64,000 bases of DNA, taken from NCBI GenBank assembly GCA_963706595.1, contig OY970166.1:160001-224000 (forward strand), given 5' to 3'. Below the pieces are notes generated by a model. The model made no database searches. It saw nothing but the letters and a program-made list of their open reading frames with translations, and was not told the DNA's origin. This stretch comes from an uncultured cyanobacterium. GTDB lineage: Bacteria; Cyanobacteriota; Cyanobacteriia; Cyanobacteriales; Nostocaceae. The position numbers and the translations under genes are program-made. Shown piece after piece: positions 1 to 64,000 of this stretch; the first letter of the stretch is position 1, and each line of letters begins with the position of its first letter.

Positions 1-21
1 GACTCAATGAGGCTGTAGGGA

Positions 22-86
22 AGAAGCAGGGGAGCAGGGGGAGTTGGAAATTGCTTTACACGGAAGGTTTTAACAACCTTTCCTCT

Positions 87-90
<4 letters not shown>
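22..90. repeat. Dispersed intergenic repeat (related copy at about 9704-9790)
   Basis: Shared skeleton agaagcaggggagcaggg...gagttggaaatt..tttacac...ttaacaacc at both loci. Confidence 0.55.
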
Positions 91-149
<59 letters not shown>

Positions 150-161
150 TCCCCCCAATTC

Positions 162-1145
162 TTAAACTCGCATCGCCACCATTTTCTCCACAGCTTCCAC
201 AATTTGTTCTGGTTGAATAATTGTTAACCGTTCCAAATTACCGTTGTAAGGTGTGGGGATATCTTGAGAAGAAAGCCGCAGCACTGGCGCATCCAATTCA
301 TCAAACAAGCGGTCATTGATAGAGGCGGTTAATTCTGCACCAATACCGCCAGTTCTCATACACTCTTCCACAATAATAACTCGATGGGTTTTGCGTATGG
401 ATGCACCAATGGTATCAAAATCTAAAGGTTTGAGTGATATTAAATCAATAACTTCTGGATCAAAACCTTGTTTTTCTAAAGTTTTCACGGCTTGCAATAC
501 ATGATGGCGCATCCGTGAGTAAGTAAGAATTGTGACATCTTTGCCCTGACGCACAACTTCTGCTTTATCCAAAGGTAGGAAATATTCTTCTTCTGGTAAA
601 TCTTCTTTTAAGTTGTAAAGCAGAACGTGTTCAAAAAACAATACTGGATTATTGTCACGAATCGCCGATTTTAGTAAACCTTTAGCGTTGTAAGGTGTAG
701 AACAGGCAACAATTTTTAATCCAGGAACCGCTTGAAAGTAAGCTTCTAAGCGTTGAGAATGTTCTGCACCTAATTGTCTACCCACACCGCCCGGACCACG
801 AATCACCATCGGGATTTTAAAGTTACCGCCGGAAGTATAACGTAGCATTCCCGCGTTGTTGGAGATTTGGTTAAAGGCCAAGAGCAAAAAGCCCATATTC
901 ATGCCTTCAATTATCGGACGTAACCCAGTCATAGCTGCGCCCACAGCCATTCCAGTAAAACTGTTTTCAGCAATGGGAGTATCAAGGATGCGGAGTTCGC
1001 CATACTTTTTGTATAAGTCCTTAGTAACTTTGTAGGAACCGCCATAGTGTCCTACATCTTCACCCATAACAAATACAGTTGCATCACGCGCCATTTCTTC
1101 ATCAATGGCTTCCCGCAGAGCGTTAAAAAATAGTGTTTCTGCCAT
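162..1145 (-). CDS. pdhB: Pyruvate dehydrogenase E1 beta subunit
   Basis: [20 protein letters not shown] and GAEHSQ motifs; 327 aa. Confidence 0.97.
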
Positions 1146-1373
1146 TTAGACCTTATAGTAAAACTATTGTTTTAGAATCTTATCGTGCTACCGTAGCAAA
1201 TATCGTGAGCGATCGCACTAGATCAGAGATTGATTTTTGCCAGACATTCCTCTAGGCAAGGATACGCGAATTTTAAACAGATTATCGCTGTTTTTTGACT
1301 TTTTTCCCAGTCAAAAACAACCTAAATATTTCTAACTCCAGGTCGATGGCTATTACAGGTATTTTCAGGTAAA

Positions 1374-1459
1374 GGAACACCACGAAATTAATTACCCCAT
1401 TTCATCAGACCATATTTGTTCTTTATCCCCCCTGCTCCCTGCTCCCTGCTCCCCTGCCT
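1374..1459. repeat. Partial copy of the MITE-like element at 28328-28453 (inverted)
   Basis: 1391-1459 is nearly the exact reverse complement of 28366-28434. Confidence 0.8.
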
Positions 1460-1466
1460 CTTTTGC

Positions 1467-2600
1467 TCAATTCCTATTCACATCCTCTAAACGCGAAGTT
1501 TCCAAACGATTCATCCATTTTTGCAAATAGACATGATTCGCAGTTTGTTCAGATGCATCTTGAGTATCCAGAGGATAAGGCATCAGTCCCAAAATCGTTG
1601 CTGTCGTCACACAAAACATTGACTTTTGGAAGCTGATACAAATTTGCACGCGTAAATCATCTTCACCCCGAAGACTGCGACGATAAATGTTGTGTAAATA
1701 ATCAGGAAGATAATGACGCATATCCTGCATCAGCAAAGTGGGAGGAATACCAGCACCACCGATAGGCAAAGGATCAGCATATAGTGCGCCATACTGAAAT
1801 CGACTTTGATCTAGGGGAATTTGATATGCTTGGGCATTGTAGGAAACTGTGCCATGAAAAGGAGTTCCCCGAAAGAACACCGCTTCTACATAAGGGATGG
1901 CTGTATCTGCAAGAAAAGTTAAACCCTGAGATTTCGGAATGATTTCATAGACTTGATTTTCAATTTTAACAGCGTAGGTAATAGGCTTTACCGCATCTGC
2001 TACCAATGCATTTTTAATGTGGTCTACAACTTCAGGTATAGTTTGAATTTCGCCTCGGTCGTAGCGGTCTGATAAATCCAGGAACATATCAGCCATCACC
2101 CGCCAAAATTGACCTAAACCAGTGTAATAAGCCGAGACGCGCAGCATTTCCGTTAAAAAGTCAGGAAATAGTTGGTTTAATCCCATGATGATGGGATTAT
2201 TTTTAAATTTTGCTTGAATAACTGCTTGCGCTCTTTCTTGAAATTCTGGTGTATCTAAATATTGATCTAGTCCTCCACCACCATGCCACATCATGGCCTT
2301 CATACAATATTCGGCATATTCAAAGTTAATTCTGTCATGCCACCAATGACGCATTAATTTAGAGAAAGAAATCTCGCCATTAAAGTATTTAAAAAACGGG
2401 AAAAATATCAAAAATTGATGTTCAGCAATATAAATAAGATTATTTGAATAGGCATCTAAAACTACACCATAGCTTTTGAGTATGCCGACTACTTCCAATA
2501 CATTATCTGGACTATCGGGAAGTAATGCACCTCCTTTTTGTAGGCGTTCGATATATTCTGCTAAAGGATGATTAGCAGGTTTTTTGCTTTTAGTTACCAT
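1467..2600 (-). CDS. cupB: CO2 hydration protein CupB (ChpX)
   Basis: HWWHDRINFEYAEYC and GGAGIPPTLLMQDM motifs; 377 aa; downstream of ndhF4/ndhD4. Confidence 0.93.
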   Translation of the reverse strand: MVTKSKKPANHPLAEYIERLQKGGALLPDSPDNVLEVVGILKSYGVVLDAYSNNLIYIAEHQFLIFFPFFKYFNGEISFSKLMRHWWHDRINFEYAEYCMKAMMWHGGGGLDQYLDTPEFQERAQAVIQAKFKNNPIIMGLNQLFPDFLTEMLRVSAYYTGLGQFWRVMADMFLDLSDRYDRGEIQTIPEVVDHIKNALVADAVKPITYAVKIENQVYEIIPKSQGLTFLADTAIPYVEAVFFRGTPFHGTVSYNAQAYQIPLDQSRFQYGALYADPLPIGGAGIPPTLLMQDMRHYLPDYLHNIYRRSLRGEDDLRVQICISFQKSMFCVTTATILGLMPYPLDTQDASEQTANHVYLQKWMNRLETSRLEDVNRN

Positions 2601-2696
2601 GACCAGTTCTCCACGATTTACAGGTTTTAGGGATGAGGTATTCGGTATTCGGTATTAGGAACACTCTTCCCCAGTCCCCAGTCCCTAGTCCCGATA

Positions 2697-4199
2697 TTAA
2701 GTTTTGCTTTTTGCTTTATCTAAAGACACTGTAGCTACTACATTTTGGGTATTAACCATAGCGGTGATTGTCGGTTCAGTCCAGCGCACTAACCAAGCGG
2801 GTTGAATGCCTAAAATTACAATTAACACTGCTAAAATTACGGCAGGTATGCGATCGCTCCAAAATACGCGCGGTAAGTTGGTAACTTGTGCCGATAATCG
2901 CCCAAAAAAGGCACGATCCATCAGAATTAAGAAGTAAACGGCAGTTAAGCCTGTACCAATCATAGATATCAGGGTCTGCAAGGGAAAAACGGGATAACTA
3001 CCCCGAAAAACGATAAATTCGGAAATAAAGCCCACCATTCCCGGTACACCAGCGCTGGCCATGACTCCTAAAACCATTAAACTACCAATTACGGGTAAAC
3101 CCCGTTCTGGGTTCAACAGTCCTTTAATTACATTTAAGTCACGGCTACCAGCTTTTTTGTAAACAACCCCTACCAGCAAAAACAGCAGTGCAGAAATCAA
3201 GCCGTGGCTAATCATTTGCATGACAGCGCCCAAGGTGCTTAAAGGTGTAGCCGCAGCCGCCGCTAAGAGGATGTAACCCATGTGTCCAATTGAACTATAG
3301 GCTACCATTTTTTTCATATCTGTTTGCGCGATCGCACAGGATGAGCCAAATAGTACACTGATTACAGCCCAAGTTGCTAACCAAGGAGCTAAATAAGTCC
3401 AAGCTTCTGGTAACAAGTTCATCCCAAAGCGCAGTAAACCATAGGTTCCTAACTTCAATAACACTCCCGCCAACAGCACAGAAATGGGTGTAGAAGCTTC
3501 CACGTGGGCATCTGGTAGCCAGGTGTGAAAGGGAACCAAGGGAATCTTAATCCCAAAACCGATTAAAATTCCTCCTAGTAGTAATAGCTGAGTTGTCAAA
3601 GACAAAGTTGAGGTATCTAAACTTTCTAGTGCAAAACTAGCAGAACCACTCAGCCAAACCATACCCAGGAAACTTGCCAAAATTAAGATGCCAGAAACAG
3701 CCGTATAAATCAGAAATTTTGTGGCTGCATAACTGCGTCTTGCACCGCCCCAAATGGCAATTAACAGATATAAAGGTATTAGTTCCAGTTCATAAAACAG
3801 GAAAAATAATAATAAATCTTGTGCCAAAAATGCTCCTATCACCCCAGCACTTAACAGCAGGATTAAGGAGTAATAAAATCTCGGACGCTGAAGGGTTGCA
3901 TCACTGCTGTAAATGGCAATACAAGTTAACAGTCCATTCAAAAGCAGTAACGGTAAAGATAAACCATCTATGCCTAAATTATAATTCAAGCCCAAAGAAT
4001 CAATCCAGGGGATAAACTCGGCAAACTGCTGATTGACTTCTGCCGGATTGAATTTTATTGCTAGTAAAATTGTCCACAAGAAAATCAGAATGGCGAACAG
4101 GAAAGCCACTCTGCGAGAAAGTTTCCCACTCATTTGTGTAGGCCAGAAACCGATTAAAGCTGCACCCAATAACGGCAGTAAAATTAATGCACTCAGCAT
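2697..4199 (-). CDS. ndhD4: NDH-1 subunit D4 (CO2 uptake)
   Basis: NuoM-type membrane protein (PFHTWLPDAHVEA); lies between ndhF4 and cupB. Confidence 0.92.
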   Translation of the reverse strand: MLSALILLPLLGAALIGFWPTQMSGKLSRRVAFLFAILIFLWTILLAIKFNPAEVNQQFAEFIPWIDSLGLNYNLGIDGLSLPLLLLNGLLTCIAIYSSDATLQRPRFYYSLILLLSAGVIGAFLAQDLLLFFLFYELELIPLYLLIAIWGGARRSYAATKFLIYTAVSGILILASFLGMVWLSGSASFALESLDTSTLSLTTQLLLLGGILIGFGIKIPLVPFHTWLPDAHVEASTPISVLLAGVLLKLGTYGLLRFGMNLLPEAWTYLAPWLATWAVISVLFGSSCAIAQTDMKKMVAYSSIGHMGYILLAAAAATPLSTLGAVMQMISHGLISALLFLLVGVVYKKAGSRDLNVIKGLLNPERGLPVIGSLMVLGVMASAGVPGMVGFISEFIVFRGSYPVFPLQTLISMIGTGLTAVYFLILMDRAFFGRLSAQVTNLPRVFWSDRIPAVILAVLIVILGIQPAWLVRWTEPTITAMVNTQNVVATVSLDKAKSKT

Positions 4200-4252
4200 A
4201 GGCAGAACGAGGTAATAGGAGACAAGAAAAAAAGCAAAAAAATAATCTTATT

Positions 4253-4332
4253 GTAGAGACGCGATTCATCGCGTCTTTATTCATCTTTGATCATCGCGTC
4301 TTTATTCATCGCTTTGATTAATCGCCTCTTTA
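4253..4332. repeat. GTAG-type REP-like palindrome with decayed partial duplications
   Basis: GTAGAGACGCGATTCATCGCGTCT; tcatcgcgtctttattcatc occurs twice; related copies at 21442-21468 and 63946-63971. Confidence 0.75.
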
Positions 4333-4335
4333 CTT

Positions 4336-6192
4336 TTAAAAAGGTAATTTATCTAATAGACCTAACGACCAGCTAATAAAAAAGCCCAAGACGCTAATCA
4401 CTACGAGTATGGTCAACATATACCCTTGAGATTGACCAGAAATGCTGTATTTTAAACCTTGTCCGCCGAGAATTGTGGCAAATCCTACCAAGTTGACAAA
4501 ACCATCAACGAGATAGCGATCGCTCCAAGCAGAAAACTTCGATAGCAGGGCAACTGCATTGACTATCGTCAGCTTATAAATTCTATCAATGTAAAAATCA
4601 TAACCCAATAAGTCTTGCATAAATCTCCAGATCAGGATTCTGGAGCGTGACCATGCTTTATGCAGATACATTGTAGACCCTATAGCTACCCCAATGACAG
4701 TAGAAGAAAGCAGTATTAATAAGATGTACCAATCAAGACTTTCCCAATTGGGCAGCAGAAACCATTGCTGTAACATCAGGGGTAACAGTAAAGTTACCAC
4801 AGTCAGTGAAACCATGGGTAATGCCATCTGCCAGCCAACTTCCGGAGAACGCCGAGTTTTTTGTTGTGGTTTACCCCAAAATATTAATCTGAAGACTCGC
4901 GTCAAGTTCAAGGCTGTTAAGCCGTTGACTAATACTAAGATGGCAATTACCCAAGGGCTAGCATGAACTAAGCCGTCAGCCCATGCCAGCATAGACCAGA
5001 AGCTTCCCAGTGGTAGCAGTGTTACCATGCCCGCAGAACCAACAATAAAGGCGGTGGTGGTGGCTGGCATCCGTGACCACAATCCACCCATTTCTGTTAA
5101 ATCTTGGGTGCTAGTGGTGTAAATTACTGAACCGGAACTCATGAATAATAATGCTTTAGCGATCGCATGAGTTAACAGCAACATTAAGGCCACACCACCT
5201 TGTTCTAAACCCACGGCTAAAAAGACCAAGCCCATATATGCACTCGTGGAATGCGAGAGGGCGCGCTTAATATCAGTTTGCGCCAGTGCCACCAATGTTG
5301 CACCCACTGCCGTCAAAGTCCCTAGCACAACTAAGGTATCTAAAGCAATTGGGGACAGCGCTAATATTGGCTGAAGTTTATACAACACATACGCCCCACC
5401 ACCGACAACCAAAGAATTCCGCATCACTGAAGCCGGGTTAGGCCCTTCCATCGCTTCATCTAACCACAGGTGTAACGGAAATTGAGCGCATTTACCAGCC
5501 GGACCCGCAATCAATGCCAAACCCAGTAAACTCGATGTCAGTGGACTTAACTCAGCCGTTTGCGCCCATTCATATAAGTCAGAAAAATTCAAACTACCTG
5601 CTATAGTCGAAAGCGTGACTACGCCCATTAACAGTAGTAAATCTCCCACCCGCTTCGTTAAAAAAGCATCTCGCGCCGCCGTCACCACTAGGGGTTGAGC
5701 ATACCAGAAACCCACTAATAGGTAAGTAGAAAGAGTGAGAACTTCCAAAAGAGCATAGCTCAAAAACAAAGAATCACTGATGGCTAAACCAGACAGCGCC
5801 ATTTCAAAAAAGCCCACTAAGGCAAAGAAACGTGCCAGCGACCAGTCCTTTTCCATGTATCCCAGGGCATAAACTTGTGCTAACAGACTTAATCCGGTAA
5901 TTAAAACTGTAGCCCCGATGCTGACTGGTGACAGTTCCAAGGCAAACGATAAGTTAAAATCCGCAGCTTGGAACCAATTTATCACTAAAATTTCTGGTTC
6001 TTGATCCCAAATGTGCTTAAATACCAACAGGCTATGGGCAAAACCCGCAATAGTCGTTAACAAGTTCAAATATGCCGCTGGTCTAGGGCCTGTACGTTGA
6101 ATAATTCCCATTCCCCAGGGCAAAGTTACAAGTGCGCCAATTAAGCTATAAAATGGCACGCACCAACTTGTTGAAAATAGAAACTGATCCAT
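4336..6192 (-). CDS. ndhF4: NDH-1 subunit F4 (CO2 uptake)
   Basis: NuoL-type protein (GKCAQFPLHLWLDEAMEGP); operon with ndhD4-cupB. Confidence 0.92.
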   Translation of the reverse strand: MDQFLFSTSWCVPFYSLIGALVTLPWGMGIIQRTGPRPAAYLNLLTTIAGFAHSLLVFKHIWDQEPEILVINWFQAADFNLSFALELSPVSIGATVLITGLSLLAQVYALGYMEKDWSLARFFALVGFFEMALSGLAISDSLFLSYALLEVLTLSTYLLVGFWYAQPLVVTAARDAFLTKRVGDLLLLMGVVTLSTIAGSLNFSDLYEWAQTAELSPLTSSLLGLALIAGPAGKCAQFPLHLWLDEAMEGPNPASVMRNSLVVGGGAYVLYKLQPILALSPIALDTLVVLGTLTAVGATLVALAQTDIKRALSHSTSAYMGLVFLAVGLEQGGVALMLLLTHAIAKALLFMSSGSVIYTTSTQDLTEMGGLWSRMPATTTAFIVGSAGMVTLLPLGSFWSMLAWADGLVHASPWVIAILVLVNGLTALNLTRVFRLIFWGKPQQKTRRSPEVGWQMALPMVSLTVVTLLLPLMLQQWFLLPNWESLDWYILLILLSSTVIGVAIGSTMYLHKAWSRSRILIWRFMQDLLGYDFYIDRIYKLTIVNAVALLSKFSAWSDRYLVDGFVNLVGFATILGGQGLKYSISGQSQGYMLTILVVISVLGFFISWSLGLLDKLPF

Positions 6193-6851
6193 TGCAATTT
6201 TCCTTGACGACTCAGCCTTGATTTCTTTTTAAATATCCTTAAAACAATCATTTACTAAAAAAACAGTTCCTCCCACATAAATCTCTGGTTTTTTTAACTA
6301 TTTCCTGCTTAAATCTTGAATGAGTATTTTTTATTTAGCTTACCTTATTGTGGTATATTCAATATAACTTTACATATTTAAAAGCATTTACTCCTATTAC
6401 ATCATTTGTGCTTATAAATTCCTATTTCTATTTTCAGCAAATAAATTTATCCGATATATTTAAAAAAGTTATATATTTTTTACGTAATCGTTGTTGCCGT
6501 CCTCAAATCGGGCAAACTTAGAGATGGCAGAATGTACAGACATCAATATCCCCTTACCGGAATTGATTGCCCTCGCTATGAATGTCATTTTTTCAATGTC
6601 ATAAAAAAATTATAAAGCATAAGCGGCTGCGCCAGTAATCGATTAACTTCGATGGAGCAGAACGCGGTATAAATATTTGTTAAGTTTTTTAAAACTATTT
6701 TATCATAAACTATTATACTAATTTATATTGCCAGGAAGACCAAGCTTTCCTATGCTTAATATAGAAGTGTTTTTATGGCTCAAGATGGGCCATTCCCGTT
6801 AAACATTTCACAACACAGTACTGATCGGATTAAAATTTTAGGAGTTCTGCG

Positions 6852-7160
6852 ATGCCAATTGCAGTGGGAATGATTGAGACTAAAGGCTTTCCAGCAGTAG
6901 TAGAAGCTGCTGACGCGATGGTGAAGGCCGCGCGTGTTACGTTAGTAGGATATGAAAAAATTGGTAGCGCTAGGGTAACGGTGATTGTGCGGGGAGATGT
7001 ATCCGAAGTGCAAGCTTCGGTCTCTGCTGGCGTTGAAGCGGCCAGAAGAGTGAATGGTGGTGAAGTATTATCAACTCACATCATTGCCCGTCCCCACGAA
7101 AACCTAGAATACGTCTTGCCGATCCGGTATACGGAAGCTGTAGAACAGTTCCGCACTTAA
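6852..7160 (+). CDS. ccmK2: Carboxysome shell hexamer CcmK2
   Basis: BMC domain, 102 aa, AGGAG RBS; first gene of the ccm operon. Confidence 0.9.
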
Positions 7161-7254
7161 AAGCTGATTAAACAAACAAAGTAATGAACAGGGTTACTGC
7201 CTTGAGCGCAACTTTTGTCAAGGACTAAAAACTTTAAATTCAGGATTAGAACTA

Positions 7255-7599
7255 ATGTCAATCGCAGTAGGAATGGTAGAAACGCTGGGCTTTCCAGCAG
7301 TAGTTGAAGCGGCTGATGCGATGGTGAAAGCCGCTCGCGTTACGTTGGTGGGTTATGAAAAAATCGGTAGCGGTCGAGTTACAGTCATCGTTCGCGGTGA
7401 CGTTTCCGAAGTGCAAGCTTCCGTGGGTGCTGGAGTAGAATCAGTCAAACGAGTCCACGGTGGAGAAGTATTATCTACCCATATCATTGCTCGTCCCCAC
7501 GAAAACTTGGAATACGTCCTACCAATTCGTTATACCGAAGACGTAGAACAATTCCGGGAAAATGTCAACGCGATTCGTCCTTTTGGTAGAAGACCGTAA
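7255..7599 (+). CDS. ccmK1: Carboxysome shell hexamer CcmK1
   Basis: BMC domain with C-terminal extension [13 protein letters not shown]. Confidence 0.9.
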
Positions 7600-7605
7600 T
7601 TCGTA

Positions 7606-7908
7606 ATGCAAATTGCCAAAGTTCGTGGCACAGTAGTCGGCACGCAAAAAGATCCAAGTCTTCGAGGTGTCAAACTACTGTTGTTGCAATTAGTCGATGA
7701 AGAAGGAAATCTCCTGCCCAGCTACGAGGTAGCAGCAGATACCGTAGGTGCAGGAGCAGATGAGTGGGTGCTAGTCACTCGTGGTAGTGCCGCTCGTCAA
7801 ATTCTCGGTAACGAACAGCGTCCTTTGGATGCAGCAGTAGTGGCGATTATTGATACCATTCATTTGGAAAATCGCCTTATGTACAGCAAAAAAGAGCAGT
7901 ATCGATAG
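7606..7908 (+). CDS. ccmL: Carboxysome vertex protein CcmL
   Basis: EutN/CcmL motifs (MQIAKVRGTVV, GSAAR); operon position. Confidence 0.95.
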   Translation: MQIAKVRGTVVGTQKDPSLRGVKLLLLQLVDEEGNLLPSYEVAADTVGAGADEWVLVTRGSAARQILGNEQRPLDAAVVAIIDTIHLENRLMYSKKEQYR

Positions 7909-7996
7909 TCAGTGAACAGTAAACAGTGAGCAGTGAGCAGTAAAAAGACTGATAACTGATAACTGACAAAAAGCTTAATTCAGGAGGAATCTCGCA

Positions 7997-9677
7997 ATGG
8001 TAGTCCGCAGCACGGCAGCACCCCCAACCCCGTGGTCGAGGAATTTAGCCGAGCCAAAAATCCATGAAAGCGCATTTGTACATCCGGCTTCCAACATTAT
8101 TGGAGATGTCCGGATAGGCGCAAATGTAATCGTCGCTCCGGGGACCTCGATTAGAGCGGATGAAGGTACACCTTTTTGTATTGGTGAAAATACTAATATT
8201 CAAGATGGTGTAGTAATTCATGGATTGGATCAAGGCCGAGTCATTGGTGATGACCAAAATCAATACTCGGTATGGGTGGGGAAAAATGTTTCTATTACCC
8301 ACATGGCACTGATTCATGGGCCGGCCTATGTAGGCGATGATGCCTTCATTGGTTTTCGTTCCACGGTATTTAACGCTAGAGTCGGTGCAGGCTGCGTCAT
8401 CATGATGCACGCTTTAATTAAAGATGTAGAAATTCCTCCAGGTAAGTATGTACCTTCAGGATCAATCATTACTAGTCAGCATCAAGCTGACCGTTTGCCA
8501 AATGCTGAAGTTGCGGATCAGCAGTTCGCTCATCATGTGGTTGGGATTAATCAGTCTTTAAGAACTGGTTATTTGTGTGCTGCGGATAGCAAATGTATTG
8601 CACCCATTCGGGATGAGATTGCTAAATCTTATACAAATACTGGTATTACTGTTTTAGAGCTAGAAAGGAGTAGTGAAGTGTCGAGCAATAGCTTGGGTGC
8701 AGAAATCGTAGAACAGGTACGTTATCTTTTAAATCAAGGATTTAAAATTGGTACTGAACACGTAGATGAAAGACGTTTCCGGACTGGTTGTTGGCAGAGT
8801 TGCCAGCCCATTCAACCTGGATCAATCGGTGAAGCGATCGCAGCTTTAGAAAGCTGTCTGAGAGAGCATAGCGGCGATTATGTCCGGTTGTTTGGCATTG
8901 ATAATGGTAGACGGCGCGTGTTAGAAACCATTATTCAACGCCCTGATGGTGTAGTGAGTGGGATTAAATCTAGCGGCTTTAAAGCACCGGCTAGTAATGG
9001 TAATGGTAACGGTAATGGTCGTTACAGGTACTAATGGCAATGGTCACGTTGCCAGCAGTGGCGCACTGAGTAGCGAAACCATAGACCAAATTCGTAGTTT
9101 GCTGTCAAGCGGTTACAAAATTGGTACAGAACACGTAGATGAACGCCGTTTTCGGACTGGTTCTTGGAACAGCTGCAAACCCATTGAATCAACTTCTGCA
9201 AATGAAGTGATTGCTGCCTTGGAAGAATGTATAGAATCGCATCAAGGCGACTATGTGCGTTTAATCGGTATTGATGCCAAAGCCAAACGGCGGGTTTTAG
9301 AAAGCATTATCCAAAGACCAAACGGACAAGTTGCCCCATCTGATACCAAAAAATCCTTTAGCAGCAGCAGTTATGGCACTGCTACAGCCACAGCCACAGC
9401 TACCGCTACCAGTACCAAATTGAGTACTGAAGCAGTAGACCAAATCCGGCAAATTTTGGCTGGTGGATATAAAGTGAGTGCTGAACACGTAGATCAAAGA
9501 CGGTTCCGTACAGGTTCTTGGGCTAGCTGTGGTCAAATTGACACCAGATCCGACAGAGAAGCGATCGCCGTCTTGGAAGGATACCTCGCTGAATATCCTG
9601 AAGAATATGTGCGTTTGATTGGTATCGACACCAAAGCCAAACGCCGCATCTTAGAGACGATTATCCAACGTCCTTAA
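7997..9677 (+). CDS. ccmM: Carboxysome scaffold CcmM (gamma-CA domain + 3 RbcS-like domains), split by a +1 frameshift near 9027
   Basis: ORFs 7997-9034 and 8958-9677 join into one CcmM if one G of 9027-9028 is removed; three EHVD(E/Q)RRFRTG repeats. Confidence 0.93.
8666..8680 (+). promoter_or_regulatory. Internal RBS and GTG start for the short CcmM isoform
   Basis: AGGAG at 8666-8670 and an in-frame GTG at 8678, just before the first RbcS-like domain. Confidence 0.7.
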
Positions 9678-9703
9678 AGAGAGGGGAGTAGGGAGTAGGA
9701 AAA

Positions 9704-9790
9704 AGAAGCAGGGGAGCAGGGAGCAGGGAGCAGGGGTGAGTTGGAAATTAGTTTACACTCACTCCCGGTTGCTTAACAACCGTTGCCCTT
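9704..9790. repeat. Dispersed intergenic repeat with GGGAGCA heptamers (related to 22-90)
   Basis: Sequence similarity to the window start. Confidence 0.55.
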
Positions 9791-9882
9791 CAGCCTTCTC
9801 GCACCCTGCTCCATTCCCCTCTGCCTTTTCCCAGTCCCTCCTCAACACTGATATTTTTCCGGCTTCCGAGGTTAAAATTTCC

Positions 9883-10680
9883 ATGTCTGTGCCGCCACTG
9901 CACCTTTGCAACAACTTCGACTCTTACACGAGTGGCGAGGTGACTATTCATCCCAGCGCAGTACTTGCACCTGGAGTGATACTTCAAGCGGCTGTAAACA
10001 GCAAGATGATCATCGGGCCAGGGGTCTGTATTGGGATGGGGTCAATTCTCCAAGTGAGTGAAGGAACCCTAGAGGTAGAAGCTGGAGCAAACTTGGGAGC
10101 CGGTTTCTTGATGGTTGGCCAAGGTAAAATCGGCGCAAATGCTTGTGTTGGTTCAGCAACCACAGTTTTTAACTGTTCTATTGAGCCGGGAACAGTAATT
10201 CCCCCAGGCTCAATTTTGGGAGACACCAGCCGAAAAATTGAGGACACACAACAACTGGAATCATCCACTAATAATGGTGCGAGTACCAGTCATGAAGAAC
10301 AGCCAGAAGCAAAAAATAGTTTAGATGCAGATGAGGAGACAGTGATATCCTCAACTACCATCTCAGCAAAGACTTACTGGAAATTTAAACACCAATCTAC
10401 TTCCTCTTCTGAGTCTTCGCCTACATCGTCAAGCCAGCCAGCACCTGTAGAATCTCCACCTGTAGACCCTCCACCTGTAGAACCTCCACCTGTAGAAGAA
10501 AATACCAACGCTACTAATCCCATTCCCCAGAAACCAAAATCTAGTCAGCCTCCCACTGAATCGCCTAATAGTTTCGGTCATCAAATTTATGGACAAGTAA
10601 GTATAAGTAGATTATTAGTTACATTATTTCCCCATAGGCAAACCTTAAATGACTTCATTTCTGACGATCAGTCTGAGTAA
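9883..10680 (+). CDS. ccmN: Carboxysome assembly protein CcmN
   Basis: Hexapeptide-repeat N-terminus, P/S-rich linker and C-terminal peptide IYGQVSISRLLVTLFPH; ATG 9883 preferred because the upstream extension is repeat DNA. Confidence 0.9.
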   Translation: MSVPPLHLCNNFDSYTSGEVTIHPSAVLAPGVILQAAVNSKMIIGPGVCIGMGSILQVSEGTLEVEAGANLGAGFLMVGQGKIGANACVGSATTVFNCSIEPGTVIPPGSILGDTSRKIEDTQQLESSTNNGASTSHEEQPEAKNSLDADEETVISSTTISAKTYWKFKHQSTSSSESSPTSSSQPAPVESPPVDPPPVEPPPVEENTNATNPIPQKPKSSQPPTESPNSFGHQIYGQVSISRLLVTLFPHRQTLNDFISDDQSE

Positions 10681-10727
10681 GTGTTAATTGTTAGTTGTCG
10701 GTTTCGTGAGTAATTTGGAAAATTCAC

Positions 10728-11528
10728 ATGGAAACATCTAATCAACACTCTCTTAGCACAATTCGGAAATCCCGCCGTAGAGATAGTCTGAAAAATACTG
10801 CTTTAGGTTTAGTCTCTACCAGCAGCTTTCCCGCCATAGTGGGGACAGCAGATATGATGCTGAAATCGGCTGGTGTTCACCTAGTGGGGTATGAAAAAAT
10901 TGGTAGTGGCCAGTGTACGGCTATTGTCAGGGGTGGAATTGCTGATGTCCGTCTGGCGGTGGAAGCTGGTGTGCAAACTGCTGAACAGTTTGGTCAATTG
11001 GTTTCTAGTTTGGTAATTCCTCGGCCTTATCCTAACCTGGAGATAGTATTACCTATCAATAGCCGCCTGAGTAAATTGATGGAGGAAGGTAATCAAAGCA
11101 GTTTAAGTAACTTAGCCATTGGTTTAGTAGAAACGCGCGGTTTTCCGGCGATGGTGGGTGCTTGTGATGCGATGCTCAAAGCGGCTGATGTTCATTTAGC
11201 AGCTTATGAGAAAATTGGTGCGGGTTTGTGTACAGCCATTATTCGTGGCACTGTGGCTAATGTCGCCGTAGCAGTGGAAGCGGGAATGTTTGAGGCAGAA
11301 CGCATTGGGGAATTGAATGCAGTGATGGTGATTCCTCGTCCACTGGATGAAATGGAGAACACTTTGCCTTTAGCCAGTTGCTGGATTGAACACCGCGAAC
11401 CATTGAATATGCCTGTGAATGTCGAGGAACAGGTGGCCCAAATAGAAGTGCTACAATTGCCTGATTTATCCCAGATACCAGCAAAATTTGCGGAAGAAGT
11501 GACCGAAGAAATATGGAATGATGAATGA
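10728..11528 (+). CDS. ccmO: Tandem-BMC shell protein CcmO
   Basis: Two BMC domains; follows ccmN. Confidence 0.92.
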   Translation: METSNQHSLSTIRKSRRRDSLKNTALGLVSTSSFPAIVGTADMMLKSAGVHLVGYEKIGSGQCTAIVRGGIADVRLAVEAGVQTAEQFGQLVSSLVIPRPYPNLEIVLPINSRLSKLMEEGNQSSLSNLAIGLVETRGFPAMVGACDAMLKAADVHLAAYEKIGAGLCTAIIRGTVANVAVAVEAGMFEAERIGELNAVMVIPRPLDEMENTLPLASCWIEHREPLNMPVNVEEQVAQIEVLQLPDLSQIPAKFAEEVTEEIWNDE

Positions 11529-11686
11529 TGAATTACTGAGGATAAATGAGCCATTGTCGGCAATTCTCATTTAACTTTCGGCATTCAACATTCATCTTTT
11601 GTTGGAAGGCATCTTACGCTTTGTTTGTTGTTTTGATAATAACTTGTGATTACCATAAGTAAAACAAGTTTATTTTAATAACCTTC

Positions 11687-11702
11687 ATAGAGTTTTATCT
11701 AT
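11687..11702. promoter_or_regulatory. Candidate LysR (CbbR-subfamily) operator ATAG-N8-CTAT
   Basis: ATAGagttttatCTAT about 100 bp upstream of the LysR gene. Confidence 0.45.
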
Positions 11703-11802
11703 ACTTTAATTCAGAACTTCGTATGGGTGATTCGGTATCATTGGCAAGTGTTCAGTGATACTAGATTTATAGATATAAATCGCTATTAGAGGAGAATCAC
11801 TC

Positions 11803-12756
11803 TTGAACCAGGCGACGCTACACCAGTTGAAGGTGTTCGAGGCGGCAGCAAGGCACAGTAGCTTTACTCGTGCGGCTGAGGAATTATTTCTGACTCAACC
11901 CACCGTGTCCATGCAAATTAAACAACTCACAAAATCAGTAGGGTTGCCATTATTTGAGCAGGTGGGAAAACGTCTCTTTTTGACAGAAGCCGGAAGAGAA
12001 TTATTTGCAACTTGTCGGCAGATTTTTGAAACCATAGCCCAGTTTGAGATGACTGTGGCGGATTTAAAAGGCTTAAAACAAGGACAATTACGCTTGGCGG
12101 TGATTACAACAGCAAAGTATTTTGTCCCCAGGTTATTAGGTCCATTTTGTCAACTGTATCCAGGAATTGAGATTTCCTTACAAGTAACGAACCACGAACG
12201 CATCTTGGAACGGATGGTGAATAATATGGATGACTTATACATTATGAGTCAAGTCCCAGAAAGTCTAGATGTCAGCTATGAACCATTTTTAGATAACCCT
12301 TTAGTAATGTTTGCACCGGTTAATCATCCTTTAGCAAAAGAGAAAAATATACCGATAGAAAGATTGACAAATGAACCTTTTATTATGCGAGAACCGGGTT
12401 CAGGAACTCGCCGGGCTGTGCAGCAACTGTTTGATCAACATGGCGTGAAGGTAAAAGTTAAGCTGGAGTTGGGGAGTAACGAAGCGATTAAACAAGCGAT
12501 CGCAGGTGGTTTAGGAATTTCGGTTTTATCGCGTCATACTTTAATGCCAGACTCTTCTGAGTTCAGCATTTTGGATGTAGAACACTTTCCCATCAAGCGA
12601 ACTTGGTTTATCGGGTATCCCTCTGGTAAACAGTTGTCTATCGTCGCTCGTACTTATTATGAGTATCTGCTGGAAGCAGCGAAAAAGTTTGTTGAGGAAA
12701 CTGGTTTTTCTGCTTACAGTCAAAGTGAGGATGTTCCCACTAGCCTTGGCGATTAA
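11803..12756 (+). CDS. cmpR: LysR/CbbR-family regulator of carbon-uptake genes (CmpR)
   Basis: LysR HTH (SFTRAAEELFLTQPTVSMQIKQL); TTG start with GAGGAG RBS; position after ccmO as in Anabaena. Confidence 0.8.
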   Translation: MNQATLHQLKVFEAAARHSSFTRAAEELFLTQPTVSMQIKQLTKSVGLPLFEQVGKRLFLTEAGRELFATCRQIFETIAQFEMTVADLKGLKQGQLRLAVITTAKYFVPRLLGPFCQLYPGIEISLQVTNHERILERMVNNMDDLYIMSQVPESLDVSYEPFLDNPLVMFAPVNHPLAKEKNIPIERLTNEPFIMREPGSGTRRAVQQLFDQHGVKVKVKLELGSNEAIKQAIAGGLGISVLSRHTLMPDSSEFSILDVEHFPIKRTWFIGYPSGKQLSIVARTYYEYLLEAAKKFVEETGFSAYSQSEDVPTSLGD

Positions 12757-12860
12757 AAGTCGCCGTGAAGTTAAAAGCCCTGGCGACTAGAAGTCGCGGC
12801 TATACAGACAAGGCGCGCAGCGGCTTCCCAGAGGGAAGGCCACCTGCGTGGGTTTCAAAT
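12741..12860. repeat. REP-like repeats overlapping the cmpR 3' end
   Basis: agccctggcgactagaagtcgcggctatac at 12776-12805 has an inverted copy at 41874-41903; a degenerate copy lies at 12741-12764. Confidence 0.7.
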
Positions 12861-12933
12861 CCTCAGATAAACCGCTCTCTTCCTGATTTGTCGGTGTTCT
12901 CTGTGCCTGCTGCTTCCGTTTATCTACAAAATG

Positions 12934-14358
12934 TTATGCACTTTGCTTGCGTAGTTGCTTACAGTTATAAAAACCAAATATCAGCCAAAATGCCAGAAAG
13001 AATGAGGTTAATAGCAAAATTGGTATGGGTCCAAAATTAACAATTAAAAGCGGTGCGGCGGCGGTAAATAAGCCTCCACCAACAATAGGTTCAAACAACA
13101 ATTGTTTATAAGCAAAACTCTCAAACGCACCAGAACGGTTATCTGGATCTACCATTCGCAACAGCAATAATCCCGTGGAAGTCACACCCATCGATTGTCC
13201 CATATCACCGATACCACGTTCAAACCAGTAAAAAGGTAGGAGATGGGGACCTAAAAATACAAAGGCACAGACATTCCACGTAATCCCAGCAACGGATATA
13301 ATCAGGAAAGGAGCAAGATTATCACCCAGTACAGACAGAGAAATACTTGCTAGGGCTGTGACAATTGTAATATCTAATGCCAGTCCGCCAATGTTCTCCA
13401 TCAGGGGACGGCTAATTAAATAGGTGCGTCTGGTACGCATAAGTATATACTGCACAATCATTCCCCCAATCAGGGCGATGGGGAATAGCGGCACGTAGGA
13501 AATCAGTTGTACTCCACCTCTACCCCAGGTGATTGATTCAATAAAACGCAAAGCTTCTAAAATTAGCCAGCCGAAAGCGATCGCTAGTCCGACAAAACCA
13601 AAGTTGAGTGATAATGGATCAATTAGTAAGTTACGGACTAAATTCTTTCTGGCAATTGTGACACTCGGTTCTTCTTCTGGTAGCTGATTCTCTGCATTTT
13701 CTAAATTATCTGACGCTTCACGACTGACTTGGATTTTTCCAGTTCTCCGTCCCCAGTGGATTAAAATTGTCCCGGAAACTACGCCAGAAACTAGCCCCAC
13801 TGTGGCTAAAGCTAAAGATAAATCGGGGCCGGCGGCAAAACCTAATTCTGTAAATGTTGCAGCCATTCCGGCTGATGTCCCGTGTCCCCCTTCAAAGGCG
13901 ACTTCAATTAAACAAGCCGCTATGGGCGGTAAACCAAAAACTGGTGTTAATATGGTGATTGTTAGTATTATTCCTACTACGTATTGACCCCAAGCAATGG
14001 ATTGACCTAAAGCCACTTGTGGGGCAGCTTTCCGCCAAAATTCACGCAATGTCGGCACATATTGACCGAGAAACAGGGTAGCAAAAACAATGTTAATAAA
14101 GATACCCGGAGACTGTGACCAAACCGCCTGGATATTTTCAGTAAATAGGCCTTGAACCAGAGGAGATTCGGGATTTACTGATTTGACAATTGCACCCAAA
14201 GCACCTTTACCCAGGAGTAAGGCCAGAATACCAGCAACAATTGAACTAGGTATGTAGAGCGATCGCAATATTCCCAGGCGCTGTCTAATCAACCGCCCCA
14301 CCAGGATTAATATAGCGATGAGAATATAAGCCCAGAAGACATCTATGAGTTTGAACAT
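12934..14358 (-). CDS. gltS: Sodium/glutamate symporter family protein
   Basis: Polytopic membrane protein with FEGGHGT and GQSMGVTSTG re-entrant loop motifs. Confidence 0.8.
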   Translation of the reverse strand: MFKLIDVFWAYILIAILILVGRLIRQRLGILRSLYIPSSIVAGILALLLGKGALGAIVKSVNPESPLVQGLFTENIQAVWSQSPGIFINIVFATLFLGQYVPTLREFWRKAAPQVALGQSIAWGQYVVGIILTITILTPVFGLPPIAACLIEVAFEGGHGTSAGMAATFTELGFAAGPDLSLALATVGLVSGVVSGTILIHWGRRTGKIQVSREASDNLENAENQLPEEEPSVTIARKNLVRNLLIDPLSLNFGFVGLAIAFGWLILEALRFIESITWGRGGVQLISYVPLFPIALIGGMIVQYILMRTRRTYLISRPLMENIGGLALDITIVTALASISLSVLGDNLAPFLIISVAGITWNVCAFVFLGPHLLPFYWFERGIGDMGQSMGVTSTGLLLLRMVDPDNRSGAFESFAYKQLLFEPIVGGGLFTAAAPLLIVNFGPIPILLLTSFFLAFWLIFGFYNCKQLRKQSA

Positions 14359-14466
14359 ATTTGTAACAGTTGCCTTTTGTATCTATTGATTCTCTATGAG
14401 TCTGAGCATCTTGGCAATAGCTGAGTATTTAGAGGTGCGATCGCTTATAAGTTTACAATTAGAAAA

Positions 14467-14572
14467 TAGTGCGGTTATCGGGTGAGTGAAATACAAGAAC
14501 CCCACCCCCAACCCCCTCCCCGCAAGCGAGGAGGGGGCTATGATGTAATTAATTCAAATGCATACCGCTATA
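14467..14572. mobile_element. MITE-like element (uninterrupted form of the element at 34719-35079)
   Basis: gcggt...accgc ends; internal gagtgaaatacaagaaccccacccc and gcaagcgaggagggggctatgatgta shared with 34719-35079. Confidence 0.7.
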
Positions 14573-14612
14573 GTCAAGAAATGAGTTGATATTAAGTTTG
14601 GAGAAACAATTT

Positions 14613-14843
14613 ATGTTAGGTCTAGACAATATTACATTTGACCCTGGCATTATGGGAGGACAAGCTTGCATTCGCGGGATGCGAATCCCGGTGTCTTTAG
14701 TGGTTAATTTAATAGCTAATGGGAAAATTGTAGAGGAAATTTTAGAAGAATATCCTGATTTAGAAGCAGAAGATATTCGTCAATCTTTATTGTATGCAGC
14801 GTGGTTGACTCAAGAACGGGTTTATCCCTTCAAAATTGCTTAA
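14613..14843 (+). CDS. DUF433 family putative antitoxin
   Basis: ITFDPGIMGGQACIRGMRIPV...EYPDLEAEDIRQSLLYAA signature; ATG 14613 after GGAG. Confidence 0.88.
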   Translation: MLGLDNITFDPGIMGGQACIRGMRIPVSLVVNLIANGKIVEEILEEYPDLEAEDIRQSLLYAAWLTQERVYPFKIA

Positions 14844-14851
14844 TAAGTAAA

Positions 14852-14932
14852 ATGAGATTTTTGGCAGAATATAATTTAACTCTTATGCAGTCAGGCGATC
14901 GCCTTTCTTTGTACATTTTTATAAAAGTATAA
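14852..14932 (+). pseudogene. Probable truncated PIN-like (DUF5615-type) toxin
   Basis: ORF MRFLAEYNLT... begins 8 bp after the DUF433 stop, resembles the MRFLAD start of DUF433 partner toxins, and stops after 26 codons. Confidence 0.45.
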
Positions 14933-15060
14933 TTTTATACTTTTGTCAATACCCTGATGCCAAAAAACTCAAATTAAGTTTGAGTAAAATTCAGCTTGAA
15001 AAAAGAGCATTATTTTCTATAATTTGGAAATATAATGATAGCGATCGCCACCATCAAAAA

Positions 15061-15093
15061 AGATCCCCGACTTCTTGAAGAAGTCGGGGATCT
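15061..15093. repeat. 33-bp palindromic dispersed repeat, copy 1
   Basis: AGATCCCCGACTTCTT-G-AAGAAGTCGGGGATCT, perfect 16-bp arms. Confidence 0.9.
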
Positions 15094-15211
15094 GAGCCTC
15101 TCGCTAGTGGCAAATCAGAGAGAATAGCTATATTTTTATGAGACAATAATATTAAAGTGATAACTTATAGCGCCTTTGCGTAAGGGTTAAAACATTTTAC
15201 AACTCTAGGCG

Positions 15212-15439
15212 TTATTCTGGCGATTGTGTAATATTCTCATCTTGGAATCCTGTAATTTTGGCATATAAACTGGCAACTGTTTCTTCAGCAAAGAGTTTTT
15301 CTTTAAGTTGCAAATAATCGCCTTCACTTAATTTACAGGTAGCCCAAAATTTCATTACCTTCGATGGTTCTAAGTGAGTGAGTAAAACCTGCATTACTTC
15401 TTGGATATTTTGTTGTTCGTTGATAACTTTAATTGTCAT
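15212..15439 (-). CDS. Small protein, putative antitoxin partner of the PIN protein
   Basis: 75 aa; start overlaps the end of the PIN gene. Confidence 0.65.
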   Translation of the reverse strand: MTIKVINEQQNIQEVMQVLLTHLEPSKVMKFWATCKLSEGDYLQLKEKLFAEETVASLYAKITGFQDENITQSPE

Positions 15440-15869
15440 TTCCTACCTCAAGAATAAAATTGTTTGGGTTGATTACTATGAGTGATAAATTATGACATCT
15501 GTTGATTAACCTCCTATCACAAGTGATAAGATAATCACTTTCAGAAGTCTCTGCACACGCTACATGAAGTGCATCAATAGGTTTAATTCCTTGTTGTTCT
15601 AGTTGTTCTGCTCTGTTTCTGATTTTTTCATCGACTAATACTCTGAATTTAGCTATTTCTAAGTATCTCGCCATTGATTGCTGATTGACACTAAAAGGGT
15701 TACGGCTATTTTCATATTCTAGAACTGAAGAGCTAACTAATTCTATTAATTTCGCTTCTACTGTTTGTAAAATTAAGATAACTGCTTGTGTTTCTAGAAA
15801 GATTTTTGGCTGTGTTTGGTCGTCAAATGGACGATTATAAATACTGGTATCTAGATAAACCCTGGTCAT
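15429..15869 (-). CDS. PIN-domain (VapC-like) ribonuclease
   Basis: VYLDTS, VLEYE, DALHVACA and LITCDRRL supply the acidic PIN residues. Confidence 0.88.
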   Translation of the reverse strand: MTRVYLDTSIYNRPFDDQTQPKIFLETQAVILILQTVEAKLIELVSSSVLEYENSRNPFSVNQQSMARYLEIAKFRVLVDEKIRNRAEQLEQQGIKPIDALHVACAETSESDYLITCDRRLINRCHNLSLIVINPNNFILEVGNDN

Positions 15870-15970
15870 AAATATAGCTTTTTATAAAACTTTATCTTGA
15901 AAAAATCGCTTGCGTATGTATATTTTAAATCGTGCGATCTCTTGTACAATACCATCAATAATTTTTATAC

Positions 15971-17587
15971 TCAATTTTGTTGCCGGCAAGCTTCCCAATT
16001 TTTACGAACAGTAATAGTATTGGGATGATTGTCTCCCAGCAGGCGTTTACACAGTTCTAAAGCTTGGAGAAACAGGGGTTCGGCTTGGTCGTAACGTCCT
16101 TGGGAAAAGTAGAGATATGCCAAGTTGTTGAGGCTGGTGGCGACATCGGGATGATTCTCACCTAGCAGGCGTTTTCTCAGTTCTAAAGCTTGGAGTAACA
16201 GTGATTCGGCTTGGTCGTACCGTCCTTGGTCAGAGTAGAGATTTGCCAAGTTGTTGAGGCTGGTGGCGACATCGGGATGATTGTCTCCCAGTAGGCGTTT
16301 TCTTAGTTCTAAAGCTTGGAGTAACAGGGGTTCGGCTTGGTCGTACCGTCCTTGGGATTCGTACAATGATGCCAAGTTGTTGAGGCTTTGAGCGACATCG
16401 GGATGATTATCTCCCAGCAGGCGTTGACAGAGTTCTAAAGCTTGAAGATACAGGGGTTCGGCTTGGTCGTACAGTCCTTGGGAATCGTACAGTGATGCCA
16501 AGTTGTGGAGGCTGGAGGCGACATCAGGATGATTGTCTCCCAGCAGGCGTTTTCTCAGTTCTAAAGCTTGGAGAAACAGGGGTTCGGCTTGGTCGTACAG
16601 TCCTTGGGAATAGTAGAGGAATGCCAAGTTGTTGAGGCTTTGAGCAACATGGGGATGATCTTCTCCCAGCAGGCGTTTTCTGAGTTCTAAAGCCTGGAGA
16701 AACAGGGGTTCGGCTTGGTCGTACCGTCCTTGGGAATCGTAGAGTAATGCCAAGTTGTTGAGGCTGCTGGGTAAGTCTTTCTCTAAACCTAACTGTTTTT
16801 GCAGTTCCACGGCCTTGCTTAGATACTCAATTGCTAATTCTTGTTCTTTTTGGTAATCCTGACACTCACCCCGTTGCAGCCTTTTTATATAAATATTGCC
16901 TAAGCTAAAGTACAAAGTTGCTAAACTTGTATCTTTTTTACTTTGCTGTTCTGCATCTTGAATAAACTTTTTTAAATCTTCTATAGGTAATAAATAAGGA
17001 TTATCATCATCAAAATCAGGAATTTCATGAGAATTAAAAGCAAAACGAATTGGCTCTAATTCTTTACCAGAAATACTATTTTTCCTTCTTGAGACAAATC
17101 GAAAAACACCATTGCGCCAACTCCAAAAATCTGGTGCTTTATTTATCAAATTAATTAATATTTGGTTAGTCACCCACAAAACAATCGCAAAAGGAAATTC
17201 TCTTAATGCTTCTCTAGTCCACTGTAAGTAACCGAAAAAGATATCTTGTTCTGAACGCTCCTTCCCCAGTGGAAGAAAATAAAGCTGTTCTGCACCAGTC
17301 ACAGTAATTACTGCTGGTTTATGTTGACGCAAATACTCTTCATTTTTTACCAATTGAGAAATAGCAGCCGTCAAACTCGGTTCACCCCTCGCCAATGTCA
17401 CCCTATAAGTAGGAAACAGAGGTTGCAATTCCGCTTCATATTGAGCAATGATTTCATCACGAAAACTAGCATCATCACAAACAGCAATTAACAAATTTAA
17501 TCGATGTGCTTTAGCTTCGATGGAAACAACTAATTCATCATAAACATCTCTATGGTCGTCATTTACTAATAAATCTTCATTCAGCAT
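15971..17587 (-). CDS. TPR protein: N-terminal APDFWSWR-motif domain + six 42-aa TPR repeats
   Basis: SLNNLAxLYxSQGRYDQAEPLxLQALEL repeats; start overlaps the ATPase end. Confidence 0.9.
   Translation of the reverse strand: MLNEDLLVNDDHRDVYDELVVSIEAKAHRLNLLIAVCDDASFRDEIIAQYEAELQPLFPTYRVTLARGEPSLTAAISQLVKNEEYLRQHKPAVITVTGAEQLYFLPLGKERSEQDIFFGYLQWTREALREFPFAIVLWVTNQILINLINKAPDFWSWRNGVFRFVSRRKNSISGKELEPIRFAFNSHEIPDFDDDNPYLLPIEDLKKFIQDAEQQSKKDTSLATLYFSLGNIYIKRLQRGECQDYQKEQELAIEYLSKAVELQKQLGLEKDLPSSLNNLALLYDSQGRYDQAEPLFLQALELRKRLLGEDHPHVAQSLNNLAFLYYSQGLYDQAEPLFLQALELRKRLLGDNHPDVASSLHNLASLYDSQGLYDQAEPLYLQALELCQRLLGDNHPDVAQSLNNLASLYESQGRYDQAEPLLLQALELRKRLLGDNHPDVATSLNNLANLYSDQGRYDQAESLLLQALELRKRLLGENHPDVATSLNNLAYLYFSQGRYDQAEPLFLQALELCKRLLGDNHPNTITVRKNWEACRQQN
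16016..16771 (-). repeat. Six intragenic 126-bp tandem repeats
   Basis: Anchor caagttgt(t/g)gaggct recurs at 16121, 16247, 16373, 16499, 16625 and 16751. Confidence 0.95.
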
Positions 17588-18869
17588 TAATTAACCTCCT
17601 ACGCCTCAAATTTTCTACAAGAATGGGGTGAACATCATACCAAGTTTCATCATTACGATATTCTAAAATATATAGCCCATGCAGTAATTCCAAAAATTCT
17701 TGCTGCTTTACGTCATCAGGCTCGAAATTATTATAAGTAGTTTTCAATATCTCAAAATCATCCCTTCCTAAACGGATAGAAAGGTCATTACGAATTTGCT
17801 TAATTGCTTGTTCTATAATTTGGTCATCAATTACAATTTTTTCTCCTGGCTTTTGCCTGATGAGTCGCAAACAAATACGACAACATACATTAGCCAGACG
17901 AATCAACTCCCTAAGAACTCCACCACTATAAACAACAATCTTCTCTGCGGCTGACCTGTCTATTAATTCATTAGCAATTCGTTTTTGTAACATTCCACAT
18001 AAAATATCTGCCGCTTCCCTTCGAGGCTCGGCATCAGGTAAGCGATTATTCCCCTTTCCAAAAATTTTGATCACAGGCATTACCAAAGTTTGGTAGTTGG
18101 TTTCTGCGTCAATAAGTGGCCAGAGAAAAGTGTCACACATGACCGCAATAGGGATAGTGTAGATAATCCGAAAATTAGGTTGAAACAGAGCTTTAATATT
18201 ATCTCGATAAATATCGTTAACTCTTACCAAATCTAGTTTATCTAAATCATCAATGATAACTATGCTCTCTTTTTGAGTATGAAGTTTAATCAGTGCAGCA
18301 ATTTCATTAATCCGAGCCACTAAATCGGATATTTTGCGTTCAAATTCCTGTGTTATTTCCTCCCTAACTTTTGCATTAGCTTTTAATTGAGCTTTCAGGA
18401 AAGTGAGCAAATTAAAACCTACCTCAAGTCCGCCCTCTACCTCTTCCTCTATAGTCCTAGTGCGATGTGCAAACCACCCATAAAGTTGATCTTTAGTAGT
18501 TTGAGGAATCTTGACTTGGCGTGCTTCTGCCTCATACATTAAATTAAGAGCAATAGCAAATAAAATATTGACATGATTTACAGCCGACATTTCAATAGTG
18601 TCAGCAATAGAGAATAAAACTACAAAATATTTGTCCTCAACTTGTCTACTAAACTCAGCTAATAGAGACGACTTTCCACAGCCCCGATGTCCAGTAAATA
18701 CAAACTTGCCATCACCATTAGGACTGTCTTCAACTAATTGACGTAAATCTGCTATTAAATCATCACCATAATCTACTCGAAATTGCTCCATTTCTCTCTC
18801 ATTCATCAATGGAAATAATTCGAGATTACTGTAAGCTTCCTGAAAAGATTTTAATAATTCGTTAGACAT
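17577..18869 (-). CDS. P-loop (AAA+/STAND/KAP-like) ATPase
   Basis: Walker A GHRGCGKS, Walker B IVIIDDLD, SGGVLRELIRL, C-terminal YDVHP; ATG 18869 is the likely start. Confidence 0.85.
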   Translation of the reverse strand: MSNELLKSFQEAYSNLELFPLMNEREMEQFRVDYGDDLIADLRQLVEDSPNGDGKFVFTGHRGCGKSSLLAEFSRQVEDKYFVVLFSIADTIEMSAVNHVNILFAIALNLMYEAEARQVKIPQTTKDQLYGWFAHRTRTIEEEVEGGLEVGFNLLTFLKAQLKANAKVREEITQEFERKISDLVARINEIAALIKLHTQKESIVIIDDLDKLDLVRVNDIYRDNIKALFQPNFRIIYTIPIAVMCDTFLWPLIDAETNYQTLVMPVIKIFGKGNNRLPDAEPRREAADILCGMLQKRIANELIDRSAAEKIVVYSGGVLRELIRLANVCCRICLRLIRQKPGEKIVIDDQIIEQAIKQIRNDLSIRLGRDDFEILKTTYNNFEPDDVKQQEFLELLHGLYILEYRNDETWYDVHPILVENLRRRRLINAE

Positions 18870-18998
18870 GGCGTATAACACAATAACATTTTTACTACTT
18901 ATTTATATTATGAGCTATCCAGCCCCAACTCAAAAAACTTTCCTCCATCTCTCTGCGCCTCTACGTGAAAAAAATACAGCACCCGCCAATTTTGATAA

Positions 18999-19031
18999 AG
19001 ATCCCCGACTTCTTCAAGAAGTCGGGGATTT
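18999..19031. repeat. 33-bp palindromic dispersed repeat, copy 2
   Basis: AGATCCCCGACTTCTT-C-AAGAAGTCGGGGATTT, two differences from copy 1. Confidence 0.9.
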
Positions 19032-19050
19032 GAGACTCCCGGTGTTGGCA

Positions 19051-20430
19051 CTAAACGTTAACGGGTATACTCGCTCTTGTGACCTGAACTGTGGGTATCA
19101 TTTGCATCCCCGATGGTGCGGCTAAGGTGAGACCACGGCGCACGGGATACACAGGACGCTTGTTAACCAGAGATAATTGAAATTCTGACAAAATTGTGGC
19201 TAAAGCAATTTTCATTTCATACTGAGCAAAAGCCAAGCCTATACAACGCCGATTTCCACCGCCAAAGGGTAAGTATTCATAAGGGGAAAATTGCTTTTCT
19301 AAAAAGCGTTCTGGTTTGAATTGCTGTGACTGTGGGTAAACTTCTTCACGATGATGGGCTAAATATATACTGGGAATTATGATAGTTCCTACTGGCAATT
19401 GATAGCCCATAATTTCTACTGGGGTTTTCACAACTCTGGGAAATCCATTCCCCACAATTGGATAAATTCTCAACGTTTCTTGGCAAACTGCTGTTAAATA
19501 TGGCAATTTAGCAATGCTACTCGGTTCAGCATTCACACCCAGGGTTTCTAATTCCCGTTGTAATTTCTCTCGTACTTCTGGTAATTGTCCCAACCAGTAA
19601 AAAGCCCATGTTAATGCAGAAGCTGTAGTTTCATGTCCTGCAACTAACATTGTCATTAATTCATCGCGTAATTCAACATCTGACATTCCCTCGCCATCGT
19701 CATAACGAGCCGAAATCAATAAACTGAGAATATCTTGGCGATGTTGTCCAGATTCCGCCCGACGTTCTTTAATTAGACTATAAATTACTTGATCGATTTG
19801 CTGCAATAGCCGCACAACTCGCCCCCAAGGACTCCACGCACCTAAATCTTTTTGCATAAAACTAAAAAAGAAGGCGCTGGACATTAAAGGGGAACCCATG
19901 AAGTCTAGCAGGGATGTGAGTAACCGCCCCAATTCTCGAAAAACTGGCCCTTCATCCACACCAAATACTACTCGTAAAATCACGCGCATAGTGATTTCTT
20001 GCATTGAGGCGCGAATATTAAAAGGTTTGCCAATTGTCCATTCGTTACTAACTTGCTGTGTAATTTTGCGGATAGTTTCACCGTAAGCCCGCATCCTTTC
20101 CCCATGAAACGGTGGTGTTAATAATTGCCGTTGGCGCTGATGGCGATCGCCATCTAATATAATTACAGAATTATCGCCCAGCAAAAATCCTAAACCCCCG
20201 CCTCCTCCACCAGATCGAAAACAATTAACATTACTACTAAAAATCTGTTCTAGTGCTTGAGGATGGCTAAAATATACAATGTGCTTATCCCCTCGATTCC
20301 AAATGGTGAAGTTGTCACCATAAACTTGGGCAAAATCTTCTACATATTTCACCGGCTGAGTGATAAATTTAACCATCCGCAGATAGCGTGGTAATTTGGG
20401 ACCATCAGGTAAGTTGTAAGTTACTGTCAT
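19051..20430 (-). CDS. Cytochrome P450 (CYP110-like)
   Basis: AGHETT, ETLR, PERF and heme motif FGGGNRRCIG. Confidence 0.95.
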   Translation of the reverse strand: MTVTYNLPDGPKLPRYLRMVKFITQPVKYVEDFAQVYGDNFTIWNRGDKHIVYFSHPQALEQIFSSNVNCFRSGGGGGGLGFLLGDNSVIILDGDRHQRQRQLLTPPFHGERMRAYGETIRKITQQVSNEWTIGKPFNIRASMQEITMRVILRVVFGVDEGPVFRELGRLLTSLLDFMGSPLMSSAFFFSFMQKDLGAWSPWGRVVRLLQQIDQVIYSLIKERRAESGQHRQDILSLLISARYDDGEGMSDVELRDELMTMLVAGHETTASALTWAFYWLGQLPEVREKLQRELETLGVNAEPSSIAKLPYLTAVCQETLRIYPIVGNGFPRVVKTPVEIMGYQLPVGTIIIPSIYLAHHREEVYPQSQQFKPERFLEKQFSPYEYLPFGGGNRRCIGLAFAQYEMKIALATILSEFQLSLVNKRPVYPVRRGLTLAAPSGMQMIPTVQVTRASIPVNV

Positions 20431-20539
20431 AGGAGTTTGTTTGAAGTGACGGCTGCTGATTTTAATTTTTACGGGTTTTTCTGTGATTGGAGGCTACACA
20501 AAGCGGTATATTTAAGTAAGGCAGCCTCGGAAGTAAGCA

Positions 20540-20801
20540 TTGCCAAACATCATCTTTACCCTCAACGCTAAGGGAGGAGTCGGTAAAACGACTATGGCAG
20601 TTAATTTAGCTGCATAATTTGGGCAAAAAAACAAGTTTAATCTCATTGATGCAGATATTCAAGTTTCTGCCAGTTCATGGACGGGACAGAATTATAACTG
20701 AAGGGTGTCGCCATTGTTCAATGGCGAGGGAAAATGCACCGCAGGCGGAGTTAGTCTAATGCTGCGTGGCTGAGTAATTACAGCGTGATTGGAAAAAATA
20801 A
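20540..20801 (+). pseudogene. parA: parA-family ATPase pseudogene (internal stops, large internal deletion)
   Basis: Reads MPNIIFTLNAKGGVGKTTMAVNLAA*FGQKNKFNLIDADIQ, then a C-terminal-like remnant GVAIVQWRG...VAE*LQRDWKK*. Confidence 0.85.
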
Positions 20802-21379
20802 TGGTTAAGAAACATCTATCTGACTTACTACAAGAAGAAGCGCAAAAGTTGATCCCACTGGAAAATCAATCTGTGATTGAGGTTAAAGCTGAGAAAGTTA
20901 CCGAAGAAAATACTTTAACAACAGATAAATTACCGACGCTGACACATAAACAGACTCCTCTCAAGGAAGCTATGTCTACTAATAATAATTTAGAAACCAC
21001 TATCCAAGAATTAAAACAAAATCTTGAAGAATCTCAAGATAAAGGAAAGGGCCTTCAAAAGCAAATTGTCGATTTACAATCAGTTTTGTATGAAAAACAG
21101 GTAATAATAGAACGACTGACCAAAGAACTACACGAAGCTAAACAAGACGCTTTACACCTTGCAGAAGCTAATTCTCAACTTATCGAAGAAAGTAAAGCAC
21201 CAACCCCAGTCAAAAATAATCAGCCTGCAATCCCAGAGAAAGAAAGCAAATCTGCTATCCAAGTCAAAGAAAAATATAACCCAGTTGGCTATAAAAAATC
21301 ACATCAAGTTCCTGAATATCTGCTAGAACGTCAGAAAGAAGGAGATAATTTTGCCGATAATACTTGGTTGTACGACTAA
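20801..21379 (+). CDS. Coiled-coil protein, typical downstream partner of cyanobacterial ParA
   Basis: MVKKHLSDLLQEEAQK start, heptad region; ATG overlaps the parA relic stop (TAATG). Confidence 0.7.
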   Translation: MVKKHLSDLLQEEAQKLIPLENQSVIEVKAEKVTEENTLTTDKLPTLTHKQTPLKEAMSTNNNLETTIQELKQNLEESQDKGKGLQKQIVDLQSVLYEKQVIIERLTKELHEAKQDALHLAEANSQLIEESKAPTPVKNNQPAIPEKESKSAIQVKEKYNPVGYKKSHQVPEYLLERQKEGDNFADNTWLYD

Positions 21380-21392
21380 CACCGCTACGCGA

Positions 21393-21468
21393 AAGTCAAA
21401 AGTCAAAAGTCAAAAGTCAAAAATTTGAATTCTTTCTGCTTGTAGAGACGGCGATTTATCGCGTCTCT
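21393..21468. repeat. AAGTCAA heptamers followed by a GTAG-type REP-like palindrome
   Basis: About four aagtcaa units; gtagagacggcgatttatcgcgtctct at 21442-21468. Confidence 0.75.
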
Positions 21469-21492
21469 CCCTTCCCCACATTCAAAATAAAT

Positions 21493-22379
21493 TTAACCAT
21501 CAAATTCCCGAATATGTTGGGCGGTGACTTCTGGCTGTTCCAAATGTGGAACATGGCCAGCTTCTTGAATCCAGATAAGTTTACTATGGGGAATTGCCTG
21601 TTGAAACTTTTTAGCATCAACTGTCCCCAAAATTTTATCTGTATCTCCCCATAAAATCAGTGTTGGTTGGACAATTTCTGCAAGCTGCTTCGCTTTAAAA
21701 GCACTGTAACCACCGCTTTTAGTGAAGGCTATTAAAGCTTGCGTCCAATGGGGCATTTCTAAGTGTAATGCACCACATAATTGAGCATCAATTGACGCGA
21801 GAAGTGGGTTTTTGTACGCAGTCCGGGAAATGCGATCGCGTATCTTCGGATTCCGCAAAAAGTTAGCTGCAAAAGCATCCAAGGGGGAAACATCAATTTA
21901 CTTAACGGTGAACCCCCTTTTAAACCAGCGCTATCGATTAACACCAGTTTTTTGACTACTTCTGGATAAGTCAAGGTGAAATCAATAGCCGCAGCACCCC
22001 CCATCGACGCACCCACTAAAATCACTGGTTGCTTAATTAAAGTTTTCCAGAAATGATACAAATGGGTTTTGATGGCTATCGGGCTAAATGGTACACCGGG
22101 AATTCTGTCTGTAAACCCAAAGCCTAATAAATCCACAGCCCAAGTTTCATTATCCCTTGCTAGCAGTGGCAACAGCCGACGAAATTCTAACACGGAACTG
22201 TCGAAGCCGTGAATTAATAAAATCGGTGTACCACCACTACCCTGTTGAACATAAGTAGTAGTAATTGGTTGACTAATTAAAGGAGTTGCGATCGCTTGAC
22301 TTTGTATACTTTTAGCCAAGGCGATGGAAGTAGATTCTGTCAGTTGCCCAACTGAGGTCGGTAAAAAACTAGAAAACAT
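21493..22379 (-). CDS. Alpha/beta hydrolase with a 1-base frameshift in the G5 run at 21883-21887
   Basis: HGFDSS, GASMGG and GHVPHLE motifs split over two frames; adding one base gives MFPPLDAFAANFL. Confidence 0.85.
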
Positions 22380-22443
22380 ATATTTTAGTTTACCGTTTAA
22401 GAGTACTCCAGTTACTGCCCAATTGTGGATATCTAATGTATTT

Positions 22444-23157
22444 ATGGCACTGACTCGATTCTTAAATTCTGCTCTATGGCTAAAGTGGACTGTAGTCACT
22501 TTGCTAGGCTTTGTCGTAGGTAGCATTACAGGCTTAATCGGGGGATTTTTGGCATATATAGCTTTCCCCTATCCATTGGCTTGGGTGATTAAAGGATGTC
22601 TGGAACAACAGCCGATCGGATGTGTAGTTATTAGCATCGCATTAGGAGCATCTATAGGATTGGGGCTGGCGGTTGGTATAGCCCAATGGTTTATCCTCCG
22701 CAGCATTGTACCGCGTTCCCGATGGTGGATTCTCGCATCGATTTTAGGATGGTGCGGTATCCTCTTCACCCTGACTTTCATGCTGTACACAGCAATACCT
22801 GCACCTGGTTCTCCTGAATTTGGGGTAAATATCATAGCACAATTGCCCTTAGCTGGGAGAGCGATCGCCTCCGGCGCGGGTTTGGCGATCGCACCAGTGA
22901 TTTTAGCGGGTGCGCTGATGGGATTATTTCAGTGGTTGATTCTGCGATCGTCTGTGCGGCAATCATGGTGGTGGATTCCGGCTCATGCCCTAATTATGCT
23001 ACTGGCAGCATTGGGGGTATTGATTCTAGGGTATAACATCGGTGGTTTACCTGGCATGAGCATATTTATACTAACTTTTTCGCCAATTTATGCCGTATTG
23101 AGTGGTAGCCTCTTAAACTGGCTCGTGCAGCGTAGCAGAAATTCTGTCACCACCTAA
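22444..23157 (+). CDS. Hypothetical multi-pass membrane protein
   Basis: Hydrophobic, with an internal repeat QW(F/L)ILRS...W(W)I; ATG 22444 avoids overlap with the hydrolase. Confidence 0.7.
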   Translation: MALTRFLNSALWLKWTVVTLLGFVVGSITGLIGGFLAYIAFPYPLAWVIKGCLEQQPIGCVVISIALGASIGLGLAVGIAQWFILRSIVPRSRWWILASILGWCGILFTLTFMLYTAIPAPGSPEFGVNIIAQLPLAGRAIASGAGLAIAPVILAGALMGLFQWLILRSSVRQSWWWIPAHALIMLLAALGVLILGYNIGGLPGMSIFILTFSPIYAVLSGSLLNWLVQRSRNSVTT

Positions 23158-23261
23158 CCTGTAACTGCTTTCACAACAGAAAAATATCTCAAATGTCAAA
23201 ATTGGTACGAAAGCCTCGTACAATTGATATCACTTCATTTTTAAACTCAGGAGCTAATGCC

Positions 23262-23570
23262 ATGCCAATGGCGGTTGGCGTAATTGAAACCTTGGGCTTT
23301 CCTGCTGTACTAGCAGCAGCCGATGCAATGGTTAAATCTGCCGCAGTCACAATTGTGTATTATGGTCAAGCTGAAAGCGCTCGAATGTTAGTCGCTGTTC
23401 GGGGACGCGTTTCGGAAGTTAACAGGGCGGTAGAAGCAGGAATATTCGCCGGAGAACAAACGTTTGGTGGTCAAGTAATTACCCACTACATTGTTCCTAA
23501 CCCTCCAGAAAACGTTGAGACCATTTTACCCATCCACTTCACAGAAGCATCTGAACCGTTCCGGATGTAA
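23262..23570 (+). CDS. ccmK3: Carboxysome shell protein CcmK3
   Basis: Divergent BMC (YYGQAESAR, HYIVPNPPEN); AGGAG RBS. Confidence 0.85.
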   Translation: MPMAVGVIETLGFPAVLAAADAMVKSAAVTIVYYGQAESARMLVAVRGRVSEVNRAVEAGIFAGEQTFGGQVITHYIVPNPPENVETILPIHFTEASEPFRM

Positions 23571-23870
23571 TCGGCAAATTCGTGATCTGATCTCTTGCAC
23601 CATGGTCAAGAACTCTAGGGTGAACATTACCAAAAGCAGAAAAATCAAGGTTTGAGCGCACGGTAAACAGTAACCACCCGACAAAAATTGTGATCAAATC
23701 AGTGATGTAAGATGTCAGCGCCGAAGAAGCGCGATTACAAGCCCGCAACCCATGAAAAACACATTGAGCAAATTTTTACCCTGTCAGGGTTTTAAAATGT
23801 GTTTTGTGAAAATCATCAAACTACCCCACGTTGCTTCCGACAATACATTTATTCATACAGGAGATTACTA

Positions 23871-24221
23871 ATGTCATTACAGGCCGTTGGCGCACTTGAA
23901 ACGAAGGGTTTTCCTGCTGTACTAGCAGCAGCTGATGCGATGGTGAAAGCTGGTCGCATCACTCTCGTGGGTTATATCAGAGTGGGTAGCGCTCGTTTTA
24001 CAATCAATATTCGCGGGGATGTTTCTGAAGTCAAAACAGCTATGGCCGCTGGTATTGAAGCCGCAGAAAATGTTCATGGCGGTACACTGGAATCTTGGGT
24101 GATTATTGCCCGTCCCCACGAAAACGTGGAAGCGGTTCTGCCCATCGGCTATACAGATGCAGTCCAACAGTATCGCGATTCTGTTGAAAACCCCATTGTG
24201 CGCTCATCTAATAGGTTATAA
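23871..24221 (+). CDS. ccmK4: Carboxysome shell protein CcmK4
   Basis: BMC domain ([22 protein letters not shown]); AGGAG RBS; follows ccmK3. Confidence 0.85.
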
Positions 24222-24556
24222 AGTTACCAGGGTCAGTTATTAGTCAAAAGTTAAAAGTTGAAAATTAACCTTTGACTTTTTTTGACAAAACTATGATAAA
24301 TCAATAACTTTAGCACCTCATTATCTCCCCTATTTCTCCCCTACTCTTAAATCTTGAACCAAGAACAGAAATTGATGGCAGCAGCAACCAATCTTAGGTA
24401 CATCTAGATTAGACAAAAACTACAATTTAGAAAAATTCACCTAAATTGTGCATAAAGTTAGTAAATCCAGACGTAGTAAGAATAGAACATCTGAGATATC
24501 TTGATCAAAAAGATAGACTCATGGGCAACTGCCAGAGCATAAATTAAGTACGAGAA

Positions 24557-25744
24557 ATGGGGGTTGTGATGCCAACTTTAATACAGGGTTTCGAGGAGCG
24601 CAATCTCGCTATGACCAAGGAGGCAGAAAAACTAGCTCATGATTGGGGCAAGCGTCTAGCTGCGGAGTGTCCAGAACAAAGTATAGCCAACAGAGAAAGT
24701 ATTATTCTCTGGCTTTTAGGAAGTGACTTAGAACGCTTTAATCACTTCAATCCTCAAGAACTCAACATTGCTAAACAAGCGATGGAATATCGCTGGAAGA
24801 TTTTACGTCAACGCTACTTGGGCATCGGGCGAGAACGTGCCTATCGCCAGCTGCTGACTCGTTTAGCAGGTTTAGTCACATTACGCCATAAGATTCAGAC
24901 TTGGGTTTCTTTGAGTCGCGATCGCCAGCGTACTGTCATGGATGTGTTGCAAGAAGTTTTACAAGAATTGCTGCAAAACGATAAGTATATGCAGCAGCAA
25001 ATGGCTTGTATCGCTGAATTTACCACCGATAAACGACTGCGGGATACTCTATTATTTGCCAGCATCGAAGAGTATTCTATGCGGCCAGTCCGAAATCAAC
25101 CCTTGCTCGTATATAGATTTGTCAACTACCTGCGGCGCATTCAGCGTGGTGGTTTAACCCAAGTACCAGGAACTGATGTAGTCAGGCTAGTTTCTGAAGA
25201 AATCCTCTCAGATGACAGTGACTATCGGGTGAACTTGGCTGATCATCAAGCCATCGGCGAATATCAAGAAGCACAACAACTAGAAGAACAACAGGCACTC
25301 AGGCAGCTAGTACAACAGGAATTTGCTGATTATTTACAAGAAACTCTGGGACAAGATGCAGTAGAGTGGCTGCGATTGTATCTGCAAGGCAAGTCCCAAG
25401 ATGAAATCGCTAAAAGATTCAATAAGCCCATCAAAGAAATTTACCGCCTGCGAGAAAAAATCAGCTACCATGCAGTGCGCGTCTTTGCCCTCAAGGGTAA
25501 ACCAGAACTCGTGGATAACTGGTTAGCAATTTCCCTACAAGAAAATAATTTGGGGCTAACTCAAAACCAATGGCAGCAACTATATGAAAACTTAACTCCT
25601 TTGGGGCGACAGATTCTAGATTTGCGTAAAGCAGGCCACTCCATAGAAGCAATAGCCCAGAATTTAACTCTCAAAACTCATCAGGTGATGGGCGAATGGA
25701 CAAAAGTCTATCTTGCAGCCCAATCTTTAAGAACTCAGGAATGA
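24557..25744 (+). CDS. HetZ-related protein (sigma-like HTH regulator)
   Basis: Resembles HetZ-related family 2; two C-terminal HTH-like segments (GKSQDEIA, GHSIEAIA). Confidence 0.7.
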   Translation: MGVVMPTLIQGFEERNLAMTKEAEKLAHDWGKRLAAECPEQSIANRESIILWLLGSDLERFNHFNPQELNIAKQAMEYRWKILRQRYLGIGRERAYRQLLTRLAGLVTLRHKIQTWVSLSRDRQRTVMDVLQEVLQELLQNDKYMQQQMACIAEFTTDKRLRDTLLFASIEEYSMRPVRNQPLLVYRFVNYLRRIQRGGLTQVPGTDVVRLVSEEILSDDSDYRVNLADHQAIGEYQEAQQLEEQQALRQLVQQEFADYLQETLGQDAVEWLRLYLQGKSQDEIAKRFNKPIKEIYRLREKISYHAVRVFALKGKPELVDNWLAISLQENNLGLTQNQWQQLYENLTPLGRQILDLRKAGHSIEAIAQNLTLKTHQVMGEWTKVYLAAQSLRTQE

Positions 25745-26037
25745 CTAATCAGAGTCACTAGTGGCGATGTCTGATCACAAATCTACCGATTCATCAGTTC
25801 GTAACTGACGAAAACAGCCAGGACGGCTACTGCTTGGCTACTTTGCGTTTACGTAGAAATTTAAGTATTTAAATATACAGAAAATAAATTCATGGAATTT
25901 CGGATTGGGAATGAATCTCAAACTCAAAATTTAATGGTAATTAATTTAACTTTTAACCAGAGAATCAAGCATCTTTATGTACTTCTAACTAATTTGTAGC
26001 AAAATAAAATATAAGAATAAATTGAGTAATCAAATTT

Positions 26038-27282
26038 ATGTTGTCTTCAGACGGCAAACAAACTGATACCACAATAATTGGGCAGCAAGTATTACCCAAA
26101 ATTCCAGCCAATTGGGAGCAAAGACGCAAGGAAATCTTCCATCTAATTGATAGCCTCTTATCCTTTGAAGCTTGCCTGCACTACCAAATTGCGCCCTTGG
26201 GAATAGAAGGGAATCAGCTGCTATTAGGTATGGTTTATCCACAAGACAGTGAATCTCTAAATTACGTAAGCCCCATTGTATCTTATATTAATTGCACAAC
26301 AGTAGTTCAAGAAATCACTACCGAAACACACAGCACCATATTATCGGCTTACCTCAACTATCAAAATACACCCCGCTCAGATACCAAACAAGTAAATCAG
26401 CAAGAGGCCAACTTGTCCTCTCAAAAGAGCAAAATTACAATCATCAACGAACTAATCCAATCTGGAACTACCTCCTCTCAATCCCATCAGGAAACATTGA
26501 TGTCGTTTCCTCAGACAGAAACCCTACAATTTTCTGAGCAACAGCAAGATTTTTCCCCCCAGCCAAATCCAGATAACTTATCTCCAACTAGCACCCCCAT
26601 TCCTCCCGTCAATGAGAAGCAACAAAAAGACTCTGACAGCTTAAAATTACCCAGCAAATTAACTGTTTTACAAGTAGATTTTCCAGAAGAATTTATTCCT
26701 GTTGAGATGCTGGCTACCCTACCACCCAAAAAATTACTCAAAGAATTACTGGCAAGAGTTTTGAGTGGGGGAATTGGGCGCTTGTATTTGGAAAGACAAC
26801 CTTACCAAGGTAAAATAATTTTGAGTAATAATGGAGTCATGCAGTTTGTATTAGAAAAACTTCCCCTTTCCGTATTCCAAGGAGTGCTGAATCAATTAAA
26901 GTGCTTTGCTTCCCTACCTGTTAGCAAACTTGTAGAACCAAAACAAGTAGAAAAAGAATGCCTATATCAACAAAATCGGTTGTTATTGCGCCTGCGGCTG
27001 ATGCCAGGAACTTACGGTGAAGAGGCGACACTACAGGTATTGAAGGGAACGGCATTAAAGTTTTATCAGCAACAACAGTTAGCCCGCCTGAGTCGCGATG
27101 CTTTGGCAATCTCGCAACAACTCAGCTATAAATTACATGAACTGCACCAACGAATTCTTCTCAATCCCAGCCTAAAACCTGAGCAATTGGCAGCCGTCGT
27201 GGACTTAAATCAACTAGTAGAAAATTTAGACCAGCAGATAAAAATACTCACAGAAACCACCGAGATTCCCAAAAACAGCTAA
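26038..27282 (+). CDS. GspE/PilB N-terminal-like protein lacking the ATPase domain
   Basis: FEACLHYQIAPL...LLLGMVYP and RLRLMPGTYGEEATLQVL resemble PilB N-domains; no Walker A. Confidence 0.6.
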   Translation: MLSSDGKQTDTTIIGQQVLPKIPANWEQRRKEIFHLIDSLLSFEACLHYQIAPLGIEGNQLLLGMVYPQDSESLNYVSPIVSYINCTTVVQEITTETHSTILSAYLNYQNTPRSDTKQVNQQEANLSSQKSKITIINELIQSGTTSSQSHQETLMSFPQTETLQFSEQQQDFSPQPNPDNLSPTSTPIPPVNEKQQKDSDSLKLPSKLTVLQVDFPEEFIPVEMLATLPPKKLLKELLARVLSGGIGRLYLERQPYQGKIILSNNGVMQFVLEKLPLSVFQGVLNQLKCFASLPVSKLVEPKQVEKECLYQQNRLLLRLRLMPGTYGEEATLQVLKGTALKFYQQQQLARLSRDALAISQQLSYKLHELHQRILLNPSLKPEQLAAVVDLNQLVENLDQQIKILTETTEIPKNS

Positions 27283-27598
27283 TAATAACTAATTATATCA
27301 GTGAAAGCGCTGATTTTTTGCCCACAGACTTGTTATCTTGTAATGGAATTCGAGACTAAACCTTTTGAAACTTTTAGTGTACTTTCTACAAAAAACGCGG
27401 AAAACTCTTGATCAACAGCAACACAGTGGCGCTTAATACCTTTAGCTCTACTACATCCACCAGTAAGCTTAAGCAAGCACCGAAGTATGCGGCAACGAGG
27501 GTAAAAGCAGCGACAATAAAAAGCTAGACGATTTAGAAACCTCGTGTTCAAGCGGAGCCAGCTAGAAGTAGCTCGTACTCATTTATTTTAGATAATAT

Positions 27599-28282
27599 AT
27601 GCAGACTGAAGTTTTTAGTCAACTTTTTCCCTTACTGAGTACAGCCAACCCACAGACTTTGGAATGGCTACTCAACGTGGCAATTGAACACGAATACCCT
27701 GTGGGGCGAGCCGTGTTGATGGAAGATGCTTGGGGTAACGCAGTTTACTTCTTAGTTTCCGGGTGGGTGAAAGTCCGACGCACCTCTGGAGATGATTCTG
27801 TAGCTCTGGCAATTTTAGGTCAAGGTGATTTTTTCGGCGAAATGGCAATTTTGGATGAATCCCCACGCTCAACTGATGTGATTGCCCTTTCGCCGGTGAA
27901 GTTGTTGAGTGTCTCTAGAGAGCGTTTTATTCAAATATTATTTAAAGATCCGCAGCTACATCACCGGATGTTGCAACTAATGGTGCGGCGATTGCGACAA
28001 ATTAACCAGCGCTTACAAATTCGCTCTTATCCGCCTGCTGTCAAACTGGCTCATACCTTAGTCAATTTGGGCGAAAGCTATGGACAAGAATCAAGCCAAG
28101 GGAAGAAAATTTTGAATATTCCTTTTAAGGATTTAGCTGAGGTGACAGAAATTGGTGTCGAAGAAACTACCAAAATTATGCAAAAACTAGACGAAAAGGG
28201 TTGGATCATCATTGACAGTGCCAACAATATTATTAATCTAATCAACTTGAAAAAGTTGATTAACCTAGCGGGACAGGTCTAA
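27599..28282 (+). CDS. Crp/Fnr-family transcriptional regulator
   Basis: cNMP domain (FFGEMAILDESPRS) and C-terminal HTH. Confidence 0.9.
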   Translation: MQTEVFSQLFPLLSTANPQTLEWLLNVAIEHEYPVGRAVLMEDAWGNAVYFLVSGWVKVRRTSGDDSVALAILGQGDFFGEMAILDESPRSTDVIALSPVKLLSVSRERFIQILFKDPQLHHRMLQLMVRRLRQINQRLQIRSYPPAVKLAHTLVNLGESYGQESSQGKKILNIPFKDLAEVTEIGVEETTKIMQKLDEKGWIIIDSANNIINLINLKKLINLAGQV

Positions 28283-28327
28283 ACTCAAGATTATGTGTTT
28301 GCACCAGTAATTCCCACTATCAACGTT

Positions 28328-28453
28328 AGGGACTTCCAATTAAAAAAATATCCCATTGCTGAGGTAGGCAGGGGAGCAGGGAGCAGGGAGCAGGGGGGAT
28401 AAAGAACAAAGATGGTCTGATGAAATGGGGTAATTTATTTTCTGGAAATCCGT
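28328..28453. mobile_element. MITE-like element with imperfect terminal inverted repeats
   Basis: gggacttccaattaaaaaaatatccc ... ggggtaatttattttctggaaatcc; interior duplicated at 1391-1459. Confidence 0.65.
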
Positions 28454-28526
28454 TAGAACCCCAAAATATTTACGAAATTACCCTTTCGGCATCATGATAA
28501 ATGTATTGCTTGGGGCTTGACATTTG

Positions 28527-28808
28527 TTGACATCCTTCCCAACCTATAGACGGATGGGAAATTTCCCGATATTAGTTAAATGTGGGAAACTACTTATATT
28601 GGATAAATCTCAGGCTAGTTAAATGTGTTCAGAAGTTGACCGTACTCATATTCGCTCGAATTGCACAGCTGCGGCAAATACTCAAGACGTTATCCTTCCA
28701 GAATCTAGCGGTTCCGTAGGTTATACGCTGAAGATGCTTGCCGGGGGTAAATTCTGAGAAATGCCCATGAAGCAGTAATCCTCTGGCTTTTGAGCATGGG
28801 AGTGTCAA
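28527..28808 (+). mobile_element. Internally deleted IS200/IS605-family remnant (left end, tnpB 3' relic, right end)
   Basis: TTGAC + hairpin at left; relic frame GSVGYTLKMLAGGKF*EMPMKQ*SSGF resembles cyanobacterial TnpB tails; ends GGGAGTGTCAA. Confidence 0.65.
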
Positions 28809-28830
28809 TCAGTCTTAAGTCCACAGTTGT

Positions 28831-28896
28831 TAACTATTGACCATTAACTATTGACTATTGACCATTAACTATTGACTATTGTCTATTAACTATTGA
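28831..28896. repeat. Degenerate heptamer array (TAACTAT/TGACTAT/TGACCAT)
   Basis: About 9 visible heptamer units. Confidence 0.85.
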
Positions 28897-28923
28897 ATCA
28901 GAATTTATAACTCTTAATTACAG

Positions 28924-30708
28924 ATGACCGAAGCAACAGCACCTTGTATCGAGATTGGCATCCAGGAAACAGTACCGATGATTCATTACCTGGTGGCAAT
29001 GCCTCAACCAGAAACGCATCTGTTTGAGGTGACATTGCAGCTAATCAACCACTCATCGAAAATTCTTGACTTGAAAATGCCAGTATGGACTCCAGGCTCA
29101 TACTTAGTGCGAGAATACGCTAAAAATTTACAATATTTTGCCGCTTTTGCTGGGGATAAGCCTTTGCCTTGGCGAAAAATTAGTAAAAACCACTGGCAGG
29201 TGAATACAAGTGGTGTGTCAGAGTTAACTGTGCGTTACCGAATATTTGCTAATGAGCTATCGGTACGGACGAATCATTTGGATGCTACCCACGGCTATTT
29301 CAACGGTGCGGCACTGTTTTTTAGACTCCCTGGTTGGGAGAGTTTACCAATTCAGATTACCGTTGTACCACCGCGCCCAGACTGGCGGGTAACTACTTCT
29401 TTAGCACCAGTGGGTGAGCAAGCCTATACTTTCTTGGCTGAGGATTTTGACACTCTTGTGGATAGCCCTGTGGAAATTGGTAGCCACCAGTCATATTACT
29501 TTGAGGTTTTGGGTAAGCCCCATGAACTGGCTGTTTGGGGAGAGGGCAATTTACAAACACAGCAAGCAATTGCCGATATCCAAAAAGTTATCCAGGTAGA
29601 AGCGCAGATGTTTGGGGGCTTACCCTACGAACGATATATTTTTCTACTGCATTTATTTGCCCAGGCTTATGGCGGTTTGGAGCATAAAAACTGTTGCTCT
29701 TTAATTTACCAGCGTTTTGGGTTTCGCTCTCAGGAAAAATACGAGCGCTTTGTGCAATTAGTGGCACATGAATTTTTTCACCTGTGGAATGTGAAGCGCA
29801 TTCGCCCCAAAGGTTTAGAAGTTTTTGATTATGAGCAGGAAAACTATACTCATTCTTTGTGGTTCTGTGAGGGAACTACAAGTTATTACGATTTACTGAT
29901 TCCTCTGCGGGCTGGCATTTATGATGCTAAGTCGTATTTAAGTCATTTGAGTAAGGAAATTAGCCGATTTTTGACAACGCCAGGGCGCAAGGTGCAATCA
30001 CTGGCTGAGTCGAGTTTTGATACTTGGATTAAACTTTATCGTCCAGATGCCAATAGCAACAATTCCCAAATGTCCTACTATTTGAAGGGGGAAATGGTTT
30101 CTTTGTTGCTAGATTTGTTGATTAGAGCGCGACATGGAAATCAGCGATCGCTTGATGATGTGATGCGGCAAATGTGGCGCAAATTTGGACAACCAGAAAT
30201 TGGCTACACCCCCGAACAGTTGCAAGAAGTAATTGAATCGGTGGCGGGTGTAAATTTGGCTGATTTCTTTGAATGCTACATTAATAGCACTGACGAATTA
30301 CCTTTTAATCATTACCTGGAGCCTTTCGGCTTGCATCTGGTAGCAGAACGAGAGGAAGAACCTTATTTAGGTGTGAAGGTAAAAACTGAACATGGGCGAG
30401 AAGTAATTAAATTTGTGGAAGTCGGTTCACCTGCACAACAGGCGGGAATTGATCCAGGCGATGAGTTATTAGCCATTGAGGGTATCCGGTTAACAGCTCA
30501 TCAACTGAGCGATCGCCTCAAAGATTACCAACCAAACGACACTATTGCCGTCACAGTTTTTCACCAAGATGAATTACGCACCTATTCTGTTACCCTTGGT
30601 ACACCACATCCGACTAAGTTTCAGATTGTCGCAGTCCATAATCCCGATCCCTCGCAAAAGGAGAATTGTGCAGGGTGGTTAGGCGCACCGATAGTGACTC
30701 TTCGTTGA
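28924..30708 (+). CDS. M61 family metallopeptidase with PDZ domain
   Basis: PVWTPGSY, GGLEH, AHEFFHLWN and WFCEGTTSYY motifs; C-terminal PDZ. Confidence 0.93.
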   Translation: MTEATAPCIEIGIQETVPMIHYLVAMPQPETHLFEVTLQLINHSSKILDLKMPVWTPGSYLVREYAKNLQYFAAFAGDKPLPWRKISKNHWQVNTSGVSELTVRYRIFANELSVRTNHLDATHGYFNGAALFFRLPGWESLPIQITVVPPRPDWRVTTSLAPVGEQAYTFLAEDFDTLVDSPVEIGSHQSYYFEVLGKPHELAVWGEGNLQTQQAIADIQKVIQVEAQMFGGLPYERYIFLLHLFAQAYGGLEHKNCCSLIYQRFGFRSQEKYERFVQLVAHEFFHLWNVKRIRPKGLEVFDYEQENYTHSLWFCEGTTSYYDLLIPLRAGIYDAKSYLSHLSKEISRFLTTPGRKVQSLAESSFDTWIKLYRPDANSNNSQMSYYLKGEMVSLLLDLLIRARHGNQRSLDDVMRQMWRKFGQPEIGYTPEQLQEVIESVAGVNLADFFECYINSTDELPFNHYLEPFGLHLVAEREEEPYLGVKVKTEHGREVIKFVEVGSPAQQAGIDPGDELLAIEGIRLTAHQLSDRLKDYQPNDTIAVTVFHQDELRTYSVTLGTPHPTKFQIVAVHNPDPSQKENCAGWLGAPIVTLR

Positions 30709-30710
30709 TA

Positions 30711-30767
30711 GTGAACTACCTACACTGTTTTTTCCTGACAGTGTAGGCTTCCCAATTCATTCGGGAT
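30711..30767 (-). mobile_element. Solo IS200/IS605-type right-end hairpin
   Basis: Minus strand GAATTGGGAAGCCTACACTGT-N9-ACAGTGTAGGTAGTTCAC; perfect 10-bp stem, terminal TCAC. Confidence 0.6.
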
Positions 30768-32108
30768 AGTGAAATTTTCAACTGTGTGAAGTTGTCCCCG
30801 AAAATATAACCGATACAACTCACAAGCAGGAGTACAGCGATCGCCTGACAAGTTCACCAGCCCCATACTATGTAACTTATATGCGATAACTGGCGGTAAT
30901 TTCACATCATTGACTGCCATAATTACCTCAGAGAAAGCAGTAGCCAATTCAGACTCCCCTTGCAACACCAATACATACTGCTTTAAATACTCGTGATAAA
31001 TTCCCTCTGTAGTCGCAGCTTGTTTTAGTAGTGACTGTAAGTTCCCTTCTAACCCTCCCCTACTCACAAGGTGATACAAAGCCAATCTGACTAAATAAGG
31101 ATGTCCCCCCACCATCGCCATCAAACTATCAGTATTCTGACTATCAACCCAATCTAAACCATGACGTTGAGCCAAATCCTCAACCTGCTCCTTTGTAAAA
31201 CTTGGTAACTTAATTAACAACCCCAGATTAAATGGGGATTTAGTCAATTTTAAAAAAGCAATAATTTCCTGAGAATAAACCAATACTAAGCGGAGTTTTT
31301 GCCAAACTTCCAGCATTTTGGATTGTTCATACCAAGAACGCATTAAAGGTAGAAATTCCTCAGCAATCTCAGGATATTCAAATACCCAATCTACTTCATT
31401 TAATACCAACACCACAGGACTTTTCACAGCAGTCAGCAAATACTTTTGGAAATAGATAGTACAGCTAACTTTACTACCCATATCCTCATCCCAGTAATCA
31501 TTAAGTTTTGGTTCTAACTGTAACTCCCGGCTCACATTGGCACATAACCAGCGCAAAAACTTATCCAAACTGCTAAAAACTGCTTTATCCGCTTGCTGAA
31601 AATCCAAACTAACGGTAGAAAAACCTGCATTATTAGCCCGTGCAATTACCCGGAGAATCAGAGAACTTTTCCCCATTTTCTTGGGAGATTGGATACAGAC
31701 AACACTTCCTGGTGTAGATATTTCTTCATAGATAAGTTCTTCTATTGGCGGGCGAGGAATGTATAATCTAGAATTAAGAGATACTGGGCTATTAGGAAAT
31801 TCTAAGGATATGGCAGTTGCCGCCCGGTTAAACTCCTTAATTAACTGTTGATGGGTTTTATTGAGACGGCGAGATAACAAGTTTTCACGAAAGTTAGATT
31901 TATTAATCGGTTCCTGCCAAAAATCGCTTAAAACTTGCCATAAATGAGCAGCAACTTTCCGCACCCGCTCTTCCCCATAGTGAGCTTCAAAAGCTATACT
32001 TGTATAAGTTTTTCCCTCCCAAGCACAGCGCAAAATCATCTCTTGGAGTGTCGTCAAACCATTAACTTGGCTAGCTTTTAGTAGCAATACGACTTCATCT
32101 ATAGTCAT
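30720..32108 (-). CDS. wHTH + AAA_35-type (STAND-like) protein
   Basis: N-terminal WEGKTY...LWQVLS domain, SPKKMGKSS P-loop, SPFNLG and VGGHPYLV motifs. Confidence 0.82.
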   Translation of the reverse strand: MTIDEVVLLLKASQVNGLTTLQEMILRCAWEGKTYTSIAFEAHYGEERVRKVAAHLWQVLSDFWQEPINKSNFRENLLSRRLNKTHQQLIKEFNRAATAISLEFPNSPVSLNSRLYIPRPPIEELIYEEISTPGSVVCIQSPKKMGKSSLILRVIARANNAGFSTVSLDFQQADKAVFSSLDKFLRWLCANVSRELQLEPKLNDYWDEDMGSKVSCTIYFQKYLLTAVKSPVVLVLNEVDWVFEYPEIAEEFLPLMRSWYEQSKMLEVWQKLRLVLVYSQEIIAFLKLTKSPFNLGLLIKLPSFTKEQVEDLAQRHGLDWVDSQNTDSLMAMVGGHPYLVRLALYHLVSRGGLEGNLQSLLKQAATTEGIYHEYLKQYVLVLQGESELATAFSEVIMAVNDVKLPPVIAYKLHSMGLVNLSGDRCTPACELYRLYFRGQLHTVENFTIPNELGSLHCQEKTV

Positions 32109-32551
32109 TCGTAATCGGCCTTATTTCTGTGTTTTTTGTCCTCAAAATTGATGTCTGAAGATTGCAATTAATGTAGCCTCCCAAATTTGATTTCCAGCCA
32201 ATTTTTTTGCCAAAAAGCTACAAATACACCTTGACAATATTACTTTTATCTGAAACATCTAACGTATATTAATTTTAGAGTTTTTTAAATCAAAATTCGC
32301 AGGTATGTCTGCTAATTAATGCGTGACTTTAGATACTAATTATCTGATGTCTGGGTTTGGTAGATGTACAAAATGTAGCTGATTTTTGGTAAGATATTAA
32401 ATGAGCGATCGCCACAGAAGTTACAATCATCTGTTTAAGTTTTCCTATATTTAATTCAAATCAAGATCATTAATACTTTGTTGATAGATAGAAATTCTCT
32501 ATTGAGCGAGGGACAACAAAAAAGAATATCTTCCTCATCCTATCAGCCGCC

Positions 32552-34048
32552 ATGAATATTAAAGAACCCGCTACCTACCCAATGGAAGCTCAAATTTCAG
32601 CGCCAAGCTCTCAAAGTTTCCCAGATCAACAGCAACAGACACAAACCCCAGGAGACTTAGAAATGAGCCAGCACTCACAATCAGCCTTACAAATGGCATT
32701 AGCTTCCAGTGGTCTAGGTTGGTGGAATTGGAATTTAGTTACCAATAAAACCTATTTTGACCCTCAATGGAAGCAGATTTTAGGGTATCAGCGAGAAGAA
32801 ATTACCAACCACTATCAATCTTTTGAAAAACTTGTACATCCAGAGGATTTGTGGAAAGTTCAACAGGTATTACAAGAGTATCTTCAAGGATACACACCTA
32901 AATTTGAAATTGAATTGAGAATGTTGGCTAAATCTGGCGAGTGGAAGTGGATCTTCTCAGGTGGATGTGTATTTGAGTGGGATAAATTTGGTAAACCGAT
33001 ATGGATGACAGGAACTCATAGGGACATTACCCAGGAGAAATTACTCCAGGAAACTTTGCAACAGGACCAAAAGCAGGAACAGTTGTTAGCAGAAGCACAA
33101 ATAAAAGAAAAATCAGAACAACTGCAAATTACCCAAGGACAATTATTACAAAATGATCAGATGGCTCATCTCGGTGAAATTGTAGTCGAGATGGCTAACG
33201 AAATTTATCATCCTGTTAACTTTATTTATGATAATCTTCATCCCACAAGTCAGTATGCTGAAGACTTAATTAAACTAATTGAACTATATCAATATTATTA
33301 TCCTCAACCTAAGTCAGAAATTACCTCATATTTGCAACAATTCGACTTGAATTTAATTAAAACAAACCTGGTAAAATTGCTTTGGTCAATGCGTTCTGGC
33401 TCTGAACGTATTCAAGAGATTGTTTCAGCACTGCGGAATTTCTCTAATTTAGATGCAGATAAGATGCAAAAATATAACCTACATGAGGGACTAGATAGTG
33501 TGATCAGAATCTTACAGCATCGCCTCAAACAAAAACCAGATAGACCAGGAATTGAAGTTATTAAAGAATTTGGAGAAATACCTTTAATTGAGTGTTATCC
33601 TGGAGAGCTAAATCAGGTATTTATGAATATTCTCAATAATGCCATTGATGCTTTAGAAGAAAGGATGAAACAAGATTATTCCTTGATTCCTCAGATTTGT
33701 ATTCGCACAGAAGTTGTCAGTCGTCATTTATCATTAGTGAATAATAATCAAACCCAGATAACTAATTCAGAATTTGGGAAGAAGCAAAAAGTAATAATTC
33801 ATATTTATGACAATGGTAAAGGTATTCTTCCGCATATTCAAAGGCGGATATTTGAACCTTTCTTTACTACTAAACCGATGGGTAAAGCGAAGGGTTTGGG
33901 ACTAGCGATTAGTCAACAAATCATTGTGGAAAAACATCAGGGTAAACTGAGATGTAATTCTCAACTAGGTCAAGGTACAGAGTTTGTGATTGAAATGAAT
34001 ACCACCGCCCGACACTATGCTGATATGAGAAGACACGCCAGTTTTTAA
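32552..34048 (+). CDS. PAS-domain histidine-kinase-like protein with a degenerate H-box
   Basis: PAS_3 (VHPEDL, GEWKWI), N box ([15 protein letters not shown]), G/F boxes; H-box reads ANEIYHP. Confidence 0.85.
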
Positions 34049-34255
34049 GTAATATTGTTGGATCAATCTCCATTAGCACTGATTACCCGATCCGTGTAGA
34101 AATCGAGGACACCGTTAATATTAAGGCGAAGTCCGATTGATTATTTGACAGTTTCCGTGAAAAAGGGGCTTCCAGATAACGACAGGATCAACTGGCTCTG
34201 GTATTGGGATTATCATATCGGCTTTTCCGCCGTGGGAGCGATCGCTAATCTTGGT

Positions 34256-34327
34256 TTAACTGTAGCGGACTGTATGTTGAATATTTGTATGCCCCAGGTA
34301 CGCTTGAATATCTTTGGTTGGCCATCG
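34256..34327 (-). pseudogene. Tyrosine recombinase (FimB/FimE-like) C-terminal fragment
   Basis: Minus strand encodes TKDIQAYLGHTNIQHTVRYS*, matching box II LGH...Y. Confidence 0.7.
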
Positions 34328-34718
34328 CCTTTGAAAAAAACTTTGCGATTTACTGACGCTAGTTTTTAGGTAATAAGGTGTGTGGAAGAAAATAAAGAAC
34401 CTCAGCCCCACCTTATTCAGGAGAGGGGAGATAAGATGTAGGCTTGTATCTGATTATTCTTGGTCGAAAGATTAGGCATTTTGGCATGACAAATCTTTCG
34501 GTTCCGGTTTTAATGATATATCAACAGGGATAACGGGAATGCGAAAACTGTCCGCAGTATAGGGTCAAGCCTTGTTTTCAATCCTCCCATCTCTATGCCA
34601 GTTGTTGATTTTGTGCTGTAGAACGGCTATAAATGGGTGAATCAGTCAATTCGCCGCACGAAATCATCGCTTCATTACAACTGGCTAAATATGTGACTAC
34701 ATTAAATAGGTTAACTGA

Positions 34719-35079
34719 TATAGCGGTTCTCGGTTGAGTGAGATACAAGAACCCCACCCCCTCCGGTGCAAGCGAGGAGGGGGCTATGTACACACACGTT
34801 ATCTGATCCCCCTAAATCCCCCTTAAAAAGGGGGACTTTGATTCTAGTTCCCCCCTTCTCAAGGCTACGGTGTACACACAAATGATTAAATTCTCAAAAT
34901 CCTTTTTTTGTAGGGTGTGTTGTCGCGCAGCGCAACGCACCATCCCAAATTTGCGGTGCGTTAGGACTAACGTCCATAACACACCCTACCTAAATGAAAG
35001 GTTTTTGGACTTGTGTGTAGACCGTAGCGCAAGCGAGGAGGGGGCTATGATGTATTTCATTCAAGTGCGTACCACTATA
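34719..35079. mobile_element. Nested MITE/REP cluster
   Basis: Outer tatagcggt...accactata; inner 18-bp TIRs at 34864-34881 and 35011-35028; innermost GTAG hairpin 34910-34989. Confidence 0.8.
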
Positions 35080-35108
35080 ACTGGTAACTGATAACTGATA
35101 ACTGATAA

Positions 35109-38100
35109 CTATTCTGTGGGTGCTGGTTCTTCTACAGGGCGAATTATGGCTGGGGCTGGTGTGACTTCTGGCTGGAAGATTCCTTGTAATGCTTGTTCTA
35201 AAGTTGGAGCCATGACGATGCGGTTTTCAAAGGCGACGATTACCCGGACTAGGGTGGGTAGTCTGTTTTCCGTGGCTTCTAAATAAATTGGCTCAACGTA
35301 TAATAAGGATTGTTCAATGGGAATAATCAATAGATTACCTTGAACAGCTCTTGAACCTTGGCGATTCCACAGGGAAATTTGCTGGGAAATTACTGGGTCT
35401 TGGTTAATTCGGGCTTCTATTTGCTCTGGTCCGAAAATTAAGCGTTCTTTGGGAAATACATATAGTAATAATTTACCGTAATTTTCACCGTCTGACCGTG
35501 CTGCTAACCAAGCTATTAAATTGGAGCGTTGTCTGGGTGTGTAGGGCAATAATAAGATAAATTCCTCAAAGGGGACGGTGGGGAGACTGGTGATTAAATA
35601 GTAGGGGTCTACTGGACGGGCTTCGCTACCATAGATTTCGTTGGGTATTTGCCATTGGTCTTCTCGGTTATAAAATACCTGGGGGTCTGTCATGTGGTAG
35701 GTCATCAATCGCTCTGATTGAATTTTGAAGTAGTCTACCGGATAACGAATATGGCTGAGAAGGCTAGGCGGTAAATCAGTCAGGGGTTTGAAGGTGTTGG
35801 GAAATATTTTTGACCAAGTTTTAATTATCGGGTCACGGGTATCGGCGATGTAAAAGTTAACTGTACCGTGGTAAGCATCGATGACTATTTTAACTGAGTT
35901 ACGAATGTAGTTGATTTCTGCGCTGGTGGTGTCGGAGTAGGGATAGCGATCGCTTGTCGTATAAGCGTCTATAATCCAGTACAGGTAGTTGCCGTTACTA
36001 GGAAAATCACCATTACCATTTTCAGGGCTACCATCGGCGGCGACTAAATAAGGGTCACTATCAAATTGTAAGAAAGGTGCGATCGCTTGAATGCGTTCCT
36101 TAATATTTCGTCGAAATAATACCTTAGTATCTGGCAAAAAGTCCCGTGTAAATAACATCTGCCAATCTTTCAAATACATGGAAAATAATAACCGTCGCCA
36201 CCCCGTACCAATGCGAACGCCTCCCAAGCCATCATATATATTGTAAACATTATCACTACCAGTCGGATAATCTAATTCCCGGACTCTTGTCCCAGTCATT
36301 ACATAAGTATCACTGATTTCACCGAAATAAATTCGGGGTTGTCCAATGGGAACGCTGTCACGAATGGCTTCACTGGAGGTATTCAGGGCGCTTTCATCAT
36401 TCCCAGCGATATCTTTAACAAAGTATTCTGGTAGCCCTCCTGGACCGACGGTATTCACGGGACTGAGGGTAAACCCGTAGCCATGGGTATAAATTAAATG
36501 GCGATTCACCCAAGTCTGAGCTTGTTGTGGCACAGCAGTATAGTCTAATTCTCGCGCCGAAATTAGGACTTGTCGCCGTTCTGTAGGTTGATTCTGTGCT
36601 TGGTTAGCTTCTGTAAGTTCTGTTGGTGCTGTGGGTCTTTCTGCGGGTGCTTCTTTAAAAAGTGTGTAGCGGTCTATGTCAGCATCGGGGAAGCGGTAGT
36701 AAAGGCGAATTTGTTGCAGTTGACGGTTAGTTTCTAGGAGTGGTTGCTGATCCCAAAGGCGAATATTACGAATTGTTAAATCATTTCTTTGAAGAGCGGT
36801 TTCTGTCAAATCTCCTGTGGGGTTGAAGGTTTGAGCATCGATGACTTCTAAATCAAATGCCTGCCGAGTTAAAGCAATGGTACGCTTAATATATGGTTGC
36901 TCTCGTTGTAATTCGTTGGGCTGAACAATAAAGGACTGCACTACAACGGGGAGGACAAAATCAGCTGCTATAACTACAACTAAATACAGCCCCAACCCAT
37001 AAAATACAAATTGGCGATATTGAGACTGGGGTTTCCAAGCAAATGTCCGCCATAGTAGGTAAAAGCCCACGACTAAGGCGAAGATGCACAAAATGGTATA
37101 AGCTGGCAACACGGCTATGACATCGGTATAACTAGCACCGTAAGTTACCCCACGTTGAGAATAAACTAGCTCGTAACGACTCAGCCAATAGCTCAGGGCG
37201 ACAACCAGCATGAATAAGCCACCCAAGCCGTATAAATGACGCTGTTGTGGAGAGGAAAAACCAGGAAAAATTCCCTGACTGACACTATCTGCGGACAGGA
37301 GATAAGTCAGGCTAACAGCGACAAAAGCATATAAAAATAATCCCATCAGCCATAGTTCAAACAGTTCCCAAAATGGCAGGGAAAATATATAAAAGCTAAT
37401 ATCTAGACCAAATAAAGGCTCAGAGGCGTTGAAGGTGGTGGGGCTAAAATATTGCAGTACCCTGGCCCAGTTGTGAGATATCACCCAAGCAAATAGGACA
37501 CTGAAAGCCAGTGCGATCGCTCGTAATAAAATTTGGGGATAGATTATAATAGCGATCGCTGTTCCTGCAACCAAAGCAATATACCAACCCTGAGAGACAA
37601 TTTGCACGCTCATCAATTGCCAAATTCTCTCAGGTCGAAATAGAGGTGGAACTGGGGGAATAGTCCTGATAATTGGAGAATGCCAATAACTAACGGCTAT
37701 TTCACCGTAATGAACCAGCATTAATCCCACTAATAGGCTGAATACCAAAGCTATAGGTAGCAACCAGAATAATCTTAATGGTTTAGTCCGAGATTTAGGA
37801 GACTGTATTTCCTCCCGTCTGGGATAGTTAGGACTGAGAAAGTTTTTTAAATCACTGTCAATTCCTGCTTCCTCGCGCCGGACTTCCTTAATTTTCAAAG
37901 AATCAGGATATTTTAGCTGTTGTGCAAACCTGAGATTTCCCAGGAGAAAAGTAGCCGTAACACCAGCCACAAGTATCCACAAACCGCCCTGGGTAATGAT
38001 TCGCAGCAGAAATACTTGTACATAGCCCACATTCTCAAACCAGAAAATTTCTGCTCCCAGACGCGAAACTAAATCTAGGAATAGCCAAACTCCCAGAAAT

Positions 38101-38135
38101 ATTATTAATAATCTAAAGCACCATTTCCATAACAT
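35109..38135 (-). CDS. UPF0182 family membrane protein
   Basis: [28 protein letters not shown] and LLYVEPIYL motifs. Confidence 0.92.
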
Positions 38136-38238
38136 ATAGCGATTCTATTTAATTTATGAATTTATCGAACCGCCAAGTCGCCAAGGTCGCCAAGTGAAGA
38201 AGGGAATAGGCAATTATTTCTTCCTTTCCACCTTTGCG

Positions 38239-38281
38239 CCTTTGCGCCTAACGCACTTCGTGCTTCGCTTCGCTGATGCGC
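38239..38281. repeat. 43-bp dispersed repeat; perfect inverted copy at 41952-41994
   Basis: cctttgcgcctaacgcacttcgtgcttcgcttcgctgatgcgc. Confidence 0.9.
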
Positions 38282-38318
38282 GAAACTAATCCATATTTTC
38301 CAACACCAAAGCCAAGAA

Positions 38319-41069
38319 TTACTCCGCAGGATCGATGCGATTAACAAACCAAGCCAAAGGAATCATCGGTAAAGCCGGAACCAGACAAATCAGCCATTGT
38401 TCTAAATTCAAAGGAGCAGTTCTAAACAAAGTATTCATCACACCCCATTGACTAAAGATGATTTGCAGGATGACCGTGCAGACTATACCTAAAGCCATCG
38501 CCTTGCCATCATTAATTCTAGCAGCTTGACCTCTGAGTTTCCTAAATACCACATTTGCTAACTGGCTGATGCTCAATAAATAAACAATTCGCCCAGCGAC
38601 TAAAGCTTGAATTGCCATTGTTCGCGCCAAGTCAATATTACCTGTATTTTGACGCACCCATTCAAACATCCCAAAAATCAGAATCCAGTTAAATATGGAA
38701 ACTGCGGCTATACGCTGAAATAGTGTACCAGAAAGTAATGGCTCCCGTGGGTTGCGGGGTTTGCGTTTCATTACTCGGTCTGATTTCGGTTCAAATGCTA
38801 AAGGTACGGTCATGGTGACTGAGTTCACCATGTTTAACCACAGGACTTGCAGTGATAGAATTGGTAAATCTCTGGCGAATAAGGCACTAATCAAAATTGT
38901 CATCGATTCGCCACCGTTGACAGGTAAGATAAAGGCGATCGCCTTGCGTAAGTTCTGATAAACTGTGCGCCCTTCTTCCACTGCGGCTTCAATAGAGGCA
39001 AAATTATCATCGGTGAGCAACATATCAGAAGCTTCTCTAGCCACATCTGTACCTGCGCCACCCATTGCTATGCCAATATCAGCTTGTTTCAGTGCTGGTG
39101 CATCATTGACACCATCCCCAGTCATGGCGACAATTTCGCCTTGAGACTGTAATGATTCTACTAACCGCAGTTTCTGGTCTGGAGCAACTCTAGCAAATAC
39201 TACACCATGTTCTGCGACTAAGGTGAGGTCGTTATCATCCATTGCGGTGAGTTGTCTACCCTCAAAGGCGCGAACTTTACCGTCTTTTTCTAAACCAATT
39301 CGTTCTGCGATCGCCTTAGCTGTGGTGATATGATCACCTGTAATCATCTTAACTTGAATGCCAGCCGTTTTACAGGCACGTACCGCAGCAATCACTTCTG
39401 GGCGTGGTGGGTCAATCATTCCCTGTAAACCTAAGAAAATCAAGCCGGTAGCTATATCTTCATGGTCTACCGAATTTTGCTCATCTGGGACAACTTTCTT
39501 CGCAAAAGCCAATACCCGCATCCCCTGAGTAGCCAAGATTTCTACTTGTTCTTCTATTAATTCCCGGTTAACTGATTCTAGTTCAGCATTGGCATTGAGC
39601 ATTTCCTGACAACGGCTCAAAATTGCTTCTACAGAACCTTTCACATAAATAATTTTCCCACCATCACCAGCTTTTTCTACAGAGTCATGGCTATCATGTA
39701 GCGTCGCCATGTACTGAAACTGAGATTCAAAGGGAATACCATCGATTCTGGGAATTAACTGCGCCATTTCGGACTGATTCCAACCGGCTTTATTCGCAAC
39801 TGTAATTAAAGCCCCTTCAGTCGGATCACCCACGACAATCCAATTCCCATTCTTTTGTTCTAAATGAGAATCGGTACAAAGTAACCCAGCCATTAAACAA
39901 GCTTTGAGAGTGGGAAAATTGTCTGATTCTAAATCCACAGGGTGCTGTTTAAATAAAATCTCCCCATCAGGATTATAACCTGTACCACTCACAGAAAAAT
40001 TATTTCCACCGGCAAAAATTCCCTGGACAGTCATCTGATTTTCTGTCAGAGTTCCAGTTTTATCAGAACAAATTACCGTTGCACCGCCTAAAGTTTCCAC
40101 GGCTGGTAATTTCCGAATAATGGCGTGTCGGCGTGCCATTCGATCTACCCCGATAGCCATTGTGACTGTCACCACAGCCGGTAATCCTTCGGGAATGGCA
40201 CTAACAGCTAACGCCACAGCCGCTTCAAACATTGCCGCCCAACTCTGTCCTTGACCCAAACCCACGACAAAGGTCATGGCCGCTAGTCCCAAAATAATGT
40301 AGAGCAATTGGTGACTAAATTTATCAAACTTGCGAGTTAGGGGTGTACTCAGGTTAGTTTGCCGTTCTAAAGATTGGGATATCCGCCCCATTTCTGTAGC
40401 ATTGGCGGTGGATACTACAACCCCGCTTCCTTGTCCAAAAGTAACAAAACTCCCTGCATAAGCCATGTTCACCCGTTCTGCTAAGGGAGTATCTGGAGCC
40501 AGAGTTGTAGTATCTTTTTCCACAGGTACAGATTCCCCAGTCAAAGCTGACTCATCTACCTGCAAATTCCGGGAATTAAATAACCGCAAATCAGCCGGAA
40601 CCTTGTCACCAGAAGTCAGCAGCACAATATCCCCCGGAACTAATTCTTGGGAAGGAATGCGTGATTTCTGCCCATTGCGGATGACTGTAGCTTCTGTGGT
40701 TACGGCTTTGGCTAAAGCTGCGATCGCGCCTTCAGCTTTTGATTCCTGCACAAAGCCGATAATGGCATTAATCACCGTTACGCCCCAAATTACCCCGGCG
40801 TTTGTCCATTGACCCAATAGGGCTTTGATTAGTCCAGCAACCAGTAGAATATAGAGTAAAGCCTGATTGAATTGTAATAAAAATCTCAACCAAGCAGGCT
40901 TTCCAGGTTTTCCCTTGAGTTCATTCTTGCCAAATTCTTCCTGTCGAGTCTTTACTTCTCCTGAAGTTAAACCCTTTTCTGGGTCGCTGTTGAGGGTTTG
41001 AGCAGCTTCTTGTGCTGCTATGGCGTGATATTCATATAACTGTTGTCCACCCATTGCAGTTGCAGACAT
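38319..41069 (-). CDS. Cation-transporting P-type ATPase (type IIA-like)
   Basis: TGES, PEGL, DKTGT, TGD and GDGVNDAP motifs. Confidence 0.95.
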
Positions 41070-41312
41070 AAAATTTCCCGAAGTAATAAAGTGGTCAAAA
41101 TCTGGTTAGTGCAGAAATCAAGTGTGGGATACCAACACCCAGAAATTCATCACTTGGATGTGGTTTGAATAATCTGTCAACAACTTTGGTCAGTAGGGTT
41201 TTTCCGTATATTACTATTTTTATGTTCGCCTTTCTTCTCCCCTAAGCGATAGCTTTTTCCCCGGTGGATACTATTCCTGTTATTTTTATTGTATAACTTG
41301 TAACTTTTAATT

Positions 41313-41756
41313 ATGCTCAGTAGCGTTGACCGTTTATTATTTGTCCGACGAGTACCAATTTTTAAGGAGTTGCGAGATGATTTTATTGTGCGCCTGACTT
41401 CAGTGATGCACGAGTTACAATTTCCCGCCAATTATACTATTTTTAAGCAGGGAGAAGAAGGGCGATCGCTTTATATTGTGGTGTCAGGTAAAGTTAAAGT
41501 CCATATTGACGAGAAAAAACTCGCAGAGGTAGACCAGGGAAAATACTTTGGTGAAATGGCAGTATTTGATACTCAACCCCGTTCGGCTTCGGCGACAACT
41601 TTAGAACCTTGCGAATTTTTGGAATTGACGCAAGAGCAACTTTATGATGCCATTGAGGAAACTCCCGAAATTGCGGTGAATATTATTCGTGAGTTATCTC
41701 GTTTGGTGCGGAAGTTAAATGAGGATATGAATGTGACTGCTTCTCGGAGTAATTAG
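41313..41756 (+). CDS. Stand-alone cyclic-nucleotide-binding domain protein
   Basis: FGEMAVFDTQPRSAS motif; 147 aa; no HTH. Confidence 0.88.
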   Translation: MLSSVDRLLFVRRVPIFKELRDDFIVRLTSVMHELQFPANYTIFKQGEEGRSLYIVVSGKVKVHIDEKKLAEVDQGKYFGEMAVFDTQPRSASATTLEPCEFLELTQEQLYDAIEETPEIAVNIIRELSRLVRKLNEDMNVTASRSN

Positions 41757-41759
41757 TTA

Positions 41760-41933
41760 AGAGGATGTTTGAAAAATTTTGGGCGAATATAATTCGCTAC
41801 AACACAGGCAAAGTCCACCTCCGTGGACTAATGAAAAAATGGGATTTTTAACCCGCGCAGGCGGGTTTAGTTTGTATAGCCGCGACTTCTAGTCGCCAGG
41901 GCTGTAATAAATTAGACTTTTCAAACAACCTCT
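41760..41933. mobile_element. MITE with 16-bp TIRs carrying REP-like cargo
   Basis: agaggatgtttgaaaa / ttttcaaacaacctct (1 mismatch); interior shares 30 bp with 12776-12805. Confidence 0.8.
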
Positions 41934-41951
41934 AAGAAGTTTCACGCAAAG

Positions 41952-41994
41952 GCGCATCAGCGAAGCGAAGCACGAAGTGCGTTAGGCGCAAAGG
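41952..41994. repeat. 43-bp dispersed repeat (inverted copy of 38239-38281)
   Basis: Exact reverse complement. Confidence 0.9.
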
Positions 41995-42011
41995 AAGAAA
42001 GAAATTGAGAG

Positions 42012-43430
42012 TTACGTTTTATGGATGATTTTTTTGAGGCATTTTTTGAGAAATTCCTGTGGGATTTCTGGGCTTTGTCCCCAGTGTAGGTGAATGTAAG
42101 AGGCGTGGAGGTTTGAGGGTAAAGTCCATCCTTCTGTTCCCATGTTTTCGTCACAGTCGTATCGATACGTTTGAAACAAGGGAGTCTGGGGATTTACACT
42201 TAAGCTGGAACGATGAAATTCATGTCCGTAAATGTTTGTATCTGCTGGGATGAGAAGATTATTTTGCAAGGCGACGGCACGACGATATCCTAATGTTAAG
42301 CGTCCACCCATGACGGCAGATGTGGGTAATATTCCTACCATTGGCCAGGAGTTATCTTCAAAATCAATAATTTGCTCACACAAGTACATTAAGCCACCAC
42401 ATTCGGCGATTGTGGGCATTCCTGATAAAATTGCCGTTTTTACTGTTTGCAGGGCGCTGGTGTTGACTGCAAGCCTCTCTGCGTAGACTTCTGGGAACCC
42501 ACCACCAAAGTACATTCCTTGCACATCCGGCGGTAGTTCTGCATCTTCTAAGGGACTCCAGAATACTAATTCTGCGCCTAAGTTTTGCAGTAAGTCGAGA
42601 TTATCTTGATAGTAAAAATTAAAGGCGCGATCGCGTGCAATGGCAATTTTTATTGGGGAGTGGGGAGTGGGGAGTGGGGAGTGGGGAGTGGGGAGTGGGG
42701 AGTGGGGAGTGGGGAGTGTGGAGTGGGGGGATTTTAATAGGGGTAGTAAATATTGCCAATTGAAGCAAGTATCTCCTAAATCAGCCAGACGTTCAATTAC
42801 AGTATCTAATTCGGGCAGTTCGGCGGTGGGGACTAAACCCAGATGACGGTCAGGGATGGTAATATTATCTTGGCGACGCAATACGCCGAGTATGGGTAAT
42901 TGTAATGCAGCGAGGGCATCTTTGAGGAGAGATAAATGGCGATCGCTTCCCACCCGATTTAATACAACCCCAGCAATTTTAATTCTAGAATCAAAGGTAC
43001 AATAACCGTGAGCGATCGCCGCCACAGAACCAGACAGACGACTGCAATCAATCACCAACACCACAGGTAAATCTAAAAGTCTTGCAACGTGTGCAGTACT
43101 GGCAAAATCAGTCTTAATTACAGATTCTTCGTTATTTTCAATTTCCTTCACGCCATCAAATAGACCCATCACCCCTTCCACCAGGGAATATTCACACTGT
43201 GGGCTATAATTGGCAAAACATTTCTGCACGTAAGCTTCAGAAGTCAATACCGCATCTAAATTGCGACAAGCACGACCAGTTACATAGCCGTGAAACATCG
43301 GGTCAATGTAGTCAGGTCCAACCTTAAAAGATTGTACGGCTAAACCACGACGACATAAAGATGCTAAAAGGGTGAGCGTCACAGTTGTCTTACCCACTCC
43401 ACTCCGTTCTCCGGCAATGACTAAAGCCAT
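42012..43430 (-). CDS. cobB: Cobyrinate a,c-diamide synthase
   Basis: SGVGKTT, FKVGPDYIDP, RHLGL, AECGGLMYL and GHEFH motifs. Confidence 0.93.
   Translation of the reverse strand: MALVIAGERSGVGKTTVTLTLLASLCRRGLAVQSFKVGPDYIDPMFHGYVTGRACRNLDAVLTSEAYVQKCFANYSPQCEYSLVEGVMGLFDGVKEIENNEESVIKTDFASTAHVARLLDLPVVLVIDCSRLSGSVAAIAHGYCTFDSRIKIAGVVLNRVGSDRHLSLLKDALAALQLPILGVLRRQDNITIPDRHLGLVPTAELPELDTVIERLADLGDTCFNWQYLLPLLKSPHSTLPTPHSPLPTPHSPLPTPHSPIKIAIARDRAFNFYYQDNLDLLQNLGAELVFWSPLEDAELPPDVQGMYFGGGFPEVYAERLAVNTSALQTVKTAILSGMPTIAECGGLMYLCEQIIDFEDNSWPMVGILPTSAVMGGRLTLGYRRAVALQNNLLIPADTNIYGHEFHRSSLSVNPQTPLFQTYRYDCDENMGTEGWTLPSNLHASYIHLHWGQSPEIPQEFLKKCLKKIIHKT
42654..42723. repeat. STRR heptamer array inside cobB (TGGGGAG x9 + 1 variant)
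   Basis: Encodes PHSPLPT repeats in the inter-domain linker. Confidence 0.93.
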
Positions 43431-43499
43431 AGGCTTGAGGTAATTAATACTTGGTAATTGGGCAGCATTGCTAATTATCTCATTCCCCAGGCGCTATGA

Positions 43500-44675
43500 C
43501 TATCTCAGGGACTTTCTGATAAATTTATACTTAGTTTCAGAAACGCGATTTTTTTGACCATTTTGCTCAGTTTCGACAAGTTGAGCTTGAGTAAGACGCA
43601 ATTCATCTAACGCCAACTCCAAGCTCAGATTTTTCTCATTTAACTCCCGCGTTCGTTCACGGACTTTTTCTTCTAGTATCTGACTGTAGACTTCTAGCTG
43701 TTCGTTAGTATTATTTTGAACTTTGATCAGTTGCTGAACTTCCTGGATGAGACGATTCAGGGAAGCAGCCAAGATTCCCACTTCGTCATTAGTTGTGACT
43801 GGTGCTTGCAAATCAAAATTAGATTGCTCTATCACCTGTTGGGCAATATGGGTTACTGCTTGAATGGGACGAGCGATATTACGACTGGTGTAAATTGCTA
43901 ATAATGTGGCGATCGCAATTGATAGTGATAGACTAACGACAATAATGTACAGGCGTAATTTTTCAGCCCTTTGCAATTCCCAATTTGCTTGCTGATACTC
44001 CTCAGAGATTATTTCCACCAGGTTTGTGATGTCATCCAAAAAATCATCAATCATAAACACTGATGAACCATGCATAAAATTGAACAGTTGGGTTTGTGCT
44101 GTCTTAATCTCCCTTGGTGATAATTGATTGGGATTGTTATCGCTAAACAAAGCCTCTGTACGCTGTAAATAAATATCAAAGTCTTTGTAGTTCTGCAACA
44201 AACGATCAACTGCTTTTTGTTCAATTACAGAATCATAGATGATACTGTTCTCAGTGCTGTAGCTAGCTTTGAACTCAAACCAAACTTGTCTAGCTTGCTC
44301 AACATACTTCAGTAACAAAGTATATTGTTCTCGCCATCTTGTGGGTTGCTCCATGTATAAAATTAGCTTGTGTTGGTTTGTCCGCACACGAAACACAATG
44401 GTTTTTAGTTGATACATCTGATACAACTCTTCAATGGCGGCTTCTTCTCGCTTTTGCGCTTGTCGCTGATAATAATCTGCAATTAGAAACCCAATACTCG
44501 TTCCCAGTACAGCAATGCTCAAAAGCAGTCCATATCCCAAGCCAATCTTTTGAGCAACTTTCAAATGGCTGAACCAATATCGAGAATTGCTTGTGTTTGG
44601 ACTGGAGTTACTTGATTCTAAGGAACTACTGGACTGGCTACAAGCCAGTTCATCGAAGTTGTGATGCTGTTTCAT
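43500..44675 (-). CDS. Membrane sensor with HAMP and coiled coil, no transmitter domain
   Basis: Two TM helices and HAMP (DEVGILAASLN); ends shortly after TQAQLVETE. Confidence 0.75.
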   Translation of the reverse strand: MKQHHNFDELACSQSSSSLESSNSSPNTSNSRYWFSHLKVAQKIGLGYGLLLSIAVLGTSIGFLIADYYQRQAQKREEAAIEELYQMYQLKTIVFRVRTNQHKLILYMEQPTRWREQYTLLLKYVEQARQVWFEFKASYSTENSIIYDSVIEQKAVDRLLQNYKDFDIYLQRTEALFSDNNPNQLSPREIKTAQTQLFNFMHGSSVFMIDDFLDDITNLVEIISEEYQQANWELQRAEKLRLYIIVVSLSLSIAIATLLAIYTSRNIARPIQAVTHIAQQVIEQSNFDLQAPVTTNDEVGILAASLNRLIQEVQQLIKVQNNTNEQLEVYSQILEEKVRERTRELNEKNLSLELALDELRLTQAQLVETEQNGQKNRVSETKYKFIRKSLR

Positions 44676-44769
44676 AGTTAACCACGACTCAGATGAACTT
44701 AAATGCGTTCCAGTCGGGGAAATGAAAATGAGGTTGATGCAAAAAAAGGCACTTGCTTTCTACTTTCTA

Positions 44770-45444
44770 CTAAGTTCGCAAGCGATAACCCATACCTCTA
44801 ACTGTCTCAATGACTTGGCTGCCTAATTTCTTGCGAAGATAACCAACATAGACATCAACAATATTAGAACCTGGATTATAGTCATAACCCCAGACGTAAT
44901 CTAATAATTGTTCTCGACTGATGATTTGTCCTGGATGGCGGCAAAACTTTTCTACCATTGCAAATTCACGGGCTGGTAATTCGATCAGGCGATCGCCTAT
45001 TTTCACTTGTCGAGTTCGCAAATCAAGGACTATGTTACCAGCTTTAAGGGTAAATTCTGCGGCATCTCTGACAGGTCTAGCACTTCGCAACCGTAACCGT
45101 ACCCGCGCTAGGAGTTCTTCAAAGCGGAAAGGTTTGGTGACATAATCATCTGCACCGCCTTCGAGTCCAGCCACTTTGTCATGAATGTCACTGCGGGCAG
45201 AGAGGATAATCACTGGTATGTCTTCCCCTTGTCCCCGTAGTTCTTCGAGGACTTGAAATCCATCTTTTCCAGGCAATCTCAAATCCAGAATTAACAAGTC
45301 AAATGTGCCACTCTGCACTACATCTAGTACGTACTGCCCATCTGCGACAATTGTAGTTGTGAACCCTTGCGATCGCAATCCTTTTTGAATAAATGAAGCA
45401 ATTCGCGGTTCATCTTCAACGATGAGGATATTGGGCATAGGCAC
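44770..45444 (-). CDS. OmpR-family response regulator
   Basis: VEDE, LILDLRLPG, DYVTKPF and ETVRGMGY motifs. Confidence 0.95.
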   Translation of the reverse strand: MPMPNILIVEDEPRIASFIQKGLRSQGFTTTIVADGQYVLDVVQSGTFDLLILDLRLPGKDGFQVLEELRGQGEDIPVIILSARSDIHDKVAGLEGGADDYVTKPFRFEELLARVRLRLRSARPVRDAAEFTLKAGNIVLDLRTRQVKIGDRLIELPAREFAMVEKFCRHPGQIISREQLLDYVWGYDYNPGSNIVDVYVGYLRKKLGSQVIETVRGMGYRLRT

Positions 45445-47014
45445 TCACTGTTTGCGGCGGATCGAGTGGTAAAACGATGGTAAACATGGAACCTTTTCCT
45501 AATTGACTGCGAAGTAATACTTCTCCATCGTGAGATTCGGCGATCGCGCGCACAATGGACAGCCCCAACCCTGCACCTTCTGAACGACGGCGACTGTTGG
45601 AAGTGCGGGCAAAGCGTTCAAAAATCCGTTTTTGATCAACCAGGGGAATGCCTTCGCCTGTATCATGTACCCAAAACCGCACCTTGCCTTTGGCGATCGC
45701 AGAACCTATGGAAATAGTATCACTCTCCCCTGTATGCTGAGTAGCATTTTGCGCCAAATTGATCACAGCTTCCGTAATTCTTTGGCGATCAACGACAATC
45801 TGACCTTTGGCGACAGCATCCAATTGCCAGTCCCTCTCTGCCAGTGCTTGGGCTTTGACAAATAATTCTTCAGTTAACTGTGCCACATTCACAGTTGTTA
45901 CCTGTAAAAAATCTGCCCGTTCTGCTTTTGCCAGCAAAATCAGATCATCAACCAAACGGCTCATCCTGTCTAGTTCGCTGATCACTAATGCCAAAGTTTC
46001 CTGTTGTTCTAGGGGATCATCTCCCATCAATTCTAAATGTCCGCGAATGATCGTGATCGGCGTTCTCAGTTCGTGTCCAGCATCATTGACAAATTCACGC
46101 TGACTGGCAAAAGCTGCTTCTAGCCTGTCCATCATTTCGTTAAATGTCTTGGCTAATTCTCCCAATTCCCCCCTGTCTCGCGTCGGTAAACGCTGAGTTA
46201 AATCTGATTCACTGATGGCATGAGCCGTAGTAATAATTATCCCCAGAGGCGCTAGTATGCGCCCCGCAGCTAACCAGGTGAGGATTAAAGACAAGATCAA
46301 CACTAAGCTAGCCGCTTCCACAAACACAGAAACTGCTTCTAAAGCTTCTTCCCTTTCCCCGGCTGTATTGTGGGCAACTACAAAAATTCCCCGTGTTTCT
46401 CCATTGATGGTAACGGGTTGCACCATGTAAAGAATCTGACTAAATTTAGGGGCAAAAAATTCTTTTTCGCCTCGTTCTGGTTGGGTTTGTTTTGCCCATC
46501 GTCTCATTAGTAGTGAGTCTCTGGCTAAAAGCTGGGGGCGAGCGCTAGGACTAGATTTGTAAAATTCACCATCGATAAATGTGATCAAGTAGGATTCATC
46601 TTCGGGTAGTCGATACAGCAGATAAGCTTGAAATAGTTGTTTTAAGTCTTCTTCAGAGTCTAAACGCTGCAATTGCTTTGACTCGATTACCATCTTTTCA
46701 GAGTTATGATCAGTCAGTCCATCCTGGGGAACAAAGCTTTTGCCGTCAATCAATGCCTGGAAAGCCATGATGTCTGCTTCCATATCCTGACGAACTCGCT
46801 GATCAATGCGCTGATAGAGCTGGTAACGAAATGCCGGAATTGCTACAAGAAATGTTATTCCTAAAATCAGTAAATACCAGAGCAAAATCCGGGTGCGGGC
46901 TTCCCCTAACACTTGCGGCCAAACTGTAAACAACTGAGATATTTTGGTGACTGATAAGCGTTCGGCAAAACCGCGCCGGAGGCGATCGCCAAAACGGTTT
47001 ATTGACCTGCTCAT
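45416..47014 (-). CDS. HAMP sensor histidine kinase
   Basis: H-box AGHELRTP, NLAQNA, DTGEGI and GAGLGLSIV; exact start uncertain. Confidence 0.92.
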   Translation of the reverse strand: MSRSINRFGDRLRRGFAERLSVTKISQLFTVWPQVLGEARTRILLWYLLILGITFLVAIPAFRYQLYQRIDQRVRQDMEADIMAFQALIDGKSFVPQDGLTDHNSEKMVIESKQLQRLDSEEDLKQLFQAYLLYRLPEDESYLITFIDGEFYKSSPSARPQLLARDSLLMRRWAKQTQPERGEKEFFAPKFSQILYMVQPVTINGETRGIFVVAHNTAGEREEALEAVSVFVEAASLVLILSLILTWLAAGRILAPLGIIITTAHAISESDLTQRLPTRDRGELGELAKTFNEMMDRLEAAFASQREFVNDAGHELRTPITIIRGHLELMGDDPLEQQETLALVISELDRMSRLVDDLILLAKAERADFLQVTTVNVAQLTEELFVKAQALAERDWQLDAVAKGQIVVDRQRITEAVINLAQNATQHTGESDTISIGSAIAKGKVRFWVHDTGEGIPLVDQKRIFERFARTSNSRRRSEGAGLGLSIVRAIAESHDGEVLLRSQLGKGSMFTIVLPLDPPQTVSAYAQYPHR

Positions 47015-47250
47015 TTTTATGCCTTTTGATTTAAAGCTATTTAAATTCGGATCTTGTTGATCAACAAGTAATGTTTATTAAATTTACAGTTAATCCATTT
47101 AGGTTAACTTCGTTGATCAAAACTTGGCAGTAATTGTATAACTATTTAGGAAATATACATAATTTTTGGTTGAACAAAATTTGCCCATATCATATTTTTT
47201 AGCAAGTTTGAAATTTCGGTTTAAATTCTCCAATTCATTGAGTAATCAAA

Positions 47251-47282
47251 CATGAGAAAGTTCTCATGAAATTTTCATGAAA
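47251..47282. promoter_or_regulatory. Candidate response-regulator operator
   Basis: CATGAGAA-ag-TTCTCATG palindrome overlapping the 11-bp direct repeat TTCTCATGAAA/TTTTCATGAAA. Confidence 0.55.
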
Positions 47283-47710
47283 CTTGGATCAAAATTTGAT
47301 ATGTTACAGGATAGTGTTTAACTTTTCTTAAAAATTTAATAACCTATTCTTAATGTAGGTTTTCTAGAAAAAGTCTAAAAAAGGAGGAAATATCAAATTT
47401 CAGGCAAAATATCAGTAAATTATGCCCAAATAATGCATGATTAATCGCTAAACTTTGATGTGATTTAATTCTATTTAGTGAGTGTCATTTTCCATAATTT
47501 ATCAGGCTAATTTCCATAAATATAAAGTTATCTTTTTTAATAGTGTTGTTTCAATTGGGGAAATTTTTAGTCCAGCCTGACTAGCAAATTATCCACCTAC
47601 AGGCTGAAGTCTAAGACTGGTGAACTAAGCCTGCATAGGCAGGCTGATTATGTGGATATTGCCATCAAAATGGGAAGAATTACCGGATTAAACTTTTGTC
47701 AGGAGTGCAA

Positions 47711-48997
47711 ATGAACAACTTTTTCCCCCATTCTGGAGAGATCACCGGAGCTTCGGCTAAGGTCGCATCTTCAGAGGTGAATAATTTATCTAGTCATCCT
47801 GGTAAGTGGCGCATTGCTTTATATTCTCACGACACAATGGGGCTAGGACACAAACGCCGTAATTTGTTGATTGCTCAAACTTTAGGATGTTCACCCCTAG
47901 AAATTGATGTTTTAATGATTAGTGGCATCCCAGATGCGAGCAATGTCCCCACACCTCCAGGTGTAGATTGTTTGATTTTACCTGCTTTGCACAAAAACAT
48001 TCATGGGCAGTATCAAGCAAGAAAATTAGACCTGTCATTACAGGAAATTATTACATTGCGATCGCAAGTTATTTTAACCACAATCAAAACCTTTAAACCC
48101 GATATTTTTATTGTAGATAACGTCCCCAGAGGAGCAGTCAGAGAGTTAGATCCCACCCTAGATTACTTGCGTAACCAAGGAAAAACACGCTGCATTCTAG
48201 GTTTACGAGATATTTTAGATGAACCCGCTTCTGTGCGTCGAGATTGGAAGCGAGGAGCTAATGAGGAGGCAATTCAAACCTACTATGATGCAGTTTGGGT
48301 GTATGGTGATCCCGCTATTTATGACCTAGCAGCAGAGTATCACTTCCATCCGAAAACTTTGTCAAAAATTCGCTACACGGGCTACCTTGACCAGCGTAGC
48401 CGTCTCAAATTCATGGATATCGAAAGCGTGCAGGCATTTAAATCGCTGAATCTGCCATCGGCAAGATTAGCATTGTGCTTGGTAGGTGGTGGACAGGACG
48501 GAGCGCTGTTAGCAGCAGCATTTGCTCATGCTGAACTACCACCAGAGATGAACGGTATCATTTTGACAGGGCCGTTTATGCCGCGAAAAGTCAGACAACA
48601 ACTCCAGAAGTATGCTGCTAAACGTGATAATTTGCGGGTGTTGGAATATTTAGCCGAGCCGACGCTGTTGCTCAATCGCGCCGAACGGGTGATTTCTATG
48701 GGCGGTTACAACACAACTTGTGAATTGTTGTCATTTCAAAAGCGATCGCTGATCATACCGCGAACTAAACCCCGACGAGAGCAATTAATTCGTGCCGAAC
48801 GGTTACAGGCACTTGGTTTAATTGATATGTTGCACCCACGTAACTTAACATCTCAAGCATTAACAAACTGGTTAATGCAAAAAAGCGAGCCACCACAAGT
48901 TCGTAATTGTGTTGATCTCAATGGACTCAGCAGTATTGTCCAATTCGTCGATGAAATCCTGATGTCTGCTGATCATTCATCACAACAAGCCTCTTGA
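47711..48997 (+). CDS. GT-B glycosyltransferase (COG4671/GT28-like)
   Basis: YSHDTMGLGHKRRN, GLRDILD, VGGGQDG and SMGGYNT motifs; AGGAG RBS before ATG 47711. Confidence 0.85.
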   Translation: MNNFFPHSGEITGASAKVASSEVNNLSSHPGKWRIALYSHDTMGLGHKRRNLLIAQTLGCSPLEIDVLMISGIPDASNVPTPPGVDCLILPALHKNIHGQYQARKLDLSLQEIITLRSQVILTTIKTFKPDIFIVDNVPRGAVRELDPTLDYLRNQGKTRCILGLRDILDEPASVRRDWKRGANEEAIQTYYDAVWVYGDPAIYDLAAEYHFHPKTLSKIRYTGYLDQRSRLKFMDIESVQAFKSLNLPSARLALCLVGGGQDGALLAAAFAHAELPPEMNGIILTGPFMPRKVRQQLQKYAAKRDNLRVLEYLAEPTLLLNRAERVISMGGYNTTCELLSFQKRSLIIPRTKPRREQLIRAERLQALGLIDMLHPRNLTSQALTNWLMQKSEPPQVRNCVDLNGLSSIVQFVDEILMSADHSSQQAS

Positions 48998-49174
48998 ATA
49001 AAGATATAGAAATTCTATTTGAGTTTTGAACAGGATTTTTTCTAACGCACCACTCCAGACACAGAGATCACAGAGGAAGAGAAAAAAGAGCAATGTTTAG
49101 GTCTTATTTAGGATGGCTATAGATGAGATAAGGGTTACTAAAATAGCACCTTCTTAAATTACGAATTACGAATT

Positions 49175-50425
49175 ATGACAAGTGTTGGTTATGTTCTCAA
49201 ACGTTATCCTCGATATTCTGAAACCTTCGTTGTTAATGAAATTTTAGCTCATGAAGCAGCTGGCTTAAATATAGAAATTTTTGCCCTCAGACCACCGTGT
49301 GACACTCACTTTCAAAATATTATTTCTCAGGTACGCGCGCCTGTAACCTACATTCGCAAGCCAATTCAAGGACGGGTGAGCGCATCACTCAATAGTCTGG
49401 CTCCTACAGCCGCGAGCTATTTTTGGGCAGAATTACAGGAAGCTAGTCAAGTTATCCCCGATTTTTGGTCAAAATTATCCATTGCTCAAGGTGAACCAGC
49501 CGGCACTGTTTACCAGGCTGCATGGTTAGCACGGGAAGCGCAACTCAAAGGTATTAGTCATTTACACGCTCACTTTGGCACTGTGGCTACCAGTGTCGCT
49601 CGCCTAGCATCTCACTTTACAGGCATTCCCTACACTTTCACGGCTCATGCTAAAGATATTTTTCATGAAAGTGTGGAATTTGCAGATATGGAGCGCAAGT
49701 TAAAGGATGCGGCGACTGTTGTCACTGTCAGTGACTATAATCTCAACTATTTACAAAAGAACTATGGTGTAGCTGCAAAGCAAGTTAAGCGCATTTACAA
49801 TGGCTTGGATTTACGACAATTACAATATTCTTCTCCGGCTAATCGTCCTCCCTTAATTATCTCAGTCGGTCGGTTAATCGAGAAAAAAGGGTTATCGATT
49901 TTGATTGATGCTTGTGCGATTTTGAAGCTGAGAAATTTGGCGTTTCAATGTCAAATTGTGGGTACAGGAACATCAGAAGCTGCACTCAAGCAGCAAATTC
50001 AAGATTTAGGATTGCAATCTCTTGTGGAAATTGTGGGGCCGCGTCCTCAAAATGAGGTGTTTCAATTGATGCAGCAAGGGGCTGTGTTTGCAGCGCCTTA
50101 TGTGATTGGCAAAGATGGTAATCGGGATGGTTTACCTACTGTTTTACTGGAAGCAATGGCTTTGGGAACTCCTTGTGTGAGTACCGATGTGACGGGGATT
50201 CCGGAATTGGTACGTGATCGGGAGACTGGGTTAATTGTGCCACAACATGATGCTGTGCAATTAGCGATCGCACTTGAAAAATTCCTGATTAATTCGGCTT
50301 TGCGGGTTGAGTTGTCAATTCGGGCTAGGGAGTTAATTGAAGCTGAATTTGATATTTCTCGTAATGCGGCTGTGTTACGAGGTTTATTTCTCACGCAGAG
50401 GCGCAGAGGCGCAGAGGAGGTTTGA
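49175..50425 (+). CDS. Glycosyltransferase family 4
   Basis: YPRYSETFV, HLHAHF and DGLPTVLLEAMA motifs. Confidence 0.92.
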   Translation: MTSVGYVLKRYPRYSETFVVNEILAHEAAGLNIEIFALRPPCDTHFQNIISQVRAPVTYIRKPIQGRVSASLNSLAPTAASYFWAELQEASQVIPDFWSKLSIAQGEPAGTVYQAAWLAREAQLKGISHLHAHFGTVATSVARLASHFTGIPYTFTAHAKDIFHESVEFADMERKLKDAATVVTVSDYNLNYLQKNYGVAAKQVKRIYNGLDLRQLQYSSPANRPPLIISVGRLIEKKGLSILIDACAILKLRNLAFQCQIVGTGTSEAALKQQIQDLGLQSLVEIVGPRPQNEVFQLMQQGAVFAAPYVIGKDGNRDGLPTVLLEAMALGTPCVSTDVTGIPELVRDRETGLIVPQHDAVQLAIALEKFLINSALRVELSIRARELIEAEFDISRNAAVLRGLFLTQRRRGAEEV

Positions 50426-50428
50426 GAG

Positions 50429-51586
50429 GTGCGAGTTGCTTATGTTTGTGCTGATGCGGGAATTCCTGTTTTTGGGCAAAAGGGATGCTCTATTCATGTT
50501 CAGGAGGTGATACGAGCATTACTTGTGCAAGGTGGACAAGTGGATTTGTTTGCTACTCGGTTTGGGGGTGAGTTACCGGCAGATTTAATTAATGTTGCGG
50601 TTCATCAGCTTCCAGCTATTCCGAAACAAGAAAGGGCTGTCAGGGAGCAGGTGGCTTTGGCGATGAATCCTGATTTGGGTTTGGCTTTAGAGAAGGTTGG
50701 CTGTTTTGATTTGATTTATGAGCGTTATTCTCTCTGGAGTTATGGCGCAATGGAATTTGCAAAATCTAGGGGAATTCCGGGATTGTTAGAGGTAAATTCA
50801 CCTCTGATTGTAGAACAGGCAACTCATCGCGGTTTGATTGATCAACAAGGTGCTGAAACTGTTGCTCATCGCGTTTTTAACGCTGCTACTGCACTGATTG
50901 CTGTTTCGGAGGAGGTGAAAACTTATCTGATGAATTATGTGGATGAGTCTAAGGTTTATGTAATTCCTAATGGGGTAAATCCTCAGCGTTTTTCTGCTGT
51001 TGATTCTGCCGCTAAATTAGAAACCTTTACTGTGGGATTTGTCGGTACTTTGAAACCGTGGCACGGATTACCAATTCTCACTGAGGCTTTTGCTCTTTTG
51101 TCTGAACGTGTTCCTAATGCCAAACTTTTGATTGTTGGTGATGGCCCGGAACGAGAAAATCTGTCAGCGCAATTAGCTGCAAAAGGATTAGACACTCATA
51201 CCCAATTTACAGGGGCGGTGAGTCCTGAGCAAATTCCTCAATTGTTGGCAAAAATGGATGTTGCTGTTGCACCCTATGCGGCGCAGTCTGATTTTTATTT
51301 CTCACCGTTGAAGGTGTATGAATATATGGCGGCTGGTTTGCCTGTGGTTGTGAGCGGGGTTGGGCAATTGGTAGATTTAATTGATCCAGGGGTGAATGGT
51401 ATTCTCTGTCCTCCTGGTGATGCGATCGCCTTGACAAATGCTTTAGAAACATTATGGCGATCGCCTACTCTCCGCTATAGTTTAGGACAAGCTGCCCGCA
51501 ACACAGTCATCGCACATCATACTTGGGATGCGATCGCTCAAAAAATTCTCCATATAGCTGGACTCACTGTGGAGGTGAGACAATAA
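50429..51586 (+). CDS. Glycosyltransferase family 4
   Basis: YERYSL, GFVGTLKPWHG and FSPLKVYEYMAAG motifs. Confidence 0.92.
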   Translation: MRVAYVCADAGIPVFGQKGCSIHVQEVIRALLVQGGQVDLFATRFGGELPADLINVAVHQLPAIPKQERAVREQVALAMNPDLGLALEKVGCFDLIYERYSLWSYGAMEFAKSRGIPGLLEVNSPLIVEQATHRGLIDQQGAETVAHRVFNAATALIAVSEEVKTYLMNYVDESKVYVIPNGVNPQRFSAVDSAAKLETFTVGFVGTLKPWHGLPILTEAFALLSERVPNAKLLIVGDGPERENLSAQLAAKGLDTHTQFTGAVSPEQIPQLLAKMDVAVAPYAAQSDFYFSPLKVYEYMAAGLPVVVSGVGQLVDLIDPGVNGILCPPGDAIALTNALETLWRSPTLRYSLGQAARNTVIAHHTWDAIAQKILHIAGLTVEVRQ

Positions 51587-53443
51587 ATGTCAAAACCTTC
51601 TGGTTTATGGTCAGTTCTAGCTTATTTTTGGCCTTACATTCGCCCCCAATCTGGACTAATTTCAATTTCTGCGATCGCTCTAATTGCAGATGTCGCCCTC
51701 CGGGTACTGGAACCCTGGCCGCTCAAGTTTGTCTTTGATTATGTTCTGATTCGGGACAATCCACCCACTAATATTCCCATAATTTCTGAACTAGAGCCAG
51801 TAACATTACTGACATTTTCAGCAGTTGCCGTTCTCATCCTTACCGGATTACGAGCCTTTGCTGCTTATTGGAGTACTGTCGGACTAGCAACAGTCGGTAG
51901 CCGAGTCATGGGTGAAGTGCGAAATCATTTATATCGTCATCTCCAAGATTTGTCTTTGGGTTATCACACTAAGGCTCGTAGCGGTGATTTAATTGTGCGT
52001 GTCAGTAGCGATGCTAGCCGTCTCCAAGAAATTATGATCACCGCAGCATTACCGCTAGTAGTCAGCATTCTCACCCTATTTGGCATGATTGGGGTAATGT
52101 TTTGGATGAATCCCAGCCTTACCCTACTGGCACTATTCACACTACCCTTATTTTGGTTAGTGACGCATCGACTCAGCCAGCAAATTCGAGAGTCTTCATT
52201 AAAGCAACGCAAACAAGAAGGGGCGGTAGCGGCGACGGCGGCTGAGTCTATTGCTGCTATTAAACTAGTTAAAGCCCTTTCGCTGCAAGATGCCTTTGCG
52301 CGAGTGTTTGCTCGACAAAATCAGCGCAGTCTCAAAGAAAGCGTCAAAACCCAACGGCTGGCGGCTCATCTAGAACGCACAGTTGATGCGGTGATTGCCC
52401 TGGGAACCGCAATTGTTTTATGGTACGGCTCCTGGCTGGCGCTACGCGATGCTTTAACACCTGGGGATGTGCTGGTATTTCTCACCTACCTGAAGAATGC
52501 CTTTAAGCCAGTTCAGAACTTCGCTAAGTACACTGCCAGACTGGCTAAAGCTGCTGCTTCTGGTGAGCGAATTTTAGATGTATTACAAGAGCAGCCTGAT
52601 GTCCGTGATGCGCCTGATGCAATTCCCGCCCCGATTTTTCGAGGTGCGGTGTGTTTTGATCACGTTGACTTTGCCTATGATTCAGGACAAGTTTTACTGC
52701 AAGATATTAACTTAAAAATTCAACCGGGACAGCAAGTCGCGATCGTGGGGACTTCCGGTGGTGGTAAATCTACGTTAGTCAGTCTATTATTACGCCTTTA
52801 TGACCCAACATCGGGACAGGTAATGATTGATGGGCGGGACATCAGAGAGTACACATTAGCATCATTACGTCCGCAAATTAGTGTAGTTTTGCAAGATAGT
52901 CTGTTATTTGCCGCTTCTATTCGAGAAAATATCGCCTACGGGATTGCTGGGGTGTCTGATGCGGAAATTGCAGAGGCGGCGCGTTTGGCTAATGTTCATG
53001 ATTTTATCGCAGGTTTACCGCAAGGATACGACACTCTGGTAGGGGAAAGAGGCGCAACCCTTTCTGGTGGACAACGCCAACGGATTGCGATCGCACGTGC
53101 GGCTATTCGTCAAGCTCCTATCTTGATTTTAGATGAACCAACTACGGGGTTAGATAAGGGGAATGAAAAGGCTGTGATTGCTGCGCTGCAAAGGTTGTCA
53201 GCAAATCGCACGACTTTTTTAATTACTCATGACCTTTATTTTGCAACTCGCGCAGATATTATTCTTTATTTGGAAAATGGGCGGGTGGTTGAACAAGGTT
53301 CTCATGGGGAATTGATGGCACAGAATGGGCGTTATGCGGCTTTGTATCAGGTGCAGAGTGCTATGGGAAATGAGGAATTAACTCACGCAAAGGCGCAAAG
53401 GCGCAAAGAGGAGAAGAATAATTATGACTGTTTTGGTGAGTGA
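51587..53443 (+). CDS. ABC exporter, fused permease/ATPase (MsbA-like)
   Basis: TM domain; GTSGGGKS, LSGGQRQR and ILDEPT motifs. Confidence 0.95.
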   Translation: MSKPSGLWSVLAYFWPYIRPQSGLISISAIALIADVALRVLEPWPLKFVFDYVLIRDNPPTNIPIISELEPVTLLTFSAVAVLILTGLRAFAAYWSTVGLATVGSRVMGEVRNHLYRHLQDLSLGYHTKARSGDLIVRVSSDASRLQEIMITAALPLVVSILTLFGMIGVMFWMNPSLTLLALFTLPLFWLVTHRLSQQIRESSLKQRKQEGAVAATAAESIAAIKLVKALSLQDAFARVFARQNQRSLKESVKTQRLAAHLERTVDAVIALGTAIVLWYGSWLALRDALTPGDVLVFLTYLKNAFKPVQNFAKYTARLAKAAASGERILDVLQEQPDVRDAPDAIPAPIFRGAVCFDHVDFAYDSGQVLLQDINLKIQPGQQVAIVGTSGGGKSTLVSLLLRLYDPTSGQVMIDGRDIREYTLASLRPQISVVLQDSLLFAASIRENIAYGIAGVSDAEIAEAARLANVHDFIAGLPQGYDTLVGERGATLSGGQRQRIAIARAAIRQAPILILDEPTTGLDKGNEKAVIAALQRLSANRTTFLITHDLYFATRADIILYLENGRVVEQGSHGELMAQNGRYAALYQVQSAMGNEELTHAKAQRRKEEKNNYDCFGE

Positions 53444-54422
53444 TCGGTTTAATAGTGTTCTTGATAGTAAGATGCCTTTTTTGTCGGCTGCAATTGATCC
53501 GGTGCAGGTGGAAGAATGTTTTGGTGGGTGTTTGGCGATTGCTGAAAATATGCAATTGCAAAAAATTGAAGTTATTCGTCATAAGCCTGGACGGCGTTGT
53601 TTGATTGAATATGAATTTATTCATGATTCTGGGGAAATGATTACGCTGATTGGGAAGGTGAGGGCGAAGGGGACGGATTTTTATAGTTATAAGTTACAAA
53701 AGTCTTTGTGGGAATCGGGATTTGCTGATGATAGTGATGATGGGATTTCTGTCCCTGAACCTGTAGGGATAATTCCACAATGGCAGATGTGGTTACAGCG
53801 TAAAGTTGAAGGTGATATCGCTACTCGATTCCTCACACAAAATAGCAATATTTTACTAGCAAAACGAATTGCTGAAGCTGCTCATAAACTTCATCAAACT
53901 AACATTCCTCCTCGCCGTTCTCATACTATGTCAGACGAACTGCGAATTTTACATGAACGCATTTCATTAGTCATACAACAATATCCCGAATGGCAAGCAC
54001 GTTTAGAAAAAATCTTAGAAAAATGTGATCATTTAGGACAAGACACACCAGAAACAAAACGCTGTGGTATCCATCGTGATTTCTATCCGGATCAAGTGAT
54101 TATTAATAATTCTCGTTTATATCTCATCGACCTAGATTTATATTGTGAAGGTAATCCGGCGCTAGATATTGGTAACTATATTGGTCACATCAAAGAATAC
54201 AGCCTTCGCACCTTTGGTAATTCAGAAGCATTACACGAATGCGAAAAAACTCTAACTGAAAGATTTCTGCAACTAACAAACGATAAATTCCGTTTTGCTA
54301 TTGAAACTTACACCACCCTCACCTTAGTCAGACATATTCAAATCAGCACTCTATTTCCAGAACGCCGTTCTTTTACCGCAGCATTATTAAACCTATGCGA
54401 ACAGCGCCTGCATATTATTTAA
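53424..54422 (+). CDS. Aminoglycoside-phosphotransferase-fold kinase
   Basis: HRDFYPDQV and LIDLD catalytic motifs; RHKPGRRC N-terminal motif. Confidence 0.85.
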   Translation: MTVLVSDRFNSVLDSKMPFLSAAIDPVQVEECFGGCLAIAENMQLQKIEVIRHKPGRRCLIEYEFIHDSGEMITLIGKVRAKGTDFYSYKLQKSLWESGFADDSDDGISVPEPVGIIPQWQMWLQRKVEGDIATRFLTQNSNILLAKRIAEAAHKLHQTNIPPRRSHTMSDELRILHERISLVIQQYPEWQARLEKILEKCDHLGQDTPETKRCGIHRDFYPDQVIINNSRLYLIDLDLYCEGNPALDIGNYIGHIKEYSLRTFGNSEALHECEKTLTERFLQLTNDKFRFAIETYTTLTLVRHIQISTLFPERRSFTAALLNLCEQRLHII

Positions 54423-54524
54423 ACTCCCAATCTCTGAGACTCTGCGCCTGGTGCGTGACAAAAAATCCATATTATTTTCTCAGCAACAGTAATTATTTTA
54501 GTTTCTTACTTTCAGGAGAGAGAA

Positions 54525-56045
54525 TTGAGAGCTTCTAATTATTTCTTAAAAATTGGTTTAATTAGTTCCTTAGCTTTGCACAGCATAACTCTAGCCAATG
54601 CCAAAACCGCACTATCAGAACATCAGATAACATCTGTATCTCAATTGTCAGAAATTAGCACTAATAGTTGGGAATTTCAAACATTACGAGCATTAATTGA
54701 ACAATATAACTGTATTAATGATTTCCCTCAGAATAGCCATAAAACTCTAAACCGCTACCAATTTGCCGCAGAATTAAATACTTGCATTACGCAGATAAAT
54801 GAGCTAATTAAAAACATAAATTCAAATATTATTAATCAAGAAACTTTAACTACTATCCAACGATTACAAACAGAATTTTCGGCAGAATTAGTAACTCTAA
54901 AAAAACGAGTAGATTTATTAGAAAATCAAGTTGCTACACTGCAAACACAACAATTTTCACCCCAAGTTGAACTGGAAGGAGAGATTATTTTTGCTGTGAG
55001 TGGATTTGCTGGTGGTAAAAAAGCCAACAGTAGCGATAAGGGAATAAATGAGAATTTGGTATTTAGCGATCGCGTTCGTCTCTCCTTAGAAACTAGTTTT
55101 ACGGGAAAAGACGAAATGAAACTCCGCCTACAAGCGCGCAACACGCCAGAATTGGCAGATTTTACTGGAACTCAAATGGCAAATTTGGGATTTGATGGTG
55201 ATGATGACAATGAGGTGGAATTAGATGAACTAGAGTATAAATTTCCCCTCAGTCAGCAAACCCGCATGACTTTGTATGCTGTGGGAGGAGGATTAGGTGA
55301 CTTTGTTCCCACTGTCAATCCTCTGTTTAGCGGTAGTGGAGACGGATCAATTTCTACATTTGGGAGAGAAAACCCCATTCGCCGGCAAGGTGGTGGCGCA
55401 GGTATTGGTATTTCTCATAATTTCAGTGACAATCTCAATTTGTCATTAGGATATGTCACCAGCAATGCAGCTAATCCAGAAAAGGGGATTTTTGCTAGTC
55501 CTTACGGTGCGATCGCTCAACTTACCCTGGAACCGACTAAAAACACAGCAATCAGCTTTACCTATCTCCACTCTTACAATAATCTGAATACGGGAACTGG
55601 TAGTGAATTAACTGGGAATCCGTTTAATAATCAAGCCGATGCGATCGCTGCTCATTCCTTCGGTGCAGAAGCTGCTTGGCAACTTAACCCCAATTTCACC
55701 CTTGGTGGTCGAGTTGGTTTTATTCATGCAACAGCAGAAAATTTACCAGCCAACCCAAATGCCGTAATCTCCACATGGGCAGTACTGCTAGCTCTCACCG
55801 ATATTGGCAAAGAAGGGAACTTTGTCGGATTTGTAGTGGGACAACCACCTAAAGTGACTTATAATAGTTTCGGTGATACCTTTGAAGATGAAAATACATC
55901 TTTACATTTAGAAGTCTTTTACAACTTTCAACTCACAGATGATCTGGCAATAACTCCGGGATTATTTGTCATTACAAATCCAGAACATAATAATAGTAAT
56001 GACAAAATTTATGTTGGCACGGTTCGTACTACGTTTACCTTCTAA
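54525..56045 (+). CDS. SLH-domain outer-membrane porin (OprB/iron-uptake porin family)
   Basis: Signal peptide, TSVSQLSE...LIEQYNC SLH-like region, TSFTGKD, C-terminal RTTFTF. Confidence 0.88.
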   Translation: MRASNYFLKIGLISSLALHSITLANAKTALSEHQITSVSQLSEISTNSWEFQTLRALIEQYNCINDFPQNSHKTLNRYQFAAELNTCITQINELIKNINSNIINQETLTTIQRLQTEFSAELVTLKKRVDLLENQVATLQTQQFSPQVELEGEIIFAVSGFAGGKKANSSDKGINENLVFSDRVRLSLETSFTGKDEMKLRLQARNTPELADFTGTQMANLGFDGDDDNEVELDELEYKFPLSQQTRMTLYAVGGGLGDFVPTVNPLFSGSGDGSISTFGRENPIRRQGGGAGIGISHNFSDNLNLSLGYVTSNAANPEKGIFASPYGAIAQLTLEPTKNTAISFTYLHSYNNLNTGTGSELTGNPFNNQADAIAAHSFGAEAAWQLNPNFTLGGRVGFIHATAENLPANPNAVISTWAVLLALTDIGKEGNFVGFVVGQPPKVTYNSFGDTFEDENTSLHLEVFYNFQLTDDLAITPGLFVITNPEHNNSNDKIYVGTVRTTFTF

Positions 56046-56131
56046 GAATAGGACATCATAATTTTATCGCAGTAGTAAAACTTGCTTTAGTTGTCGTGAT
56101 AAAAAAATATCTCTGTCACTCTCTCAAAGAA

Positions 56132-56222
56132 TATAGCAACCGCCAAGGAGGTTAAGACATAAACGGATAATCAAACTTAGACACCACTCGGCTTTTAACC
56201 CACTCCCCACTCCCCAGCTATA
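56132..56222. mobile_element. Short MITE-like element with TATAGC...GCTATA ends
   Basis: Short terminal inverted repeat, internal aaccgccaaggaggtt hairpin and CCCCACT units. Confidence 0.4.
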
Positions 56223-56255
56223 TGTGAGCTTAATCGAACTGTGCAAATAGGAAGA

Positions 56256-56289
56256 AAAAGCAGACAATTGTGAGCAATTGTCTGCTTTT
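56256..56289. terminator. Probable bidirectional intrinsic terminator between the porin gene and opcA
   Basis: AAAAGCAGACAATTG-tgag-CAATTGTCTGCTTTT, perfect 15-bp arms between convergent genes. Confidence 0.75.
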
Positions 56290-56346
56290 CTGGATCGAAT
56301 AGCTTGAGCATCCCTACAGTTATTCAGATATTCAGACAAAAAGGGG

Positions 56347-57708
56347 TCAATTACCCAAATTCAGAGTCTTCGCAATCACTGCCAAACTTTCCTCAAAAAG
56401 TGACTCCCGACCCCAACGCTGTACCTGTTGACTCAGCAAAGCTTCAGCTTTTTGTTCCGAAAGCGAACCCACCTGTTGAAACAGACCAGCAGCTTGTGCG
56501 CCACCGTGAGTTTCCATTCGCATACAACCGCCAGTTTCCGAACAAATTACCGTACCACAATCAGCTTCCAAATTTGTCGAACTCAGGCGCAGAGCAATTA
56601 CATCACCCAGAACTTCACCCACATCAGCCACAGGAACACCCGCTAACTCAGCTTCCACTTGACGCTGGTCTTGGGAAACAAAACGAATTTGAGTGATTTC
56701 ATAATCTCCAGTTTCCTTTTTATAAGAAACTGGCGACCATTCCAAACGACTCGCCAACCAACCCAAAAACAGCAAAGCTTGGGCGGGATTGCCTTTTTCA
56801 TAATCAATCGTCACCCGGTCAATTTCTTTGAGTGCAGCGCGACGATGGGGTGAGTCATAAGCTTGAGCCGTCAATTCTTGCCATGCTGACAACCGTCTCC
56901 AGTTCAAATCAGCTAAGGGGATATTAGCTTTTACCAACTCTTGCAGACTGAGTAAATCAGTTTCAGGCTCGTTAAAGTCGCAAGAATCAACAATCACATT
57001 ATTGCAGATTCCCGCCAATCTTTTGAATAGATTGTTATTGGGGTCTGGTGTCGCCTTCCACCAGAGAAACTTTGGCAAACCGCCAATTAATAAAGCCGGA
57101 ATCATACCTCCTACTCGTTCCAAAGCAGCAGCAGTTCCACTCAAAGTAATGTATTCACAACATACAAGTGTACTTGACGATTGCTTTTGAATCGGACAGT
57201 AGGCAGAAACTTGAGCTTTTACCCCTTCATCTTCCCCAGCAATGGGGAACAAAGCAATAATCCGGCAGGGATTACGCAGCGCAATTTCATCAGCAATAGT
57301 AGGACTAGCGGGACTGAAGTTATAAGAAGCCCCGTCTCCCGCACCCCCCATTCCCTGACGTTTGGCGAATTCTTCCCGCAATACAGCCAGCGTTTCCGGT
57401 GAAGCTGTGCCAGTTTCCGGTAGCCCATATTTAACTTGTACTTGCCGTAAAGCCGCCGCCATTTGTGGACCGACAATACCATCAATCGGTCCTTCATAAA
57501 ACCCCAAAGCCGCTAACAGATATTGAGTTTCTTCTGGTTCGTAAACCACTAGAGTAAAAGTTGTCGCCCTAGTAGCAGCAGGAAGCCCACCGTCATCACC
57601 AGTAATACCGTAACTTTGCCAAATTTGATTCAGTTCCGTTTCTATTTCGTTCAGCGAAATATCCTTTGGTGCCTGAAGTGAAAAAATTGTAGGTGCTTGG
57701 GAAATCAT
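56347..57708 (-). CDS. opcA: G6PDH assembly protein OpcA
   Basis: NPCRIIAL, SAYCPIQ, CCEYITL and DLNWRRL motifs; peptidoglycan-binding-like insert; follows zwf. Confidence 0.95.
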   Translation of the reverse strand: MISQAPTIFSLQAPKDISLNEIETELNQIWQSYGITGDDGGLPAATRATTFTLVVYEPEETQYLLAALGFYEGPIDGIVGPQMAAALRQVQVKYGLPETGTASPETLAVLREEFAKRQGMGGAGDGASYNFSPASPTIADEIALRNPCRIIALFPIAGEDEGVKAQVSAYCPIQKQSSSTLVCCEYITLSGTAAALERVGGMIPALLIGGLPKFLWWKATPDPNNNLFKRLAGICNNVIVDSCDFNEPETDLLSLQELVKANIPLADLNWRRLSAWQELTAQAYDSPHRRAALKEIDRVTIDYEKGNPAQALLFLGWLASRLEWSPVSYKKETGDYEITQIRFVSQDQRQVEAELAGVPVADVGEVLGDVIALRLSSTNLEADCGTVICSETGGCMRMETHGGAQAAGLFQQVGSLSEQKAEALLSQQVQRWGRESLFEESLAVIAKTLNLGN

Positions 57709-57718
57709 AGTAGTTTAG

Positions 57719-57820
57719 TCATTGGTCATTGGTCATTGGTCATCGGTCATCGGTCATCGGTCATTGGTCATCGGTCATTTATTTTTACTAATGACTAATG
57801 ACTAATAACTAATGACTCAT
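57719..57820. repeat. STRR arrays (TCATTGG/TCATCGG, then TGACTAA) in inverted arrangement
   Basis: Visible heptamers between zwf and opcA. Confidence 0.88.
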
Positions 57821-57822
57821 TT

Positions 57823-59352
57823 CTACAGTCTGCGCCAGTTACGACCGTCTTGGTTAATTAACAATTCCGCTTCTGCGGGTTCCCAAGTACCGGCTTCATA
57901 CCGAGGAATGGTAGCTGGGTCTGTGGGCGTATCCCAAACAGAAAGCGCCGGAGTTACTATTTGCCAAGCGGCTTCAACTTCATCCGCCCGTGTAAACAAA
58001 GTTTGATCGCCCATCATACAATCAAGAAACAGGCGGTCATAGGCATCAGAAGTTGCTTGAATACCAAAGGAACCATAACTAAAGTCCATATCCACAGAAC
58101 GAGTCCGGAATTCTGCCCCTGGCATTTTCACATCAAAACGCAAAGAAATTCCTTCATTCGGTTGAATCCGCATTGCTAAAATGTTGGCATTTCGCTGTTG
58201 AGAAGCAGATTGAAACATCCGAGAAGGAACATCGCGGAAGTGAATGGAAATTTCACTGACTTTTTTCGGCATCCGCTTACCTGTCCGTAGGTAAAAAGGA
58301 ACACCCTGCCAGCGCCAGTTGTCAACCATAAACTTCATGGCTACATAGGTTGGTGTCCCAGAATTAGGGTCAACTCCCGGCTCATCGTGATAGCCTGGAA
58401 CTTGCTTACCCTTCATCCAGCCGCCACTATATTGACCGCGCACTGCTGAACGTGACAGATTGGGAACATCAGCCAAACGGGTAGCTTGCAGTACCTTAAC
58501 TTTTTCCGTGCGGATGCTATCGGCATCCATTGAGTTAGGTGCTTCCATTGCCGTCAAGCAATACAGTTGCATGAGGTGATTTTGCAACATATCCCTGAGT
58601 GCGCCGGCTTGTTCATAGTAACCAGCCCGGTCTTCTACCCCTACGGTTTCAGCTACAGTAATTTGTACGTGGTCAACAAATTGACGATTCCACAACGGTT
58701 CAAATATGGCATTAGCGAAGCGGAATACGAGCAAATTCTGAACGGTTTCTTTACCTAAGTAGTGGTCAATCCGATAGACTTGATTTTCTTTGCAATATTT
58801 CTGCACCACTTGGTTCAGACTTTGAGCTGATGCTAAGTCTCGACCAAAGGGTTTTTCAATTACCAGACGATGCTTGTAGGGGTCGTCTAGCATTCCGCCT
58901 CCCCCTAGTTGTCTGATGGCTTCAGGAAAGAAGTTAGGGGCGACGGAGAGGTAGAACATCCGGTTTCCCCGTGTGTTCCGTTTTTCGTCTAATTCGGTTA
59001 ACAGGGTTTTGAGCTTTTGATAGCTTTCCGGTTTGTCTATGTCTCCAGGACAGTAAAATAAACCTTTAGAGAAGTCTTGCCAAAGTTCTCCTAAAGGGAC
59101 ACTAGCATGAGCTTCTTCCATGCCCTTTTGCATTTGTTCCCGAAAATAGTCGTGAGTCCATTCTCGACGTGCCACGCCGACAATAGTCGTCTCTGGTGGG
59201 ATGCGTCCTTCACGCCGCAATTTGTAAAGCGCTGGCACTAATTTACGCCAGGTGAGGTCGCCAGAAGCGCCAAAGATGACTATAATTTGGGGTTCGGGCA
59301 TCCCTTGCTGTTGCAGACCAACGCGCAAGGGATTTTCTAGCAAACTAACCAT
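57823..59352 (-). CDS. zwf: Glucose-6-phosphate dehydrogenase
   Basis: GASGDL, EKPFG and RIDHYLGKE motifs. Confidence 0.98.
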
Positions 59353-59429
59353 AGAAGTTTTCAGTGGGGTGTGGTGTGTTAATTAGACGCTTTAAAATTG
59401 CGTCTACAAAAGAGTTGTGTGTTTAGGGT

Positions 59430-60575
59430 CTACACTGGCGACAATAACTTGACTTTGTTTTCTAAAGAGTTCATCAAGGACTCGTAAGGTTTAACGAATT
59501 TGTCTATCCCTTCAACTAATAGTTCCTCCATGACCACATTTAGGTCAATGTTAATGTCTGGATCTTTGAGGCTTTCCATCAGTTGGTAAGCTTCTTCAAC
59601 GCCTGTTTCTAAGCGATTAGCGATATCGCAATGGTCAGCACAAGCGGCAATTGTCGCCGGTGGTAAGGTGTTAACGGTGTCGGGTCCAATTAACTCTTCA
59701 ACATACATGACATCTTTGTATTTTGGGTCTTTGGTGCTGGTGCTAGCCCAAAGTAACCGTTGTACTTTAGCTCCTTTGGCTGCTAAGGATTGCCATCTCT
59801 CGCTTTGAATAATTTTTTTGTATTCCTGGTAGGCAATTTTAGCGTTAGCGATCGCCACTTTCCCCCTCACAGCTTGCAGTTTTGCCTCGTGGGAGATATC
59901 ATCAATACCACGCTTCAATTTGGCATCAATTTTGGCATCAACGTTACTATCAATGCGACTGAGAAAAAAGCTAGCCACGGCAGCAATTGTGCTAATATCT
60001 TTACCCTGTGCTAACCGTTTTTCTAAGCCACACATATAAGCCTCTACTGTGTTGATGTAGCTATCGACTGAAAATAACAGCGTGGTATTAATATTAATAC
60101 CTTCCGCGATCGCCTGTTCTACTGCTGGTAAACCAGCTGCTGTCCCAGGAATTTTCACCATCAAATTTTCCCGCCCAATTTCTTGGAAATAGCGCCGGGC
60201 TTCAGCTATTGATGCTTCAGTATCATGAGCGATGGTGGGTGGTACTTCTATACTAACGTAACCATCCAGTCTATTCGATGCTTCATATACGGGGCGCAGA
60301 AGATCACAAGCGTTGCGAATATCTGCAAAAACGAGGGATTCGTAAATTTTGTATGTGGGTAATCCAGCGCGAATACCAGCTTCGATATCGGCATCATACA
60401 TCGCATTGTTAGATATGGCCTTTTCAAAGATGGCTGGATTAGAAGTAATCCCAGATATACCCTGATTTTCTACCAAGTCTTTGAGTTCACCTGATTGAAT
60501 AACCTCACGGTTCAAGTTATCCATCCAGATACTTTGACCATGTTGTTTAATTTCTAGTAAATGATTGGTCGCCAT
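59430..60575 (-). CDS. tal: Transaldolase
   Basis: GITSNPAIF, VKIPGT and QRLLWASTSTK motifs. Confidence 0.96.
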   Translation of the reverse strand: MATNHLLEIKQHGQSIWMDNLNREVIQSGELKDLVENQGISGITSNPAIFEKAISNNAMYDADIEAGIRAGLPTYKIYESLVFADIRNACDLLRPVYEASNRLDGYVSIEVPPTIAHDTEASIAEARRYFQEIGRENLMVKIPGTAAGLPAVEQAIAEGININTTLLFSVDSYINTVEAYMCGLEKRLAQGKDISTIAAVASFFLSRIDSNVDAKIDAKLKRGIDDISHEAKLQAVRGKVAIANAKIAYQEYKKIIQSERWQSLAAKGAKVQRLLWASTSTKDPKYKDVMYVEELIGPDTVNTLPPATIAACADHCDIANRLETGVEEAYQLMESLKDPDINIDLNVVMEELLVEGIDKFVKPYESLMNSLENKVKLLSPV

Positions 60576-60863
60576 AGCTCTAGTTTTACTCCTGTTAATG
60601 ATGTTTCAAAGTGAAAGAACGCGAAATACATCTTCGTGTTGATGCTTACTGTTGAATTGTGGCGTTACTAATCACTTATGACATCGACCAGCTGAGGTAA
60701 TCTTTAATTCATCACCAGGGCTATTGTGCATCCCCAATCCCAGATATTATTCAATAACACAGCCAAAATAACTTCTCATTACTGGTAGAGTGTCAACCTA
60801 TCTCATACAGCACCGTGTCCATAAACAACCCCTTACCAGTCAACGAAACGCTTGTAGTGTCGG

Positions 60864-60940
60864 AATTACGAATTACGAATTACGAATTACGAATTACGAA
60901 TTACGAATTACGAATTACGAATTACGAATTACGAATTACG
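60864..60940. repeat. STRR array AATTACG x11
   Basis: Perfect tandem heptamers 3' of fbp. Confidence 0.95.
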
Positions 60941-60959
60941 AATTTCGCCCTGCGGCGGG

Positions 60960-62009
60960 TTAGTGTCCGTTTTGAGTAAAAGACTCCACCTTGGCTACAT
61001 CTTCTTTACTACCAATAATTAAAGGTGTGCGTTGATGCAATTTCTTGGGTACTACATCCAAAATATCTACCAATCCTGTAGTCGCACGACCACCAGCTTG
61101 TTCAATCAACATAGCCAAAGGAGCAGATTCATAAAGCAAGCGCAACTTACCTTCTGGGGTTTGAATTGTGCCTGGATAGAGAAAAACGCCGCCTTGAACT
61201 AAAATTCGATGGATATCACTCACCATCGCGCCACTGTAACGAGCCGTATAACCTTCAGTCCGATGGACGTAGCGGATATATTCCCGCATTGATTCTTCCC
61301 ACTGCCAAAAATTCCCTTCGTTCACGCTGTAAACAGAACCGTGGTTAGGAATTGTGATATTTTCTTCCGAGAGGATAAATTCCCCTAAACTAGGATCAAG
61401 GGTAAAAGAATGAACGCCATTACCCATAGTATAGACCAGCATGGTGCTAGGGCCATACAGGATATATCCGGCCGCGATTTGCTTGCGTCCGTTGGTCAGG
61501 AGGTCAGTGGCTTTGTGATCAATATCATCACCTTGTTGTTGACGAATAGCGAAAATCGAACCCAAACTCAGATTAGTATCGGTATTCGATGAACCATCAA
61601 TAGGATCATAGAGCAAGGTATAGCGACCAATGGGGCAGTTTTCCGGGATGTAATATGGTTCTTCCATTTCCTCGGAAGCTAGGCGACACACTAAACCGCT
61701 TTGCTTAAACACTGAGATAAATACGTCATTGGCATAGACATCCATCTTTTTGACAGATTCGCCTTGAACATTCACATCTCCAGAAAATCCCAGCACACCT
61801 TCCATTAAACCAGCGCGGCTGAGGCGACGAGCCACCAGCTTACCCGCCAAAGCGATGCGATTCATCAGCGCGCTCAAATCCTGTGCATCTGCTCCAAAAC
61901 TTTGCATTTGCTGGAGTACGTGACGCGATAACGTTGTACAATCACGATCTAAGTTTTTATCTGTGGCATCATTCATAGACAAATCTAGAGATTCTGGCGC
62001 TTGAGTCAT
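60960..62009 (-). CDS. fbp: Fructose-1,6-bisphosphatase class 1
   Basis: [15 protein letters not shown] and GKLRLLYE motifs. Confidence 0.97.
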
Positions 62010-62185
62010 TTTTGTTATTCCCTAGCTTTTTGCTTATGGGTCAGGTTTATCAATGGCAATTTTTAATTGCTGCCTCTATCTTAGAAAGGTATTTTGATAT
62101 CTTAAATATGATTTTAGATAAACTAAAGAATTCAAATTTTGGGGCGGCTTTTCCAGTAACCGCAAAGGCGCGACGATTTCCAGTC

Positions 62186-62623
62186 TTATTGATCATCGGG
62201 AAATACTGAGATCGCAGCCATTGCTCGGTGGCAAATGTCTTGTTTGTTTACCATCTGCTGAAGCTCAGATGATTCGTATTGACCTTCATTAATTTCTAAA
62301 GATGCTTGGTTAATTGCTTGACGGTATGCGCTTTCTAGAGATTCACGGAGTTCGCAATCATCAAGGTATGTGCCTTTAGATTTGAGACGAGCATTCAAGT
62401 CTTGAATTTCTAAAATCGCATTTCGGATCGATACATCCCAAGACCGCGTTGTGCGTTTTTCTATTTCTTGCTTGATCAAGTGCAAAAGCAGGATGATGCC
62501 ATAACTACGAATTTTATTCAGAATATCCTTTTTGCTCATCTCCTCCATTTCATCAATCATCAATAGCGCACTTGATATGTTGCCTTGTTTTAGTAATTCG
62601 CGCAATTCTCTAAGTTCTTCCAT
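62186..62623 (-). CDS. DUF29 family protein
   Basis: ILLLHLIK...RSWDVSIRN...AY..A...A..E pattern. Confidence 0.75.
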   Translation of the reverse strand: MEELRELRELLKQGNISSALLMIDEMEEMSKKDILNKIRSYGIILLLHLIKQEIEKRTTRSWDVSIRNAILEIQDLNARLKSKGTYLDDCELRESLESAYRQAINQASLEINEGQYESSELQQMVNKQDICHRAMAAISVFPDDQ

Positions 62624-62803
62624 CGGGACTTAACCTGCAACGCCAAAAGCTAGATATTACAGACAAATAAAAATGCCCGACTAGCCTCAAAATTTGCTGA
62701 CTGATGATAACTAGCCGGGTATATATATTATCTATAGCAAATTACAGCAAATTAATTTTGCTTAACTAGAAAACAATCTGCTATGGTTAGGCGCTTAACT
62801 TGA

Positions 62804-63103
62804 TTAAAAATCTTGTTTTTTACTCCAACTCCCTCCCCGACTATCTTCCCGTCGGTTATCCTCTCTGGGTTTGGCTTTATTGACTCTAAGTTGACGACCC
62901 ATCCATTCTGCACCATCTAACTCGGTGATAGCAGCGTCTTCTTGGGCATCTTCGTTCATTTCCACAAATGCAAAGCCACGCATCCGTCCTGTTTCGCGGT
63001 CAGTGGGTAAAACTACTCTTTTGACTTCGCCGTAGTCTGCAAATACAGACTTTAAGTCTTCTTCAGTAGCGCGGTAAGAGAGGTTTCCAACGTAAATAGT
63101 CAT
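62804..63103 (-). CDS. rbpD: RRM RNA-binding protein (non-glycine-rich type)
   Basis: RNP2 IYVGNL and RNP1 RGFAFVEM; the paralog name is less certain than the family. Confidence 0.75.
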   Translation of the reverse strand: MTIYVGNLSYRATEEDLKSVFADYGEVKRVVLPTDRETGRMRGFAFVEMNEDAQEDAAITELDGAEWMGRQLRVNKAKPREDNRREDSRGGSWSKKQDF

Positions 63104-63473
63104 TATGGGTCACGTAATTTTCAACAAAAAGCGATTAGTTCAGCTAGGCAAACAGATATAAACAAACTGCAAATATTGCATAGTCTGCTCTGACTCACCG
63201 ATGGCGAATGTTGTAGGACAGCGATTTCATGCTGGCTTTTGCTGCAACTAAAGATGCCAAGGGGCTGAACTTAGGCATACGCTCACATAATAACTGATTA
63301 TGAGATTTTTCAAAGTATGAGATTTTACAATATTTAATAACATTAAATTAAACGTTCTTATATGTTTGCTGTTATACATTTTTTAGATTTATATAACAAG
63401 TTAAAATTGTCTCTATAAGTATTTTGCTCAATTAAGACAAGTTGATAGGCAAGAATAGTAAAGGCGTAATAAA

Positions 63474-63634
63474 TGTAGTGGACTGACAAGCCTAAAATAG
63501 TGCATAAGCATAAATATTCTGGGGTAAGCTCCTGGTCCCCCCAGAACAGGCAAGACTTGTACTGAGCTTGTCGAAGTATGCCTGTTCCACAAGAAAAACA
63601 TAATGCATCATTTTAGCCTTGTCACGCCACTACA
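63474..63634. mobile_element. MITE with 32-bp imperfect TIRs and nested small repeats
   Basis: 63474-63505 versus the reverse complement of 63603-63634 match at 27/32 positions. Confidence 0.8.
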
Positions 63635-63683
63635 GTTTTTCTTTGTTAATCTGGGTTAATCTATTTTGAAATGTGCCGAAATT

Positions 63684-63899
63684 TCAATCAATGGAAATTT
63701 GCTGTGGCCCGTTAGCTTTGCCATTGTGGCTATTGCTTGGGGTAGTATAACCAGTTGAGTTGATTTGTTTATCTAGCCAGCTTTTTACGGGGTCATCCTT
63801 GAGGTTGAGTCGCAGCACGCCAGAGAAAAATCCCCCCATAAATGAAACTGGGTGCTTGGTCAATTCTTTAAATATTGGCGACAATTCGTCAATGAACAT
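63684..63899 (-). CDS. Small hypothetical protein
   Basis: 71 aa, HPVSFMGGFFSGVLRL...DDPVKSWL; AGGAG RBS upstream. Confidence 0.75.
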   Translation of the reverse strand: MFIDELSPIFKELTKHPVSFMGGFFSGVLRLNLKDDPVKSWLDKQINSTGYTTPSNSHNGKANGPQQISID

Positions 63900-63945
63900 A
63901 TTTCAGCGTCTCCTGTTGTTTGAATTGATCCTAACCTGGAAAGTT

Positions 63946-63971
63946 GGAGACGCGATGAATCGCGTCTCTAC
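63946..63971. repeat. GTAG-type REP-like palindrome (minus orientation)
   Basis: gagacgcgatgaatcgcgtctctac; reverse complement matches the core of 4253-4276. Confidence 0.8.
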
Positions 63972-64000
63972 AAAGAAATGGGGAGAAAAAGAGGCCGGGG

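Follow-up and report, generated by a model that had tools for sequence, protein, structure and literature searches.

Four open reading frames lie side by side in the window, by which we mean the whole 64,000-nucleotide stretch of cyanobacterial DNA that was analysed (Table 1). As the earlier note had stated, the ORF coordinates place all four on the minus strand in the same orientation, with two overlaps of 11 nt each. The TPR gene covers the stop codon of the ATPase gene (17577-17587), and the PIN gene and the 75-aa gene share positions 15429-15439. The TPR and PIN genes are separated by a gap of 101 nt that holds no terminator-like site; the sole strong one lies after the 75-aa gene. The first copy of a dispersed 67-nt element, read on the minus strand, is a terminator-like hairpin with a T-run directly past the 75-aa gene. 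The flanking position of this element may be due to chance, because its palindrome occurs 39 times in the genome. The stretch had also been described as AT-rich. This is the case for positions 15000-16000 and 17000-19000 (GC 0.33-0.38 versus 0.42-0.47 in the flanks) and is not the case for the TPR repeats (GC 0.43-0.49).

Table 1. Coordinates of the genes, predicted domains and repeated elements of the locus in the window.
Feature	Positions	Strand	Remarks
Dispersed 67-nt element, copy 1	15046-15112	.	contains a 31-nt perfect palindrome
75-aa ORF, PIN partner	15212-15439	-	11-nt overlap with the PIN gene
PIN-domain protein gene	15429-15869	-	146 aa
Dead-AAA+/TPR protein gene	15971-17587	-	538 aa
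Six near-identical TPR_10/TPR_12 units of 42 aa	16010-16765	-	TPR protein residues 275-526
Predicted degenerate AAA+ base domain	17078-17587	-	TPR protein residues 1-170; ends in invariant DFWSWR
ATPase gene	17577-18881	-	434 aa if GTG start
AAA+ ATPase, predicted Orc1/Cdc6-STAND-KAP type	17577-18881	-	NBD with helical insert, lid, C-terminal winged helix
Dispersed 67-nt element, copy 2	18984-19050	.	upstream of the ATPase gene; 81% identical to copy 1 over 67 nt

The true start of the ATPase is probably the ATG at 18869, because orthologues align from residue 5. Its Walker A (GHRGCGKS, residues 64-71) and Walker B (VIIDDLDK, residues 208-215) motifs, previously reported as intact, are invariant in 19 aligned sequences, and the lid carries an invariant CCRIC helix. 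The protein matches Pfam families AAA_16 (34.1 bits, cut-off 32.6) and, over residues 59-225, KAP_NTPase (PF07693; 25.2 bits, gathering cut-off 20, E 1.2e-5). KAP_NTPase is also found on 36-95% of the members of the Atlas clusters that hold the ATPase. The Pfam scan gave no nSTAND match, and a profile search found no sequence-level match among PDB chains, the best solved chain having an E of 0.0013 over 48 residues. In its 2004 description, the KAP family is said to have transmembrane helices inserted in the NTPase domain; in the AF2 model of the ATPase (pLDDT 74), the stretch that separates Walker A from Walker B (~residues 103-202) is helical. In the VIA comparison, this model matches Cdc6 (Z 16.1), Orc1/Cdc6 (Z 15.9), PAB2304 (Z 15.3, 288 residues aligned across 18-427), plant NLRs (Z 12.6-12.9), CED-4 (Z 11.1) and MalT (Z 11.1). 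The predicted structure has the tripartite arrangement of a nucleotide-binding domain (NBD), a helical domain and a winged helix seen in STAND/NLR NTPases, a likeness that does not single out STAND within AAA+ because Orc1/Cdc6 scores equal or exceed those of NLRs. The polypeptide stops after the winged helix, at 434 aa, and has no sensor repeats; the TPRs are on the product of the next gene.

The TPR protein begins with an alpha/beta domain of about 170 residues, at the end of which lies APDFWSWR (residues 151-158). Neither its sequence nor its AF2 model (pLDDT 78.5, pTM 0.73) contains a Walker A motif or P-loop: strand 1 (LLIAVCD) enters helix 1 after two residues, leaving no GxxxxGK[ST]. 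The domain has no Pfam match, and the domain scan detected no HEPN, GT4 or winged helix in the 538-aa protein. In structure searches, the best 50 VIA rows are all AAA+/STAND proteins (Z 9.0-11.2, ~126-177 residues aligned). Foldseek returned ORC3, CbbX, NSF and NLRP9 at E ~5e-4, with human ORC3 on top, and Nostoc Rubisco activase joins CbbX among the fold matches. Plant NLRs, Dark, CED-4, Avs5 and MalT are also found among the matches of the N-domain and ATPase searches. The outline of the domain given in the earlier note, including the lack of a P-loop, stands, and its suggestion of an inactive NTPase is supported by both searches and by the missing Walker A; the domain is predicted to be an inactive AAA+ base-domain fold.

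Modelling upholds, as a prediction, the earlier proposal that this domain pairs with the ATPase. The complex of the two reached an ipSAE, a measure of model confidence, of 0.84 in three runs against 0.00 for the best of three controls, a score to which the likeness of AAA+ pairs to many solved complexes may have contributed. The partners had a pLDDT of 83 or more, and no less than 75% of the contacts recurred between runs. Among 157 solved complexes, 116 attain this ipSAE mark, as do 2 of 215 mismatched pairs, a calibration that is only rough here because our own alignments were used. The N-domain, through residues 14-29, 123-126 and 144-161, is modelled against the nucleotide pocket and lid of the ATPase, where the interface comprises residues 13-23, 65-66, 215-218, 244-246, 324, 331-343, 366-370 and 398-403. 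The candidate arginine of DFWSWR is not among the confidently placed contact residues of the complex model, and the long nSTAND1-WD40 form does not retain it. The models thus predict that the ATPase and the dead-AAA+/TPR protein form a complex.

Degenerate TPRs (~residues 222-274) lie ahead of the six canonical units, which correspond to 126-nt DNA repeats that are 77-87% alike. The array had been called variable, and it does vary, both in the number of repeats and at a small set of positions. The lengths of TPR-protein homologues peak at 500, 542, 584-587 and 626 aa, that is, in 42-aa steps. Among 444 TPR units, positions 7, 10 and 29 vary most, and the contrast of these hypervariable positions with orthologues is partly circular because they were picked from the same family. 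Identity to eight close orthologues is 81-88% for the N-domain and 58-81% for the TPR array.

The ATPase and TPR genes form a stable pair, in agreement with the view that NTPase and TPR sensor are separate, paired polypeptides. The N-domain gene is immediately preceded by the ATPase gene in all 29 relatives fetched (L006-L034), and this order is also seen in the in-genome paralogue, at 19 of 19 Oscillatoriales/Microcystaceae loci having the N-domain, and in the long forms L085, L086, L087 and L089. At least 17 further distant ATPase/N-domain pairs were matched by coordinates, by eye, from two hit lists. Of 401 cyanobacterial genomes, 107 have the N-domain and 110 the ATPase, with the same distribution over families. 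The pairing is far beyond chance, because it recurs in more than 100 genomes. The ATPase-TPR pair is real, conserved and translationally coupled, and is widespread and uncharacterised in cyanobacteria.

The neighbours of the short-form pair include ndhJKC, sulfite reductase, rbcL, ndk, TerC, serS and acetate kinase. ndhJKC adjoins or lies near the pair in L035, L036, L043, L044 and L038, and rbcL is ~2.5 kb or less away in L049 and L050; two small ORFs without an assignment are found at the 3' flank of the pair in L037. The window's copy has ccmO, ccmK and a LysR gene nearby. Relative to the closest orthologue, ATPase and N-domain are 86% identical, versus 86% for ndhJ, 92% for ndhK and 80% for sulfite reductase. 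This housekeeping setting and the neighbour-like divergence argue against the defence-island setting that had been expected: the short-form pair is not defence-island cargo, and vertical inheritance of a cellular function fits the divergence as well as immunity does. PADLOC, proposed earlier as a check, gave no real match for the pair, and scans with Pfam, PADLOC and NCBIfam found no effector or adaptor domain in the window's ATPase and TPR proteins.

The pair could instead be a housekeeping chaperone or assembly factor, with an AAA+ remodeller and a TPR adaptor serving thylakoid, NDH-1 or carbon-fixation complexes. TPR assembly factors and AAA+ proteins of the Rubisco activase/CbbX type are known from photosynthetic cells, and the fold searches with the N-domain returned both CbbX and Nostoc Rubisco activase. 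The often photosynthesis-related neighbours, the divergence, the lack of an effector domain at the window's locus and the presence of the pair in 44 of the 45 genomes sampled from the window's family are all consistent with such a role. We nevertheless regard it as rather unlikely, since changes in repeat number and hypervariable TPR positions would be unusual for an assembly factor, some genomes carry four or more copies, and the distribution is patchy outside a few families. In addition, relatives have the core fused to CHAT, NB-ARC, nSTAND1-WD40 and CyanoTRADDas_TM. No single client pathway is indicated, because the neighbour genes differ between lineages.

These fusions are diverse. The core of ATPase and dead AAA+ is joined in relatives to a CHAT protease, NB-ARC, nSTAND1-WD40, a GTPase, a glycosyltransferase or GUN4. 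The domain scan covered 43 of the 150 best N-domain representatives; a non-TPR domain was found in 10 of these 43, which is not a frequency because the representatives were chosen for long stretches unexplained by the TPR model. NB-ARC is found twice in this set, whereas CHAT, MMR_HSR1 GTPase, WecG glycosyltransferase, GUN4, AAA_16, CyanoTRADDas_TM, sigma-70 and LexA DNA-binding domains are found once each. Intact operons with the ATPase followed by an N-domain-TPR-CHAT protein are present in L090 and L105. ATPase paralogues beside long forms match nSTAND_NTPase5 at 19.8-23.1 bits, below the cut-off of 34. The affinity to NLR/STAND proteins claimed previously is therefore visible in the relatives, whose NLR-type and CHAT tails make the family look like a split NLR-type system.

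The sigma-70 and LexA DNA-binding domains on some relatives would also suit a MalT/AfsR-like transcription regulator, in which the winged helix binds DNA and the TPR partner senses a metabolite or protein. The top fold matches are DNA-bound Orc1/Cdc6, MalT is present in the VIA list of the ATPase, and the TPR_MalT model also matches the window's repeats. We find this quite improbable: a winged helix is standard in STAND and Orc/Cdc6 proteins and is alone no sign of DNA binding, the domain scan revealed no HTH output domain such as LuxR or SARP, and no conserved target operon adjoins the pair at the loci examined.

The PIN protein matches Pfam PF01850 (37.2 bits, cut-off 23.6, E 5.2e-9). Its 75-aa partner has no Pfam, NCBIfam or PADLOC match and falls into unnamed Atlas clusters only; of 29 other cyanobacterial PIN loci, 26 have a homologue of this partner immediately downstream of PIN. 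The earlier note had joined all four genes into one defence module, with ATPase and TPR sensor controlling the PIN nuclease, the 75-aa protein as the partner of PIN, and this pair as effector or stabilising system. Co-orientation, the short TPR-PIN gap devoid of a terminator-like site and the toxin-antitoxin-type genes that a few relatives have close to the 3' end of the pair agree with that idea. By contrast, the ATPase and the N-domain/TPR gene are absent from all 29 other PIN loci examined, PIN/75-aa homologues are found at none of the 21 other ATPase-TPR loci, and the two pairs adjoin in the window's genome only. PIN homologues occur in 81 of 301 genomes with no ATPase or TPR gene nearby, and many copies are broken, a common trait of selfish toxin-antitoxin genes. 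PIN homologues (E <= 1e-5) are missing from G035, G041 and G044, the genomes that carry the nearest ATPase-TPR orthologues, and the genome with the closest PIN (G059, 84%) has only a distant long form of the N-domain. The region is two separate two-gene units; the four-gene module is largely refuted by these co-occurrence data and is very improbable, and the role of the PIN pair as effector or stabiliser falls with it. PIN/75-aa is an autonomous pair, selfish-looking and toxin-antitoxin-like, with PIN as the likely toxin. Two of the 21 loci have toxin-antitoxin-type genes of other families on the 3' side of the ATPase-TPR pair, namely VapB (L036) and a PIN of a different family on the opposite strand (L043), so that there may be a recurrent loose association with such genes.

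Our best explanation, held with moderate confidence, is that of two independent two-gene cassettes, in which the ATPase-TPR pair is predicted to be a split, NLR-like ATP-driven switch. The dead AAA+ would pack its N-terminal helix and PDFWSWR onto the P-loop, Walker B, sensor region and CCRIC lid helix of the ATPase, and docking could yield a hetero-oligomer of the AAA+ type built from one active and one inactive kind of subunit. The TPR array would likely bind a protein or peptide ligand, and binding may control oligomerisation and the ATPase cycle, or be controlled by them. Since the window's copy has no effector domain, its effect would come from the oligomer as such or from an unlinked partner. 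By analogy, because of the domains fused in relatives, the pair would most likely sense invaders. The PIN pair would likely act beside it as an ordinary selfish module of the toxin-antitoxin type.

The PIN pair resembles VapBC-type pairs in the PIN domain, the small overlapping partner, the patchy distribution and the frequent pseudogenes. It differs in that the small gene is downstream rather than upstream of PIN and matches no antitoxin family. The ATPase-TPR pair shares the NBD, helical domain, winged helix and TPR array with single-chain STAND/NLR proteins with TPRs (Avs, MalT/AfsR, NB-ARC-TPR, fungal NLRs), and fungal NLR repeats are likewise near-identical units with few hypervariable sites and changes in unit number. 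Unlike in these proteins, the window's nucleotide-binding module and repeats are on two polypeptides, joined through a predicted dead AAA+ adaptor, and the pair has no effector. The pair scores 16.1 bits with the NCBIfam Avs4 model NF041815 (cut-off 1500), and PADLOC gives no Avs match. Orc1/Cdc6 and the archaeal PF01637 ATPases (PAB2304, SSO1545) are the best structural matches of the whole ATPase (Z 15-16), and ORC also mixes active and inactive AAA+ subunits. However, no solved chain matches the ATPase at the sequence level, nothing points to replication, and no ORC subunit resembles the TPR partner.

A MoxR-vWA couple forms the basis of the iSTAND and iSTAND2 ternary systems as described (Kaur et al. 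2020, PMC7159879; 2021, PMC8195603). Like our family, these systems use a dead STAND-like module as an invariable component of a conflict system predicted for multicellular bacteria, whereas no MoxR or vWA gene is present at any of the 21 ATPase-TPR loci. The closest printed description of the ATPase-TPR pair, as judged from that description, is the nSTAND2 two-gene operon (Kaur et al. 2021, PMC8195603). Its partners are listed as 'nSTAND2+wHTH+TPRs+HEPN' or '+GT4', and the rows examined contain Proteobacteria and one Calditrichaeota, with cyanobacteria absent from those rows. Unlike nSTAND2, the window's dead module spans ~170 residues and has no winged helix of its own, the locus lacks HEPN and GT4, and the tails in relatives are CHAT, NB-ARC, nSTAND1-WD40, GUN4 and WecG; no Pfam model named nSTAND2 is among the matches. 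The common ground is the architecture: nSTAND2 is described as two adjacent co-directional genes, each encoding a STAND/AAA+-type NTPase module, the first active and with a winged helix, the second with eroded motifs, TPRs and variable tails. The window's pair likewise consists of adjacent genes for two NTPase-type modules, the second eroded, and the authors of nSTAND2 predicted a hetero-multimer.

The AAA+ ATPase gene and the downstream gene, which encodes an N-domain without a P-loop (the first ~170 residues, ending in APDFWSWR) fused to a TPR array, constitute a widespread, uncharacterised two-component system. In the window the pair is followed by a PIN gene and a 75-aa ORF. ORF coordinates bear out the earlier note's description of four co-oriented minus-strand genes with 11-nt overlaps at both the ATPase/TPR and the PIN/75-aa junctions. 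For the ATPase, the ATG at 18869 is the probable start rather than the GTG, since orthologues align from residue 5. The AT-richness ascribed to the whole stretch holds for most of the block (GC 0.33–0.38, versus 0.42–0.47 in the surroundings), with the exception of the TPR repeats.

Positions of the genes and elements discussed, in the window and in fetched loci
Feature	Source	Position	Strand	Length
ATPase	window	17577-18881	minus	434 aa counted from GTG
TPR protein	window	15971-17587	minus	538 aa
PIN protein	window	15429-15869	minus	146 aa
75-aa ORF	window	15212-15439	minus	75 aa
Palindromic element, two copies	window	15046-15112 and 18984-19050		67 nt
DUF433 gene, then short ORF	window	14586-14932		85 aa (DUF433)
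CcmO-like, CcmK-like and LysR genes	window	10728-12756 and 23193-24221		
Paralogous ATPase-TPR pair	own genome	~4.844-4.847 Mb		
Zinc-ribbon Ser/Thr kinase	L004 (own genome, ~4.848-4.850 Mb)	10372-12132		586 aa
Protein beside thiG/thiO	L005 (own genome, ~4.099-4.101 Mb)	4073-6289		738 aa
ATPase and long form	L089 (own genome)	~3.59 Mb (~3.589-3.596)		433 aa and 1760 aa
ATPase/N-domain-TPR-CHAT operon and two further genes	L105 (Oscillatoriaceae)	7648-10858		527 and 513 aa (further genes)

Pfam assigns the ATPase to AAA_16 (34.1 bits, cut-off 32.6) and KAP_NTPase (25.2 bits, cut-off 20), the PIN protein to PF01850 (E 5.2e-9) and the TPR protein, strongly, to TPR_12/TPR_10 from about residue 237 onward; there is no Pfam match within the first ~200 residues of the TPR protein or anywhere in the 75-aa protein. 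A PADLOC search of the four proteins, proposed in the earlier note, gave no match above threshold, only weak or generic ones (VakA, 5e-5 over 65 residues; a generic TPR model; PDC-M11A, 0.0019). NCBIfam likewise gave none above threshold ('Sll1717 family' reached 28.5 bits, below its cut-off of 75), and Atlas look-ups led only to unnamed or KAP-labelled cyanobacterial clusters. Named homologues are exclusively from Nostocales and related filamentous cyanobacteria.

The four genes had been proposed to form a single defence module, with the PIN pair as its effector or stabiliser; their distribution does not bear this out. No PIN or 75-aa homologue was detected by tblastn (E <= 1e-2) at 21 other loci of the ATPase-TPR pair, which cover about 12 kb around 20 relatives and the paralogue in the window's own genome. 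In the reverse direction, sampling 301 genomes of the class gave PIN homologues in 81, many of the copies with internal stops, and among 29 fetched PIN loci a 75-aa homologue lies directly 3' in 26, mostly overlapping, and neither the ATPase nor the N-domain in any. The uncoupling extends to whole genomes: three (G035, G041 and G044) have no PIN match at E <= 1e-5 despite close ATPase-TPR orthologues, and a fourth (G059) has the closest PIN (84%), yet its N-domain is a distant long form only. Together, these patterns of occurrence argue that the PIN and 75-aa genes are an autonomous, putative toxin-antitoxin-like pair with the toxin gene first, whose 75-aa partner matches no described family in Pfam, PADLOC, NCBIfam or Atlas. 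The absence of a terminator-like site between the TPR and PIN genes counts toward a link between the two pairs. So does the presence, in other loci, of toxin-antitoxin-type genes of other families on the same flank of the ATPase-TPR pair (VapB in L036; another PIN, on the opposite strand, in L043) and of two small unassigned ORFs in L037. In our reading the 3' flank is a slot with variable contents and implies no functional link, and the PIN pair should not be annotated as the effector of the ATPase-TPR system.

Next to the PIN pair lies a DUF433 gene (PF04255, E 3e-24) followed by a short ORF, the start of which appears to resemble the N-terminus of DUF5615/Mut7-C-type PIN-like toxins. The two look like a decayed second toxin-antitoxin pair, so toxin-antitoxin genes may tend to land in this intergenic stretch. 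A separate feature is the 67-nt element with a 31-nt perfect palindrome found on both sides of the four genes. It reads as a hairpin plus T-run on one strand and may be a dispersed terminator-like repeat. We considered the two copies as borders of a mobile insert but do not take them as evidence of mobility, because the palindrome has 39 copies in the 5.57-Mb genome, chance alone would place about one pair of neighbouring copies less than 4 kb apart (our estimate), and one copy lies directly 3' of the paralogous TPR gene.

The ATPase and the N-domain, by contrast with the PIN pair, travel together. Of 401 genomes sampled from the phylum, 107 were matched by an N-domain query (residues 1–200) and 110 by an ATPase profile, with the same pattern across families: 41/45 and 44/45 genomes in the window's own family, 25/25 and 25/25 in a second (f3), and 0/29 and 0/29 in a third (f25). 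The ATPase gene lies immediately 5' of the N-domain gene in all 29 fetched loci (L006–L034). The window's genome has a second copy of the pair, 61–66% identical, with a 4-nt overlap and no PIN pair. In the closest orthologue (G035), ATPase and N-domain are each 86% identical to those of the window, and housekeeping genes of the two genomes are 71–92% identical. In the window's genome, 200 kb now separate the ancestral flanks, ndhJK and sulfite reductase, and both are distant from the pair. Given this divergence and the scattered flanks, the short-form pair looks vertically inherited, with later rearrangement.

Neighbours of the pair vary by lineage and are mainly housekeeping genes (ndhJKC, sulfite reductase, rbcL, ndk, TerC, serS, acetate kinase, PEP synthase). 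Near the window's copy are genes for a CcmO-like double-BMC protein, two CcmK-like proteins and a LysR regulator, judged by eye from translations. These carboxysome-shell-type genes, together with rbcL or ndhJKC beside the pair in other lineages, are the only hint for a housekeeping chaperone role, which we regard as unlikely; a role in regulation seems less likely still. PADLOC hits among 84 neighbouring ORFs were limited to Ser/Thr kinases (matching PD-T4-6 models) and two Uma2 proteins (PDC-S03), apart from models of a generic kind (methyltransferase, ABC, TPR). One such kinase, a zinc-ribbon protein with a multi-pass membrane C-terminus, is encoded just upstream of the paralogous pair and aligns with the PD-T4-6 models along nearly its whole length (E 6e-88). 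Its orthologue (45–47% identity) adjoins the pair in L047, L049 and L050, which come from three genomes in another family, and a different kinase lies within 6 kb in L040–L042. The association could be conserved synteny or a functional link.

Structure models connect both proteins to AAA+ and STAND ATPases. For the ATPase (pLDDT 74), the best fold matches are Cdc6 (VIA Z 16.1) and Orc1 (15.9), followed by the archaeal PF01637 ATPases PAB2304 (15.3) and SSO1545 (12.8), aligned over residues 18–427; further matches include TnsC, plant NLR resistosomes (Z 12.6–12.9), Dark, CED-4, RdrA, MalT and BrxC. These matches identify it as an AAA+ protein of the Orc/Cdc6–STAND neighbourhood with a predicted lid and C-terminal winged helix. 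Walker A and Walker B are invariant, and so are two further motifs, CCRIC (lid) and LLHGL...WYDVHPI (winged helix). A sequence profile of the ATPase found nothing useful among all PDB chains (best E 0.0013 over 48 residues), and that of the N-domain had no match there at E <= 10. The N-domain is modelled as a five-stranded alpha/beta domain (pLDDT 78.5, pTM 0.73). All of its top 50 VIA matches are AAA+ or STAND proteins, aligned over about 126–177 residues (TnsC, Z 11.2; NSF-D2, 10.9; Orc1/Cdc6, 10.9; EfAvs5, 9.8; NRC2, 9.4), and Foldseek retrieved ORC3, CbbX, NSF and NLRP9 at E of about 5e-4. Helix 1 starts two residues after strand 1 (LLIAVCD), so that no Walker A is possible. Both the folds and this missing motif support the earlier suggestion that the N-domain is an inactive NTPase.

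The same note guessed that the N-domain pairs with the ATPase, and an interface is indeed predicted. Modelling the ATPase with N-domain residues 1–172 gave an ipSAE of 0.84 in three runs, against 0.00 for the best of three controls, although the resemblance of AAA+ pairs to many solved assemblies limits the weight of this prediction. Partner pLDDT was at least 83, and at least 75% of contacts agreed between runs. Of 157 solved complexes, 116 came up to this mark, as did 2 of 215 mismatched pairs; both counts are rough owing to the use of our own alignments. Confident contacts on the ATPase involve residues 65–66 (P-loop), 215–218 (after Walker B), 244–246, 324, 331–343 (the CCRIC helix), 398–403 and the N-terminal helix; those on the N-domain are 14–29, 123–126 and 144–161 (the PDFWSWR segment). 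In the model, this pattern has the geometry of an AAA+ inter-subunit interface. R158 of the N-domain occupies the position where an arginine finger would stand; it is not among the confidently placed residues and is not kept in long forms.

The TPR array is the variable part of the pair. Its six 42-aa units are 77–87% identical at the DNA level, and homologue lengths cluster at 500, 542, 584–587 and 626 aa, that is, in 42-aa steps. Against eight close orthologues, the N-domain is 81–88% identical and the array 58–81%. Entropy is highest at unit positions 7, 10 and 29 (444 units from 113 homologues). Seven chosen variable positions are 12–55% identical to the same orthologues versus 67–87% for the remainder of the array, a contrast that is partly circular, since the positions were chosen from the same family.

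The N-domain also occurs on other architectures. Its profile retrieved 1212 proteins at E <= 1e-3, 184 of them at E <= 1e-30, from 1.84 billion representatives. The ATPase lies directly 5' of proteins of 1669–2046 aa as well, in which a distant N-domain copy is followed by a few TPRs, an nSTAND1 NTPase and WD40 propellers; the ATPase is 27% identical there but alignable over its full length (hhalign probability 99.5, E 2.5e-22). One such long form is encoded in the window's genome (L089), flanked by RadC and a Tn5-type transposase, and its N-terminus matches the N-domain profile with hhalign probability 96.2 (E 2.7e-9). At least 17 further adjacent pairs of this type were found by comparing coordinates of N-domain and ATPase matches by eye. 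The third class comprises N-domain-TPR proteins of ~740 aa beside thiG, without the ATPase (L005, L088). The member in the window's genome has TPRs and a distant copy of the dead AAA+ domain (motif PQFWRWR) and stands alone beside thiG/thiO; since the arrangement recurs in another family, this protein counts as an orphan of the domain family that has been retained by vertical descent.

From the 150 best N-domain representatives, 43 proteins were taken for long stretches unexplained by the TPR-unit model, and ten of these, a count that is not a frequency, carry an extra domain: NB-ARC (two), CHAT, MMR_HSR1 GTPase, WecG glycosyltransferase, GUN4, AAA_16, CyanoTRADDas_TM, sigma-70 and LexA DNA-binding (one each). 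A query with the CHAT form yielded 77 genome loci. The ATPase is directly 5' in all 19 that contain the N-domain, and absent from 57 of the 58 TPR-CHAT loci without it, the remaining one having a distant ATPase. Intact ATPase–N-domain-TPR-CHAT operons are present in L090 and L105. In the latter, two more co-oriented genes follow, the first of which overlaps the CHAT gene.

We favour, with some reservation, the reading that the ATPase-TPR pair works as a split NLR-like ATP switch, the window's copy being without any effector. A tentative extension, for which we would claim considerably less, is that the ATPase and the dead AAA+ adaptor make up the invariable core of two-component NLR-like immune receptors that form a large, unnamed family in filamentous cyanobacteria. 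The P-loop-less domain would recruit a small Orc1/Cdc6-like ATPase in trans and could itself be attached to hypervariable TPR sensors, to CHAT proteases or to entire nSTAND1-WD40 receptors. The window's TPR-only form would then act as a sensor or decoy in its own right, and its ligand-triggered co-assembly with the ATPase would itself be the output, e.g. through abortive growth arrest. Should the prediction of a split switch hold, the same adaptor domain serves a range of dissimilar sensors and effectors, hundreds of genes that now bear only the label 'tetratricopeptide repeat protein' would be explained, and gating of a live AAA+ subunit by a dead one would become directly testable with two small soluble proteins.

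The open-access literature searched contains no description of the cyanobacterial pair, and nothing on nSTAND4, nSTAND5, nSTAND6 or Sll1717. In the available text of a defence-STAND survey (2026 Nature, PMC13581612), neither of the passages mentions a split or two-gene form. EACC1 (Kaur 2020) was rejected as a counterpart because it is a domain with a single TM that pairs with a caspase. For conflict systems in multicellular bacteria, the part of the paper available describes a core that stays constant while the tails are exchanged, some of them taken from cellular pathways (Kaur et al., PMC7159879), and the ATPase plus dead AAA+ family has the same pattern. The closest parallel in logic is the nSTAND2 operon (Kaur et al. 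2021, PMC8195603), which, in the accessible sections, consists of a first, active gene ('STAND+wHTH') and a second, inactive one ('nSTAND2+wHTH+TPRs+HEPN' or '+GT4') and is predicted by its authors to form a hetero-multimer; the nSTAND2 rows examined in supplementary file 6 are from Proteobacteria and one Calditrichaeota. Compared by description only, the two systems share this logic but differ in dead module, tails and taxa. If the split-switch prediction is correct, the cyanobacterial pair would be, after the proteobacterial nSTAND2 operons, a second, cyanobacteria-wide NLR-like machine in which a live and a dead ATPase subunit are separate polypeptides.
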